A DNA stretch of 64,000 nt, taken from Massalongia carnosa (taxonomy: Eukaryota). A program made the translations under genes and the position numbers. Location of the stretch: contig OZ287072.1 of assembly GCA_965645245.1 (NCBI GenBank), forward strand, positions 1,922,001 to 1,986,000. The letters run 5' to 3'. Shown here one piece after another: positions 1 to 64,000 of the stretch (position 1 is the stretch's first letter; every line of letters begins with the position of its first letter). The notes under the pieces were generated by a model, which saw nothing but the letters and a program-made list of their open reading frames with translations, was not told the DNA's origin and made no database searches.

Positions 1-2259
1 TAATATTACATTATTATATTATTATCACATCATAAATCATTGCTATCTATATCTACAATGGATTCTGTATCCTTACAAACACGTATTAGTGATGCTAAAA
101 CATTCTTGTTGGAAAATCCTGACGAACGAACTGCATGCGCAGCTCAGATATTCAAAATTCGGCCTACAACGTTGTACAGCTCTATTGCGACTGATAAGAA
201 ATCTTCTTCCAGTGCAAAAAGTGCAAGAGGTGGACAAAACAAGATACTTGAGGAGCATCAAGTAAAAGCGATTCATCACTTTATTCGATCCTTACTTGCA
301 CAAGGTATTCAACCATCGCACGGAGTTGTATTCAATGCAATTGTCAGTTTAAAACGCGGGCAAAATCCTGAGTCGAGTGGACCTACTTTACGCTGGTTCA
401 GAACATGGTGGAAAAAGAATAACCTACACAAGATCAAGACTAAGCCATTAGCAATGATACGATTCACCGCTGCACAAGAGAAGGATATACAAGCATGGTT
501 TGTAGATTATAGACAAGCTTTAAAGACGTTACAGATCAAAACAAAGAAGAATATCGTCAATTTCGATGAGGCAGGCTTTCGTGTTGGGTGTATGAAAGGG
601 CATCAAATTCTGGCACCCACAGACGTATTAGAAGTTAGATTCTATATTCTTATTCATTTATTCAGCAAGTTAAATATATATTTTAGTTCTATGCGATAAG
701 TCCTGAAAATCGTAAATCTCTCACGATATTTGAATGCATCAATGCAGCGGGCGACTATCCTCCACCACCTTTAATTCTTATACAAGGACATGAAATCATG
801 CTGGACTGGTTTTCAAAAGAGCTGCCAAAGGGAACTCGAATTATACCTTCAGAAAACGGATTTACCTCTGACAAGATAGCACAGGTGTTTCTTCAGCATT
901 ATATTGATCATTCAGACTCTGGACCAGAAGCAGACTGGAAAATAATGCTCATGGATAATCATGGCAGTCATTGTACTCCTGAGTTCATAGCTCTTGCTAA
1001 TATAAATCACATTCGTCCTTATCCGCTTATACCGCATCTTACACACTGTATGCAGCCGCTTGATGTTGGAGTATTTCAACCTTATAAACACTGGCATGAT
1101 ATGGCAATTCAAGATGCTCTACTGGAATTCAATGTTGAGTATACATTACAGCGATTTCTTGCGGATCTTAGTAAGATACGTGATAATACTTTCAAGAAAT
1201 ATACTATTCGAAGTGCTTTTGAGAAATCAGGAATGTGGCCTGTTAATGCTAAAAACTGCATCTCATTGCTTAAAACTTTCAAGCCGCCTGATGCTCAAGA
1301 AAAGCTACATAATAAAGAAAAAGAGCCCACTCTTCCAATCTTGCCTCATATTCAGCCAACATCCTCAATGGATATTGAAATAGGACTTCAAACATGGCAG
1401 AAGAAAATTCAACAAGGAATGTTGTGGAGTGATCCGGCTCGCTCAGAGCAATTTGAGTCGTTTGTTAATGATACAAAAACCGTTTGTACACAAGCTACGT
1501 TTAATGATATTCAATTATCTATATATCAGAAAAGAAGAGAAGATGACTTAAAACAGAAATCTACCTCTCGTAAGCGATTACGAACCTTAGGTTCAGGATT
1601 AGGGCTTACTAAAGAGAATGCTGAGGAGATGATTGCAGCAAAGGAAAAACAAGCTAAAGAAACAGAAGCAAAGAAGCAGCATCAGACATGGATGAAGATT
1701 TGGCGTATGGAAAGAGACGCCAAATATGCCGAAGGAGTGATTGCTCGAAAGCAAGAAAGAAATCGTTTACGACAAATTAAAGAGCTTTCAAAACAAGATC
1801 TTGCTATTTCCTCCGAGCATCTTATTCCTATTCCCGATCCCGAAGCAATTTGGAAGGCAACAGATGTTACTTGGCAAGAAGAAGAGAGAAAGAAAGCGAA
1901 AAAGACTAAATCTCAAGTATATAATGAAGATGAAGATGAAGATGAGGCGGAGACAACATTCATCACAGATGTTACAGGTGATTCTTCTTTGCAAAGAGAT
2001 TTTCTGCCGTTTGATGAAGACGATACTGATGGAGGCAACGAGTCTGACAATGATGTACAAGAACAATTAGGATATTACTAGGTTTCAGCTCTTTATTAAA
2101 GCGGCAATAGTAATTTAACGATATGATAATAAATAATAATGTGATAGTAAATGTAATAGTAATTTAAATGATGTGGTGGTGCTTTAGTGATGTGGTGGTG
2201 GTTTAACGTTGCGAGCCTACGAAGCTTCGCTTTCCTACGAAGTTTGCTTTCCCCGACTA
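1..2259 (+). mobile_element. Fot1/pogo-type Tc1-mariner DNA transposon; left end lies outside the window
   Basis: Contains a DDE transposase. The right end has a duplicated CTACGAAG(C/T)TT(C)GCTTTC motif ending ...CCCCGAC-TA (~2217-2259), as expected for a TIR with internal direct repeats plus a TA target site. AT-rich 1-45 is an imperfect inverted copy of ~2110-2150. Confidence 0.85.
58..2081 (+). CDS. pogo/Fot1-family DDE transposase with one intron (634-686)
   Basis: N-terminal HTH/CENP-B-like region and catalytic motifs NFDEAGF, MDNHGSH, QPLDVGVF. A GT..TTTTAG intron at 634-686 joins ORF 40-699 in frame with ORF 798-2081. Confidence 0.9.
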
Positions 2260-3125
2260 GAAGCGAATGCTTCTTGGAGGGAGAGGATTAAGCGAGCGAC
2301 TAGCCGACGATTAATGGCTGTTTCAAGCTTAATTAACGTCGGAGCGTAAACGAGCCAAATCAGATAGGTGTTTCATTTCATCCGTTCCTTTCTAACCCTT
2401 TCCTACTCAGCATCAATAGCGCTGGGGAGTATACTCGAACTCGTCTGTGGTCTGTTTTTGTTTTCCTTTCTCGGTTCTTTTTTTCTTTCTTCTAGACTGG
2501 GGTCTGGAAAGAGGGAAGGGAGGGGATTGCGGGAGCGTGTTTGAGTTGGCACGAAAATGAGCGTCAGATCAAGCACTGCGGCTTTATTTTCCTTTTAGGA
2601 TCGGAGCAGCGGTTTGGCTTGACGGTGATTTTTAGGTGGCGTGCGCAAAGGGTCTCTCTAAGAAGGGAGGAAAGGGCTGAAACGGAGCTTAGGAGATGGG
2701 TGGCGGGATGACAGATAGACGAGGCTTTCTTTTCTTTTTTCTTTTTTCTTTTTTCTTTGGCTTTGACGATGACTGTTCGGTGAGATTTGGGGTTCAAGAG
2801 TGGTTCGGTGCGATTGATTTGATAGGCAGAAGAGAACCAAAGGCGGATGGCAGCGACGACGTCAAAGCAATGGTTGGTCTGCCATCCAGCGAGCTGGCGA
2901 CCGAAAAAAGCCGTTCATATTCGTGATTAGAAACACACCTTCACCGAATAGCTCCGAAGAAGAGGTTTGTCGATAAATTAGGATATACTTTGAACGGATT
3001 TTCAACTAAAAAGATAAAATAATCCACATCACATAACCAACAATACCTCCTTCCTCCGTAAGACCCTGGCCGGAAACGTTCTGGCCTAAAAGATAACTCC
3101 TCCTTTAGCTTCTCCGAGAACCCGA

Positions 3126-6100
3126 CTATTCATCCATCTCGGCGTCGGTGGCTTTGGGCGCAATAAAGTAACGCCCTTGTCCGCCATTTCCGTCGCCTTC
3201 GTGCTGGATGGCAACCTTGCTCTGCAGAATACGTCAGCATTGCGTAAGCTACCCCAAAAGGGACATGTGCCCCAAGGGAACACAAACCAAACTAGCAATG
3301 ATGTTCTCCACGTTCGTATCCTGGCGGCTGCGGTTCTTACGGCCAATATTGTCAAGCCAGGAAATTTTGTTCATCAGATAGTAGACGATGGCGATGACGA
3401 TGGTGACGGCAATGGAGTAGATCCAGATCACCACAGCGGTAACAACGCTAGTACGACCATTGGCTTCAAAGTGGGCGCGGTCGCGGGGGTTCGTGTCATA
3501 GTGGTCGCCCGAGAGCCAGCCGAAGATGCAGAAGAAAGTAGATAGGACGTCCACGCCGAGGATAGCTCCAACCCTATATCGTAGACGCGGTTATCAGCAC
3601 AATGCCGGTATGCTTGACACCACGGTGTATACACACAATTGCCACGAAGGCCAAGTTTCACCGCCTCGAGTGACAAAGATCAGCCAATTCTCCGTTAGGG
3701 AGATTTCCAAGAAGAGAAGTTCTTGCGGATAGCCAAAATTTTGGATAAGTCCTCCGTTGGGCAGGAACAACGAAGCTCGCATGATCCAGGTGCCAATTGC
3801 CAGCAAAGCACCCAAAGTGACTGAAATGATCCAGATCTTCGGGAGTTGCCACTCAACAGGTCGAGCTTCAAAGTGTGCGTTGTCGTAGGCGACGGCAATG
3901 GTTGCTAAATCGGCGAAGAGGGCCAGGAATACGACGAGTTCGACGCTGAGGACTTCGTTGATGATGCAGATGGAAGTGACCAAGTAGATTTCTAGATGAA
4001 AACAGAGGGCGATACGGTATTGAATATATGCCTTCATGCGTTGGAAAATCTGCCTTGCGATCTTGATGGCGCTGACAATGGTGCTCAGTCCAGGTGCAAG
4101 GAAGACGATATCAGCGGCAGCCTTGAAGCAATGGAATCAGCATCGCTACCCTGATGTTTAAAAAATGTACTGCTCACCTGTGCCGCTTCCGAAGCTCCTT
4201 CTACAGCAATACCACAATCCGATTTCTTCAATGAGGGGGCGTCGTTTACACCATCACCTATACAAAATTTAGAATCATGCATACTAGACCCCACATCGTC
4301 TAGCCAGGTTCACAGAGCATACCGGTCATAGCAGTCAAATGCCCGCGTTGTTGCAGCATCTCGACGACCTGATACTTGTGTTCTGGGAATACTTCAGCGA
4401 AGCCATCCGCGCGTTCAACCAAATCGTGTTGTGTAGTTCCACTGAGACCTCCATGAATGAGTCTCTCAGAATTGAACACTTTCGTACCCAGGGCAAGCAT
4501 TTTACAGGTTTCTTTAGCAATAGCGATAGCATCACCAGTCAGCATCTTCACGGATAGGCCGAGAAATTGGGCTTCGGCGATAGTCTGGGCAGTGTCTTCA
4601 CGAGGTGGATCGAACATGGACAACATCCCAAGCAAATGCCAGTCTTCGTCGCCCTTTTTCACCGCAACACCAAGGGAGCGGAATCCACGGCGAGCGAACT
4701 CGGCAGCTTTATTCTTGAACAAGTCCGATGTTTCTTTGGTGCAATTGGAAATTGCTAAAATTGCTTTGGGTGCTCCTTTGGCACATGTGTACCTAACTCC
4801 ATTGAGAGTGCAGACGGCGGTGATGCGCTTCGACACTGGATCGAAGGGAGTGTATAGCTCCGTTTTCCATCCTTCTTCCAAAATCTCCCGTGCCTTTGGG
4901 TAACGTTTCAAAGTAAGAATTGTAACCTTGTCGATAGGGTCCAAAGATTTGATGTTATGGGACGAAGCCAACGCCGCAACAGCCATCATCCAATTCGGCT
5001 AAAAGTGTTAGCAAACCATCGTATTCTTCGATAATCAAATGCCTTACATCAACCCCTTCAGCAACGTATGGATCGCGTATGCTGAGCTGATTGGCGGTAA
5101 GAGTACCCGTCTTATCGGAGCAGAGGACGTCGACTCCCTAAAAGCATTAGTACCGTCAAGGAAATTCAATTGCCACAGATAACAAACAGCTAATGATTCA
5201 ATGGCTGTCAATTTTTGTACAATGGCCTTTTCTTTGGCAAGGTAGGCGGCTCCAACAGCCAACGTGGTTGTGGTAACAACTGGGAGACCGACCGGTACAC
5301 CAACAATGAGCAGTATCAAAATATAGTGAAGGAGGTTATTAGAGCTCTTTTCTGGAGTAGCAAGCTCGACATGGTGGAAAAACCCCTGGAGATTTTCAGA
5401 GAGGTAAAGTATGCTCGATCAAACCCACTTACGCCAATCCAGCTAATGAGAATCCAGAGAACGACGACGACGAGAAGAGCAGTGCCTTATTTTGTCAGCA
5501 AATTCGGGGATTTTCATGATCGGGTCGAAGAAAAGGATTCTAGTCATTCGGCTCAGCAGGGGTAATCACCAATTGAGTTCATGATAGCCTTGAAATGGCC
5601 TTGATCTTTTGCACCTTGAACGAGACTTGCTGTCCTGCCAACGAAGCTGTATCGAGCAGAAGCGGTGACAACCGCATAAGCTTTGCCGCGCTTGCATCCA
5701 CTATTGAACGTTAGCCATCAACTCCCGCTCGGAGTGGTATAAAAACTAGCGTTGTATAGTACTACAATTCTGTTAGCAATGGCCGATCATGATTCACCGG
5801 ACAAACTTACAAGGATGTCGCCCTGGACACACCCCCGACGTTAGTATTCCCAGTGGATTCCATCGGATTGAAGGTACCCACCATGTATTTGTCTACAGCA
5901 AGCGACTCGCCAGTAATGGCAGATTGATCGCAAGCTACAATTGTCGTGCCATGATGCTTGTCCTCATCGTCCGCATCTCCAGCTTCAGCCTCAGCTTCGT
6001 TCTTTTCCTTAGGCACGTCTTCTTCTTCAAGATGCATCTCCTTGTATTCGGCGAACGCCTCCGGATTCTCGTAGCCACAGATGAGTCTTGCATCCGCCGG

Positions 6101-6944
6101 AATGACTGAACCTTCTTCAACGATTATCTACCAATCATAAGCATCTGTACCGATATACGGAAGGCACAGCGTACAATATCTCCAGGAACGATTTCACGGG
6201 CTTTGATATCCTGCTCGGTGCCATCCCGAATGACCGTCGCCCTTAGGGCAATGTCTCCCCTCAGGCTAGCGACCACGTCTGCAGCTTGTTTTTCCTGATA
6301 CCAGCCCACGCCTGCATTGAGTAATAGGATCGCAATGATGACGCCGAAGTCGATCCAATCCCGAAGTCCAGCAGCCAGAAGGACAGCAAGTTCCATGACT
6401 AGATTGCAGGTCAGCGATTTCTTCTACAGACATGCGGACCTGCCTTACCATATAGAATAGGACCGGAAAAGTACGAGAGAAATTTCAGGAACTGCTCGGA
6501 CATCAGCAAAGCTCTAGCTCTCTCTCTGTCTTCTCTAGACCTCTCCGATAGGACCAAACGTACCATGTTTTCCTTTTCTGTAGTGAGCTCATTAAACCCC
6601 GCTCTTCTCCGTCGAATTTCTACATCGCTCGACCTTAATCCTTGGCGGATATCAGTCAGCAGCCATTCGTCCGGCACCTCGAAGGTGCTCTCGTTCGGTC
6701 CCTTCTTGGATTTGCGCCAAAAGGCCCACCAAGGCTTCTTGGGCGTCTCGTCGATGATATCACCATCGGCCGAGACGGCAACACTCGACCGTCGCCTACC
6801 ATCACGATAGGTGGAGATGTATTTGACCAGGTTGATGTACTCTTCGTTGCCTTGGAAATTGGGTTCCGGGTGTAGGTGTTTACGCTTCTCTTCCTCGCTA
6901 GCCAGGCCATTTTCCATGTCAAAGGTGATGTTTGGAGGCGCCAT
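3126..6944 (-). CDS. Plasma-membrane P-type H+-ATPase (Pma family), multi-exon
   Basis: Motifs [51 protein letters not shown] across spliced exons. The last exon ends ...[12 protein letters not shown] at 3126. Confidence 0.95.
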
Positions 6945-7169
6945 GAGGGAAAACGACACGACTGGCGCCGAGATGAAGAGGGGGAGCGGAACGGGAGAAG
7001 GGATGAAAGCGAACGAGGTGTGTCGTGGGGATTGCTTTAAGTAGGGGAGCTTCAGTGATTCACTAAACCAGCCATTGACCTATCGATGCCGATCCTGGAA
7101 TGCCGCTCGAACATCCGACCGGACGAGGAAAACCGCTCATAGTCAGACTTATTTAATATTATTACTCTG

Positions 7170-7204
<35 letters not shown>
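7170..7204. repeat. (TAT)n microsatellite
   Basis: Direct reading. Confidence 0.9.
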
Positions 7205-8430
7205 TGCCTCGCAGCGAACAAAGATTTCATGCACGACTGCGGTCTAACCGACACGGCCATTGATGCTATTTACAAGATCTCATAGCGTGGACGTATTATG
7301 AGTTGAATCGATTCCTGCTCTCCTTTGCCCGTGATCCCTCCAGTGCTTGACGATGAATGGGAAGAAATTGCACGATTCACGAGTATCAGCTTGTTGCCTG
7401 TTTTGTACTAGCGGAATCAACCTAACGCTTTACCCCGCTGCTTTAGGAATTGTGTGATTTGATGGCAAATAAATCCTTCATCTCCTGGGTAATATTGCCA
7501 ATCAAAGCCCATTGGGCGCTATGCTTATGCCACGCACTATACACCGCCTCGAGTCACTGCAAGAGAGACAGTCAACGTCAGGAGTAATTGACAGTCGATG
7601 AGGGTAATATCCTCGCGCAATTGATGGTGTACCAAGTACTCTGCAAGTACAGAGTACTCGGTACTCCCCCAAAGTCGGCTAAATGTTTGTTTACATGCGG
7701 CAGGGCATTCTTACGTCAGTGGGTACGGAGTACATCTCCCCCCTGTCGGGTAATGCGAAAAGATGTAAGCGAGGCGAAAGATAAGCTTCGGTTAGCCCCA
7801 GGCCGTACATGCAAGGTATGATAAGGCGGGCTTCCAGCTGTCTAGGCGGCCATGGAAATAACACCTCTCGGCATCCACATACCGAGGGCTCGTTATGCGA
7901 TGAGCATCTACCCAAAGGGACCCAAAGGGACTTGTGTCATTACTGTGTACTCATAGGAAGCTATCCGCCAGAACGAGGAGGTCGAGGAGGCGGGCAGAAG
8001 AATCGGCCCGATTCTTCGTAGTAAGGATTCGTATCCACTTCTTTGCAATTGCAAGGATGCTTAAACATGCTACGTCATTTACCTTTTCCGGCTGATAAAA
8101 CAAAACACGTGGCGAAAAAGACCGTTGTCATCCCATATTCGACGTCCAATGCGAATGGTGGTGAAAAGCCATAGGATCCTTGGTTTTCTTCATGAAATCA
8201 CTCAGGCGTCAGTACAGAGTACAGAGTATTGAATCGAAAGCCCAAACCAACACCAAAGTTAGGGTTGAGCTTCATACACTCGGAAACCCAATTTGTAACT
8301 TACAGAATATGGAAAATGCAAAATACTCATCATGCCTCCTCATAAGTTCGTCAATAGTACTTCCAGGAAAAGCAATATAAGGCGATGCATTTTTCAGGAT
8401 GTGAGGTTTGATCACGAATGAAATACTAAA

Positions 8431-8511
8431 GACTTGAGAATTGAGAATTGAGACTTGAGACTTGAGACTTGAGAATTGGGAATTGGGAATTGGGAACTGG
8501 GAATTGGGAAT
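8431..8511. repeat. 7-bp tandem repeat grading GAGAATT / GAGACTT / GGGAATT
   Basis: About 11 degenerate heptamer units. Confidence 0.85.
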
Positions 8512-8909
8512 AGAGCTGCTTTTCATGCTGCGCTAACAGCCCAAACGTGCCAATGGTGCCAATGATGTTTCGCCTAAATTAGTAGCTTAGGGTAACGGGA
8601 TGACCACTTTCGGGCCGTGCTTCTATGCGGGCGGGGGTACCTGGCCGCGGGCAAGATGCCCCAATTGACTCATTTCTCCGCATAAAATCATGTACCTAAG
8701 AAATGCACCACCATCCAAGCGTTCAAACGAGCCAATAGAAGAGAATGGCGCTGTTTATGAGACTCCGAATGACTAAGGTAGCTATGAAGGGGAGATCCAC
8801 TCTTCGGCGAGGCTCCGAGAACGAGAATTATAAAGTATACGTGTGTGTCCTCCTGCGAGATAATACATCCTGGCAGCTGCGGTGGAGCTGTTTGCAATTC
8901 CCGGTAAAC

Positions 8910-10749
8910 ATGTTTACCCACATTGCTGCTGGCCTTGCGCTTTGCTTGGCTGCTTGTGCACAGGAACCCGCAAGCCTGCCCTCTGTCGATCTCCAATATG
9001 AGGTCCATCAAGCTTCGTCTCTCAATGTGAGCCATTGAGCTCATATCCCATGTTGCAAGCGCTCATGATACTGTAGTTCGCCGGAGGCTTTTACAACTTC
9101 TCAAACATCAGATACGCGGAACCCCCCGTCGGCGAGCTTCGATTTCGCGCACCGGTCCCACCTCGTGGGAAGAGTAGGACCGTCAATCAAGGGAAAATTG
9201 GAAGAATCTGCCCTCAAGCCAATCCTGCTTGGGGTTTGATCGCCTTTCAGTTTCTCCCTGCTTATCTCACGGGACAGCCGTTCAATTTATCAGCAGCGGA
9301 ACGTACTGTGGCAGCTGCGTTAAGCTTGCCTTCTTCCCCAGACCCCAGAACATCCGAGGATTGCTTGTTTCTGGACGTCATTGTGCCGCAAAAGATTTTC
9401 GACGAGAGAAAGCAGCCACAAAAATCTACTGTGCCCACGCTGGTCTGGCTATACGGTGGTGGCTTCACGAGTGGAGAGAAGACAGGCAGTGGAGGTGGTT
9501 CTTTGTTCAGCCCTGCAGGCCTATTTAATACCAGTAAAGCTGCCGGATCGGAAGGATTTGTTTTTGTTGCGATTAACTACCGGGTGCGACCTTCCAAAAA
9601 TATCCTTCGGGAGCATGCGCTGATACTGCGTTTTAGCTGGGAGCTTTTGGGTGGCTTGCTGGTCCGGATTTGCAAGCGGATGGAACCGCCAACGCTGGAC
9701 TTTACGACCAGAGACTTGCGTTGCAATGGGTTCAGCACAATATTCATCTGTTCGGTGGGGACCCGACCAAAGTGACTGTGATTGGGGAGTCCGCCGGAGG
9801 AGCAAGCATCATGCATCAGATCACAGCTTTCGGTGGGCTCAAAGGGCCGGCACCTTTTCAGCAGGCTATTATCCAAAGTCCTGCGTTTCAGAACCTACCC
9901 AGCAGCTTTCAGCAGCAAAAGGCGTTTCAAAGGTTCCTCTCTTTACTAAACGTGAAGTCGATTGCAGAAGCCAGGAAGTTGCCGTCGAGCGTACTGATCG
10001 CAGCCAATGCCGTACAGGTTGGCTTATCGGACTATGGTTTGTTCTCGTTTGGCCCTGTTGTGGATGGGACTATTGCACCCGCCCTGCCTGGCAGATTGTT
10101 GCTGCAAGGGTCGTTTGATAAAAGGGTCAATGTCATGGTCGGCCACAATGCCAACGAGGGCCTCTTCTTCACCGATCCCGTGGCTTTGAACGACTCCGCT
10201 TATAAAAATTATGTCGAACGCATTTTTCTTGGTATCGACCCCAGCGTGGTGACCTACCTCCAGGACGTTCTCTACCCATCCAATTTCGACGGATCACAAG
10301 GGTACAAAGACCAAATCGGTCGTGCAGCCCTGACCATCGCCGATGCCTCCTTTCAGTAAGTCAAGCCACGAACTGGAGGCTAGACGATCAACTAACGGAT
10401 CATCCTCCAACTCAGATGCAACAACAACTACCTTGACCGAGCCTTCGGTAACCAAACCCACGCCTACCGATACAGCATCCCACCGGCTCTCCACGGCCAA
10501 GACGTCGCTTATACCTTCTTCAACGGCTCCAACCCGGCGGTGCTCAGCCCCCTCATCGCCGTCGCCCTTCAGACCTACATCACCAGTTTCGTCGCCAACG
10601 GCGTGCCGAGCGGTGCCAACCTCCCCACGTTCCCGCTCTATGGCAATAAGAGCCAATTGCTTGACTTGGGCGCGAAAGGCATCACGGTGATCAAAGATCC
10701 GACTGCCAACGCGAGGTGTTTGTGGTGGCAGAAAGCATTATATTATTGA
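8910..10749 (+). CDS. Secreted type-B carboxylesterase/lipase (alpha/beta hydrolase)
   Basis: Signal peptide MFTHIAAGLALCLAACA; motifs SEDCLFLDV, WLYGGGF, NYR-LGAFGW, GESAGG nucleophile elbow, PALHGQD. Introns 9027-9076, 9584-9636, 10356-10415. Confidence 0.93.
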
Positions 10750-12090
10750 GACCTTTATATATTGCGGGGATTTTGAACGCTTTGGATAAGGATTATCATC
10801 ATCATCATCATCAACATCAACAACATATTAATGGCCCTAGAAAATATGGAGTAGTCTAATAGACTCGAAAGATCTTCAGGGAGGGGTTTTCGGGTTTTCA
10901 AAAAATGAATATTCATGTACTTATGACTGCATAACAACCCACCTCCATACCTTCGAGATAGCTACATCACCAATCCACCGCCAATCTTCCATCGAATTCC
11001 CTTTTCATGCCTTCTTTGTCAAGTATGCAATTCTCCTTTCCAATCCTACTTTTTTCTTTACCCTTCATTTCCCCTTCATTTCCCCTTCTTCTTACATCTT
11101 TAACAAGATTGCTCCTATTCGGGGCTAACCATCATCACTATCATCATCATTACTCCCCTCTTATTTCCCCCATTCATTTCGGAACTATTTTATATTTTGG
11201 TTATCTTTCCTTATTCTTCGTTTTTCTCTTTCTTTTCCTTTTTCCTCTTTTTTTCCCTCTCTTCCAATTCCTCTCCTTTATCCACAGAGTTGAATCGAGC
11301 TGTTTTGTAAAGGTTAGGTTTGGAGAGATTCTAAGGTTTTGATTGATTGATTAGCTTTTTGAAAATGCTGAAATGAAGAAAGGAAGAAAACGCGGAAAAG
11401 GGAGGGTTTTCTTTTGGTGGGAGAATCGGAATCACTCGATAAAGAAGATTTCCGGAAAGTGGCTGTTGCTGCTGCTTGCTGCCCGACAATGGGAAGATTG
11501 AACGGATACGTGTTTTATCTGTTTTTCGTCTTCTTTCCTCGGAAGTTTTATCGATCTGCCTTTTTTTTCTTTCTTTCTTATTCTTCCTATTCTACCTTCC
11601 CTCCCGCTCTATCCTGTCCTGTTCTGTCCATGTCTTGGCTTGGGTTGGCTTGACAGACAACTTAGCGCATGTGGGATTTTGGTGAGGGTTATTTGGTTGA
11701 CATGGGATGGGATGGCTGGGCTATTTAAAAAAGAGGGGGGGTAGGTGGGTTCAGCTAACGGTACAAAAGGAATATGGAGCTGGTTTTTATTGGGGGGGGG
11801 GGGGGGGTTTATTGATATTTTTTGACAAGCTTGTACTTTTTTCATATTGTAAATGAGTTCTATGGACGAAAAGACTAAAATTAACGAAATGCAGGTGGGG
11901 TAATGTGTAAAAAGGGAAATAATGATGCAGATATCATCAATGGGAAGGAAATGACCAGATGCTGATTTCATCACCCGGCCAGAATAATTGGAGCAGGTAA
12001 GCAGAAAATGGATGAGGTGATTGATTATTGATAGTAGATAATTGAAAGCCCGATGTCAAAAAAGACGAACGAATCGCTCGTTCTTACACT

Positions 12091-12726
12091 TTATCCAAAA
12101 CTACCATCGGTGTTCTCGTTGTAATTCTAGATCTAGTCTTCAGCGCTATCCGGGTTCGAGCCCTGACAGTCATGGCTAACGGTGAACAAGGCGTAGAGAT
12201 AGCTGTCGAAGTTCCACACAGACCCCTCGCGCACCGAGACCACGAAGTTGACATCAGCGAGTTGGCCATTAGAGTTGACGAAGTGCTACCAGCTACCGTC
12301 AGTGGCGTAATAGCAGGAGCGCATCTGAGAGAAAGAGCCGCCGTTCAGCTAGGACATGCCCGAGTCTAGCTGGCTGATGGGCACCTAGGTGCCTTGGCCG
12401 TGATGATTTTTGGACTGCCGCTTAGCGAGCTAGCGACTCGCGATGGGGGCGGCGAAGAGTTTGGGATCCTTTTGCTCGTAGCCCAGGAGGATGGTGTTGT
12501 CGACAGGGAGGCCATCAAAGGTACTGTTGGGGTAAAGGTCGATGGCGCGGATTGGGACCCATTCTTCGGAACGAGAAGAGACGTTTGTTGCTGTTGGCAC
12601 TGGAGCGGTGATGCTTGAGTGGACAAAAAGAGTGGCAAGGATGAGAGAGGTGATTTGGAGCAGGCCGGTTGCCTTTTTGGTAGAAGATAAGGGAAAAGAG
12701 ACATTGAGCTAGGAGACATGGAACAT
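12091..12726 (-). pseudogene. Small secreted prepro-protein relic with multiple in-frame TAG stops
   Basis: One frame from ATG 12726 reads MFHVS*LNVSFPLSSTKKATGLLQITSLILATLFVHSSITAPVPT...SR*LAKRQSK...GT*VPISQLDSGMS*LNG...DGSW*HF...HDCQGSNPDSAED*I*NY. Hydrophobic signal-like segment, Kex2-like KR, 7 TAG stops, no frameshift. Confidence 0.7.
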
Positions 12727-13688
12727 GGCCTATAATGCTATGATGTGAAGGCTTGTAGAGTAGATTACTAAGGACGAAGGCTTATAGAAGGCGGTCTTGA
12801 AGAATGGAGATAATGCTCAAGGATGATGGCGATAGAAGTATACTAAAGCCCTGTACTTATGCCATCTCTCCATTCTCCCCAGCTCCTCCACCGAGATACT
12901 CACAGTGCCTGTTGCAGAGACTGAAGGTCATTGTCATGAATGAGTCATGTTCGGCCATCCCCTAGCTAAACGTGTAAATCCTCTGAGCATTCTCGAAGCT
13001 TTGATATCGAGGCTATCACAATGGAGAACACTAAATGGCTAGCCTTTTTAGTTGTGGAATAGTCCTCAGCTGTTAGCTAGTATCTCACATTAGCTGGAGC
13101 TTGGATTTTCTGCCTTGAAGCTCTGCAAGCTAGCTTAACGTTCGATCTGACGATGATCTTCAGTTCTCCCAACTATGGAATATGTTCAATGTCCTTGAGG
13201 TTTGCCTTCGAAAAAGCTACAAATCTCCTCACGTAGCTCGTGCGCTACGACATGACGGGCATCACATCCAATCGATGCTGAACATAAGTCGACATGTTCT
13301 GGAAATAGCAACTCGGATAGGTTTCTCGAGGGGATTTTAGCATAGTGGTTGGGTTAGTCACGAAGAAAAAGATGTTACTAAGGAGATGGAAGTGATTCCC
13401 AACAAGGGGATCAGGATGGAAGTAGTATTCTGTAGGGTTTAGTTAGGGTTTAGTCATTAGGGCTCAACAAGGGCCGAGGCGCACCTGATATGACGTACAA
13501 GCACTGAGTACTCTGTACGGGTACGGCTGTACGCTACAATTGCCTTGAAAAAGAAAACACAAGAAAACACAAGGCATAGTTAAGGCACGGTCTATTGTTG
13601 GAACAGATGCTCTTGTTGGAAATGTATCGAAGGGTCCTTTCCCCTACATCAACACACAAAAGAATTTCTTCCCAGGTGAATAGGTGAT

Positions 13689-16219
13689 ATGGAGGATGTG
13701 CCTCCCTCGTACGAGCACGCAACTACTCGAAACCACTGGCGATTGGTAGCGCCATATATACACTCCTCGGATCTTTGTTCGGCATCGCGCGTATGTGCAG
13801 CATGGCATACTATCTTTGAGCCATTTCTCTGGGGCAATCCAGCCTCTCACTTCGGCACAGAGAATGACAGAGTATATGGTGAGTGAGAATTCGATAAATG
13901 GTGTGAGCGCAATACTGACATTGCGAAGTCGCCCTCACCAGATTCAAGAGGACGTTGAAGATCGCCCGCTTGAGCGTGCGGCAGCTTACCCATACCCTAC
14001 ACCTCCCCCCTGCGCAGTCGGAGATTTACGATGGCCCTCATCCCGAGTGGCTTCGAGATGTGCTAGAGCAGTTACCACATTTACAGACGCTGGTGGTTTC
14101 GCGGCTGCCTTTCTTCGATCACGCCTCGCTCCATGCGCTGCGGCTTCACAGCGATCCCAAACGATCCGTGGCATTAACCCCCCCCCCTACTTATGCGCTA
14201 AGGTTGCTCATTGCAGTGCAATGCCGCAACACAACGTCTACGGGCCTTGCCGAGGCTTTGATCCATCTGCCAAACCTTGTCTTTCTGGACCTGTCAAATA
14301 CTACACCCGCCAAGGACAAGAACGTCTTATCGACTCTGCGTTACATGGCCAATCTGCAGGTCGTGAAACTACGACAGGTTAATCTCAGAGACGAGGATCT
14401 TGAGACGCTAGCACATGCAGTGGGTATCCGTATCAGGAGCCTCGACGTACGAAGTAATATCTTAACTGACAAAAGTGTCAATATTCTCCTCCGTTCATGC
14501 TTCGAACACTCTGGTGCTAATAACGGGCTTATCGAACGCGGACAACAGTATCTGTCTGGTGCTGCGTTTGAAGATTGGCCTTCTGGGATTGCTAGGCCTG
14601 AGCCGGACCTTTTGGATGACTTTCGGCATGACGCTTTGGATGAACATTTTATGAAACAGCTAGCGAAGCCCACGGTAAGAAGACTACCATCCGAGGATCT
14701 ACCACATTCTGGAATTACCCATCTTTACATATCAGATAACCTGTTGACAACGGTAGGCTTGATAAGGCTGCTCGAGTCAAGATGCTTGTTTGTGTTGGAC
14801 GTTGGTGTCCCGAGCAAGGCCAATACCTCCCAGAGACACGGGTCTTTCTCATCTCCGCCACGTTCTATTGCTGAGGACTCAGCATATACCCTGGGACTCG
14901 ATAAGATCATTTCTTTCACCAAGAAGCCCTACTTCGAGAATTTAACCTGGCTCCGCATCCACCACTCGGTTGTCACGCAGAAAATCTTGGTTGGCGGGAA
15001 AAATTCATCTCCAGCGGTGTCGCCCGTATCCTATGAAATGAGCGCTGAACAAACTAAATATGAACTGGATGCCGCTCCTCCTGTCTTAGAGTTAACTATA
15101 GAGAAGGCGGAGTCACGCTATGAACTCCAAGGAGACTCGATTCATCTCCTTGTAAGTCCCGCAATTGGTGAAACCCCATCATTAGAATCCCACAAAAGCT
15201 TGCCGTCGCCCAAGGGTGGTGGTGCATTTGCACCTGAGGCCGTCGAAGAACCAATCGATGAAGCAGGCGCTAGCCCAATTCTCTCCCTAGCAGGCCTACT
15301 TCCCATGGCACAAGCTACCAATGGCATCAGCGGAGACTCGAGGTCATTTTTTCCACTGGAAGAAAAACAGGGGTTGTTGGGAAAGGAATCACCGCAGGAG
15401 CTGAGCATTGCACTCATCCATAGACAACGGCAAGAGCTCCGCTCGCGGCAACGTGAGAAGCCCTCTATCCTTTCACCAGGGATGCTTCCCAAATTACGTA
15501 CCCTAATCCTCATCGATATTCCTTGCAGTGATCCTCATCAAGGTATCGTTGATGGTTTGGTTCAATTCATTTCCGACTGCGCTTCGGAAGCCGAGCTTGC
15601 TGAACTTGGAACATCCCTAATCAAGCCTCAGAAAAACTTTTCCCTTGGTCTGCAGACCATGGGACGGACCCGCAGCGGTGGTAAGGATGCGTTTGCGCTT
15701 TCGAAGATCGTGCTTGAAATGGCGCCACCAGCCTCGATTTCCAACGTATCTTCCAACCCCTTTCGTGTGCTTCAAGATCAAAAATTTGCACATCGTACCA
15801 AATCCTCCACCGAAGATGCAGATAGTGAGGCATTATGGTCTGCTCAAGAAAATGACTTCTCTTTTTTTGGGGAGGATGAAGAATGCGGACTTCCCGCCAT
15901 GGAACAGGCCTTGCATCCCCCCATTGCCATGATATCAGAAAAAATGGTGTTATCTACAGAGGAGTTACAGATTGATACTACATCAACCCCAAAACCATTG
16001 AAAAAGGCCGGACTCGGAGTGGACGTGATTCAGGAGCTGGCTAATTTTCGGAAATTAAGAAAAGCAGCCTATGATGTAGCAGTCCAAAAAGGGGAAAGAT
16101 TTGTCGACGGATACTGGCCCGGTGAAGTCAAGATTGTGAGATGGCATGCAAGGGAATCCCCAAAAAGCGGCATGTTGGATTACTACGGTAATTGCTATGA
16201 GAAGGGGATATATCGATGA
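13689..16219 (+). CDS. Leucine-rich-repeat protein with F-box-like N-terminus
   Basis: Exon 1 (MEDVPPSYE...DLCSASRVCAAWH) splices through intron 13879-13928 into a 754-aa ORF with LxxLxL repeats (LPNLVFLDLSN, IRSLDVRSN, ITHLYISDN). Confidence 0.75.
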
Positions 16220-16329
16220 TACACGGCTATATGTATCATTATATCTCCACTCCAGCTATCGAGCTATTATTGCGGCTTTGCTTACATAACTTCAAGTGAG
16301 TTAAATGTTTTGTGCCTTCTAAATCTTAC

Positions 16330-17860
16330 GGCCTTTTGCTTATCCCAGGTATGATTCTCAGAGTATGTCAGCTTTTCTTGAGTCAACGAAGTTCGAGATG
16401 TGTAAAGAACTAACTAGCAGCTGAAAACACATAATTGAGATTCAGAATGTGCTTGTAAAGCCAAGAACAGCAAAGTTTGTTTGGTAGACTAATTTATCAG
16501 ATGCATATCCTTTCATTCATATTTTACTAATTTGATCTTCACCCAGCTTCTACTTTGCTTTAGCGCTAAATCGTGCTTCATTCAGCATTACTTCTTCCGC
16601 TACCATTTTCTTCCTCTGTGGACAGTAGGCCGTGATTTATCTAGATGCTGTATATTTTTAAAAGTCTGAGCAGCAGCAGCTGTCCTCACCTAGAGCTTGA
16701 TGGAGGCACACCGCTTGTCTACTCAATCTTTCTTTATGCATAGTAATTATGCCTTTGGTCTCGTTCTCACAAAGTGATCTGATATCTCTACTAAAAAGTA
16801 CTGAACCAAAAAGCTCGATCAGCTTGTTCTCTGAATATCTGGAAAGCATACATTTCCTCCATTGCACTCCTTCCAAAACCCTACTCTCTATGATGACGGG
16901 TAATATTGCAGCAGCTATAACTCATCATTACATCACTGTATATTTTTACTCAGCAGACACCTTCCCTCAAGTCTTAGGCTTTGACTATGGGCCTACTAAA
17001 TTCTCAAAAGCAAACAATATAAAAATCCTTATAACCAATAGTTTCCAAATTTCTCTTGACATCTACTATGCTGTGGAAAAATCCTCTAGCTATTGTGCAA
17101 CCTCAGAGAAGAAACTGGATTGGCCGAATACTTCCCAAAAGGCCTTTTCTAGCTTACCATGTTCTCAATCTAAAACGAAACATATATTGCTAACTTTTTC
17201 GTGTTAGCGTAATATACCTACCAGTTTCTTCGCCTCTTTTTCGGATATCTCTAATACAAATAACATATCCTTTTATCCTTTACAATAGCTGCCCTCAGAG
17301 CCGATAGCACAGCTTCAGTACCTACGAATGATGCCATCTGTCTGATCTTCTGGCAATTAACTCGAGGCATACGTTTCAACTATTTTCCAGGTGAGAGAAG
17401 TATTTACCGACTTTGCTCTCGTACCAAAGAAAGACGATTCCGTTTTACTTTGCTTCCAGCATAGACCCTCAGCACCTCCTATATTCTACTGGCGGGAAGA
17501 TTCTAGATTTGGAACGACTTGGGAGCAGCGTCGAGCAAATCTCTAAAGTTCTAAAGCAACTATTCGCGACTCTCCGCCAATATCACATGAGCTAGTCAAA
17601 ATACGTCTCAATCTTATCAAGTTCAAGCCTCCCAGACGTGAGGGCGATAGCTGACTGGATCATCAGAGCTAAGATACATTGATTCGCTGAGGCTCTTACG
17701 AAAAAAAACCGCGCAGGCTCTGAGTGGTATGACTTTGTCGGCATTGCTGTCATCGTAAGGTGACGCTTGTACGCTCAAGGCATTAAGAGAATGCGGTATT
17801 GCGCGGACTCTTTTAACAATCCTTGGCGCTTCAAATGGCATAATGCCTCTGTACATTAAG
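16330..17860 (-). pseudogene. Degenerate gene relic, possibly TET/JBP-like 2OG-Fe(II) dioxygenase
   Basis: Long protein-like frame with TAG/TAA/TGA stops (...RQMASFVGTEAVLSALRAAIV...GFWKECNGGNVCFPDIQ...SDHFVRT). Confidence 0.4.
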
Positions 17861-20800
17861 AATTATCCCAGTATAATTCGAACACTAATCACTGCAGAAA
17901 ATTCCCGTTTTCTCATGGATGGTTTGTCAACCTGGTGAAGCACAAAGTTGATGAATTGAATAAAAATCATATAGGAAAAGACGACGAGGTCTAGAAAAGG
18001 GAAAGTACTTGATATGTTTAATGCAAATGGTGGTTGACGGGAAAGAGAAATGCAAGATCCTGCGAGTCTGGTCTTTGAAAGCAAACCCATCACAACTTAT
18101 GAACGCAAGACTTGACAGTGAGAGAATCCTACAAGCTGGAGGAATAGGTCATTATCACGCGGCAATCTGATAGAGAATTCCTACAAGGTAAAGCCTATAT
18201 TTGGAAATCTCTGAAAAATTCCTCCTTGAAGGGATTCCTGTTGGGTTTGACCCGAAGAAGAAGGCGATTAGCGGGGCAAATCATGAGAGCTCGTACAGGT
18301 CCTCGAATAACCATTATAGATTACGCGTTTACAGCCAATGAACTTTACTTGCTGCCATCCAAGCTTCAAATTATCCGAAGATTCTGGGGCTCTAGGCCAG
18401 CATAAAGAACGACCAATTTACCCCGGCATGCTGGTAATGAGTTTTTGATGTTCCACAACAGAAAACATCACCTAATCAGAAATTTGTATTACTTAGCCGT
18501 GTTATCCACAGCTACTGTTCCCTGCTGAAAGAAAAGGAGTTCTCGCCTTGTTTTCGAGGGCGAATACTCCTCCCACCTTACTTAGCTTCCTCGTGGCGAG
18601 AACCAGGACCGTGGTCTTTAGAGGTTATATAGTAATCAGTTGGGATGGCATCGAGAAGAAATCCGGGTTGTTCGTTCGGCTTGCAGATGATTATTCGGCA
18701 CTCTAGAATTTTCGATTATCGCTGGCTTGAATTGGCTCTTGGGCTTCTTTTCCATGGTAGGACTGCGCTGTCAAAAGAACAGACGCCTGTGGGAGGAGGG
18801 GCTTGGGCGGCAGCTGCCGTGACCCCCCTGAGGCTAGCTTTCCCAAAGCTGCAACCGAGCTGATGAAGGTGGATGGGGCTCAAGTCCCGCTTTCTGGTAA
18901 ATTTACAAGCATGCTCTAAGTTAATTGTTACCATGGAACTGAGTCAAAGAATAAAAGAAAAGATGGTAAATAAGCTGCAGTCGCCGCGGGCTGCGACTTG
19001 TGAAGGTGCCCCAAAAATACGTTGGCATATATAGTATGAGCCAGAAAGCGAGAACAAAGCGTTCGCACTCTCTAAGCCGAAATATCGACATTATAATTTC
19101 TTTTGCCGGCTGAAGGTGTCATCAATCCTAAGAATGGATGGAAACCCAGCAGATCGGATCTTTCCGTCGACTGTGAAAGGCTCACTCAGCCCAAATTCCC
19201 TATAGCTTCCACAGGAACTTATCAAATATCAGAAGAATTTCTCGAAGCGGCACAACAGGATATATTGGGAGGGTGCTCGAGCATAATCGTGCCTCTTCCC
19301 CTATACATTCTTCAACCCCCTATATCTATTGGCAGAGACTTTTAACCAAATATAAATCAGGAATGCCTAACTTTGTGAGGCTTGTGCAAGTTATATATAG
19401 GTACAGGACTTGGCCGTTTATATTCGACCACAAGATGGATACAGCCAGGGCTTTGTGGAAGTTGCAGAAGCTTCCTCAGTCGGCTCTTCGTCACCATGCC
19501 ACCTAGAGCGAAAAACCCTGTAGCAGGCATGCTGCCTACGCTGCTCAAAACGCCTGCTCTAGCACCTCGCCGGAAATACACCCTTGCCCAACCCCCCTCT
19601 CGCTCGGTTTGCAACCCTTGCACGCGGAAATATGCCAAAAGCATTAATGTAAGTGAGGTACAGGGTTATAGATGATCTTAATGCCAATCATGCATCCATG
19701 GGGCTAGAGAAGCCGGACAGCGCAACGGGTGTTAATTAGGATCGACGGAGTGAGTTTAATCATATATGATTTTGGACGATTGGGCTACCGTAAATTTGTT
19801 TCTCCTCTGCTCGCAGCCATTGGCAATTGCTCGAACTGGTTCTAAGTGGGCGGTTGACCTTCAACTGGTCGGCAGGTAATAGAGCGCCAAGCGAGTTTCA
19901 GACTGGACATTATGCCTATGATGAAGTTGTGCTGAATCTGTTCTTTTCATGTAAGACCACCGAGCGCTGACCAGAAAGAAAGGCCCCTTTTCGTAGAGCG
20001 ATGTCTCATCGGACATTTGCGGCGCTTGATGATGAGAGAACAGGCAAGCCTAGAGCTATATAAGGTTTGAAAGGAGAGATGGACTTTGGATCGAAATCTG
20101 GTGGCTAGAACTAAAAAGTTACATTCTCGACTACCAAAATCGAAAAGAAGAAACGCGATAGATATTCAGCGTGGGAGAGTCGATAGTTTTGGAGGATGAA
20201 AATTCACGGCTGGCTACCTACACAAACCGGACTTGATGATATTTTGTCAGTAAGTAGCAAATTCCCCAAACGAACTACCCCTATGTTTGAAAGCTCGCAG
20301 CTAGTGTGACAACCATTACCTCAGCCCAGAGAGATGTGGAGAAGAACATGAGGGTAGATGACGATACGTACCATGGGATGCTAGCTGCCTACATCAAGGC
20401 CGGAGAGGATTTGGTCTTCAGGACCAGGATAGTTTGCACCGTCCTGAATGAGTACATCGCTACTTCATACGGTCCGGCAGACCACGTGGCTAAGGCTGCA
20501 CCCTTTGTAGACTTACAGCAGCCACACGCTCAGATCTTGCAAGATCATGCAAGTATGAAGCTGACTGCAGCCAGCCAGTTGCCGGCCAATCCTAGGGTAC
20601 TTGCTAAAAGAAAGCGCCTACCAGCTCTGCACCGGCTAGCTCTGTAGGCGCGCCAACACGAGACAGTTCCGTAAGCGTTGGTTACCCTCCGGCTACTCCA
20701 TCTGCACTTACAGACAGCGTACCTGCTGCGTCAGCCGATGGGGGGACAGTCCGAAAGAAGCTAGAGACAGCACACCTACACACGCCCGTCCACACTCCCA

Positions 20801-23530
20801 TCAAGCTTAACCTACTAAACAAGCGGTTCTACTAGCAATACGACGCCACAGGTGCCGCCGACGCCGACGCCCCCAACACCCTCGGAATCTGTAGCGCCCG
20901 CTACCCCGGACTCTGACTTTCAGATTCCTCCCGAGAAGAGCGAGCGCATGGGTCTGGGGCCACGTAGCTCTCCGTCGACTACTACGTCAGCCTTGCATAC
21001 AGCTCTTATAGCTTGGGTCATGACAGACTCTGTAAGCGTCCTCTGACTCCTGTATCGTATTCCTCTTTCGGCTATCTCCATCTCCAAGTGCTCACTTGGA
21101 ATATAGCAAAGTGGGTACATGCTCTGCCGAAAGGACTAGACGTTGCAAAATGGGGTCTCCAGAGGTTATATTATGACCAAAGATACGAATTCTAACTCTG
21201 AATTATGGATAGCCCTGTTACGAAAATTAGGAGTAAAATTTCCACAGCTCGCAACTTACTGTGAACAGACTGATGGTCAGAGTAAGTGCATCTTGTGGAT
21301 ATAGCTTTGCGCACAATAGAAAGGATTGGCCTACGTTTAAGGGCCCTATGCTGTGGTTTTCTATAACTTTCAATCGATTACTACCGGTAAATTCGTCCAA
21401 CGAGGCATTGTATGCCTTCAAACTAGTACGAAGCTCCAACTCAGCCAACCTGAAAATGCCTACCCTAACATCTTCAACGCACTGTTTCAATTTTAAAAGG
21501 ATTACTCCTTGGTCATGGATCTCTGCTGAAAGCACGGTGTAATGCTGCTAATGAGAATTGCTCTTACATTCATGCTTCGGTTCTCGAAGGACTAGGAAGA
21601 AATACAAGCAATCTATGCTTTTCTCGGAGTACTTATTCGATAAGTGGCTCATCTGAGTAACGACTCTTGACTGCAGGAGTGTTTATGATAATATCTTCAT
21701 TTATACTACGGGTACCAGAAAACGGGCGAGTAGTTCGGAAACACTCGAGATGAATGACAGAGCCTGCAAAACGCCCTAAAGAGGCTTTAGCAACCTGGAG
21801 CATATACCTACGGTGGGTTTCCGCGGTGGCTGTCTGTTGATCCAACCACTTGAAACACAACTCTTCTCGAGTTATTTGAAGCGTGGATGATGGCTTGGAA
21901 AAAAGATGAGACTTTGAGGAGTGGAATGTGAGTGAGACGTTATGAATAGAAGAAAGCGGCAGCTATATATAAATAGAGGTCTCTCACCTAGAGTGTTTTC
22001 GTTGTCGGACGTACGGAACGGGTAGAAAATCTATAGGATTGGCAATAAGAAATAGAAAGATTTGTGTTGGTTTGTTCGGCCATGAATATGCTCTGTGGAT
22101 AAGAACAACAGAGAAGAGGTATTGGGCTCTTGCGTTTGCCAAGACCTGAACCAGGGCTCACGTCTAGACTAAACTGGAGGGTGATCAGTATTATTTTTTG
22201 ATATCAGGGATGACAACATTAACGGACGCTTCGGTCAGTCACGGCTATCAGCAGCTACCTAAAATATATAGTTACATCAAGCGGATTCCTCAAATCCCGA
22301 AGTTGCGGAGTTCATAGGGATAGGGCACCTTTCGAGCTTGACTGCTACTGTCCAAATAGATGCAGGGAGTGATAGAAGGAGCCTTTGAAAATCAGCAGCT
22401 CATCGTTTTGCCCGCAGAGATTAGCATCAAGCCGCAAGTATGGATGTTTCTTGTAAGAGATAGAGGAGGTTTGCGGAACGCTCGGATAGGTCCAGGAGAG
22501 AAGATCTTTGCTGACTCACGGTTTTATTTTTTCAGTTTCATCACTAACTCTATCCATTCACGAAGTCTTTAATATTATTCAAACCCGTTATTCTAAATCG
22601 TCAGATAAAAGTGTTCTTTGCTTTTATTTTCGAATTGGAGACTTGTTCGAGACTTGATGTGGGTTTTGTACAGAATGATGAACAACTCAGAAGATAGGGT
22701 TCAAGCAAGAAGCATTGGAGTGGAAAACGTCCCGATTTCTAGATCTATAGATAGGAATAAAAAACCTAAGGAGGTTGGACAGGATGATTCCTGCAAGGGC
22801 AAGTTCTGTCTATGAACGGGAGTGTTTGACTATCCGGACCAAAGTACTTTATGAGCTTATACTTGATAATCCAAAGTTGGCGGAAAACCCCTTTGCTAAT
22901 TCTACCTCTTCCTCAAGAACAAGAGTTTTTTCCTATATCAATTTATACAATCATATCCTATACACCCTACAAAGAATTCCCTTACAGATACTAGCCGCCG
23001 GCCACACAGCCAGCCCCTAGTTTTAAAAAAGTAGAACCAGGAGGTTATTTTCTTCATTTAGATTATATTTGCATTATGCTCATCCCCATTTGCCCAACTT
23101 AGGTCTCGAATCTAAGTGCCAAACGCCAGCCAGCATTTTCTCGACCTTTCCTTCCCTCAAGGCATTTGGAGTCCGGGTTTGCATATCTACTTCCGACGAT
23201 CTCCAGATATCTTAGTTTTTCTCCCCGTGGATTCCCATTATCGACTGCTTCGACAATATCTCGCGGCCCCACCGTATCGGCTCTGCAACAGTTCAGGGAC
23301 ATTTTCAGATAAAAGGGGGTTTATTTGTTATTTTCTGCTGTACAGGTTATGTATGTATGCATGCATATCCCCCTTCGCGCTTCTCGGAGACCGGAAGTGC
23401 CTACCTTTCCGGGCCGTTCGCTAGCAGTTAGAGAGTCAAGGAGTACTCGAGGGACGATCGGATATTTTTGCTATGGTTTTCATCGATTTAGAAGGTCATA
23501 CAGATGTCTTATAGAGAAGAAATGGTCGAA

Positions 23531-23946
23531 TGTTGTGGTGGACGGTTAATCACCACGGTGATAGTAACGTTTGAGGCTTTTGCTCGCGCCAAGGTTGGGT
23601 TGAGATCTCGGAAATTGAATTTTGGCTTCCTCACATCGTGTCATAACGACTCACTTTTATATCTTCAGTCTCACCATCATATTCACAACTTCGTTTTTCT
23701 CTCTCTTATATATAACAGTTTCGAGCTCGATATTCGACTTCCCTTCTTCTTCGATCCAGCTGCGTCACTTTTCGCCATAGCTCTGATCATATTCATGTGA
23801 TGTACAAGATAGACGATTCCAGACGTTGGCTTATTGTATTGGTTCTCAAATATCCTGATCATTTCGTAAATTGTGAATCGTGTTTTATGGTTGGTTGCAG
23901 AAACGTTTGGCGAGACGAGGACAGTGCAATGGATGCATGCGCTACA
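23531..23946 (+). mobile_element. Possible solo LTR
   Basis: TGTTG...CTACA ends, ~415 bp, internal TATATAA followed by a pyrimidine tract. No clean TSD (TCGAA vs TAAAA). Confidence 0.25.
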
Positions 23947-25249
23947 TAAAATATGCGGGAAAGAGAATGAATGACTATATGGATGATGGTGAAAATGATG
24001 GAAAAGGGAGCAGTTTTGAAGCAGCGACGATGGGGGAAAAGCTTACCGTTATCCCGACAGTGGATGGTTTTTAGGAGTATATACGTAGAGGCGAATGTCT
24101 CGAGGAAAATTCTGATAGCTGGGAAATCTCGCTTTCTGGAGCTGTAGCGGTCCTCAAATCTCATCGTACATGACTTTTTTTGTTTTTTTTTTCCGTTGGC
24201 CGCAATCATTTTCAACGTCGCCTTGAGCAACTCTCTTTTCCCCCCCTAGCCACCCCCACCCGCTGTAGTTTCCGCATCCCTCTTTCTCCAATCACCAGCC
24301 CCTATCCCGGCTTCTGACCACCCCAAAAAGCGGAACCACAGACAGTAAGTAGTTAGTTCTTCAAAGCCCTTGCTTTCCTCCCTTCAAAGCTGCTCTCATC
24401 TGTGATTTTCACTGAAGGGGGGATGATCCAGTGAACGACGATATATACTGGAGAAAGCCGGCAATGAAGCACCATACAAATTTTTTTTTAAATGAAATGG
24501 CCTTATATGAACAAGATAGGTCGAAGCGTCGCCAAAGGAAAGTAGAAGGGCAACACAAGTAAAAAATAAAAGTTTGATTCTTATTTCTTTCGTGGCAAGT
24601 TATTTCTAGGGCTAGGTGAGAAGAGATTTCGATCAATGTTTTTTGGTATTTTTATATATAAATAGATTTTATTACTCCCGAGTAAGAAACGAACGGATAG
24701 ACTTCTGGGCGACACCTAGCGATTTCCTAGTCCTCGATATGAAAATCTTGGTTCAGCGCGATGCGAGGTCCTCCAGGTCTCGCGCATTCAAGTGCATGTA
24801 CACCCTAGGTGGTTTGATAGCGACTCGAACACGGCTCTTCCATAAATAGCCAGGGAGAAGAATGGTAGATAAGGCTGGTAAGATTACAGATTGTTCCTTT
24901 GCGAACGATGAAAATTTGAGAGTAGCACGGGATAGAAATAGCGAGAGGGAGAGCAGGCCATGTGCAAGGACTCAGGGGTAAAATGCGCTGGTGGGCCGGA
25001 ATGTTTTAGCAGAAACTGAGCAAAAAAACAAACACCCTTATACGCGGTTCCACGATGTACAATCAACAACATTTGAGCTCATACAGTCGAACCCCGCCAC
25101 AACGATGGTGGCGTTTTACCAAAATAATTTCGTTATAGCGGGTTTTTCGTTATATCGGGGGAGAGGGAAAATCATGGTAAATTTACTACTTTGCCCCCCT
25201 AAAAACCCCCAATTCTCCCCCTTTGTCCCCAGCAAATACCCAAGTGCTT

Positions 25250-26396
25250 AGAGTGGCTTGTTTTTGACTCTTTTGCCGTCTTTCAAACAGCCCCCGTTCA
25301 TGTCTTCGTAATTGACGAAGCATGTCTATATCGCCTTCAACTGCTATTCTTCATGCAGTCTCAGAATCCTACAAGCCTCCTATGCTTGACTCACCGTTAT
25401 AACAGATATAACATTCATCTCTTCATTCGTTTCAGCGAGCCTTTCCTGCTCCGCATATCGTGAAACGACATCATTTATAATGTCTTCATTCGTGTCCCCT
25501 ATAGCCTCCTCGAGCGGGTTTATAAATTGATGAATGTTCATCGGCTCTTCTATTCTATCCATGACCTGCATCTGACGTATGTTTTGTGTAATCGTTTCCA
25601 AAACAGTCTCGAACTCGATTCATTCCGAGGTTCTTGATTGATTAAAGAGTACTGAACCTCAATCAATGACTCCTGATCGCCCTCAGCAGTTCTGTATGAG
25701 CAGCTTACTATGAAAAACACATCTTATCCTGCTTCTGATCGGCGTGCCTCTCAGTATCAAGAGATCGATCAGGTGCCATTTTTCAATAAAGCCCTGTTTC
25801 ATTCATGTTATATGTAAACGTCTTTGACAGCATATTAAGATACTAATTTACGAAGATCAGTCATTATCTGCTGTATATTTTCACTTTGATCAGCTGAACC
25901 AGCCTCGCCATGATAAATGCGTTGTTTGAGTTCTCGTCGTCTTTTAAATCGATCTAGCTAGTCATTGCTCCATTTCGGAGTGGGAATGCCTTCATACTAA
26001 GGCAGTTTGTTTCACAATTCGATGACCTTGATTCGTAGCACTTCAGCATTAACAGTGAGACTGACCTGTTCATATCGTTGCTTTCATTCGAACAAAGCAT
26101 TTTTTTAACCCAGGTCATTTGAGAATAATCTCTCATTTGATTGAGCTCGCCTCCTCTTTATCATTCAGATAAGCATATTTGGAACTGAGAATCTCGTTGA
26201 TAAATACACTCCCAGGCACATAATTATACTCCCTTTTCCACCACATGCGACAGTCGTTCTGAGTCACTTTATCCTTTGAATCATCATTGTACCAGTCCCG
26301 AAGAGCTTTTCGCTGAATATTTGTGATTCCATGACGGGTTTTTTTTCGGGGGGGGGAAATTGACAAAGACATGAAGGCAGGCCATTCTCGAGACAT
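25250..26396 (-). pseudogene. CENP-B/Abp1-like transposase remnant
   Basis: N-terminus RHGITNIQRKALRDWY...WWKREY...INEILSSKYAYL (HTH) and C-terminus MNIHQFINPLEEAIGD. The middle is broken by stops and the DDE region appears largely deleted. Confidence 0.75.
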
Positions 26397-26446
26397 ATTT
26401 ACAGCAGAATCGTAGCAAATATATAACAGCTTTAGACTGAGACGCG

Positions 26447-27915
26447 ATGAACATTCAACTCGAAAACACGTTCGTGATCGCGCACGCGGAGCAGAGAGAT
26501 CAACTGCTGTACAAGATAGATGACTATCTGATAGGCATAGGAGACGGAGGGGAACCGGAGGGAACAGGGATTCTAGAGGAGGTGAAAAATTTTCTCGATA
26601 ATCAGAGAAGCATCGACAACGACAACGAAAACATACCGAAGCCCATTCACGACACCCTGACTGAAATACAAAGAAGTCTAGCCCGTATCGAAAGTGCTAA
26701 GACAGCCACAAAAACCACAAACAGCTATTCCGCAGCCGCCACCAGAGGTCAAGCCTCCGAGGCCCCCCCGATTCCCCGCCGCACCAAGCCAATTACTTCT
26801 TCAAAACAAACCGAACCCTCACCACAAGAAGTTCGTCAGGCAAGAGCAATGACCGTAGTCATTTCCAGCGCAAGCGACAAGGAAAAAATAAAGAACATGC
26901 CCACAAAAGATCTCGTGGAGACACTACAAGCAGAAACGGAGGGGATTCGGGGAGTATCGCGACTCATCAGCGGAGATCTCAAAATTCACACTGAATCACT
27001 AGAAGTCAAAAAGACTCTACAACAAAAGTCGGAATGGACCCGAAAAATAGCCGACTCAGCGGCGATTAAGACACGGACATACTCAGAGTAAATGGTGTCA
27101 AGATGGAACACATCAAAACCGCCAACCAATCGCAGGCCATAGGGTACCTGCAGACCGCTAACGCATGCCTGCACCCGGACCTGCAGATAAAGAAAATAGC
27201 CTGGTCCACCAGGGCTATAAGGGAAAAGAAAGCGTTCTCCACGCTACATATGGAAGTCGCCACCGCCGAAACGGCCAATCGGGTTATAGCCGAGGGTCTC
27301 ATAATCGACTATGAAATCAAAGACTGTGAAAGATTCACAAAGGAATGCACCATGACGCAATGTTTTAATTGTCACAAATATGGTCATATAGGTCGATCAT
27401 GTCCCAACCCCACCGCCTGCGGTCACTGTGCTGGGGCTCACCCTAGCACCGAATGCAACATGGAAACAACAGGTAGATATCGAAGATGTGCTGCATGCAG
27501 TGAAAAGGGATACGAAGCCTAGTCAACATCCTGCGAAATCAGGAAAGTCGAAAAACGCAAAGCAGAGAGGGCCATGCAAAAACGGGTCCCATTCTACCCA
27601 GTAGTCGCCCCCGTACCGGCCCCGTTCAGGTTCCAGAGCGAAAACATCAACCCGGTCCTTGGCAGCACAAACAGCAAAAAGAGGAAAACCGCACCCCCCT
27701 CCAATACCCCCCCGAATCCCCCACGAACGGGAACATCCTGGGCTGACACGGGCATCATGAATCCAGAAAACATGACAAAGGCCCTTGCAAAACCTGTTGT
27801 AGGTAGACCCCCACTCAGACCCCGAGCTGTATCTACTGCCCCGGCGATAATCAGAGCAAACAACACCACCAACGACCCCTCGACCTCCCAGGCCGAATCA
27901 ATGGACGTCCTATGA
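26447..27915 (+). pseudogene. LINE A ORF1 (gag-like)
   Basis: CFNCHKYGHIGRSC, CGHCAGAHPSTEC, CAAC knuckles. Frameshift near 27090 and in-frame TAG at 27520. Confidence 0.88.
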
Positions 27916-30046
27916 GGGACACGAAATCTCTCTCCATATTGCAGTACAATGTCAGAAATGACAGAGTGAGTACAATGTTACCCCTCTTAGCCGATCCGAA
28001 CACTCAAGACTATGACATTATCGCAATTCAGGAACCCTGGCGCAATCCATCTATTTCTACCACGTTAAGCTCTCATCAAAGTGGGTTTCATTTATTATAT
28101 CGCCCAAATGGAGACACCAGAGTGTGTTTCTACATAAATGATACTATTGACCCTGATAGCTGGGAAGTAGAGTATCCGTCGGCCGACATGTGCACCCTAA
28201 AAATTCGAATGAAAATTGGAAACACATCAGACGTGATCCACATCCACAATGTGTATAATCCCTCTCCCATTTCCTATTCTTCTATAGACAGCCCGTCCAC
28301 GCTAGCAACAGTGAAACGCCAATTAATTGCAGAGACAAAACACATTTTACTAGGCGACTTCAACCTACATCATCCATTGTGGAATCATTCGTCGAGGCCT
28401 ACTCAACATGCGGAGTCGGAACAATTACTGAACATAAAAGAAGAGGCAAATCTATCACTAACACTTCCAAAAGGCACCATTACATGGGAGGCTAGACAAT
28501 CGTCTAGCACAATCAATCTTGTATTCATGTCAGAAGAATTAACGGATAGACTAGAACATTGCATGTCAAGACCGGAACTCAATCAGTCGTCCGATCACAT
28601 TCCGATCTCCACCCGAATTGCGCTGAACAGTGAGGTTCAAACAATCAGAGAACGCAGGGCCTGGAAACTGACGAACATGAGAAAACTGAGAGAAGCGGAA
28701 AAGAGGGCGCCCCCCCCGAAGACCCCCCCGATCCCCCGCCGAAATCGATGCTTACACTGTGTCAATTCAAAAATTTCTTCAAGAAGTGATAAAAACCTCT
28801 GTACCTTGGGCTAGACCCAGTAAGTACGCCAAACCCTTTTGGAATGATGAATGCAGTGTTATCACGAAAGAAACTCGTAGGCTCAGACGTGTCTGGTCCA
28901 ATTCCAGAGACATTTCTGATTGGATAACATACACAAAATCCAATCACAGAAAACAAAAAATCATTCAAAAGGCTAAAAGACTGTCGTTCCGCAAGGAAAT
29001 AGAAAAAGCCACCGAATCGCCTACTGGTCTCTGGCGACTAGCCAAATGGGCGAAAGACAAAAGTGACCAGACAAGAGAAATTCCCAAAATGCCCAATCTC
29101 GTTCGAGACGACCAAGTAGCAGAGACGTTCGAGGAGAAATCGGACATACTAAAACAGAAATTCTTTCCACCCGCCCCTCCGGCCGACCTCAGCGACATAG
29201 AGGGTTCATTTTACCCAGCCCGCCACAATGTCCAATGATCATAACCAAACTAGAGGTGATGGAAGCCATACGCCGACTCAAGCCCGATACGGCCCCGGGT
29301 CCGGACGGAATAGCCAACAGAATTGTAAAGGCATGCTCGGAAAAGCTAGTCGAATTACTCACCCCACTGTTTCAAGCATGCGTAGAACAAGCATATCATC
29401 CTCGTGCATTCAAAACCGCCAACACAATCACGCTCAAGAAAACAGGCAAGGATGACTATTCGGCCCCGAACGCCTATCGACCCATAGCACTCCTAAACAC
29501 GCTTGGAAAAGTAATGGAATCCATCATGTCACAAAAAATAACCCATCTAGCGGAAACCCACCGACTCCTGCCGACACCCAGATGGGCGCCAGACGAGGAA
29601 GATCAACCGAATCTGCACTAGAATTGTTGACTGAACAAATTCATACAGTGTGGGGCCAAGGCACAGACAAAGTAGCCACATTATTGAGCATGGACGTAGC
29701 AGGAGCCTATGACACAGTGACACATCGAAGACTGATTCACAATCTTCGCAAAAGGAAAATCCCAAAATGGATCACTGACTGGGTGAACAGTTTTCTGAAT
29801 GAAAGAACCACTACCCTGGCGATTCACAGCCGAGTCACGGGCATAGATAGATAGATAGATAGATATATTCTTACGCCGATATGTCACCGGCCGAAGGCCG
29901 GCCCATGCGGGATGGACTACTATGCTACAGGAAAACCTTTAATAGGAATAAAAACCCATTGCCAACGCTGCGCGTACGAGGTCCCAACGACCTCCAGCTG
30001 TGCTGCTCGTGTGCTTTTTCGATGAGTCCCTTGAATGAAAAGAAAA

Positions 30047-31860
30047 TTATTGCTTGTATAGCAAGCTTGCCGATAAAGAAAATTGCGCCAAAACGCCAGC
30101 TTCGATAATCCATCTCGTTACCTGTTTCAATGTTTTGGATGTTTCGATTATCGTACGATACTCGTTGGTATTTATACGCCGAAACAGCTCTTGTCTTCCC
30201 GTCATTAATGGGCAGTGCATGATTACGTGTTTGGCCGTTTGCTGGGGCCAACCACAGCTGCAGGCCGCCGTCGTCACGTTGGGAACTCGTCGTTTAAATA
30301 AAAAACTTGCCAGACCTATTTTTTCCGTGCGAATTTGGGTAGCTAACGCGCTTTCCGCTTTTGCCAGATTGTCGTGTATTTTGATTCTTCCTTTGGTTAA
30401 GGAAGCGCGCTGTGCTTCGGTGGGAAAGGGTACGCGATCTTGATATGCTTTCCAGGTTGTCTGCCATTTCGTTTTGTAATGCGCTTTTGTGGCTTGCGTG
30501 TGAGCGCTGCGACTCATCCTTACTGCATTGGCTGTGAGCATGTGTTGCTCCGTAGGCGTGATCCAGGGTGGGCGCGGCGTTGGGGCTGCGGTGGGTATGG
30601 CGCTGATCACTGTGTTTTTGGCCCATTCGTGCTTGAGCATTCCTGGGGTCGGTTTCGGCGATCTTTTCTTGCCCGCTTTTCCGCGCAACTTGCGTTCTAT
30701 CTCCTTGCAGAAAGACGAGATGAGTCTCGTTTGCCCGGCGGTTCGTTGGCGATATCTCGCTTTGACTTGTAATTCTTCCAAATGCGATTCTATAGACGTC
30801 ACGTGCGTTTCGGTTTCCAATACTGGAATCGGGGTGGCCCGAAATGCACCCGTTATTGTTCGCAAGCACTTGTTTTGCATGACCGCCAGCTTGCTCGTCG
30901 CGGCTTTGCTTTTCCCTATTTCTTTCGGTGTGTGCCATACGGCGGATGCGTAGGTCATTGCCGGACGAACGACCGCAATATAAACCTGTCTGGCCTTCGA
31001 GAACGAGGCTCCCCATGTGGACGCGGAGATCCTGGTCAGTGCACCCGATTGTTTCGTCATTTTTTCTTGAGTTTTCCGTATATGGGCTCCCCATCTCAGT
31101 TTGGTGTCGATTTGTAGACCCAGCACCCTGATATCCGGTTTGGGTTCGATCGTTTTTGTGCTTATCCTGATGGTGGCCGTCATGTCGAATTTTTTCGGAT
31201 TTCTGGACAGATGAATAAGCTCGTATTTGCTCGGGGCAAACACGGAGCCGTGGCGTAAGGACCATCTCTCGCATTCCTTGTGAATTCTTTCTAGCGTTCT
31301 GCAGTTTTCCTCGGTGCTTTTGCCGTATGCCAGAACGTTGACGTCGTCTACGAAGCCCAGTGAGCTTGTATTCGTGCCTGGTCTTTGACATATTTCCAGC
31401 AGGTCTGCGTTGTAGAATAAATATAGAATCGGGGAAATGGGAGAGCCCTGGGGGATCCCTGTTCTCACATCGAATACATCGGTGGTGCGTCGTTGGATCG
31501 TAAGCGTTGTCCTTCTTTCGCTCAAGAAGCTCTCGGTCCAATCGGTAATCCATTTGGGAAATCTTTCTCTTTCGCAGATTGTGTATCAATCTTTGGTGAG
31601 ATACGGTATCGAACGCTCCTGCTACGTCCATGCTGAGCAGTGTTGCCACCTTGTCGTTGCCCTGGCCCCAGACCGTGTGCACCTGTTCCGTGAGAAGTTC
31701 CAGTGCCGATTCGGTGGATCTTCCTCTACGAGCCCCCATCTGCATGTCGGGTAGCAGGTTGTTGCTCTCGGCCATGTGGGTGATTCTTCTTGCGATCACT
31801 GCTTCTAGTACCTTGCCCATTGTGTTCAATAACGCTATCGGTCGATAGGCTTTCGGGGCT
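30047..31860 (-). pseudogene. LINE B ORF2, C-terminal half (RT + CCHC), 5'-truncated, one frameshift near 31560
   Basis: PKAYRPIALLNTMGK, DVAGAFD, GIPQGSPISP, GFVDD, CSCGW...HVIMHC. Related to, but clearly diverged from, LINE A ORF2. Confidence 0.92.
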
Positions 31861-32837
31861 AAGAATGATAAAATAGAGTTGACATCTCCTTCGTGAAGTC
31901 TCTATCCCAGTTTTCGTTCATCTCACTGGTGCGTTTTACGGCCCAAGACTATTGATGAATTCTACGATTGGGGTGAACGACGTCCCTTTCGCCCAGGTCA
32001 AACCCAGTTTACTCCTTAAGCATATATCAAGGGCGAGTCTAGCCGTAGCCCATGCGCCGGCGAACCAACGGGGTCTCGTTACGAGCGAGATAGACATTCC
32101 CTGCTCTATATACACCGACATGCGCATACTGTCCTCTCGGGCTATGCAGACGGTCTCCGTACGGTGGCCGCCATTGCATACCACGCCTCACGGGTTTTTT
32201 ACGCCCACTTCGCGTTACTCATAAAGGTCTCCCGTTTATGAACCGACCATGTCTCGCAGGGGTTTCGACCACTATGCTCCTGACCAGGCAGTATAGTATC
32301 GATTTTCCGTCCCTACTAACCAAAACGAGTCGAGGACAACTCGGAGGGGTGCTCGTTTGAAATTCGTCTATTAGCTCAGGGCCTAGACTGTTATCAATTA
32401 ACGGGTTCCTCGTATATTGCCCTCTTCTTGTCCCAAGGGTGTCCTATTTGATGACTAGGTTGCCTCCACCATCCCCGGTACGACTCCGGTTCGGGCCGTG
32501 TTGCTCACGGTAGCCATCAATTGGATGGTTTTCATAACCCAAATCCCTTGTATCGTGTAGGGTGTGACCCTACACTATGTGTCTATATGTTTTATTTCTT
32601 TCAGCCGGAGGGCTCCGTGTTGTAGACGAAGGAGACCCGTGTGATAGACATAGCTGACCCGTGTCGTACGTCTTTAGCTCTCAGCCGATGACTGCATGAA
32701 AGGACTTGAACCTTTAAGAGTATGACCGAACGTTGTTAACGAGGTCTATGAAAATCTTATTAACGAGGTCTTCGAGAACAATATTAACGAAGTTCCGCTG
32801 AACTCTTTTCATTCGTTTTGTGATCCATCGAGGTCTA

Positions 32838-33024
32838 CCCGTGTCAAATCCACACCATGCCCGTGTCAAATCCACACCATGCCCGTGTCAAATCCACACC
32901 ATGCCCGTGTCAAATCCACACCATGCCCGTGTCAAATCCACACCATGCCCGTGTCAAATCCACACCATGCCCGTGTCAAATCCACACCATGCCCGTGTCA
33001 AATCCACACCATGCCCGTGTCAAA
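32838..33024. repeat. Perfect 22-bp tandem array CCCGTGTCAAATCCACACCATG x8.5
   Basis: Direct reading, period 22. Confidence 0.95.
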
Positions 33025-33155
33025 ATATATTATTTTCAGCTGATGACTGCTAGAAAGGCCTTGAACCTCTAAAAATATGTACTCCGATATTAACGGGGTG
33101 CAGATCTGTCTTAACGAGTCCCCGCAGAACCCCCTTCACAGGGACGTGTTATTGA

Positions 33156-33292
33156 TTTGTGACTGTGTTTTTTGTGACTGTGTGTTTTGTGACTGTGTGT
33201 TTGTGACTGTATGTTTGTGACTGTGTGCTTTGTGACTGTGTGCTTTGTACAACGTGTGATTGATGACTATGTGTTTTGTGACTCTGTGTTTT
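33156..33292. repeat. Degenerate 15-16 bp array, TTTGTGACTGTGTG-like, ~9 units
   Basis: Direct reading. Confidence 0.9.
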
Positions 33293-33732
33293 CCTCGATT
33301 TTATTTAATAGGCCGGGCCTATTAAATGGGATATTGTTATTCTGCTCCGAGATGGAGTTTTCTTGAGGTGACAGCATTCGCCCCGGTGCCTTTACGCGTT
33401 CTGTTGATCCCAGCTGATGACTGCATGGGGAGACTTGAACTCTCAGGAGCTAGAACGCGTGTCGACTGTGCCCGGGTGGGGGATGATGCGGCTCCTTTGG
33501 TCCACATCTTCTTCCAGCTGATGACTGCATGAAGGGACTTGAACCCTTAGAAGCATGGTGCAGGGACGCGCGCATTCTACCCCCCGGCGGTTGGCCTTCG
33601 TATCCTCTTCCGTACGTACGTCTGCGACGCGTGTGAACGCGTTAAATTAGCATTGTTTTGATGCGAAGAGATAGGAGCAAATCTATATGTTTGACGGTCG
33701 CCCCACGGTGAGGCCTTTGGCGTCTCCGTGGT

Positions 33733-33972
33733 GAGGACCGATGGTGTAGAAGGAGGAGGACCGATGGTGTAGAAGGAGGAGGACCGATGGTGTAGAAGGA
33801 GGAGGACCGATGGTGTAGAAGGAGGAGGACCGATGGTGTAGAAGGAGGAGGACCGATGGTGTAGAAGGAGGAGGACCGATGGTGTAGAAGGAGGAGGACC
33901 GATGGTGTAGAAGGAGGAGGACCGATGGTGTAGAAGGAGGAGGACCGATGGTGTAGAAGGAGGAGGACCGAT
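33733..33972. repeat. Perfect 23-bp tandem array GAGGACCGATGGTGTAGAAGGAG x10 plus 10 bp
   Basis: Direct reading; abuts the right TSD. Confidence 0.95.
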
Positions 33973-35806
33973 CCGAGTCACGGGCATATTCGATGTAAAA
34001 ACCGGAATCCCACAAGGCTCCCCCATTTCTCCTGTTCTTTATCTGTTCTACAATGCAGACCTACTAGACATATGTGAAAGACCAGGCAGCAACACGAGTG
34101 CTCTAGGCTTCGTAGATGACATCAATGTGCTAGCATACGGAAAAAGCACCGAAGAAAATTGCAAGACGCTAGAGGTAATTCACAAAAAATGTGAAAAATG
34201 GGCAGGTCGACATGGTTCAGTCTTCGCTCCGAAGAAATACGAATTGATACATCTGTCAAGAAATCCGAAGAAATTCAACATGTTCACTGTTATTCAAATA
34301 GGAAATAACATCATAAAACCAAAGACAGACATCGGAATTCTAGGACTTCAAATCGATTCAAAATTGAAATGGGGTGCTCACACAAGGAAAATCCAGGAAA
34401 AAATGACAAAACTATCCAGGGCATTGACAAAAATATCCACCTCCACATGGGGCGCCACTCTTCTAAAGGCACGTCAGGTTTACACCGCCGTAGTCCGGCC
34501 GGCCATGACGTACGGCTCCACCATTTGGCACATGCCAAAAGAAATTCAAAAATCAAACGTCATCTCAAACAAATTGGCTGTCATACAAAACAAATGTCTA
34601 AGAAACATAGCCGGAGCCTTCAAAGCAACGCCCATAGCTATACTAGAAGCAGAGACATTTATAGCCTCAATTGACATACATTTAGATCAACTACAGGCCC
34701 AGACCAGACAACGCCTGTGTCGAAATGGCCAAAAGAGTTTCACCACAAATGCATGCAACAAAATAGCCAATAAACTTCGAGGTCGGGCAGGCCGCAAGAG
34801 GGCCCCAGTCATCACTCCAGGAACGCTGAAATACGCCTGGGCCAAGAGAATCACACCGGAGGCACATAACCCTCCAACACCAACACCAAATCCACCATGG
34901 GCCGAATCCCCCCCGAATCTCACCCGAGAAATAGGGGAGGCACGCGCCGCTCATAACAAAATAACTGCTCAAATCAAAAAACGACACACAGTTGCATGGC
35001 AGGCCTCGTGGAGATCATATCAGGAACGCACACCCGTTCCCACCCCGGCACAATCAGGTTCACTCTCCAAAAAACGCATCAAATTGCACGAAACTCTAGC
35101 CAAAGCGGAGAGCGCGCTGGCCATTCAGATACGCTCAGAAAAGATAGGCCTAGCCGCCTTCCTACATAGACACCGAGTCCCAGACGTCTCGTCCCCGAAC
35201 TGCTCATGCGGCTGGCACAAACAGACCGCAAAACATGTGATCATGTTTTGCAAACTCAACGACAACAGAAAAACTCTGCTAAATACGATAGGCACAAACA
35301 ACTATCGATTAATCACTGAGTCATCTAAAGCAATGAAATTAGTCACAAAGTGCCTAATGAAGACAGGTTTGTTGTCACAATTTTCGCTGACAGCATAGCA
35401 TCTATACTGCTAACAGTAGGCATGCTTTGTTTCATTTTTCATACTTGTCTTAGGTCAAAGGTTTTTTCATGGAGCACACGGCTGGGACCCGGAGGGTCCT
35501 CGGTCGGACACAGGATTGCATGGTTTTTCTTCCTCAAAAGGTTTTCCATGTACTATAAAACTAGATAGACTCGCCCGCATGTACCGGCCTTCGGCCGGTA
35601 CCACATCGGAATAAGAATAATCATCATCATCATATGACACCTCGCTATAACGAACGTCACCAAAAATCTGAAAATAATTTTCGTTATATCGTTATGGAGG
35701 GTTTTTCGTTATAGCGAGGGTTTTACCATATAACTACAAAAAATCCGAGAAATAAATTCGTTATACGGAACTTCCCTATAGCGGGGTTCGACTGTATATC
35801 ATATTG

Positions 35807-36622
35807 TTAAAAAAACGGTTCGACAACCCGATCCTGCATAAGATGATATATACAAGATATTCCCGGTTGCTGTGCTAGACTGGACTGATCAACAACTTAG
35901 CCTATCGCGTCATGGATCTGCTTATTGCTGCGTCAAGCTACTTACGAAATGGGCTACACAACAAAAGTCCTGGAAATATCCGCAAGGAGGCCGATAGTCT
36001 TACATATAGGGTTATTTATGCGGCCGATGGGGAATGGTTGCGCATCAGGATGGGACATACAAGGATAGCACCAATCCACTTGAAGGAACTCTACGATGCC
36101 AAAAATATCAACTTGATCACCCAGAGGTCCATCGCAGCAGACACGTATAGGATACTCCAGATTCGTGCAACCATCATTATCCTTAGGTTGGTCAGAGAAG
36201 TTCGGTATAGAAATTGGGGAAGGCGAAGGCGACGGCGACGGTGAAGGATCTAGAAAGAAATTTCGAAGATCTGGGAGAACGGGCGCCTTGATTCTTGCTG
36301 GGCATGCTGTTTCGTCCCACTCCGATTCGTCCCGACTGCGCAGTTTGCCGTTTGGTAGAAAACTGGCACAAGAGTCTTTCGCTTCCGCCGCATTGGCTAA
36401 GGGGGCCGGGGTGCCTTGATCTGATGTGAAGCCTTCCAAGTGAGCTGTTTTTGGGATATTCTTATCAGCTAGATTGGAAGCGATAAGATTCGTTTTCCGG
36501 TCCGCGGGAATTTCGCTTGAGGCAAGAGTGCCTATCGGCGACATACGCGGGTCTATTGGTGTCAAGGAACTTACTGCGGTCGTTAATATTGGGATAAAAG
36601 AAAAGTAGGTCAGAATAAGCAT
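35807..36622 (-). CDS. Small secreted cysteine-rich protein, 3 exons
   Basis: Signal peptide MLILTYFSFIPILTTAVSS. Exon 1 ends ...RVCCDGP...DWCYP; GT-AG introns give exon 2 YYRPPCGYFQDFCCVAHF and exon 3 SSLAQQPGISCIYHLMQDRVVEPFF-stop. Confidence 0.65.
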
Positions 36623-38479
36623 GACCAAAGAATTAAGACAAGGCTGTCAGTCAAAGCCTCTGCGTTCCATCGCCATGGACTCGCTACATATATGACTGCG
36701 CATCTGAATGGTCGGGCGGGGAAATGCCAACACGAGCAACGTTTCTGTGTCAGAGCTAACCCGGGACTGGAGTGGCACTAGGACATAAAAAAGATAATTA
36801 TGCGCGGAAGCCTGAAGATTCCGATAATGAAAGCGGCTCTCAGATGTTTTCTGAATCTGCCTCCGTTCAATATTATTCGTTCCCATCTCTCCTAACTTAT
36901 TTTATTAGTATATACTCATCCTACTGTTCTCTATCAGGAGACAAGCTCGTTCACTTATAGAAGAATAGAAAAGCTTTAGACAGGACTACTATTCGTCAAA
37001 GATACTAAAAATGCCGAGGAACACACATCGGCGGCTCGAAATAACAAGCTCTTCAGAGATAACTCGTAGTTCAAGGTTTGCGCAAGAAAATGCCTAGCAA
37101 TTTGCCCGTTTAGGGCGGGCCGAGTAGTCAGAGAAGTATCTATCCGTATCACTAATTAGTTTCCCTTAGGTCTACTACGCCTGGGTTTATGGAGGATTAC
37201 AAACGCCCATAACCGTGAGACAGAATTATGATAGCGCCGCAAGTATCGCGTTTCCGATCGTTCTTACATCAACTCTTCCAAAATTTCTGGACTCGCCATG
37301 CAGTTAAAACGGAGCGAGAAGAGAAGGACTTTAGAAGCTTTCCCGAGGCCGAAGAGCTGTGGAGAGGCTGCGATGTAAAGACTTCCGTTGTTATCTGCGG
37401 GAAGGTTGTCAATAGTCTTGTCAAATAGATCACATTTCATTCTTTCAGTACGATCTCGGATGCAACCTTAACCCCTTCGTCGAATACCAAATACGGGCAG
37501 ATACAGGTGTAGAACAGCCAAAGATAAAGCAGTCATTGATTAACTAGGTTAGTTGTGCACTGCACGGTGGACTCATCAGTGTAGTCCAAGCGTTCGCACT
37601 TATTGAGAGTGCGAAATAAACGACTCGACGATCACCTTTAACAAATCAGATATTCGTTTCTTCCGTCCACTATCAAGGTTCCCACGACAAAAGATGTGGA
37701 AGTTTCTGCAATCGCCTAGACGATGCAACGCAAAACACAGACTGGTAGGTTAATTGAAAGTGACGTTGATGCTGAAATGCATCGAAGGTCTGGATTAATT
37801 TTAGGATTTGCACGAACGAAGCTAACTAACAGGTCTACTTCGGGGTGTTATCCTCGGGGATTCTAGCATACATGTTGACAAAGTGCCGGGTTTTAAAACA
37901 TGCTTATAAAGAGGCATAGAGTGTGATACTGATTTTCATGAATCCTAAGTGTTAGAATTAGCACGGTACACCCTCAAGGTTTGAAAATTCCGTTAGTCAC
38001 TATTGGAGTGTGGGATTAAGGGTTTTGACACCAATAACTGAGGTTTGAGTACCTCCAAGAAGAATATCTAGAAATCCATAAAAGATTAAGGCAAGAAAGC
38101 AGAAATATTGATTAACAATATAGGTATGTCGGATGATAACGAAGAATCAATGCAAGAGCAAAGGAGCCCATTTTTGACAATGTGTAATCTAAGAAAGGTT
38201 GTAAAACTGGCGGTGGCAGGTGGCTAGAAGTCGCCATAGGTAAAGCTACGATCGCGCTTAGCGCCAGCAATACTTAAATGTGACACAATACCTCTCCATC
38301 CATTACAGTTGCGCCGGGAAATTTGCCTCCCATAACCTTCTTCCAATCATATGAAGACGGTCAAGATGCTCTCCTAAAGTGTGATTGGTCATGCCATCCC
38401 GCTGTATGAACCAGCTCCGAGTATTTCCTTGCATGATTGGCCACGAAGGCACCGAATTCCTTGAAGTCCTCTTCAAAAT

Positions 38480-40162
38480 GCTAACTGACCTTCACGTCAC
38501 CTCTCGTCTCAACTCCTACATCGATCTTACCCCGCCTGTCATCTCTTTCGCTGAGCTGATATCTAAGTGAAAGATATATAAAAGATGGCTTCACGGTCTT
38601 TGGAGAAAACCACTCGAAATCTGGGGTAAAGTAGTGTACTGTCAAGCTTTGGAATGGCGGTCCTGATTTCCACTTCCGCATAGCGTGAAAAATAACGAGT
38701 TTAGTTTTACATTCGGCTTCGAAGGTCAAAGTTGTAGTAGTTGTGCAATTTGGTTTTATGTTCAAGGTCAAGTCATGAAGAGCCGAGAATGATACAAGAG
38801 GAGTCTGAAGAAGTTATGTCAGCTTAATACATTATGACCAAAACAGGTTCGAGTTTTGCTACCCAGTCCCAATTCCACCGGACATCTATATTCAGGGATG
38901 AAATGCACGGATATAGGTGGAACAGCTTCCATAATTGAGAGGTTTGCCAAGTGGCGTCTGAATTTCCGTCCCTTTCATTATGCCCGATATGGTACTCTAG
39001 GAACCTCAGATTAGGGCCATATGGAGAGAAAAGGTTCGATGAAACACCCAGGGACGATAGTAATGCAGGATCAATCGTATCTTGTTTTTGGCGCAGGTCT
39101 GTGATGTAGAGCTCCTCGATTTGTGGATAATCTGTTGCAAATCTCCAAAACTGGTAGTCGCGAAAGAGTGTGACTTTCAAAACTCGAAGAGCTGGAAGCT
39201 CCACAAGATAGGAATACAAATTTAAACCGAGGCCCGGGATTTTTGCTTATCGCTGTTTTGGATATCCAAGCATCGGATTTTTGTGCAATTGATCCCATTC
39301 AAGATTTGTTGTGTAGCGATCCACAGATACCTGAAACCTGTAAATTTTACCTCTTCTAAAATAGGAAAGTAGTCGTAGTCCTGATTTGGTTTTGCAGGAA
39401 CCCAATGAGATGCTTGTTGAGAGTAGTCTTGTTCAATGGTAACATCAAGCACCCGGAGGTACGGACTTTCTAGCATCACATTCCGAAGGGCTAGAATAGA
39501 ACTGAGGTATAATCGTTTATGTAGCACTTGGAGTGATCTCAAGGTCGGAGGGAACGAAAGGGAGCATAATGTACCCATGTGGACCACATGTAGATGAAAA
39601 GAAGACTGTTGAACCTAGAGAGATTTCAGGAAATCTTCCAAGCGCCGATCATAAGCCAGCCATCTATATTTCTCGTTTGCTGTAAGTTCACATTCGCGAC
39701 TTCTGCAGGTCAAACATTCTAGGTATCTAAGGTCTCGTCGTACGGAGAATTGCGATAGAAAAATAGTAAGAGATGTAAGACTTACTTGAAAGAAGCTAGT
39801 TTTTGGACATGAGAAACAGCCTTGAGGACCTCTGGCTTGTATCCCTTCCGGCCCGTAAACTCCAGATTCAGAATTCTCAATTCTTTAACAAAAAATCGCA
39901 ATGGATCTTGCGGATCGGTTAACCGTCTAATCACGCACTGAGTGGACAAACTCCGACTCCGAGAAGAGTAGTCGATATCTATAGTCCGGTGGATGAATGG
40001 ATCAGCAAGAATACGAAAACGGTGAGAGGTATGATGTAAAGCCAGGAGTGAGAGGGGCGAGACCTGGCTTGTATTAGCATATCCTCGCACCGGCACAGAG
40101 TAGCTTACAAGGTGGAGAACGATATCGAGAAGTTCGTTTGGGAGAGAAGAAAAGTTTGCCAT
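38480..40162 (-). pseudogene. F-box/LRR-like protein, probably pseudogenised
   Basis: N-terminal F-box-like FSSLPNELLDIVLHL; LRxL repeats downstream; in-frame TAG stops near 39615-39670 and a frameshift in an A-run near 39240. The 3' end is uncertain. Confidence 0.6.
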
Positions 40163-40917
40163 GAACAGTATGTTATCAAAAAAATGGCATAAACCAGTAG
40201 AAATCCGAGAATAAAAAATAAATACCGCCTCAAAAGGATTGATTAGGGGTGATCTTGATCCGTCTCAAAAGCATGATGGAGTGTTCGTCGAAGAAGCTTC
40301 GCTTCACGACAAATGATTCAAAGCCACCGAACAGATACAACGGCCTGTTGAACAGGGTGGGCTATCTAGTTAGTTTGCACGGTGAAAGACAGAAGGCTTC
40401 CATCAGAATCGAAGGCGAATGGTGTCTCACAGGTTGGTTCTTTATATCAGATTGAAGACTCGATATTTATTCAGGATGCTCGGCCTATCCTCTCTTCACG
40501 AGTTCTCGCATGAATGAAGACTACATAATCCATCACCAGCTACCAGCACTTTGGACAACCAAAGACCATTTTCTTATTTAGGTATCCTTCGTCTCTCTTC
40601 AACATCATCGCGAACCACATGGATGAAGTTAACTAATAAACAGAAACCTGAATACCTACCCAGTTTTCTCACAATGAGCTTGCGTTGCCTTTGTTTTGCG
40701 TCAAATAGCCGCAGACAAAGACAGGGAGCATACCAGTGAGCAGAAGGGCGTATCCCATTACCATTTTAGTCGTTTTGCCGCAGTAAATTTTAGCGCATTA
40801 CAACTGGAGTAAATACGAGTAGCCTTAAGGGCAATACGCCGAATTTCTGTAAAAAGAATTCCTCAGGATTTGTTAAGAAACTCAGTACTGCAATAAAACT
40901 CTTCTCCGAATTAAAAA

Positions 40918-43007
40918 ATGCCCAAAGATCACAAGCAACGAGGGCGTCGAGAGGGAAAGAAACGAAAGCGTCAGGAAGATGATCTGTCTGTTACTTTGAA
41001 ACGACTAAAGTCTGAGGATATCGATATACGTAGTGATGGCAATGAAGACCATAGAAGTGATGGTCCTGACTCTAATGTGCCCTCTATTGAAATTCCTTTT
41101 TATGGTCTACTTGATGAGGGTGAGCAAGAGTACTTCAAGAGAGCAGACTCTATGCTCGAGCTAGATCAATTCAACGATGCTGAGGAGCGGACCCTTTTTG
41201 TCAATAGTGTCTACCAAGAAGCCCGTGGGAAAGAACTGAAAATTGTCAACAGCCAGTCTTGCTCAAGGCTAATGGAGCGATTGATCATGATGTCAACCGC
41301 CGACCAACTAAAATCCCTATTTCAGAAACTTAGCGGACAGTAAGGAAGTCTGCACAAATTGTGCAACTACTCACTAACTGCTGCAGCTTCCTTCATCTAG
41401 CCCAACATAGATTCGCGTCTCATTGCTGCGAGACCTTGTTCCTACAATGTGCGCCTCTTGTCACTCAAGAGCTCTTGGCGCCTTTAAGAGGAGAGCAACA
41501 AGCTAGCATAGAAGGAGAAGCCTTTGTGACGATGGAGAATCTCTTTCTCTACACGTTGAACGAGCTGGAAAACAATCTTGGGTTTTTGATAACAGATCCA
41601 TTTGCGTCGCATACTTTACGAGTGCTTCTTCTTGTACTGTCTGGACGACCGCTTGCGGATGTAAATACGACCGCACTGCTTCAAAGCAAGAAGAAGGAAA
41701 ACGTGTCCATATTAGTTGGAACTCTAAGCATCTCGGAAATGAGAACAATGTCGCGAACGGTCCCAGAATCATTTGGGTTGGCTGTCGAGAAGATAATCTT
41801 TAGGTCCGTGGCAGGCCTCGACACAACATATTTACGAGCTTTGGCAACTCACCCAGTTGCAAATCCAGTTCTCCAGTTTCTGTTAGTTTTAGAGCTCTCG
41901 AGCTCTGGAAAGCAAAAGGCGAAGGACCCTAGATCGTTGTTTCGAAAACTTATCCCAGAGGATTCGCCTGAACTAGACTCAAGTACGACATCATTCATTA
42001 ACAACTTAGCTTATGATACCGTTGGCTCACGTTTGCTGGAGGCGATCATAAAACATGCCCCGGGAAAAAGCTTCAAGATGTTGTATGGAACAATATTCGG
42101 TGATAAAATAGGAATCCTTGCCAAAAACGACGTTGCTGGGTTTATAGTTATCAAATTCCTCGAGCGACTAAGCAAAGAGGATCTGCACTCTGCAACGGAG
42201 CAAATAGGGCCTTTTATTGGTTTTTTGCTTCAGCGTTCAAGAACCTCGATTATAAAGACTTTGATTGAAAGATGCCGAATACGAGACGTGGACGTTCAGC
42301 CAATATCTGATGCAATTGTGCAAGCTTACGGCTCCAATGCTTCACATAGACTAATGGAAATGTTGAGATTAGATACGAGTAACACAGATGGTATGGCAGA
42401 AGATCGCAAGAGGCAAGTAGAGAAACAAGATGCAGCGAAAGTGCATGGATCTCTACTTGCTCAGTCCATGTTGGATACACCAGGAGTACTGCGTGGACTC
42501 ATCACGGATGGCTTACTGACAATGGATATCACTACGCTTATAATCGTCGCGAAAGATCGTTCAGCAAGCCGCATGCTACAATGCTCGCTGGCAGTTTCCG
42601 AGGAAAGTTTGAAATATCGGCGAGTGTTAGTACAACGCTTCTTTGGCCATATAACAGAGCTAGCTACCGATACGATAGCCTCCCACGTGGTAGATGAGTT
42701 TTGGACTGCTTCCAAGGGACTAAAATTTATTAGGGAACAGATCGCAGCCGAGCTTTTCAAGAACGAAGCTATAATCAGAGATTCATTCTCTGGACGGGCA
42801 GTGTGGAAGAATTGGAAGATGGACATTTACAAGACGAAAAGGCGTGACTGGATGTTCGGGGCCAAAGAAGCAGGAGATTCCAAAACCGGACTTGAGCTTG
42901 CAAGGGAGAGATTTGCTTCAACAGCAAGAATTAAGGGTCAGAACATCGAATCCAGGCTAAAGAAATCAACATCATCTAGAGCCAATGACAATACTGTTGG
43001 TTCCTGA
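40918..43007 (+). CDS. NOP9: Nucleolar protein 9 (Pumilio-like repeat 18S maturation factor)
   Basis: MPKDHKQRGRR, FYGLLDEGEQEYFK, GKELKIVNSQSCSRLMERL, HRFASHCCETLF, GRAVWKNW; intron 41340-41386. Confidence 0.9.
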
Positions 43008-43204
43008 TCAGAAGTTTAGCGGCTCAGTAGCGGAAGCTTATGCAAGGGTTGCTGATTGATGACGAATTTCACTCTGCATGGTAAATCTTTCTAGTCAAGC
43101 ACGACATTATTTTGAGATTTTTGTACTTGCAGAATCTGCGTTACCACCGATACAGCCCTGACACAGACAAATATTTCCCCAAACTAAGACTTAAAAAAAT
43201 TGAA

Positions 43205-44804
43205 ATGGCAAACAATAATATAAGAAATCGCGCTGATGACGTTTCAGCTGTTCGTATACTCTCTTATAAAATTTTCACAAGTTATGTATTCATCAATGTT
43301 GCTAATCTAATCTTGATAGTTACTCTCCGCTGTGCAAGATCTGTTGATCCCTTTCATACGTTCTGCAGATGAAGATGTTGGTGCCAAAAAGTCCGGTCAT
43401 GGTCACCAAACCAGAGGTGGTGGACCTCGTACGGTGCTCGTCGAGCACCACAAACCCCAGAAGCTAGCACAGCTCCTGGATCTGAAGTTGCCGGATACTA
43501 GCCTTGGACGAGAAGGCTTCTTACAGATGGTGGAAAAGATCCTTCAATATTCAGTTAACACTTGGGACCAAGGTTTCATGGACAAACTATGTGCTTCAAC
43601 AGACGCACCAGGTGTAGCATCCGAACTGGTCCTTGCTGTTCTCAACACAAACTTGCATGTTTATCAAGTCTCGCCCGCCTTGACAATCATTGAAAAGACG
43701 ACTTCGCGCACCCTGGCAAAGCTATTTGGCTTCTCCGGGCCTCATGCCGGTGGAATATCGGTTCAAGGTGGTTCGGCCGCGAATACGACATCGATAGTCA
43801 TCGCCCGCAATACTCTATTCCCCGATACGAAAGAACTCGGCAACTCGGCGCAAGGTCGTAAACTCGTTCTCTTCACCAGCGCTCACGGTCATTACAGTAT
43901 CGAAAAAGCAGCTCAAATGCTTGGGCTTGGTAGCTCCGCCGTTTGGTCTGTTGATACCGATCCCACCGGGCGCATGATCCCATCTGAGCTCTCGGCCCAA
44001 GTTGAAAAAGCAAAGGCCACAGGCTTAACCCCGTTTTACCTGAACGCCACGGCTGGTACTACCGTCCTAGGCTCCTATGACCAGATTGCCCCTCTTGCAT
44101 CCATCTGCTCCACTCACTCCCTTTGGCTGCACGTCGACGCCTCTTGGGGTGGCCCAGCGATTTTCTCCCCGACTCATGCGCCTAAGCTCGCTGGCTCTCA
44201 TCTCGCCAACTCGATTGCCATCAATCCCCACAAAATGATGGGTGTCCCTATCACTTGCTCCTTCCTCCTCGGCGCTGATATTCGTAAGTTTCATATCTCA
44301 AACACTCTCCCCGCCTCCTATCTCTTCCATGATGCCCCGGCAACTCCTGCCGACTTCTACGATCTTGCCGACCTTACACTACAGTGCGGCCGCCGGGGCG
44401 ATAGTCTTAAACTCGCCCTTAGCTGGATCTATCACGGGATGGATGGCTATGCGGCCCAGATCGACCACGCCTTCTCGACCGCCTCTTATCTCGCTTCCTT
44501 AGTATCTGAGCATCCGGACCTCGTCCTTGTGTCAGAAAACCCGCCGCCCTGCCTTCAGGTATGTTTTTACTTTGCGCCGGGAGGAGAGCTGCGCGACAGT
44601 CCAGAGAAGAACTCTGCGGTTACGGCGCGAATGGCGGCGAGGTTAGTTGATAGGGGGTTCATGGTTGATTATGCAAAGGGGGAACGAGGGGCATTCTTGA
44701 GGGCGGTGGTTAGCAGAGACACAAGCCATGGGACGGTAGAGAGGTTAGTGAGCGCTGTTGTGGAGGTTGGACACAAAGTTTGGGAACAAGTGGGGAAAGT
44801 TTAA
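43205..44804 (+). CDS. Group II PLP-dependent decarboxylase (glutamate/cysteine-sulfinate decarboxylase-like)
   Basis: YSVNTWDQGFMDKL, HYSIEKAA, ATAGTTVLGSYD, WLHVDASWGG, NPHK (PLP lysine), TLQCGRR; intron 43250-43319. Confidence 0.9.
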
Positions 44805-45708
44805 TGGATGCGGCCATTGCGGGCGATGCTTTGGAGGTACTGACCGAAGCGTTTGAGAAACGACTGGGTTTATTTTTGCCACCAGCGCTCAGCAGCAAGA
44901 GCAAGATAAAGGCGCTGTTCGGTGTTCCTTCCGTTATCGCTTTTTCATTGATTAGCGTCCATCAAAGAATCCCCAAGAAATACGTCATTCCACGAACCAG
45001 CGGCGGAAACGCGTTCAGCGACCTCTCATTTTGTATCAGGAATTGTCAATAACAGCAATATCAAGGAAAGAAAAGGATACATGTAATGCTCGCTCCTGTG
45101 AAATTCAAGCTGCTTGGGGAACTAGGTTTCCCGGTCAGGTCACGCGAGTGACGAAGCAGGCCAAACCCTCGCGGTTTGCATTCCTTGTCATCTCCTGGCA
45201 GGCAGGTCTAAGTTAGGTGCTCTGTAAGTAGGTACCTAGTTCTCGGCTAGTCATGCTTAGGAATCAGGTTAGGTACCTATTTAAAAGCATTCTCCAACCC
45301 TCGAAATGATCAGATAACACTCCGAGGCCTAGCCGGTGTTCTGGCCTCCAGCGGGGTAAAACAGCAATATACAAAAAATACACTAGCTTAGCTACCTTAG
45401 GCAGCGGCTAAGCCATTTACGATATACCACGTGCGGTAATACGGTCGAAATGCGCCAAAGACGCTAAAACTCCACCGAAATCGCTAGAGTAGGTATTGCC
45501 GTGGTGGAGTCTTAGGTTCCACAAACTATCAGCGGGGGTGGCTTGCCGGGCTTTTCGCTAGCTGGTTTCGAGTTAGCCTTGCCTAAGGAGAGCGACTTTA
45601 CCGGTTACAAGAGTCGGAAGAGCATCCGACAATGTATGGGCAGATGCCGCGAAGAGCTTGGACCTCCGAGAACGTTAAACCGCCTCTCGCAGTTGTACGT
45701 TCGATCCA

Positions 45709-48449
45709 ATGGCAACACCAACCAAGCGGAGGAAGCCGAACAACTACAAGTCGTCCCCACCGGCAGTAGTCGGCAGCTTGGATTTCTTCTTTGGGAAGCA
45801 GAAAAAAGCGACTTGCTCCAGTTCTAACGCCCACACCGTGGATGGCGTCAACCAAGAAAGCTTTGTTGCGGATTCTACTTTACAGGACGAAAACATTGGC
45901 AAGGATGCTAGAGACCAGACCTTAACGGACGAAGAATTTGCGCGCAAATTGCAGTTGGAGTGGGATCGGGAAGGCAGAGATCACAACAATGATGATGGTG
46001 CGGTAAAAGGGATTGTAAGTAAGGCGGGCTTTACGGAGGATGATGTAGAAAGCTCCAACAACCTAAATCCAAGAAGCCAAGTAGAGTTCCAGGATAGATT
46101 TCGAGAAGTTGCAACACAGGATATCCCTGCATCGAAGACTGGAGAGGCCCCAGAATCCCCCAAACCAGACACTCTAGCTTTGCAATCGGTTACATCAACC
46201 GGAGATACCATCTCTTCTACCATACCTTTTGACGAAAGTCCACTGACGTTTGATCCTTCGGAGTACCTTCCTGATCTCAAAAACCACTGGGCGAAAGAAG
46301 GTGGAGATGCCTCGTATGGGTTACTCACGCGATGCTTTGTCCTTGTCAATAGCACCCAGAGTCGCATCAGGATTGTGGATACCTTGGTGAACTTCTTGAG
46401 GATCATCATCGAAGGAGATCCTGCAAGTGTGCTACCTGCGGTGAATATCTTCCAGCATGTGTGGCGCTATGTATATTGAACCATCAATAGGTCTGGCTGG
46501 CTACGAATGCGATCTCGCCACCCTACATATCGTTAGAGCTTGGCCTGGGTGGCTCGGCTATCTCGAAAGCCCTCAAGAAAATGTGTGGCCTTGACAACGC
46601 TGGTTTGAAGGCTCTGTATGACAAGCACGGAGACGCGGGAGACGTTGCTTTTGAAGCCAAGAAACGTCAAAGCTTTACCCTTCGAAAACCAAAGCCACTT
46701 TCTATCAAGGTAGTGTTTCAAAGTCTCGTCAAAGTTGCAAACAGCAAAGGTAACGGAAGTCAAGAAATCAAGCAACGAATCGTTGAGAAACTGTTGCAAG
46801 ACGCTCAAGGCGCGGAGGAGAGTAGATATTTGGTGAGAACTTTAGCACAACATTTACGAATCGGCGCCGTAAAAACCACCATGCTTATCGCCCTATCCCG
46901 AGCATGCCTGCTCTCCAAACCATCCAACACTAACTACTCAACACGACCGCGATCGGAATTGGTAAGACTAAAGAAAGAAGCTCTCGCAGATGTGTATGCC
47001 AAGGGCGAAGAGCTCGTCAAAGCATGTTTTGCTCGCCGGCCGAGTTATAATGACCTTGTCCCATGTTTACTTGAGGTTGGTATATCGGATGAGCTGCTGG
47101 TACGCTGCGGCCTCGCGCTTCACATACCTCTCAGTCCCATGCTGGGAAGCATCACCCGAGATTTGGGAGAGATGCTTACAAAGCTTCAAGGACGTGATTT
47201 TAGCTGTGAATATAAGTACGATGGACAGCGAGCACAGGTACATTGCGACGACAAAGGTAAAGTCTCAATTTTTTCACGCCATTTAGAAGTCATGACAGAC
47301 AAGTACCCTGATCTTGTGGCACTTGTGCCGACGATACGCGGCGAAGGTGTAAGCAGTTTCATACTCGAAGGCGAAGTCGTGGCTGTAGATCAAGAAACCG
47401 GGGAGTTGAAAGCATTTCAGACACTCACGAATCGAGCGAGAAAAGACGTTGCCATTGAATCCATCAAAGTGGATGTGTGCCTGTTTTCGTTTGACCTGAT
47501 GTATTTGAACGGGGAAGAGTTACTTAGTAGGCCATTTCGCGAGCGGCGTGAGCTGCTGCGTAGTCTTTTTGTCGAAATCCCCAATCAGTTCACTTGGGCG
47601 AAGAATATTGACGCCACATCATCCGACTCAGAGACTGTGCTGGAGTTCTTCAAAAGTGCCACGGAAATCAAGTGCGAGGGTATTATGGTCAAGGTCCTCG
47701 ATAATGTCTCCAACCCATCGCTTCCGCTCATCGACAACGAACATCCCGAAGTCGGTGACATGGCCCCACCCACGCCCGCCAAATTCAGCAAGAAGCCGAA
47801 ACACAAATCCAACGCTGCCGAGAAGTCAGACGACAAGGAGAAAGGCACACGACGTAAAGCGTTGCTTGCAACCTATGAGCCCGACAAACGTCTCGATTCT
47901 TGGCTGAAGGTGAAGAAAGATTACAACACCGCGGCCGACACCATCGATCTTATCCCTATTGCCGCTTGGCATGGTCAGGGCCGAAAAGCCAAATGGTGGT
48001 CACCCATCCTCCTCGCCGTGCGGAACCCGGAGATGGGATCGTTGGAAGCGGTCACCAAATGCATCAGTGGGTTCACGGACAAGTTCTACCAAGCCAATAA
48101 GGAGAAGTACGCGGAAGGGAGCGACAACGTTATTGCTCGGCCCAGCTACATCGAATACCACGGCCATCCGGATGTGTGGTTCGCACCGCAGGAAGTGTGG
48201 GAAATGGCGTTTGCCGATATCACGAAAAGTCCGACTTACCTGGCAGCGATGGGGTTGGTCTGTGACGACCGAGGACTCAGCATGCGGTTTCCGCGGTTCC
48301 TGAAAGTCCGGGAGGATAAAGGTATCGACGACGCAAGTACCGCGGAATTTTTGGCGGAGCTGTGGAGAAAGCAAGACGCCAAAGCCCACGCTGGCCCTAA
48401 CGCTAGCCTCCGTATGGCGAATGGGGATGAGGACGAGGAAGATGGATGA
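45709..48449 (+). CDS. ATP-dependent DNA ligase, Cdc9/ligase I family (second, Adl1-like paralog)
   Basis: EYKYDGQRAQ, EGIMVK, WLKVKKDY, MRFPRF; N-terminal UIM-like TDEEFARKLQLEW; intron 46441-46490. Confidence 0.92.
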
Positions 48450-49808
48450 GACCATCCGCCTCGATACGTATACCTTACACGAGCAGGTATCGTTACCCGT
48501 TGACAGCGAACGCATGGCTCGACAGGTTCGCACCAAAGATTCGCACCAAAGACTCGCACGAAATGTCTTTCCAGCGGCCAGCGGGCACGTTCGATGTGCT
48601 TATCCCTGCTGTTTTGGGGGGGATGAACACAGGAAACGTAAACGGTGTCCGAAAACAGTACACGATACACGATACAGGCTAGGCACACCAAACATGGATG
48701 CAAAAGCCGATGAACAAAAGATGGCGTTTTACTTTTCACACGCAACAGTCGAGCCGAGGGGCTTAGCTCAATGGGGGCATGCAAGGAATTAGGTAACACC
48801 CGATGTTTCTCATGCTCTGTGGGGACTGGCGAGGCTGTGGCGGAAGTCTAGGCCAAGTCTAGGCTGGAAAATCCGTTGAGTCTAGTTTGCACGAGTTGAA
48901 ACCCCAGTTCCTTGAACCCCAAATCAGTTGCTTCGTCCGAAGAATGCCAATGCGGTGATCGAGTCGTGTCTCCCAAACCCGTAATTGTGTAGTCAGGTCC
49001 TCGGTACAGACGTACGCTGTACGGTACAGTACATGACCGTTTCCCCCTCGAAACACCATCAACTTACCCACACATACATACACATACCCACACAGACACC
49101 AACACCCATCACCCCCATCTCCCCCTTCTCTCTCCCCCCATGTGGCATACCTAGTAACGAGCATTTATGTTCTTGTCGTCGGCCTGGATTTGATACGGGA
49201 GGAAGAAGGAAAGGAAAGGAAAAACAAGAAATCCACCAATCCGCTTCCTGTCACCTCTCCCTTCCTGTCAACCCCTTCACCGGCCTTCAATCTCTCGCTT
49301 TGCTTTTTCGCCTGGCTTTGTATTGCCGACATCACTCCCCAAAACCCACCACCCCTCCATCCTCTCCCTACCACCCAAGTCGCATGCCATTGCCACCCCC
49401 CCCTTCCCCCCCCCCCCCCCCCCCCGGGTAATGCTTCGCTACCGTGGGACTACCCAACACGCTGCGTTTTGAGTCGCATCCCGTCTTACACGACGACGAA
49501 ACACTTTCGCATGTAGAAGAGAAAGGCATTGTTACCCATAGCCATCTCCACTCGAGCCTCGTGCTGTTGGACTACTGAGGGTCTCGACGCATACCCCAGC
49601 TGGTCGGTCGGCAAATCGACGCTCCACCGCTCTATCCCATTTCCCGCTTCAGACCCTTTTGGCTCCTTCGGTCGACAGACTGGCGAAAAGATCATTAGAA
49701 ACTAGCAACGACGAGAGAAATGTCCTGCAGGGTTGGTCCACAGCTTCAAAGTAGACCTAGCGCAGAGTATAAATCGCGATTGGAGCCTCGCTGCTCCCAG
49801 AGGCTGCG

Positions 49809-52800
49809 ATGGACCAAACCAACGTCGGGAACATGAACGGCTACTACGAAAGCCACTACTCCACCCAGGAGATGCAAAGGGTGGCGGATATGAACAGTCA
49901 GGAGGCCATGCTAGGCATGATGGCCTCCAACGCCATGGACACGTCGGGCATGGTCGGTGGTCAGACGTTGGACGAGATCATCAGCCAAAACAGCAAGGAG
50001 TTGCTGCGGAGGAGAAGCTACAACCATATGAATTCCTTTGGCTCGAGCCCCGCGGGGCAAGAGCGTGACCCGCGGAGGTCGTCGATGCTGGAGTTTGGAC
50101 CGGGAAGCAACAGCGACCTTGATGGCTTCCAATTCGATCCTGCTCCCACCAGTTCTGGCATGCACCGTCCCGGAAACATTGCTCAACGGAGGCTGGATAA
50201 CCACGCTATTCGTCGCCAAGAATCCGCCGACAGCTTGGCCTTGAACACTCACTTCCAAAATCTAAGCTCGAACTATAGCCCTCTTCCCACCTCATCGCCC
50301 TATCGACAATCTCTCAATCCTCCCGATTCCCTACGCCTTGACATGTCAGGCACTTACTTGTCCAACCAGATGCTCATGGGATTGGAATACTCCGCAGGTG
50401 GCCTCGACCACGACAACAATGGCGACGTGACCCCGATGCCGATGTTCCCCCAAGGAGCATTTACGCCCAACGTGACGACATCACCGCTACAGCAGGAAAT
50501 TTCCAACTCGTTGAGGGGACCAGCGCAAGATCCGGGTGGTGGAAATACCAATGGGCATGTCGAGAACGATGCAATGGACAAGATACCGAACATGCAGATG
50601 CAGAACCTGCAAGTCAACTTGTCCCAGAGCTCGATGTCAATGCAAAACCCAAGCCCGGCGGGACAGATGAACGGCCTTTCCGATTTCCGTCCGCCAAAGG
50701 CCCAGCAAAGCGCCAACCTGGACACCTCGTCGTCGATGGCCAACGGAAGGGTGTTTACGAACGGCGAGACCGTCAAAGAAGCCGTGGCCCAGCAGGTCAT
50801 ACCGCACTATCGCAATGCGTATTCCGCGAGCGGGTTCGATATGCTGGGGGTATTGATGAGGGTAGCAACCCGGTCGAAACCACAGATCAACATCGGCGCC
50901 GTCGATATGTCATGTGCGTTTGTGGTCTGCGATGTTACGCAGCATGATTTGCCGATTGTGTACTGTTCGGATATTTTCGAGCGGCTCACGGGATATACGA
51001 AGCACGAGATCTTGGGGAGAAACTGTCGTTTTCTGCAAGCTCCAGACGGCAAGATCCAGGCAGGGGTTAAACGAAAGTACGTGGACGACCAGTCGGTTCT
51101 GCGGATCAAAAACATGATCAATCAACGACAAGAAGCACAAATAAGTCTAATCAATTATCGCAAAGGCGGGCAGCCTTTCATGAACTTACTGACCATGATT
51201 CCTATTACTTGGGACTCGGATGAAATCAAGTACTTTGTGGGCTTTCAAGTCGACCTGGTCGAGCAGCCCACGTCCATCACGAACAAGAATCCGGGTAAGT
51301 TACATCTGGCTTCATTTGGCATTCACGATGCACTGATGCGATTGCAGATGGATCGTATACCATCAATTACCAACGCGGCTTGTTACCACGATATGTGTTG
51401 CCGGAGCATAACACGCAACAAAACACGGAGCTCGGCCAGACCGTTGGTCGAGATGAAGTCTCTACTGTACTTAGTACTATCGGTGCTGGCGAGTCGGAAC
51501 TATCTAAGCGCATATGGGATAAGGTTCTTTTGGAAAACACGGATGATGTCGTGCACGTATTGTCATTGAAAGGCCTTTTTCTATATCTGTCCCCTTCGAG
51601 CCGCAAGGTGTTGGAGTATGATCCAAGCGAGCTGGTCGGGACTGCTTTGTCGTCTGTATGCCATCCCAGCGATATTGTTCCAGTCACACGAGAACTCAAA
51701 GATACCTCGACGGGGGCTGCCGTCAACGTGGTATTTAGAATACGGCGAAAGCACAATGGCTATACCTGGTTTGAAAGCCATGGGTCATTACATCTGGAGC
51801 AAGGGAAAGGAAGAAAGTGTATCATCATGGTGGGTCGCGAACGACCGGTGTATGCCTTGGCGCGGAAGGATATAATATCGGTTGGAGGCATCGGGGAGAG
51901 TGAGCTATGGACCAAAATGTCTACCTCAGGCATGTTCCTGTTCGTCTCGTCGAACGTTCGAAGCCTCTTGGATCGGCAACCTGATGATTTGGTGGGCACA
52001 AGCGCACAAGCTTTGATGCGGTCGGAATCAAAGCTTGAGTTTGGTCGCATGCTGGAGCTAGCGCGCACAGGCGTGAGAGCAACATTCAAGCATGACGTTC
52101 AGAACAAACGCGGGCAAACCCTCCAGGCTCGCACGACGATCTACCCTGGGGATGCATGCGAGGGGCAAAAACCAACGTTCCTCGTGGCTCAGACCCGCCT
52201 CTTGAAGCTGTCCAGGAGTTCCAGCTCCGCGAACCGGCAAGGGTCAGGTGCCTCGCCAAAAACCGATCAAAAGGTTGCCGGAGCGCCTCCCGTGCCACAT
52301 ACAGCCGATACTGGCGTTCCCCATTCAGGTACGCCCAAGCTCTATGACGATGGGATCACGACTCAGGCGGGCGGGAATGGCTTGACGATCGGAAATCAAC
52401 ACGAAGCTCTCGCATCGGAAGAAAACGTGTTCGATGAGCTGAAAACGACAAGGAGCACGAGCTGGCAATTCGAGCTGCGCCAGATGGAAAAGCGCAACAG
52501 GTTGCTGGCCGAGGAGCTGCAGAGCCTGCTTTCCAACAAGAAGAAGAGGAAGAGAAGGAACGGGGCGGGCCAGTTGCAGAAAGACTGTGCTAACTGCCAC
52601 ACTCGAGTCACACCAGAGTGGAGACGAGGCCCGAGCGGGAATCGAGATTTGTGTAACAGCTGCGGGTTAAGATGGGCCAAAGAGGTGAGTTTCCGTCCGG
52701 CGCGCCGTGGATGTCCTGCGCGGGCTTGTGCTACGTTGGAGAGCGCTGGGGTTTTAGACCTCTTGCCGATAGTTCATGTTTCCTCGTTGCCTTGGGGACT

Positions 52801-53158
52801 ACGTATGATACTGGGCATTCACGCGGGAGCGGACAAAATTTTACAACATCAGGGATGCTGTTGCTGACCATCGTTACAGAACGGACGAGTATCCCCCCGC
52901 ACCTCGTCCCAACAAAGCGACAAGCAATCCGGATCCCCGGCGCAATCAGTGGTCGTCGCCGCCGCTAACGAGCAACGTGGAACCCAAAAATCCACGCTTA
53001 ACCATGAAAAACGCTCGCCGCAAACCGCCAACGCCGAGTCCCACAACGCAAAAATGGCGCGTATGGAGGCCACCGCGTCCCAAGGGTACGGTGGTGGCAT
53101 CCCCACCAAGATCGAGGAAGGTGTTGAACCGGGCCAGCAGGCTATGAAAATGCAATGA
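49809..53158 (+). CDS. wc-1: White collar-1 blue-light photoreceptor / GATA transcription factor
   Basis: LOV motif GRNCRFLQ, two further PAS domains, GATA finger CANCHTRVTPEWRRGPSGNRDLCNSC; introns 51295-51347 and 52685-52879. Confidence 0.96.
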
Positions 53159-54469
53159 CGAAAGGGAAGGTTCAAGGTATACATGGAACCCGATCCAAGG
53201 TCATTTGAGGCGGGGATCAAAGGCACATGAGATATGTTCCCGCCTAGTAATACGGGCGACCTTCCTTTTTATCTGTATTTCCTGCATATACCACCTTTGT
53301 TTCCCACGATTTCTACCGATATCGCAGGTGCGAGGCTCCCGGGGCGTCCGATCGTTGGCGTGCTTGCTTTCCACTTTTACTGGGTTTGGGCGCGGTGGGT
53401 TCCGATGGGATCATGGAGAGAATTTGTTTTTGCTTTTTTTTTTTTTTTTTTTTTGGTTGCACATTCTATGCTTAAAGGGGGTGAGGGTGGCTGCCTGTGT
53501 TCTCCCCGCGTTCCATTTTCGACATTTGTTGCGAGTTCTTTTGTTTTGTTCTTTTCTTCTTCTTACCTCGGAGTCTTCTCGATACCATGATGAAACGTGA
53601 GGGAGCTTGTCGGTACCGGTCGGCCGGGCGGGAGTTCTGAACTGCAAGGCGCGCGCCTCTTTCTATGATCGGTTTATGGGAGAGGGGGGAGAGGGGGGAG
53701 AGAGAGGAAGGGAAAAGACGGAGAGATATATGGGTCGCGAATATCCACCTGCCAGCTTTGACGTTTATCACAAAGGCTGACGATTTCTTTTATGGGGACC
53801 GTGGTTTCTCTCGGCCAAGGGGGGGGGAGAAGTTTACTGTATGGGTGGCAAGGGGCAGGCAGGCAAACAGGCACTTAGTGCAGGGCAGGGCACAGAGAGA
53901 AGGAGCAGCTTGGCTTCCTTGTTAAGTATGATTCTCTCTAGTCTCATTACCTTAGGTATCGATTCATCTTCACCGTCGTCGTTCAACGTCCTCCTTGTTT
54001 GTTGCTATCTACTATTACATATATAATTACTGTTTTCAGTAAAATAAAATAAAACAATACTCCCCCTTCCCCAAACCCCTGGCGGGCCGCGGATGAGTCG
54101 ATCCTCGTTGCATTTGAACTATGTAAGCACAGCGAACGGAACGGACGCGGGATGGTTAACTTTATGAGAGGGGGGGGGGAGGGGGAAGAGGGGAGGGAGG
54201 GGGGGGGTTGGGTGGACGGGGGACCGGGGGGGAAGAGGGAAAGGAAAAGGGGGAGATGGGGGACGGAAGGATAAAGGGGGGGGGGGATGGGGGAAGAAGC
54301 GCGCTATGCCAACTACCTACTTGGTTATCTAGTTATCTAGTTGCCTACTGCAAGGGGGGGGGGGAGGGTTGCAATCCTGCTTCTGGAGAGTAATACAGAT
54401 ATACCTAGGTAAGTGTGTAGGTAAGTATTCTCTCCCCCGTTTATAGCTGGTTGCTGGTTTCTGGTTCCT

Positions 54470-55120
54470 AGCTACCTGTCTGTCTGCCTAACCTGCCTAA
54501 TCTGCCTACCTAACCTGCCTGCCTGCCTGCCTAACCTGCCTGCCTGCCTACCTAACCTGCCTGCCTGCCTACGTACAGAGCGGGTATTTCATCTCTCCTC
54601 TATACCTAGTTATGTACATACATACCTCATGTATCTTGTGGGATATATAACATACACATACATCCCTAGGCAGGTATTTATGTACCAAGGTATGTGGGTG
54701 GAATTTGTACACGGGGGATTTTCCGAGACGAGGGGGGGGAGGAGGGGCATGAGGGAGGAAAGGGGAGGGGAGGGGAGGCATGGAGAGAGAGGTAGAGGCA
54801 AAGGCAAAGGCAAAGGGAAAGGGGAAGGGGAAGGGGAAAAGGAAAGGTCGGGCATACATACATACGTACATACGTACATACGTACGTACACACATACCCA
54901 CGTGCAGGCGTATAGCATATATATGCATACGTGCGTGCGTGCGTGAGTGGTGGCTGGGAGTCTGGGGGGACTGGGGGATTTGGAGTTTTGGGGAAGGGGT
55001 TAGATGTACGCGCGTGTGTATGTGCGTGTAAGTACATAACTTATCTGACGGAAGTGTCATGTGACGTGATGTGACGAGATGTGTGTGATGAAATGTGACG
55101 TGATATGATGTGATATGATC
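54470..55120. repeat. Compound simple-sequence region: (CCTG)n/CCTAA, (GGCAAA)/(GGGAAG), (TACA/TACG)n, (GTGAT)n
   Basis: Direct reading. Confidence 0.85.
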
Positions 55121-56273
55121 AGTAGGTCCCTATTCTACTGACCGGCCTATATTGGTACAATTGCTCGCGGACATATACTCGTAACGTTTGTAGTTATATT
55201 ATCTGCTCTTGCGGGTGGGTGGGTAGGTAGGTAGGTAGGGGCTACAGTCGAATTCACCTTGGGGGGAGGTTGTTCATAGGTACGGGGTACGGAGTACGGG
55301 GCACGGGGTACGGGGTATGCATTGAAGTAGGGGGGAGAGAAGTGGGGAGAAGAAAAAGGGGGTGAGGAGGGAGAAATGAATGGTTGATTCGAGTTCTCGT
55401 TTTGCTCGATTCTTGGTGCAAAGAACGGAGTCAAAAAGATACGAGGCAGACAGACCGACCGACAGGGCGACGAGTTAGGATCGCGAGGGATGGGCATGGT
55501 CTTTGGCTTCATGTGCCTAGGTAACGAGGACTGGACGATGTTGATCCGGGTCTGGTTTGTCGAGGCGGATGGAGTACAGTCACTATTCTTTGAGATATGG
55601 ACCTACTAGCGAGCGAAGTATGTACCTTGTAGTCGCGTACCGAGTACATAACCGAGAAAGCAGGCGGGATGTCGTGGACTACGACCCCGTTGGGCCGTTG
55701 GGTCTTTCAACCGTGTAGAGTGATGAAGATGGCCGTGGTTGAATTGCCAAAGTCCCTTGTCTTGGTCTTGGACGAAGAGTACAGAGTAGGTACGGTGGTG
55801 GGTTGGGAACCGTGGTGGCCGTGCAAAGAAGGGGGGAGGGTTTCGATACCCCCGAGAATGTGTACCTATCAGCCTTGCGGGAAGGGAGGGAGTTGATACG
55901 TATTCATGCCCACACTCATACCCATCACACGACACAACACCACCAACATACATAGATCGGTATATCGTAACGGCTTTCGCTTGGGGGCCCTTGCTGCGAC
56001 AGCGCAACATACATCAAACCCTTCCCGCTTTGAGCGTATGGGATAGCGACCTCCCCAACGAGGAAGGAGCTGCGAAAATCCCGCTTAAGGGTATATCCGT
56101 GGAAAGTAAAGGGACGCTACATCCTCATCCACCAGCTTCGTCTTCTTTCGTTGGGTCGCCGGCGGGAATCAATTAATTGCTTGCTTACCCTCCCGTCCCG
56201 GAAAACCCTAAGCAACCCACTGAACGAGTCATATACACGACGCAGGGTCAGAGCGGGGGAGTGCAAACCGGCG

Positions 56274-57318
56274 ATGGAGGACGAGAACAGGATCTCGATT
56301 ACCGTGTGTGGGGATGGTGGATGTGGTGGGTGGTTTGGTCAATTCTTGTGCACGAGACGGATTGACAGCTAGGGGTACAGGGAAATCATCGATTACGCTC
56401 CGCTTGGTACGCAGTCAATGGACGCACGAGTGAGTTTTGCGGGGAGTCAGAGTTCCGCGATGGGAAGAATACCAGAGGCATGCTAAGCGTGGGTGGTGCG
56501 CTTCTAGGTACGATCCCACAATAGGTAGCAAACCCTCCCAAACCCCCCCTCCCACGGGCTTGATCCGCGCAAAGATCCTCCCTCCTCCCTCACCCCCAAC
56601 CTTTCGCTAACCACGCCCTCGACCCTCGCTCCCAGAGGACTCCTACTCGGTTACGCGCACCGTCGACGGAAAACCCTATTTCCTCTCCCTTACCGACACG
56701 GCCGGCCAGGAAGAATATCGCGGGCTCTGGGCCGCATCCAACCTGCGCTCCGACGCCTTCCTGCTCGTCTACGACATCACCAATCACGCCTCCCTCGCGA
56801 ACCTGGACTATTTCCTGCAGATGGTGGACATGGAGTGCGAGCACCGCCACGACTCGGGCGAGGTGCAGCCCGTGCGCATCGTCGCGGGCAACAAGTGCGA
56901 TCTCAAGGACGCGAGGGTGGTGACGAGTCGGCAGGGATTGGCGTGGGCGCGAGGCCGCGAGTGTGGGTTCATGGAGACGAGCGCGCGGGAGATGGTGAAT
57001 ATTGAGGAGACGTTCGCACGTACGTTTTCCCCGGGGGATGCGCGCCGTGCTTGGTAGTAGGGGCGTGGGAACGAAGGTTCTCGATGATGTGGAGTCTGAC
57101 AGAGCGTAGTGATTGTTCGCCGCGTCGTCGCTGCCCGCCGCCTTCATGCATCCGGTGCAAACTCCAACCCCCCGCGCTCCGGGTCCCACATGTACTCCAC
57201 CGCCCAGACTCAGCCGCTGACGCCGCTGGAGGAGAAAGCCGGCAGCGTGGACTTTGTCGAGAGGCCCGGGCGAACGACGAAGCGGGGAGGGTTTTGGGCC
57301 CGATTTCGATGTTGGTGA
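56274..57318 (+). CDS. Ras-family small GTPase, multi-exon
   Basis: Spliced G-boxes GDGGCGKS, YDPTIEDSY (through a 17-nt exon at 56508-56524), DTAGQEEY, NKCD, ETSA; C-terminus ...WARFRCW. Confidence 0.9.
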
Positions 57319-58129
57319 TTTGGTTTTGATGTTCATGAAGGAACCAGGGTGTCTTTTTTAGGTTCTTTTTTTGGGGGGTAGGGGGGGGAGTGGTTGCATG
57401 GTTTTGCAAAATGCCCGTTGCGATTGGGGAGGGATTTTTTTTTTGGCATGAGCGAGGAGTTGGATTGATGGGAAACTTCTGGGAGGGGGCCATGGGGGGG
57501 GGGGGGGGGGAGGAGGATGGAGACAGGCATGGATAATGGGATAGGTGGTTACGGTTTGGAGTTGGGTCTGGCTGTACGATACCTATTTGCTTTTTATTTG
57601 TTTGGAGGGTTATTTTTTCTTGTACCGCCGGCTTGGGGTTCGAATCTGTGGGAACACTGTTGATTCAATAGAAAGTGAACAGGCTATTGAGTTATGATAC
57701 CTACCGACTTCGTTCTCTGTATCCTCTCGAGAGATAGCAACGAAGTAGGTAGGTGTTGATTGCGACCCGAGTTACCTACCCCATTATCCTCGTGTGGCAG
57801 CGAACGTCACCCTCCCCCCCCACCCAGGCCCATGCCAAGGTGATCTGCAGGAAGATCTGCAGACCCGAGAAGTCTACCACACAGCCACACCCGAAAAGCT
57901 GCATACTGCCTATCGCCACCAAAACAACCCCGGTTACACCTCATCATTGGTGTGAACGACGTGTATCGCCAAGTCCCATTGCTCCCGTGAACATGTCCTC
58001 AGGGGTGTTTACATTGACTGTCACGAACCAGGCCTTCTTCGATTTCACCCTAAACTCAATCCAACCCACCCCACCTGCCCTCCATCTTACAGCATAGTCC
58101 AACGGATTGAATCCAGCAGCACCGCCAAC

Positions 58130-59967
58130 ATGAACGACAATTCCGCCAAGCAACCCGCATCCACCCCTGGCCGCTCGAGCATGGAATCGCGTCCCTTCCC
58201 TTCGCGAACCCCGTCGGGACGACTCAGTCATGGCCAAAGCCCCAGTCAGGGTCATCGCCAAAGCTTCACCGACCATCTCCGCGGCATGCCTCCCTCCCCC
58301 CGGGCTACCCGGCATCTATCCTTCTCCCAAGCCCAGATGCAGGAACTGCTCAACAACCCTCCCACCGCGGGCTCTGCGGACCCGGCGTTTGCCGGGCGCG
58401 ACTGGCAGCATATCAGCGTGGGGGAACTCGTCAATCCAAAGGACTTACGGTTCGTGGAGCTTGAGACGAGCGTGGAAGATGCTACGAATGTAGGTGGTCA
58501 CCGTGGCGCATGGCGATGGTGAGCGAAGGGGTTTTGACAGGCGTGCTGGTGGTAGCTTCTGACCGAATCCGGTGCCCCTGTGCTTCTGGTGCGTTCGGCG
58601 CCAACGGAAAACTCGGCCGTGGCCACGTTCGATTATCGCGACCTCACGCAATATCTCCTCTTTGCGACGGGCCAGCTCCATCCCGACGAAGAGCATCTCG
58701 GCACCTTTCAAGCCTTGGCCAAGAAAGCCCAACAAGGCCAAACGATCCCCCTGCACGATGCCAAAAGCTTGGGCAACAAGGAACCCTTCGTCACGTTGCC
58801 CCACACGGCGGATCTTACCAAAGCCGTGGAAACGTTCGGCGGCGGGGTGCACCGCATCGTGGTGGTCCGGGGGGGCACTAACGACGTGATTGGCATTCTC
58901 AGCCAGGTCAGGCTCGTGAAGTTTTTGTGGGAGAACGGCAGGAGCTTTCCGATCATCGACCAACTGTATCCGCAAACCCTTCGGGATCTAGGCATAGGAT
59001 CCCAGCATCTCATATCGATTAAGTAGTTTCCCCCTTTCGTCTCATGTAAAACACGGGTATGGCTAACCTTCGGAACGCATAAGTGGTGAAAGGCCTTTGA
59101 TAGAGGCGCTCAAGTTGATGAACAACGAGGGTGTGACCTCTTTGGCCGTTGTCGACGATCAGTACAGCGTCATAGGCAACATCTCAAACGCGGACGTCAA
59201 GGTAAAAATTTTTTTTTTCCTTTCGGCTCCTTGCAAGCTTAACCTTGCCATTGCTGCTGCTGCTGCTAACCCCATCCCCAGCTCCTCACCAAATCAAGTT
59301 CTGCCCCGCTCCTTGAAAACACCTGCTTCCACTTCATCTCCGTCATTCTCTCCACCCGCGGCATGGACGACGGCAAAGACTCTTTCCCCGTCTTCCACGT
59401 GAGCCCATATTCTACCCTCGCACACACCGTCGCCAAACTTGTCGCTACGAAAGCCCACCGGTAAGACCACCTTTCTTTCTCGTGCCTCCTCAGCATCGCC
59501 TCGTTCCTCCTCGAGGCTGACGCTCACTTCATCGTAGAATGTGGATCGTTGACTCCCCCTCGCCCTCGCCCTCGGCCCCTCCAACGCCTTCCTACCTCCC
59601 CGCTTCCCTCTCTCCGACCAACTCGTTCCACACCACCACCCCCACTGCGTCTCTCTCCTCCAACCCCTCCGTCAGCACTGTCTCCCTCTCCAACCCCTCC
59701 CTCACCAGCTCCCCCACCCCCCATTCCGGCTCGTCCACCAACATGTCCGGCCGCCTCTCCGGTGTCGTCAGCCTGACCGATATTCTAAACCTTTACGCCC
59801 GCGCCAGCGGCTTGCATCCGGGCGATTTGGAGGAGGCGAGACGAAAGCGTCGTGGAAGCAGCAGCAGCGCCGTGAGCGTTTCAGGGAGCTGGGGCGGGAA
59901 CGTGGGGGTGAGGGGGAGCTTGGATAGCGCAAGGAGTAGCTCGGTGGATGTAAGGGAGAAACGGTAG
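58130..59967 (+). CDS. SDS23: CBS-domain protein, Sds23/Moc1 family
   Basis: [72 protein letters not shown] across five exons. Confidence 0.85.
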
Positions 59968-60452
59968 TCACGGCGGATGATAGTTTTCAGCGGGCTTGGA
60001 GGGGGGGGGTAGGGGAGGATCAGTAAACCGGAAAAGGAGGACTCAGTCCGTTTTGAAGGTGCTGTGGATTTTTCATGGGCGCACAAGGGGATTAATTTCT
60101 TTCTCAATCTTGAAGGGTGGAGAAGCTGATTAACGGCTGCAACTCCTTTTGTCATGAAGTGAGTCGGGAAATTCATGGAAAGGAGGAAACGGATGTAACC
60201 TGTGTCGGAATGAGGATTTCTCCATTTCAATGCAATCGCAGTAGTTGTTCTTGATCTTGGTTGATTGGACTCGTAGACTTTTCGATTAAGAATCATGACC
60301 TTCAGTACATATACTACATCAACTTTCGAAAGACTTGATTCGGGAACATGTCCTGTTGCGTAGCAGAAATAACCCAGTCTTTATATATTACGTAACATCT
60401 TGAAACTTCGCCAGGAAACGCTTCTAGATCTCAAATGTAAAGTCTTCAGGAT

Positions 60453-63400
60453 ATGACCCAGATCGCGGCTAGAAAGCCTCCAAGCCAGCTCTTGGGCGAA
60501 GAGCGGGACATAAGAGTCGAGGACTATCTAAATGACAAGTTACAGACCACCGCAGACTTAGAGAACCTTGATGCTCTATTAGAAAATGTTAGAGGCCAAC
60601 AAGGTCTGCTGAAAAAGCAGGTTGGTGTCCACAACCACGCCGTTCATGAATCCGTCTACGTCGCTAACCAAAAATCAAAAAATCAAAAAATCCAGCTTCG
60701 AGAAGCAGAAGAGACGCTCACTGAGAAAAGCAATGCGTTCCAAACTCATTCGGAAGACCTGTTACAGCAAGCCAACCAATTCGCTTCTCGGCAAGCGAAC
60801 ATCGACCGTCGTCTGCTCATCCTCACCCAGTCCGAGACGAGCGACGATGCGGTCCGGAAGTTCGATGCTAGCATGCAAAGCCTGCAGAGACTGGACGTGG
60901 CCAAAGGCTATTTCCAGCTCCTCGCCGAGGTTGAAAATTTAAGGTGAGAACGCGCCTGACCAGGCTTCGATCATGCCGGAAGCACGGTTTTCCTAACCCT
61001 CCTGTCCGGATCCTCAGTGTAGAAGCTCGACGCAATTTCAAAGCGTCACCGCAAGCGGCGCTGGCGCCTTACCTTCGGCTGCAGAACCTGGCGGCTGCTC
61101 TTAAAGAGGCGCAACCTGCGGCCGAAGATGCCGCTCCCCATTTGGTTGATCATGTAGATGGGACGGTCCGGACGCTGTGGCGGCAGATGAAGGACGCCTT
61201 TGCGGGTGAGTTTGAGGACACGCTGAGGAAGATGAAGTGGCCCGGCAAAGATGTTATGCTTTCGGGGGAGCTGGAGGAGGAGTGGACGAGCGGGGCGGAG
61301 AAGTTGTTGGAGTTGCAAGAACCGTAAGTGAGATCTTTCAGAGTTGAGCTCTCTGCTTCCACTCCATTTGTTGGAGTATAGTCGTTCTACTCTCGCGTTT
61401 ATGAGCTTTTCCTTTCCAATAAAGAGCAGCTTAAATTGGGTGGTTCCCCATCGAATCCGCTCCGAGATGAGCGGGCACACTCTTAAGCAGATGTCTTTCA
61501 TTTCTCTCGTTGGAAAATTCTTTAGGACAGAATTCGTGATTGAACGCAGTTCACGTTTAATTGATTACTACAGAGAACTCAACTTTAGGGAGAATCAGGT
61601 TCTGGATTCTCCTCATTCCCAAGAGCCTGTGGTTTTACTCCCTCTCGAGGTGATGGTTAGGCCTTTAGAACTGCGGTTCAAGTATCACTTTGAAGGGGAT
61701 CGACCAACTAACAGGCTGGAAAAGGTAGTGCGACTTTTTATCTTTGAGGATCTTGGAATGGCTGACGAAGGTAGCCGGAGTACTTCCTTTCTCACGTCGT
61801 CGGATTGATCAACACGTACGAGGAGTTTTTTGCCATATACTTGCAACCGATCCTGCGTAAACGGTTCCAGCGGTCAAACCTAGCTATGAATTCTATATAC
61901 ATTGACTCCACCTCCGCTCTTGTTACCTCGTTGCTGCCCATGCTTCGTCACAAGATCTTTGCCCTGGTGCCACAGATTTCCCATCAGCCGCATCTTTTAA
62001 GCCATTTCATTCATGAGCTTATCAGTTTTGATACTGGTCTCAGAGAGGATTGGAGCTATGATGGAGGGAACGGAGCGGACGGGTGGAAGGGTTTGACATG
62101 GGAGGTTTTGGTAAAAAAGAACTGGTTTGGGCGATGGCTAGAAGTTGAAAAGGATTGTGAGTGCTTCCGTAGAAAGATGTTCATTCATTCGTGGGATTAA
62201 CAAGAAGATAGTTGCATTGGCCAGGTATCAGACAATTATCAGCACGCCAGAAAGTGGAGAGTTGGATTACGACAGCGTGGATAGCAATGCCACCAAACCT
62301 ACAAAAGCAGCCATCAGAGTCAACGACCTGCTCGAGACTATCACAGGTAAGCATGGATTGCCCTCGGTTAATGGACGAAACGTTTACCCCGTGCAATAGA
62401 TCGTTACCGGCCATTGTCGTCTTTCTCTCAAAAGCTTCGATTCCTCATCGACATACAGATCGCCATCTTCGATAAGTTCCACTCCCGCCTGCACTCCTCT
62501 CTCGAAGCGTACCTAAGCATTACCTCCTCTCTAGCGCGCACGGTGCAAGGGGTATCCAAAGAAGACCAAGCCGAACTGCAAGGACTCGGCGGACTCGAGC
62601 GTCTCTGCCGCGTCTACGGCAGCGCCGAGTACCTTGAGAAGAAAATGCGAGATTGGAGTGACGACGTCTTCTTCCTCGAGCTCTGGGATGAACTCCAGAA
62701 TCGAGCTCGCGGGAACACCAGCAACAAGAATATTGCCGGTCCCATGAGCGTCAAGGACGTTGCCGAACGAACCTCCAGCACCGTGGGCTCGCAGGAAGAT
62801 TCGTCCGGCGCCCTGTTTGACGAAACGTCCGAGGCCTACAAGCGATTGCGTGTCCGGTCCGAAGGCATCATGCAAGACGCACTCGTCCATACCATCCGCG
62901 ACTCCCTCCGCCCATACAGCCGCATCAACCCCTGGTCTTCCCTCTCCAGCGACCCCTCCCCCCCCCCCTCCACAACCCTTACGCTCTCAGCCGAACTCGA
63001 CGCCACGGTGCAGCAGCTGTCATCCTCTCTCCTCTTCCTCTCCAACGCCCTCGCGCCCGCTCCGCTCCGCCGCATCTCGCGCCAACTCTGCCTGGCCGTG
63101 CAAACCTTTCTCTGGGACCACGTCCTCGTGCGCCACTCGTTTTCCGCGGCCGGCATCGCGCAGTTCGGCCGCGACGTGGCGGCGCTGGGCGAGGTGGTAG
63201 ATCGCCATGTTGGCGCGGGGCATAGCGAGCTCGGGCTGAGAAAACTCCAGGAGGCGCTCGTGCTGTTGGGGTTGCGGTCTCATGATCCTGGGATCACTGA
63301 AGCGGACGCTGGCCCGTCGAAAGGTGACGTGGAAGGCGAGAACTCTGCAAGTGGGGATCTTGATGGCGAGGGAGGACTGGGTCTGCAGGAGGTGGCCACG

Positions 63401-63517
63401 AGGCTGTTTCGGAGCAACGAGAGCGGCCGCGAGGTCCTGGATCTGTTGGGGCTGGAGGTGCTGAGCGAGGCCGACGCGAGAAGCGTGCTGGAGAGACGGA
63501 TCGATTTGGGGGGTTAG
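60453..63517 (+). CDS. TIP20: RINT-1/Tip20 family Dsl1-complex subunit, multi-exon
   Basis: RVEDYLNDKLQT, PLELRFKYHFEGDRPTNRLEK, HLLSHFIHEL, WFGRWLEVEKD, WSDDVFFLELW. Confidence 0.88.
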
Positions 63518-63824
63518 GTGGCTTTGGGTGGAGTTGGGAGGGGGGACGAAAAGATTAATAGCAAAACCAGAGAGATTGATAATACATTTATAGAAAAGAA
63601 GTGATGTCAAGCAAAAGGAAAGGCGAGCGCATGAAAAATCCGGAGTGGCACCAGAAAGAAGGAAGCAAAAGGAAAAGCATCAGGTTACTTTAATTTAATT
63701 CATCGATTTGTTCAACGTACGTAGTAAGTACATAATCGTATCTTTTTTTGGGGGGCAATTTTCCGGGATTCTTCTCTTTCTCACTCTTTCTCACACACAA
63801 AAAAACATCAATCCAAACTTACTC

Positions 63825-63829
<5 letters not shown>

Positions 63830-63854
<25 letters not shown>
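63830..63854. repeat. (GA)n microsatellite
   Basis: Direct reading. Confidence 0.9.
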
Positions 63855-63855
<1 letters not shown>

Positions 63856-64000
63856 AAGGGTTTCCCAACAGCAAAGGTTGTTGTTATTATTGATATTTTC
63901 GGAAGGGGGAGCGCGATTACGGTTATTACGAGAAGATTATTTTAATATATTTTTTTTTAAAAAAAGTTATGTTTATCAATTAACTACTATGCATAGAACA

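Follow-up and report, generated by a model that had tools for sequence, protein, structure and literature searches.

A chimeric insert joining a 5'-truncated LINE to part of a non-coding retroposon within an older LINE of Massalongia carnosa

In the window, that is, the whole 64-kb stretch of Massalongia carnosa DNA analysed here, a pair of target-site duplications (TSD) encloses a 4127-bp insert that lies on the minus strand within an older related LINE (LINE A). One part of the insert is the 3' half of another LINE (LINE B), and the other is a non-coding sequence, hereafter the partner. We believe that the insert probably results from a single event in which a LINE integrated a chimeric cDNA, copied from LINE B RNA and from the RNA of a non-autonomous retroposon, with a template switch as its most likely origin. 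A sequence-only reading had already seen here one LINE-made integration of a 5'-truncated LINE plus foreign non-coding sequence, similar to the MINE elements of Magnaporthe, and this core is supported by the TSD, by an insert-free paralogue and by the identity of the partner as a separate repeat.

Target site and host LINE

The host element and the limits of the insert are as follows.
26435..35637, plus strand: host LINE A, with ORF1 from 26447, APE at 27807-28814 and an RT interrupted by the insert
29830..29845, unstranded: left TSD copy, CCGAGTCACGGGCATA, 16 bp, exact match, within the RT coding sequence of LINE A
33973..33988, unstranded: right TSD copy, 16 bp, exact match; the RT frame of LINE A picks up again here

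The 16-mer CCGAGTCACGGGCATA occurs exactly twice in the 64-kb window (29830-29845 and 33973-33988, 0 mismatches), and no third site was found there with up to 2 mismatches allowed. With a chance expectation of 0.02, and with 0/100 shuffles reaching 2 copies, the exact duplication proposed earlier holds. An X1 contig belonging to a paralogous LINE A joins 29820 to 33973 plus 8 letters and carries a single 16-mer and no insert; its depth at this joint is 819, near the single-copy depth of that run (875). Insert-free copies of LINE A therefore exist and the repeated 16-mer is a genuine target-site duplication, which supports the view that one TSD reflects one integration event.

LINE A is decayed, with several private indels revealed by comparison with contigs (among them those at 28723, 29213 and 29570), and is itself nested inside another repeat, as X2 and X3 contigs join 26434 directly to 35638. 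Its nucleotide identity to LINE B is 70-73%, positions 33987-34596 being homologous to LINE B 31476-30867, and it ends in a 3' module (35576-35620) and a tail of the ATC type.

The LINE B portion and the internal junction

The LINE B side of the insert comprises these features.
29846..29865, minus strand: LINE B tail, a (TATC)5 microsatellite read from the sequence; (GATA)5 on the plus strand
29866..30046, minus strand: LINE B 3' UTR, 181 nt, the last ~46 nt of which (29866-29911) are the conserved 3' module
30047..31858, minus strand: C-terminal ~603 codons of LINE B ORF2, stop at 30047-30049, with the entire RVT_1 and a Cys/His-rich C-terminus
31854..31858, minus strand: junction zone between partner and LINE B, contigs diverging at 31854 (X6) and 31856 (X2 record 12)

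This portion of ~2.0 kb consists, in sense, of the last ~603 ORF2 codons, the 3' UTR and the tail, which adjoins the left TSD as had been proposed; because the TSD after the tail starts with TATG in sense, the border between tail and target is uncertain by up to 3 nt. The description as half a LINE is also accurate: judged against a complete 1120-aa ORF2 (P0018, APE plus RVT, with PKAYRPIALL near residue 518), ORF1, the APE endonuclease and the first ~517 ORF2 residues are missing. Another protein relative, P0016, is 95% identical to LINE B. The RT-bearing ORF spans two minus-strand frames (30047-31585 and 30294-31901), with matches to positions 96-204 and 7-106 of the 205 in the Pfam RVT_1 profile (E 1e-14 and 3e-10). 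The frame is shifted by an extra base at 31559, which is missing from all covering contigs of X1, X2 and X3 (3/3 runs) and is private to this LINE B copy. X2 contigs show 3 differences from LINE B over 670 nt and a single one over 459 nt, and LINE B is young, with intact relatives.

The 3' module, which runs from the block ATCCCGCATGGGCC through a GC hairpin (TTCG loop) to ATATCGGCGTAAGAATA, is common to LINE B, LINE A and an element of another organism (L001, described below), and its pattern occurs in the window only at 29886-29909 (minus) and 35576-35599 (plus). Thirty X1 contigs have the same LINE B 3' end and then diverge at 29911, and many contigs of the source species match LINE B over its last ~46-66 nt only.

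At the junction, the sense letters are ...TTAGCCCC for the end of the partner and (CC)GAAAGCC for the start of LINE B. The microhomology would be 2-5 nt depending on the native LINE B sequence at this site, where LINE A reads GCCCCGAA and LINE B relatives encode T/S-P-K. Folding predicts a CUAUCG/CGAUAG hairpin immediately 3' of the junction in LINE B RNA. The transition is as abrupt as first described, homology to the host LINE stopping at 31859 and contigs leaving the window sequence at 31854 and 31856, but it is not in mid-RT: the break coincides with the N-terminal border of the Pfam RT domain, at ~residue 518 of the 1120-aa ORF2.

It is very improbable that an assembler wrongly joined two repeats at 31854. 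Although multi-copy repeats lie on both sides and no contig bridging 31854 was found among the matches listed, the outer ends would not make up a single TSD unless everything between them were one insert, and they consist of a LINE tail at one end and the native 5' array of the partner at the other. Moreover, an overlap of at most 5 nt is too short to mislead an assembler, and the single-copy flanks match X1 contigs identically over 9137 nt.

The partner as a repeat of its own, more abundant than LINE B

The partner and its main internal features are listed below.
31854..33972, minus strand: partner, 2119 bp from the 5' part of a highly repeated non-coding retroposon, its native 5' end adjoining the TSD
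33733..33972, minus strand: 5'-terminal CT-rich 23-bp array, 10.4 perfect copies of the unit ATCGGTCCTCCTCCTTCTACACC (sense)
33515..33557, minus strand: first of four hairpin modules, with further ones at 33411-33450, 33037-33080 and 32682-32724
33156..33292, minus strand: 15-bp array, 9.2 copies, 83% matches, ACAGTCACAAA-type in sense
32838..33024, minus strand: 22-bp array, 8.5 copies, 100% perfect

As the sequence-only reading had it, the partner lacks recognizable coding sequence, with a Pfam match above cut-off in 0 of its 12 ORFs and no LINE protein remnant found. A ribosomal DNA origin was rejected, no Rfam family (rRNA included) reaching the gathering score in the partner; an LTR was rejected as well, and one weak test gave no support for a viral or viroid-like RNA. 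The segment is indeed rich in repeats, holding also a 24-bp array of 2.3 copies, and the 22-bp array varies in copy number in a VNTR-like manner (X1 and X6 contigs omit 154-155 nt, or 7 units). Each hairpin module has a 5-bp stem and a TTCAAGT loop resembling a tRNA T-arm or B-box, followed by an invariant CAGTCATC(A/G)GCTG. All 4 matches to it in the window lie inside the partner (chance 0.01), and among these 4 copies plus 4 from L001, 39/40 cells pair and 4/5 pairs covary, a result equalled by 0/500 shuffles. The claim of structure therefore applies locally, to discrete hairpins, but not to the whole segment, as only 3 of 14 pieces of 150 nt folded with z <= -2 (mean z ~ -0.6, versus 0/14 and a mean of +0.2 for the LINE B part).

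Summed contig depth, which is not equal to copy number and is biased toward young families, was 240k-433k in the partner bins versus 33k-53k in the LINE B RT for X1 (single copy, 875), 101-296 versus 25-45 for X2 (single copy, about 5) and 1045-1727 versus about 550 for X3 (single copy, 27). In the 3/3 runs with both parts, depth in the partner thus exceeded that in the LINE B RT by a factor of 2.5-8. An 8164-nt X6 contig carries 31854-33745 at ~99% identity (19 differences in 1738 nt) followed by 799 nt unlike the window, and X2 record 12 (depth 128) departs from the window sequence at 31856. The native continuation past the junction is known in the source species over 30 nt only, and a full-length native copy from that species did not appear among the contigs. 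A homologue in another organism (L001 373-2279; L001 and L002 are one locus of that one organism) stands alone as a 1907-bp element with an exact 13-bp TSD and an A-rich tail; none of its 7 ORFs has a Pfam match and it shows no LINE protein similarity. It is collinear with the partner from the 5' repeats, where it has two copies of a 23-bp repeat with the CGAT..CCTCCTC core of the partner array, up to the junction point, and then runs ~750 nt more to a 3' end that has ATC(C/T)CGCAT(G/A)GGCC and a hairpin in common with LINE B. The native 3' part missing from the insert amounts to about 0.75-0.8 kb. Other copies thus continue differently at the junction: those in X6 and X2 are not fused to LINE B there, and L001 is stand-alone with its own TSD. 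Together with the depth in three runs, this agrees with the proposal of an abundant, LINE-adapted, non-autonomous long retro-parasite.

LINE 5' UTRs can bear tandem monomers, as in mouse L1, and the 2.1 kb could in principle be LINE B's own monomer-bearing 5' UTR, in a copy internally deleted for ORF1 and the first half of ORF2. LINE A, which begins just 12 nt upstream of its own ORF1 ATG, leaves the 5' UTR of the clade invisible in the window. We consider this origin improbable, as L001 is complete from TSD to tail without ORF matches or similarity to LINE A/B proteins, and the greater depth of the partner runs opposite to the 5'-truncation gradient of LINEs. The X6 contig does have an ATG 11 nt past the junction point, with the frame open across the junction, but 0/12 ORF1 homologues start with the residues that follow, and the partner has no nucleotide similarity to LINE A beyond the RT. 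Hence, the Rfam, Pfam and LINE protein searches being negative and a 5' UTR disfavoured, the partner did not reduce to rDNA, a known family or another ordinary sequence.

Origin of the chimera and comparison with known systems

The polarity of the insert is consistent, the LINE tail adjoining the left TSD and the 5'-terminal 23-bp array of the partner the right one. Target-primed reverse transcription (TPRT) truncates 5' ends; a partner with a complete 5' end but without its 3' end is therefore not an independent TPRT insertion. We infer a template switch that took place during this event and not earlier in a progenitor, together with trans-mobilisation of the partner by way of the 3' module that it shares with the LINE. 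In a single TPRT event with the older LINE A copy as target, a LINE of this fungus would have begun on LINE B RNA, at its (TATC)n tail and its conserved 3' module, and copied the 3' UTR and the C-terminal ~603 ORF2 codons. On reaching the N-terminal border of the RT domain, the enzyme would have left for a second RNA, putatively transcribed from an abundant retroposon, non-coding and non-autonomous, that parasitises the same LINE clade, landing ~2.1 kb from its 5' end with an overlap of 2-5 nt and copying through to that end; second-strand synthesis would then have produced the 16-bp TSD.

The position of the acceptor site inside the partner counts against a template switch here, and fits an earlier chimeric transcript equally well, for example by read-through from a partner copy containing a truncated LINE B. 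There is a smaller but real likelihood that the insert is the daughter of a pre-existing chimeric master, whose ready-made RNA was retrotransposed in trans with no switch in this event. Such a master could have arisen by DNA-level recombination, or by earlier insertion, in sense, of a 5'-truncated LINE B into a partner copy; its transcript would extend from the partner 5' region to the LINE B 3' end, making the element a member of a MINE/LAVA-like family. Short overlaps are typical at the 5' junctions of truncated LINE insertions, and a nested insertion gives an internal acceptor point with ~750-800 nt of the partner 3' part missing, as seen here. Since the chimera retains a 5' region with repeated conserved modules plus the LINE 3' module, it should, by its sequence, be mobilisable. 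Nevertheless, a second copy of the junction was not seen, none being present in the 64-kb window, in X2 and X6 the partner contigs that dominate carry no fusion to LINE B, and a first metagenome scan with a 25-mer located 20 nt from the junction gave no match. The insert differs in its internal acceptor from the classical chimeras, in which, according to PMC2104539, the 5' part is a full-length RNA and the jump is to the 3' end of the acceptor.

Whichever its origin, the term undescribed system was too strong, and by analogy the chimera is best taken as a new family within a known, MINE/LAVA-like kind of retrotransposon chimera. PMC2104539 describes, for Magnaporthe MINE and in mammals, chimeras whose parts share one orientation, which are flanked by TSDs and have a 5'-truncated LINE on their 3' side. 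As in MINE (WEIRD-MGL) of Magnaporthe grisea, a non-coding partner at the 5' side is joined directly, without change of orientation, to the 3' part of a truncated LINE, with a microsatellite-type LINE tail, the whole unit within one 10-20 bp TSD and a fungal host (PMC2104539). WEIRD is described there as 1.1 kb, always full length and without solo copies, whereas the partner here represents 2.1 kb from the 5' side of a longer, mostly unfused retroposon, and the likeness drawn between the two is one of architecture. At least 31 MINE copies, junctions without microhomology and a GCC*A/U switch motif for MGL are also reported (PMC2104539), versus one documented copy, a possible 2-5 nt and a C-rich stretch with GCC that only approximates the motif in our case. 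Bipartite and tripartite chimeras with a non-autonomous element (WEIRD-MgSINE and WEIRD-MgSINE-MGL) are also mentioned for Magnaporthe (PMC2104539).

The hominoid VNTR composites SVA and especially gibbon LAVA (PMC3287187, PMC5174737, PMC4432496) are similarly non-coding, non-autonomous and kilobase-sized, with CT-rich 5' repeats, internal arrays varying in copy number, and a TSD and tail; the 3' domain of LAVA is a LINE (L1) fragment, as in the fungal chimera. They belong to an unrelated host and LINE clade, and no evidence points to an assembly of the fungal partner from other known repeats; the 3' end of the fungal element appears to mimic the specific 3' module of the LINE and not to depend on poly(A). 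In this it resembles the Mg-SINE/MGL pairs, which share 3' ends under stringent recognition (PMC2104539): the block, hairpin and tail of L001 are like the LINE A/B module, and the many contigs matching just the LINE B end fit the same pattern. However, at 1.9 to about 3 kb the element exceeds the size of a SINE, less than 0.7 kb, no tRNA, 5S or 7SL head was detected in the partner by ARAGORN and Rfam, and its sense-strand T-runs would stop Pol III. Finally, in mammalian U6/L1 and other L1 template-switch chimeras a LINE RT likewise switches from its own RNA to a second one during TPRT, leaving a TSD and a 5'-truncated LINE at the 3' side, but there a small nuclear or cellular RNA serves as acceptor and is copied over its full length (PMC2104539), whereas here the acceptor would be the long RNA of another mobile element, entered internally.

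A 4127-bp insertion in LINE A

The 64-kb window contains two exact copies of the 16-mer CCGAGTCACGGGCATA (29830-29845 and 33973-33988), and no third copy was found there at up to two mismatches (chance expectation 0.02). Both copies fall within the RT coding region of LINE A, an older LINE on the plus strand. We aligned the contigs of four public sequencing runs (X1, X2, X3 and X6) to window positions 25001-45000. In the single-copy flank, X1 showed no differences over 9137 nt, X2 none in three pieces of 566-735 nt, and X3 61 differences and 68 gaps over 9261 nt, so that all three contain DNA of the window's organism or of a very close one. One X1 contig, in which only eight letters separate 29820 from 33973, carries a single copy of CCGAGTCACGGGCATA and no insert; it represents a LINE A paralogue (depth 819 vs 875 for single-copy sequence). 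Because this insert-free paralogue has only one copy, the exact 16-bp duplication described in the sequence-only reading is a genuine target-site duplication (TSD), and 29846-33972 represents one insertion of 4127 bp. We regard an assembly artefact as extremely improbable.

LINE A could be delimited from contigs of X2 and X3 in which 26434 adjoins 35638 and whose depth far exceeds the single-copy level. These contigs show that it extends from 26435 to 35637 and is itself nested in another repeat.

Features of LINE A
from 26447, plus strand: ORF1, 214 aa to the stop
27807-28814, plus strand: APE endonuclease (Pfam)
either side of the insert, plus strand: RVT_1 pieces (Pfam)

The multi-copy repeat around LINE A comprises 25001-26434 and 35638 to about 35770. 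Its part at 25001-26434 reached 50-80 times the single-copy depth in X1. Since LINE A sits in this repeat, the nesting has three levels, the repeat holding LINE A and LINE A holding the insert. The LINE A frames are broken by 1-nt indels at 28723, 29213 and 29570 that are private to this copy relative to the others.

The insert lies on the minus strand and, in sense, consists of non-coding sequence (the partner, 33972 to 31854) followed by the 3' half and tail of LINE B, a second LINE with 70-73% nucleotide identity to LINE A. The LINE B part begins in sense at 31858/31853 and retains the last ~603 ORF2 codons. Its Pfam match to RVT_1 enters the 205-position profile at position 7 and begins in the 17th codon past the previous stop, right at the junction. 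In P0018, a database ORF2 protein of 1120 aa (APE plus RVT) that is 88% identical to LINE B, the motif PKAYRPIALL sits at about residue 518. This places the break at the N-terminal edge of the RT domain, and not in mid-RT as had been read from the sequence. The endonuclease, the first 517 ORF2 residues and ORF1 are absent. A single extra base, at 31559, is the only lesion in the remaining ORF; it is missing from the contigs of all three runs covering the site. The ORF is followed by a 181-nt 3' UTR and (TATC)5. As the TSD in sense starts with TATG, the border between tail and target is ambiguous by up to 3 nt. The 3' part of the chimera (29846-31858) is, then, a 5'-truncated LINE that ends in its own tail, and it differs by less than 1% from contigs of other copies. 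Within the window, the LINE 3' module was present at the ends of LINE A and LINE B only. Thirty X1 contigs matched just the last ~46-66 nt of LINE B and then diverged; the 30-nt consensus of these loose ends at 29911 had no window match at up to three mismatches. ORF2 proteins of the LINE A/B type (APE plus RVT_1, about 1100-1140 aa) with 53-78% identity are widespread in the protein database, in entries whose stated sources are Lasallia (a lichen fungus), Podosphaera (a powdery mildew) and Xylaria. An RNase H domain, of which LINE A and LINE B show none in Pfam, occurs in some of the more distant proteins.

The partner and its stand-alone homologue

The partner is 2119 bp long, and none of its 12 ORFs of at least 60 aa on both strands reached the Pfam cut-off. 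Similarly, tblastn of 11 LINE A/B protein pieces against it gave nothing below E 0.1 save self-overlaps. It is rich in repeats.

Repeats of the partner
33972-33733, minus strand: CT-rich 23-mer array, 10.4 perfect copies, starting directly at the TSD
within the partner, minus strand: 15-bp array, 9.2 copies
33024-32838, minus strand: 22-mer array, 8.5 perfect copies
32736-32790, minus strand: 24-bp repeat, 2.3 copies
within the partner, minus strand: hairpin module of ~43 nt, four copies, which are all four matches in the window (chance 0.01)

There are also two perfect palindromic hairpins, at 33306-33328 (11-bp stem, TTTAATAGGCC/GGCCTATTAAA) and 32558-32578 (9-bp stem, GTGTAGGGT/ACCCTACAC). 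The X2 contigs break on either side of the former (33298 and 33329), probably as an assembly effect of the palindrome. The sense strand holds at least six occurrences of CGTTAA(T/C/G) between 32700 and 33130, partly within the 24-bp repeat, and this cluster may represent candidate factor-binding sites. The partner had been described as non-coding and structured. The ORF analysis agrees with the first term, and the second holds for discrete hairpins but not overall: the folding z averaged about -0.6 over 14 partner pieces vs +0.2 over 14 LINE B pieces, and of the three partner pieces with low z one consists of a tandem array. We rejected a globally structured RNA. The sole Rfam match, to a Streptococcus sRNA at 32300-32343, scored 24.8 bits (E 0.02), below the gathering score of 50, and was taken as chance.

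To establish how common the partner is, summed contig depth was compared with that of the gene block at 41334-52867 (plus strand), which encodes a NOP9-like PUF protein, a PLP-dependent decarboxylase, an ATP-dependent DNA ligase and a white-collar-1-like photoreceptor and served as the single-copy reference.

Summed contig depth (not a copy number; the 88% threshold favours young families)
X1: single-copy about 875; LINE B RT 33-53 thousand; partner 240-433 thousand
X2: single-copy about 5; LINE B RT 25-45; partner 101-296
X3: single-copy 27; LINE B RT about 550; partner 1045-1727

By this rough measure the partner reaches 275-495 (X1) and 38-63 (X3) times the single-copy depth, and one partner site was covered by up to 40 distinct contigs. 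The partner family is multi-copy and dispersed, and other copies are not fused to LINE B. Thus, an 8164-nt contig of X6 contains 31854-33745 with 19 differences over 1738 nt and seven 22-mers fewer, and continues past the junction point with 799 nt unlike the window; likewise, X2 record 12 (depth 128) departs from the window sequence at 31856. With three mismatches allowed, the 30-nt native continuation of the partner did not match the window anywhere. X6 lacked the single-copy flanks of the window, and the depth of its partner contig was only 3.3, in a family whose summed depth is several hundred times that of single-copy sequence. The simplest explanation is a trace of the window's fungus in X6, present at very low depth; horizontal transfer is a less simple one. 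In the same X6 contig, 27 nt that match the LINE 3' hairpin (29882-29908) lie 548 nt upstream of the aligned 5' part of the partner and in the same orientation, which may reflect a partner copy just behind the tail of another element, or head-to-tail copies.

Scanning metagenome contigs with the module pattern yielded two contigs that were 100% identical over their 1290-nt overlap and hence represent one locus of another organism (L001). No loci came from a metagenome scan that used a 25-mer lying 20 nt from the junction, or from a scan of viral contigs with the module pattern; the viral collection consists mostly of DNA phages and is a weak test of viral RNA. The L001 element (373-2279, minus strand, 1907 bp) lies between exact 13-bp direct repeats (360-372 and 2280-2292) and ends in an A-rich tail containing A15; that is, this homologue stands alone, with its own TSD and tail. 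None of its seven ORFs had a Pfam match, and no similarity to LINE proteins was found. At its 5' end there are two copies of a 23-bp repeat sharing the CGAT..CCTCCTC core of the partner array, and the module is present in four copies. L001 and the partner are colinear to the very junction point, with 74% column identity and perfect blocks of 18-30 nt, and beyond it L001 extends ~750 nt further. Its 3' end has in common with those of LINE B and LINE A a block ATC(C/T)CGCAT(G/A)GGCC (12/14), a GC hairpin and an ATCG..GTA.GAAT.A stretch. The TSD, the tail and the LINE-like 3' end suggest that the partner family is a non-coding retroposon, putatively a non-autonomous parasite of the LINE A/B clade, of which the window holds only the 5' 2.1 kb. 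A long non-autonomous retro-parasite was among the candidates named in the sequence-only reading, and the abundance, the unfused copies and the TSD-flanked, ORF-less L001 element fit it.

The eight module copies (four in the window and four in L001) align as a 5-bp stem with a TTCAAGT loop, followed by 8 nt and an invariant CAGTCATC(A/G)GCTG. In the stems, 39 of 40 cells pair, and four of the five pairs change on both sides. This covariation was matched by none of 500 shuffles, and slid registers were 37-78% paired, although the counts are not independent events because the copies are paralogues. The stem-loop resembles the T-arm of a tRNA, or a B box (consensus GGTTCRANNCC), and the module may be an RNA element, a site for TFIIIC or another factor, or a relic of a tRNA-derived ancestor. 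These hairpins are the only tRNA-like feature of the partner. ARAGORN found no tRNA genes in the window, and Rfam searches of the partner and L001 gave no tRNA with E <= 1; L001, in addition, had no Rfam matches of any kind. With no tRNA head and a length of 1.9 to about 3 kb vs less than 0.7 kb, we rejected a tRNA-derived SINE.

Junction and origin of the chimera

The partner and LINE B are joined in the same orientation, that of the partner being taken from its colinearity with the tailed L001, with an overlap of at most 5 nt and no filler. In sense, the join reads partner ...TTAGCCCC and then GAAAGCC, and LINE A has GCCCCGAA at the equivalent site. The closest relatives of LINE B encode T/S-P-K at the junction, and not A-P-K as the LINE A proxy does, so that 2 nt of overlap are certain and 5 nt are the maximum. 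Directly 3' of the join, a 6-bp hairpin is predicted in the LINE B RNA. The 5' end of the partner looks native, with its terminal 23-bp array as in L001, and its 3' ~750-800 nt are missing (X6 continues for 799 nt and L001 for ~750 nt). A 5' end that is complete and a 3' end that is not rule out an independent target-primed (TPRT) insertion of the partner piece. Since the partner's 5' array adjoins the second TSD copy and the LINE tail the first, the 4127 bp entered as one cDNA. A single integration of a LINE fused to a non-coding sequence, as proposed from the sequence, is thus supported by the one TSD, the polarity of the parts and the insert-free paralogue. The insertion is recent, as indicated by the perfect TSD, the perfect arrays and the less than 1% difference of the LINE B part from other copies.

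Most likely, as is usually proposed for such joins, the LINE RT switched from its first template, LINE B RNA, to a second RNA, that of the partner. The latter would be a natural acceptor, since the same RT must handle partner RNA routinely. As the chief alternative, a chimeric transcript could have been made earlier by nested insertion and read-through and then retrotransposed. There is room for this because the acceptor RNA was entered internally, unlike in classical chimeras, and yet we think it rather unlikely. It is very unlikely that the 2.1 kb are the own 5' UTR of an internally deleted LINE B: the L001 homologue carries no ORF1 or any LINE remnant, none of 12 LINE A ORF1 homologues starts with the residues that follow the junction in X6, and the depth gradient is the reverse of that of LINE 5' truncation.

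Template switching by a LINE RT is documented for Magnaporthe MINE, WEIRD-MgSINE-MGL and mammalian chimeras in PMC2104539. There, the five general criteria for a chimera include a 5'-truncated LINE as the 3' part, a join in the same orientation, one direct repeat of 10-20 bp and a full-length 5' part. Like MINE-type chimeras as described in that text, ours has a truncated LINE at the 3' side, one orientation and one TSD (16 bp); their 5' part is of full length, whereas here the partner lacks its 3' ~750-800 nt and so the 5' part is incomplete. According to the same text (PMC2104539), truncation and switch sites are random in mammals and lie at GCC*A/U in M. grisea MGL. The switch site here (...GCCCC|GAAAGCC) is C-rich with GCC upstream, but is followed by G and not A/U, and approximates the MGL motif only. 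WEIRD has no solo copies in that description (PMC2104539), whereas the partner does. The chimera works like a MINE-type LINE chimera but is not MINE itself, from which it differs in its host and in the properties of its partner.

The partner resembles a long SINE-like parasite. As in SVA and LAVA, the VNTR composite retrotransposons of hominoids (PMC3287187, PMC5174737 and PMC4432496), it has CT-rich 5' repeats (23-bp array) and a variable internal array (22-bp, of which contigs skip seven units), and the chimera has a LAVA-like, LINE-derived 3' domain; as those sources define the family as hominoid-specific, the likeness is an analogy and not membership. SVA and LAVA are, in addition, assembled from other repeats; the likeness of the partner to them is one of architecture. 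Our literature search found nothing specific on a fungal or lichen equivalent, although one may exist in print or in repeat libraries. Tentatively, the partner could be the founder of a class of kb-long fungal retroposons that are non-coding, bear VNTRs, function as counterparts of SVA/LAVA and are conserved between lichen-associated fungi. The four covarying modules with their invariant CAGTCATCAGCTG box would then be the working parts (binding of TFIIIC or another factor, promoter, or recruitment to the LINE RNP), and the chimera a LAVA-like exchange of the 3' domain with the exploited LINE; taken as a whole, we hold this proposal to be unlikely, if conceivable.

Significance and other genes in the window

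The chimera would be a clean natural case of a LINE RT joining its own RNA to that of its non-autonomous parasite, with an exact TSD, an insert-free paralogue, a young and near-intact LINE part and an acceptor that has an identifiable stand-alone form. It is thought that SINE-like parasites gain or renew LINE-matching 3' ends through such joins, and that LAVA or MINE composites likewise arise. The chimera does not amount to a system of a new kind. It had been suggested that the partner might represent an undescribed one; the LINE-like 3' end and the TSD-flanked retroposon homologue make it identifiable in kind. To our knowledge, long non-coding LINE parasites are little described in fungi, and the partner is of modest interest as an ORF-less retroposon of 2-3 kb with perfect VNTR-like arrays and a module covarying between two organisms. 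For the annotation of lichen-associated fungi, it means that a high-copy family will escape protein-based TE finders.

Pfam identified several fungal genes in the window, namely those for a white-collar-1-like PAS/GATA protein, NOP9, an ATP-dependent DNA ligase and a PLP decarboxylase, and 41334-52867 (plus strand) is an ordinary single-copy gene block. The white-collar-1-like PAS/PAS/PAS/GATA photoreceptor is split over two frames, probably by an intron. A carboxylesterase (COesterase) at 9077-10359 (plus strand) is spread over two overlapping frames that match positions 25-142 and 143-335 of the profile, owing either to an intron or to a frameshift. Finally, where the window begins, its sequence is richer in AT (GC 0.38) and holds a DNA transposon remnant at 687-2081 (plus strand), a 464-aa open frame matching DDE_1 (pogo/Tc1-like transposase) at E 7e-12.

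Follow-up and report, generated by a model that had tools for sequence, protein, structure and literature searches.

A T-loop three-way-junction RNA module repeated in the non-coding partner of an apparent MINE-type LINE chimera from Massalongia carnosa

Four repeats in the window, i.e. the whole 64-kb stretch of Massalongia carnosa DNA analysed here, are copies of a ~55-63-nt RNA three-way junction, in all likelihood encoded on the window minus strand (Table 1). The explanation that best accounts for the material as a whole, and that is probably correct, is that they are T-loop junction modules of a non-coding element, termed X, which is joined to a LINE in a chimera of the MINE type, and that their role may be one of recognition. 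Read 5′ to 3′ on the minus strand, a module comprises the 5′ strand of a closing helix (P1), a U, a T-stem hairpin of 5 bp with a G-C closing pair and the 7-nt loop UUCAAGU, the tetramer CWUG, a second hairpin with a CAG/CUG stem and the loop UCAUCAG, and the 3′ strand of P1.

The four copies that a preliminary description had reported at 32678-33553 are present. A pattern search of the 64 kb finds the core CAGCYGATGACTGCWWG at exactly four plus-strand sites (32682, 33037, 33411 and 33515), against 0.10 expected from shuffles, and as none of 100 shuffles reaches four, chance does not explain the copies. A repeat search recovers the same four as 44-nt repeats with 70-84% identity to the reference copy, the sequence immediately flanking them being unrelated from one copy to another. 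Their stems are also as had been described, with pairing in 19/20 cells of the T-stem and 15/16 of inner P1; outer P1 pairs in 8/24 cells, so that P1 in the window extends to only ~4 bp. On thermodynamic folding, isolated 51-nt window copies do not exceed shuffles in stability (z -0.14 to -0.58), and the three-way junction is the minimum-energy fold in two of the four, M2 and M3 folding otherwise. Loop 2 of M1 reads UCAUCGG. In M2 the T-loop is UUCAAGG and the junction CUAG; base 33059, within M2, is A in nearly all other aligned contigs, which restores UUCAAGU.

Copies from elsewhere bear on the fold more generally. The pattern with which metagenome sequence was scanned had only the loops fixed, both stems being given as N. 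It matched 15 times, in 12 loci, which amounts to 12 different copies at 9 different loci. The stems of these copies, which the pattern had left free, show pairing in 58/60 T-stem, 45/48 inner-P1 and 48/72 outer-P1 cells, the cross-copy pairing controls being 83%, 69% and 50%, respectively. When 16 copies are aligned, 83.7% of cells pair, as opposed to 71.1% in shuffles, 0/500 of which reach the observed value; sliding the partners by 1-3 columns drops pairing to 36-52%, and both-sided changes occur at 14/18 pairs, counts that, given the shared descent of the copies, do not represent independent events. The T-stem of this alignment is 96.3% paired, with G-C as its closing pair in all 16. The earlier proposal of a covarying three-way junction with near-invariant loops is upheld by these metagenome copies whose stems were free. 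A covariance model (R1), a type of search that had also been suggested earlier, retrieves 25 non-overlapping copies at E values from 4e-26 to 4e-7. UUCAAGU is present in 23 of them, the exceptions being UUCAAGG and a one-base deletion; in two copies GAG/CUC replaces the CAG/CUG hairpin, and in most metagenome copies P1 extends to 10 bp.

Several further searches delimit the module. In two-unit alignments RNAalifold pairs one unit differently, with use of a spacer box; this alternative T-arm/spacer-box pairing, seen in one subfamily, was not adopted and the window boxes do not fit it. In agreement with the earlier remark that no named family could be matched, Rfam gave for the window region only two sub-threshold chance matches, SpR10 at 24.8 bits (gathering 50) and ceN63 at 16.6 (gathering 65), and nothing at E<=1 in seven related loci. 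The motif pattern has 0 matches in prokaryote genomes. A match in a viral contig (L013/L014) was set aside as chance because its stems do not pair, its model score is 21.4 bits and it lacks homology to X or LINE. By eye, there is no covariation between the CWWG junction tetramer and the CATG/TATG/CTAG after P1, and pairing of the two flanking boxes is only partial, and poorer on the RNA-sense strand. Complements of the conserved loops (CTGATGA, ACTTGAA) occur at 0 sites in LINE A, LINE B and X, with one ACTTGAA in L012, making loop-loop kissing with the RNA of LINE A, LINE B or X unlikely. Searches of the open literature on T-loop and three-way junctions in non-LTR elements and on fungal chimeric retroelements, subscription journals being outside their scope, turned up no account of the motif, nor of a structure for WEIRD, the non-coding partner RNA in the MINE elements of Magnaporthe.

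Both the balance of G·U against A·C counts and the fusion to a LINE point to the window minus strand as the RNA sense. T-stem cells with G·U number 15 on the minus (LINE) sense versus 2 on the other strand, and those of inner P1 8 versus 2; in outer P1 the tally is reversed, at 11 versus 18, and the single copies M3 and L003a favour the plus strand by this measure. For the 3′ domain of X, RNAalifold with nine sequences predicts 117 pairs, 53 of them compensatory, on the minus strand, at -113.95 kcal/mol compared with -74.28 on the other, and the predictions for the two strands have 70 pairs in common, which contain 31 G·U cells in minus sense versus 8 in the other.

Judged from its sequence, X is a 2.1-kb structured non-coding element with the motif copies as modules. 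Homologues, with 70-85% identity between loci, are found in several sequencing runs besides the 9 metagenome loci; copies are 1.2-2.1 kb long, have 2-4 junction modules each, and also carry a ~500-nt 3′ domain, flanking boxes that are conserved and tandem arrays that vary. The 3′ end reads ...AUUCUUAGCC at 31855-31866, and in other copies the boundary is fixed at 31854-31857, with the consensus end ...AUUCUU(A/G)GCC. At the 5′ end is a 23-nt array that adjoins the target-site duplication, and similar purine-rich terminal repeats are found at that end in L006, L009 and L012. In metagenome loci too the CUCGUUAA box (AGTATTAACGAG on the plus strand) is beside the motif, and a box GCCCGTGTTGAA flanks the motif elsewhere, the window array of the GACACGGGC box being 3′ of the motif in RNA sense. 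Contigs of runs X1, X6 and X7 lack 154 nt at this 22-nt array, so its copy number varies. A TGTGTTGTGACGCG region homologous to the 15-nt array is present in L003, L006 and L012. ACGCGT boxes are clustered in the 5′ third of X (4 in the window X versus 0.5 expected), their count being matched by at most 3/500 shuffles in 5/9 X copies.

Table 1. Features of the chimera and its surroundings (positions in the window; a point in the strand column means that no strand applies)
Feature	Position	Strand	Basis
Host LINE A, interrupted by X and LINE B	26447..35631	+	Pfam, blastn; start coordinate is that of the first ORF
Target-site duplication, left, 16 bp, CCGAGTCACGGGCATA	29830..29845	.	exact string search
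LINE B 3′ tail, (UAUC)5; (GATA)5 on +	29846..29865	-	sequence
LINE B, 5′-truncated in reverse-transcriptase domain 1, with 3′ UTR	29866..31854	-	Pfam RVT_1
Element X, non-coding 5′ partner RNA, WEIRD analogue	31855..33972	-	full-length homology to 9 metagenome loci
X 3′ structured domain, ~500 nt	31855..32350	-	RNAalifold, 9 sequences
Motif copy M1, three-way junction	32668..32730	-	CM R1 64.9 bits, E 2.9e-20; pattern match at 32682
CUCGUUAA box repeat, 24-nt unit, 2.3 copies, 5′ of M1 in RNA sense	32736..32790	-	TRF
22-nt array, 8.5 copies, 100% identical, expanded GACACGGGC box	32838..33024	-	TRF
Motif copy M2	33023..33085	-	CM R1 65.4 bits
15-nt array, TGTGAC-rich part of X	33156..33292	-	TRF
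Motif copy M3	33397..33459	-	CM R1 62.0 bits
Motif copy M4	33501..33563	-	CM R1 63.9 bits
23-nt array, 10.4 copies, 100% identical, X 5′ end	33733..33972	-	TRF
Target-site duplication, right, 16 bp	33973..33988	.	exact string search

Together X and LINE B form a unit of 4127 bp (29846-33972) that lies between 16-bp duplications inside another LINE. The host, LINE A, has an ORF1 zinc knuckle at 27361, an endonuclease (27912-28814), a reverse transcriptase and an (ATC)n tail (35620-35631), and is contiguous across the insertion; LINE B, which at the junction is read as starting ...APKAYRPIALLNTMGK, has 70-73% DNA identity to it. A contig of run X1 joins 29820 to 33973 without insertion and represents the empty site. 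Duplication, tail and empty site are shown for the window copy only, other contigs ending earlier.

In eight X-LINE junctions a constant X end is joined, always in the same orientation, to eight differing LINE breakpoints. The window breakpoint is in LINE reverse-transcriptase domain 1, and the others are at GFMDDVN in L007, CEEWARRHG in L012, ARKHGATF in L003, VITPGTLKY in run X2 (identical to window 34807-34833) and LLNCLGKIAE in run X7, with the LINE position of run X6 not assigned. In L009 the breakpoint is in the ORF1 zinc-knuckle region, 31.8% identical to LINE A ORF1 (tblastn, E 2e-11); the L009 ORF belongs to no Pfam family, and the link to ORF1 is through tblastn plus two CCHC patterns seen by eye. 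X ends ...AGCC, and LINE A has GGCC before and CCGAA after the position of the window breakpoint, and GGGCCCC before and AGTCATC after that of run X2, so that GCC microhomology is present at both of the breakpoints that could be compared (2/8 junctions). Among the window, metagenome and sequencing-run copies examined, there is no clearly LINE-free X.

With high confidence, X plus LINE can be taken as a composite retroelement of the MINE type. In Magnaporthe, MINE consists of a full-length 1.1-kb non-coding sequence, WEIRD, fused to variably truncated MGL LINE, with 10-20-bp duplications and with switch sites at GCC*A/U (PMC2104539). The likeness to the features given in the sections of that source drawn on here includes a ~1-2-kb non-coding 5′ partner that is complete to a fixed 3′ end, co-oriented fusion to LINE copies with many different truncation points, target-site duplications in the 10-20-bp range (16 bp in the window), GCC at switch sites and no clearly LINE-free copy of the partner seen; the comparison of X with WEIRD is of described architecture, and not of sequence. 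The same sections of the 2007 account report for WEIRD no homologues in other genomes, no conserved fold and no known function (PMC2104539). For X, by contrast, homologues are known from several runs and from 9 metagenome loci; its fold is supported by covariation, and it contains internal tandem arrays as well as the repeated T-loop junctions. By the route proposed for WEIRD-MGL in Magnaporthe, a LINE enzyme engaged in target-primed reverse transcription and copying LINE RNA would switch template at a GCC site, landing on the 3′ end of X RNA, which it would then copy.

Where the junction modules may enter such a scheme is suggested by their resemblance to part of a tRNA. By stem and loop sequence, the T-loop of the module is a look-alike of a T-arm, with a 5-bp stem, a closing pair equivalent to G53-C61 and the 7-nt loop UUCAAGU, which fits the T-loop consensus U54-U55-C56-R57-A58. 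Differences are that the module lies outside any cloverleaf, that its arm follows on from the 5′ strand of P1 and that the partner loop UCAUCAG is without the GG of a D-loop. One of two readings offered in the preliminary description, a T-arm mimic on the minus strand, stands as to its G-C-closed UUCAAGU loop and, probably, as to strand, and leaves P1 and the second hairpin unexplained. Tentatively, and with the odds somewhat against it, the T-loop junctions may be protein recognition modules, for a tRNA-elbow/T-arm factor or for the LINE ORF1/ORF2 proteins. The bound protein would stabilise X RNA and hold X near the LINE ribonucleoprotein, and X would thereby be favoured as acceptor for the template jump.

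The same likeness could be read at the level of DNA, with the GGTTCAAGTCC core being a Pol III B-box/TFIIIC site that serves as internal promoter of a SINE-like unit or as an extra-TFIIIC insulator and the RNA fold being secondary. The B-box-critical G53, T54, T55, C56, A58 and C61 are kept in every copy, the motif is multi-copy inside a mobile element, and on the RNA-sense strand of seven X copies T-runs of at least 4 are rarer than A-runs (15 versus 41), which is mostly a matter of base composition. This reading is nevertheless improbable. A B-box needs neither P1 nor second hairpin nor compensatory changes, all of which are conserved here, and the G·U bias speaks for selection on RNA. The stretch most like an A-box, TAATACTGG, begins no more than ~26 nt ahead of the B-box and by eye is a poor match to the consensus, no terminator T-run follows the units and X, at 1.2-2.1 kb, is long by the standards of Pol III transcripts. 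According to ARAGORN there are 0 tRNA genes in the window and 9 loci, and neither a cloverleaf nor an A-box and B-box spaced as in tRNA and followed by a T-run terminator was found, the order of the arms being unlike that of tRNA.

A further use of tRNA likeness, for which mascRNA in MALAT1 and plant mitochondrial t-elements provide precedents, would be as a processing signal, with the junctions being cut by enzymes of the RNase P/RNase Z type to give small RNAs or the ends of X. X does need a means of gaining a defined 3′ end, and a canonical T-arm is accompanied by a P1 that is acceptor-like in its length of 10 bp in most metagenome copies. However, the T-arm is on the 5′ strand of P1, while that of tRNA is on the 3′ strand, and because of this the coaxial acceptor/T-arm helix read by RNase P/Z is not reproduced. 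The motifs are also 800-1700 nt from the constant X 3′ end, and as full-length X, motifs included, gets reverse-transcribed, they are not efficiently cut. Such processing is quite unlikely.

Equally unlikely is a different account of the composite as such, namely that X is the native 5′ UTR and internal promoter of a LINE family, its motif-plus-box units being promoter monomers that provide transcription-factor sites and the known copies internal deletions. The tandem arrays at the 5′ terminus of X do resemble LINE 5′ UTR monomers, the ACGCGT boxes cluster near that end, and LINE sequence of the same sense always follows X. Yet deletions would not always begin at one X nucleotide, and the single X end with eight LINE breakpoints thus disfavours an origin by deletion. 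ORF1 starts at none of the 8 junctions, X is absent from the 5′ end of the full-length window LINE A, and compensatory changes with G·U bias bespeak constraint at the RNA level.

The other reading first put forward, a type I hammerhead-like ribozyme on the plus strand with a CUGAUGA core and helix II reduced to a linker, perhaps acting as a dimer, can hardly be right, even though CUGAUGA (the complement of UCAUCAG) is on the plus strand in 20/25 copies, GAA(A) followed by a hairpin is present in some, and the linker of three window copies contains the self-complementary UGCA. Type I hammerheads include minimal forms in Penelope-like elements, and a three-way junction within a retroelement with the CUGAUGA heptamer on one strand is a real likeness; here, however, the heptamer forms, in all 16 aligned copies, the loop closed by the CAG/CUG stem, and not a junction strand between helices I and II, and it lies on the strand that by G·U statistics and LINE fusion is probably antisense to the RNA. 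Helix II is absent, just CUG+CWWG (7 nt, unpaired) separating the heptamer from the next stem; the positions of G12-A13-A14 are the 5′ strand of a covarying stem (AAAGG, GGGAG, GATGG, GAGGG, AGAGG), so that the supposedly invariant GAA reads GGG, GAT, GAG or AGA in other copies; and the UGCA palindrome is missing from most copies because their linker is CAAG, not CATG. Rfam hammerhead models have no match at E<=10 in 31800-34200 or at E<=1 in 7 loci.

Among other known chimeras, the U6 snRNA-L1 retropseudogenes of mammals arise when the LINE reverse transcriptase switches to the 3′ end of a different RNA (PMC2104539). They are similar in that a complete RNA, small in their case, is followed by a LINE truncated to varying extents, with target-site duplications on either side. 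U6 is transcribed by Pol III from genes of its own and has a housekeeping function, whereas X is long, has no known cellular role and evolves in a repeat-like manner, with arrays and the inter-locus divergence given above. With SINEs that have a LINE-derived 3′ tail, X shares being non-autonomous, a need for a LINE 3′ end and a tRNA-like part in the 5′ portion. In place of a short, fixed tail, X carries a LINE fragment that differs from lineage to lineage and often measures kilobases, and the head of X is a 1.2-2.1-kb structured RNA without a recognisable unit of A-box, B-box and terminator. It is conceivable, if rather doubtful, that X is an unrecognised LINE parasite which, lacking a promoter-bearing tRNA, 7SL or 5S head and a fixed LINE tail, would rely on a long structured RNA with a GCC 3′ end as landing site for template jumps and on T-loop junctions that capture LINE proteins or a tRNA-handling factor.

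What the analysis provides is, on the MINE-type assignment, the MINE architecture in a second fungal genome, 9 metagenome loci and several sequencing runs, with a non-coding partner that is a conserved, covariation-supported structured RNA whose T-arm-like repeat junction is not in Rfam. The ribozyme lead is removed, a covariance model is available for finding relatives, and there are testable ideas on how a LINE enzyme is brought to copy a non-coding RNA. Telomerase RNA has a three-way junction that binds reverse transcriptase, and if the reading of X as a LINE parasite is true, the junction described here would be a new protein-binding RNA motif comparable to it in function. WEIRD/MINE of the rice blast fungus would then belong to a family that is widespread in fungi and shares a conserved RNA architecture.

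The core CAGCYGATGACTGCWWG occurs on the + strand at 32682, 33037, 33411 and 33515 and nowhere else in the 64-kb window (0.10 expected; 0/100 shuffles attain 4), and the four motif copies placed at 32678-33553 by the preliminary description are present with the stem sequences it gave, P1 being short (3-6 bp). A repeat search of the window returns one family, of four 44-nt copies at 70-84% identity, and in a flanked alignment similarity is lost abruptly beyond the motif. Thermodynamically the window copies are weak (z of -0.14 to -0.58 against shuffles), with a minimum-energy structure other than the junction in 2/4; for long-P1 copies from two metagenome loci, L003 and L012, the minimum-energy fold is the junction (z about -1.9).

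The fold is confirmed in independent copies. Metagenome contigs were scanned with a pattern that kept the loops, linker and short CAG/CUG hairpin fixed and let P1 and the 5-bp stem vary. The 15 matches at 12 loci reduce, with L001/L008/L010 merged as one locus and L002/L005 as another, to 12 distinct copies at 9 loci. In these the unconstrained 5-bp stem pairs in 58/60 cells, inner P1 in 45/48 and outer P1 in 48/72, as against 83%, 69% and 50% when the 5′ strand of one copy is set opposite the 3′ strand of another. Over all 16 copies 83.7% of cells are paired versus 71.1% when shuffled (0/500 attain it) and 36-52% with slid partners, and both sides have changed in 14/18 pairs, such counts being drawn from related copies rather than independent events. 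The earlier claim that the stems vary yet keep pairing is thereby borne out in new copies. A covariance model from the 16 copies (one from the four window copies, with a wider search, was among the checks proposed at the outset) recovers 25 copies that do not overlap from the window and the 9 loci (E 4e-26 to 4e-7), at 2-4 per copy of the non-coding element X; in 2/25, CAG/CUG has undergone compensatory change to GAG/CUC. For one subfamily RNAalifold also gives a different pairing. The loops are almost invariant and the stems covary; the motif is real and structured. Controls agree with expectation: the loop pattern is absent from the prokaryote genome collection and has a single match in viral contigs, L014 8001-8029 (21.4 bits to the covariance model), which lacks pairing in either stem as well as X or LINE homology and is a chance match.

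When a Watson-Crick pair undergoes a transition, one strand comes to carry G·U and its complement A·C, and because of this an excess of G·U shows which strand is under RNA selection. G·U cells number 15 on the minus strand versus 2 on the plus strand in the 5-bp stem, and 8 versus 2 in inner P1; the poorly conserved outer P1 goes in the opposite direction (11 versus 18). The signal is clearer in the conserved block next to the motif units, the X 3′ domain, than in the motif stems. There, an alignment of 9 sequences folds in RNAalifold at -113.95 kcal/mol with 117 pairs, 53 of them compensatory, on the minus strand, and at -74.28 kcal/mol with 102 pairs on the plus strand; among the 70 pairs common to the two predictions, G·U cells number 31 minus versus 8 plus. 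Together, the G·U cells and RNAalifold tell, at the level of sequence, that the motif RNA is probably the minus strand of the window. Read so, it runs 5′ to 3′ as the P1 5′ strand, U, the 5-bp stem, UUCAAGU, the stem, CWUG, CAG, UCAUCAG, CUG and the P1 3′ strand.

The UUCAAGU loop is present in 23/25 copies, with a G-C closing pair in 16/16, and UCAUCAG in 20/25. Of the earlier suggestion of a minus-strand T-arm mimic or B-box, the loop stands and so, probably, does the strand. A role at the DNA level, as a B-box bound by TFIIIC, would agree with the invariant bases; it leaves P1, the second hairpin and the G·U bias unexplained, and there is neither a tRNA nor a usable A-box or terminator. The T-arm is attached to the wrong strand of P1 and the copied species is full-length X, which makes an RNase P/Z-type processing signal unlikely. 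The type I hammerhead, proposed for the + strand, fails: CUGAUGA, on the strand that is probably antisense to the motif RNA, is a hairpin loop and not a junction strand, no sequence is able to form helix II, the supposed GAA is the 5′ strand of a covarying stem (AAAGG, GGGAG, GATGG, GAGGG and others), and most copies have CAAG as their linker. The motif is no ribozyme candidate. Rfam holds no hammerhead or other credible match (E<=10 for the window region, E<=1 for 7 loci), in keeping with the initial failure to find a named family. A weak match to SpR10, a Streptococcus sRNA, at 32300-32343 on the minus strand (24.8 bits, E 0.01; gathering score 50) corresponds to a hairpin within the X 3′ domain and is attributed to chance.

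The window DNA is fungal, its genes including those for a white-collar-type PAS/GATA protein, NOP9 and DNA ligase I. In the host element, LINE A, the reverse transcriptase is interrupted, blastn identifying 29463-29826 and 33987-34596 as adjacent coding parts. A 16-bp direct repeat, CCGAGTCACGGGCATA, borders the interruption at 29830 and 33973, and the empty site is represented by one contig of sequencing run X1 in which 29820 runs straight into 33973. The 4127-bp minus-strand insert contains X and LINE B, which is truncated in reverse-transcriptase domain 1 (...APKAYRPIALLNTMGK). As to 3′ ends, the LINEs of this family (35560-35631; 29846-29920; L012 60-110) share a GC hairpin (CCGGCCTTCGGCCGG in A and B) followed by ...TAAGAATA and by a short tandem tail, which is (ATC)n, (TATC)n or (TCAA)n depending on the copy; their AAGAAU is the complement of AUUCUU near the X 3′ end, which may be coincidence. 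Short repeats like TCGTTATAGCGAGGGTTTT flank LINE A (25127-25161 and 35686-35724; 85.7% over 35 nt), and it may itself lie inside another repeat. A further mobile-element remnant is the ORF at 798-2081, in which a DDE_1 domain of transposases is recognised (E 2e-08).

Features of the LINEs, of X and of the X-LINE junctions (window positions)
Feature	Position	Strand	Description
LINE A	to 35631	+	ORF1 zinc knuckle, endonuclease, reverse transcriptase, (ATC)n tail
LINE A ORF1 zinc knuckle	27361	+	
LINE A endonuclease	27912-28814	+	
(UAUC)5 tail	29846-29865	-	3′ end of insert
LINE B and LINE 3′ UTR	within insert	-	70-73% identical to LINE A
X	31855-33972	-	2.1 kb, non-coding, all four motif copies
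X feature 1 (5′ to 3′, window and metagenome loci)		-	terminal tandem array of related units; 23-nt array in window
X feature 2		-	covarying hairpin
X feature 3		-	ACGCGT-rich region
X feature 4		-	motif units, each with CUCGUUAA(UACUGG) box 5′ and UUCAACACGGGC box 3′
X feature 5		-	another conserved hairpin
X feature 6		-	3′ domain, ~500 nt
Window junction			LINE breakpoint: reverse-transcriptase domain 1
L007 junction			LINE breakpoint: GFMDDVN
L012 junction			LINE breakpoint: CEEWARRHG
L003 junction			LINE breakpoint: ARKHGATF
L009 junction			LINE breakpoint: zinc-knuckle region of ORF1, with two CCHC patterns; 31.8% identity to LINE A 27334-27579 by tblastn (E 2e-11)
Run X2 junction			LINE breakpoint: VITPGTLKY, identical to window 34807-34833
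Run X7 junction			LINE breakpoint: LLNCLGKIAE
Run X6 junction			continuation matched to no LINE position

Homology between the metagenome loci and the window extends over the full length of X, which is a conserved element and not filler. Because metagenome X copies share a related terminal array, the 23-nt array is not target-derived, and the 24-nt repeats and 22-nt array of the window are expanded versions of the two boxes flanking each motif unit. The 22-nt array (32837-32992) does not have a constant number of units: 154 nt (7 units) are skipped in contigs from runs X1, X6 and X7. In one contig of X1, 32725 is followed directly by 33554, with loss of all between the first and last motif copies, as expected from recombination between copies. 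ACGCGT, an MluI-box-like palindrome, clusters in the 5′ third of X (window 33397-33640, 4 sites versus 0.5 expected in X; same part in L002, L003, L009 and L012), at a count attained by <=3/500 shuffles in 5/9 X copies; the cluster could be an internal promoter or a group of transcription-factor sites. The stretch that separates the motif units from the 3′ domain holds a further conserved box, GUCAUCA-like (TTTGATGRCTAGG, + strand; window 32442-32456, L009 ~1000), in which the sequence of loop 2 recurs outside any junction.

Wherever a contig extends far enough, X ends on identical nucleotides, ...AUUCUU(A/G)GCC (window 31855-31866), and runs on in the same sense into LINE sequence whose start differs at each of 8 junctions. 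At the 2 comparable breakpoints LINE A has GCC just upstream (GGCC|CCGAA, window; GGGCCCC|AGTC, run X2), matching the X end ...AGCC. That X is a native LINE 5′ UTR, with deletions, does not explain a single X end against eight LINE breakpoints. The architecture of X plus LINE B is that of MINE of Magnaporthe, the likeness being one of described architecture: the original report describes a full-length 1.1-kb non-coding WEIRD fused to the MGL LINE truncated at 28 different sites, 10-20-bp bordering duplications, a switch-site consensus of GCC*A/U, and chimeras that its authors ascribe to template switching of the LINE reverse transcriptase, with neither a solo copy of WEIRD nor a homologue in other genomes reported (PMC2104539). 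The motif is a three-way junction with a probable T-loop, repeated within a structured RNA that is probably WEIRD-like and a hitchhiker of LINEs. No description of the fold was found in Rfam or in the literature on T-loop/three-way junctions of non-LTR elements or fungal chimeric retroelements, within which it appears unnamed and undescribed.

As to what such a junction might do, invariant loops on covarying stems, the lack of any complementary loop partner in X or in the LINEs, and the 2-4 repeats per X would fit a protein-recognition site. The T-arm look-alike may be read by a tRNA-elbow factor or by the LINE's own RNA-binding proteins; a factor so bound would keep X RNA stable and near the LINE ribonucleoprotein, where it could become the acceptor of a template jump.
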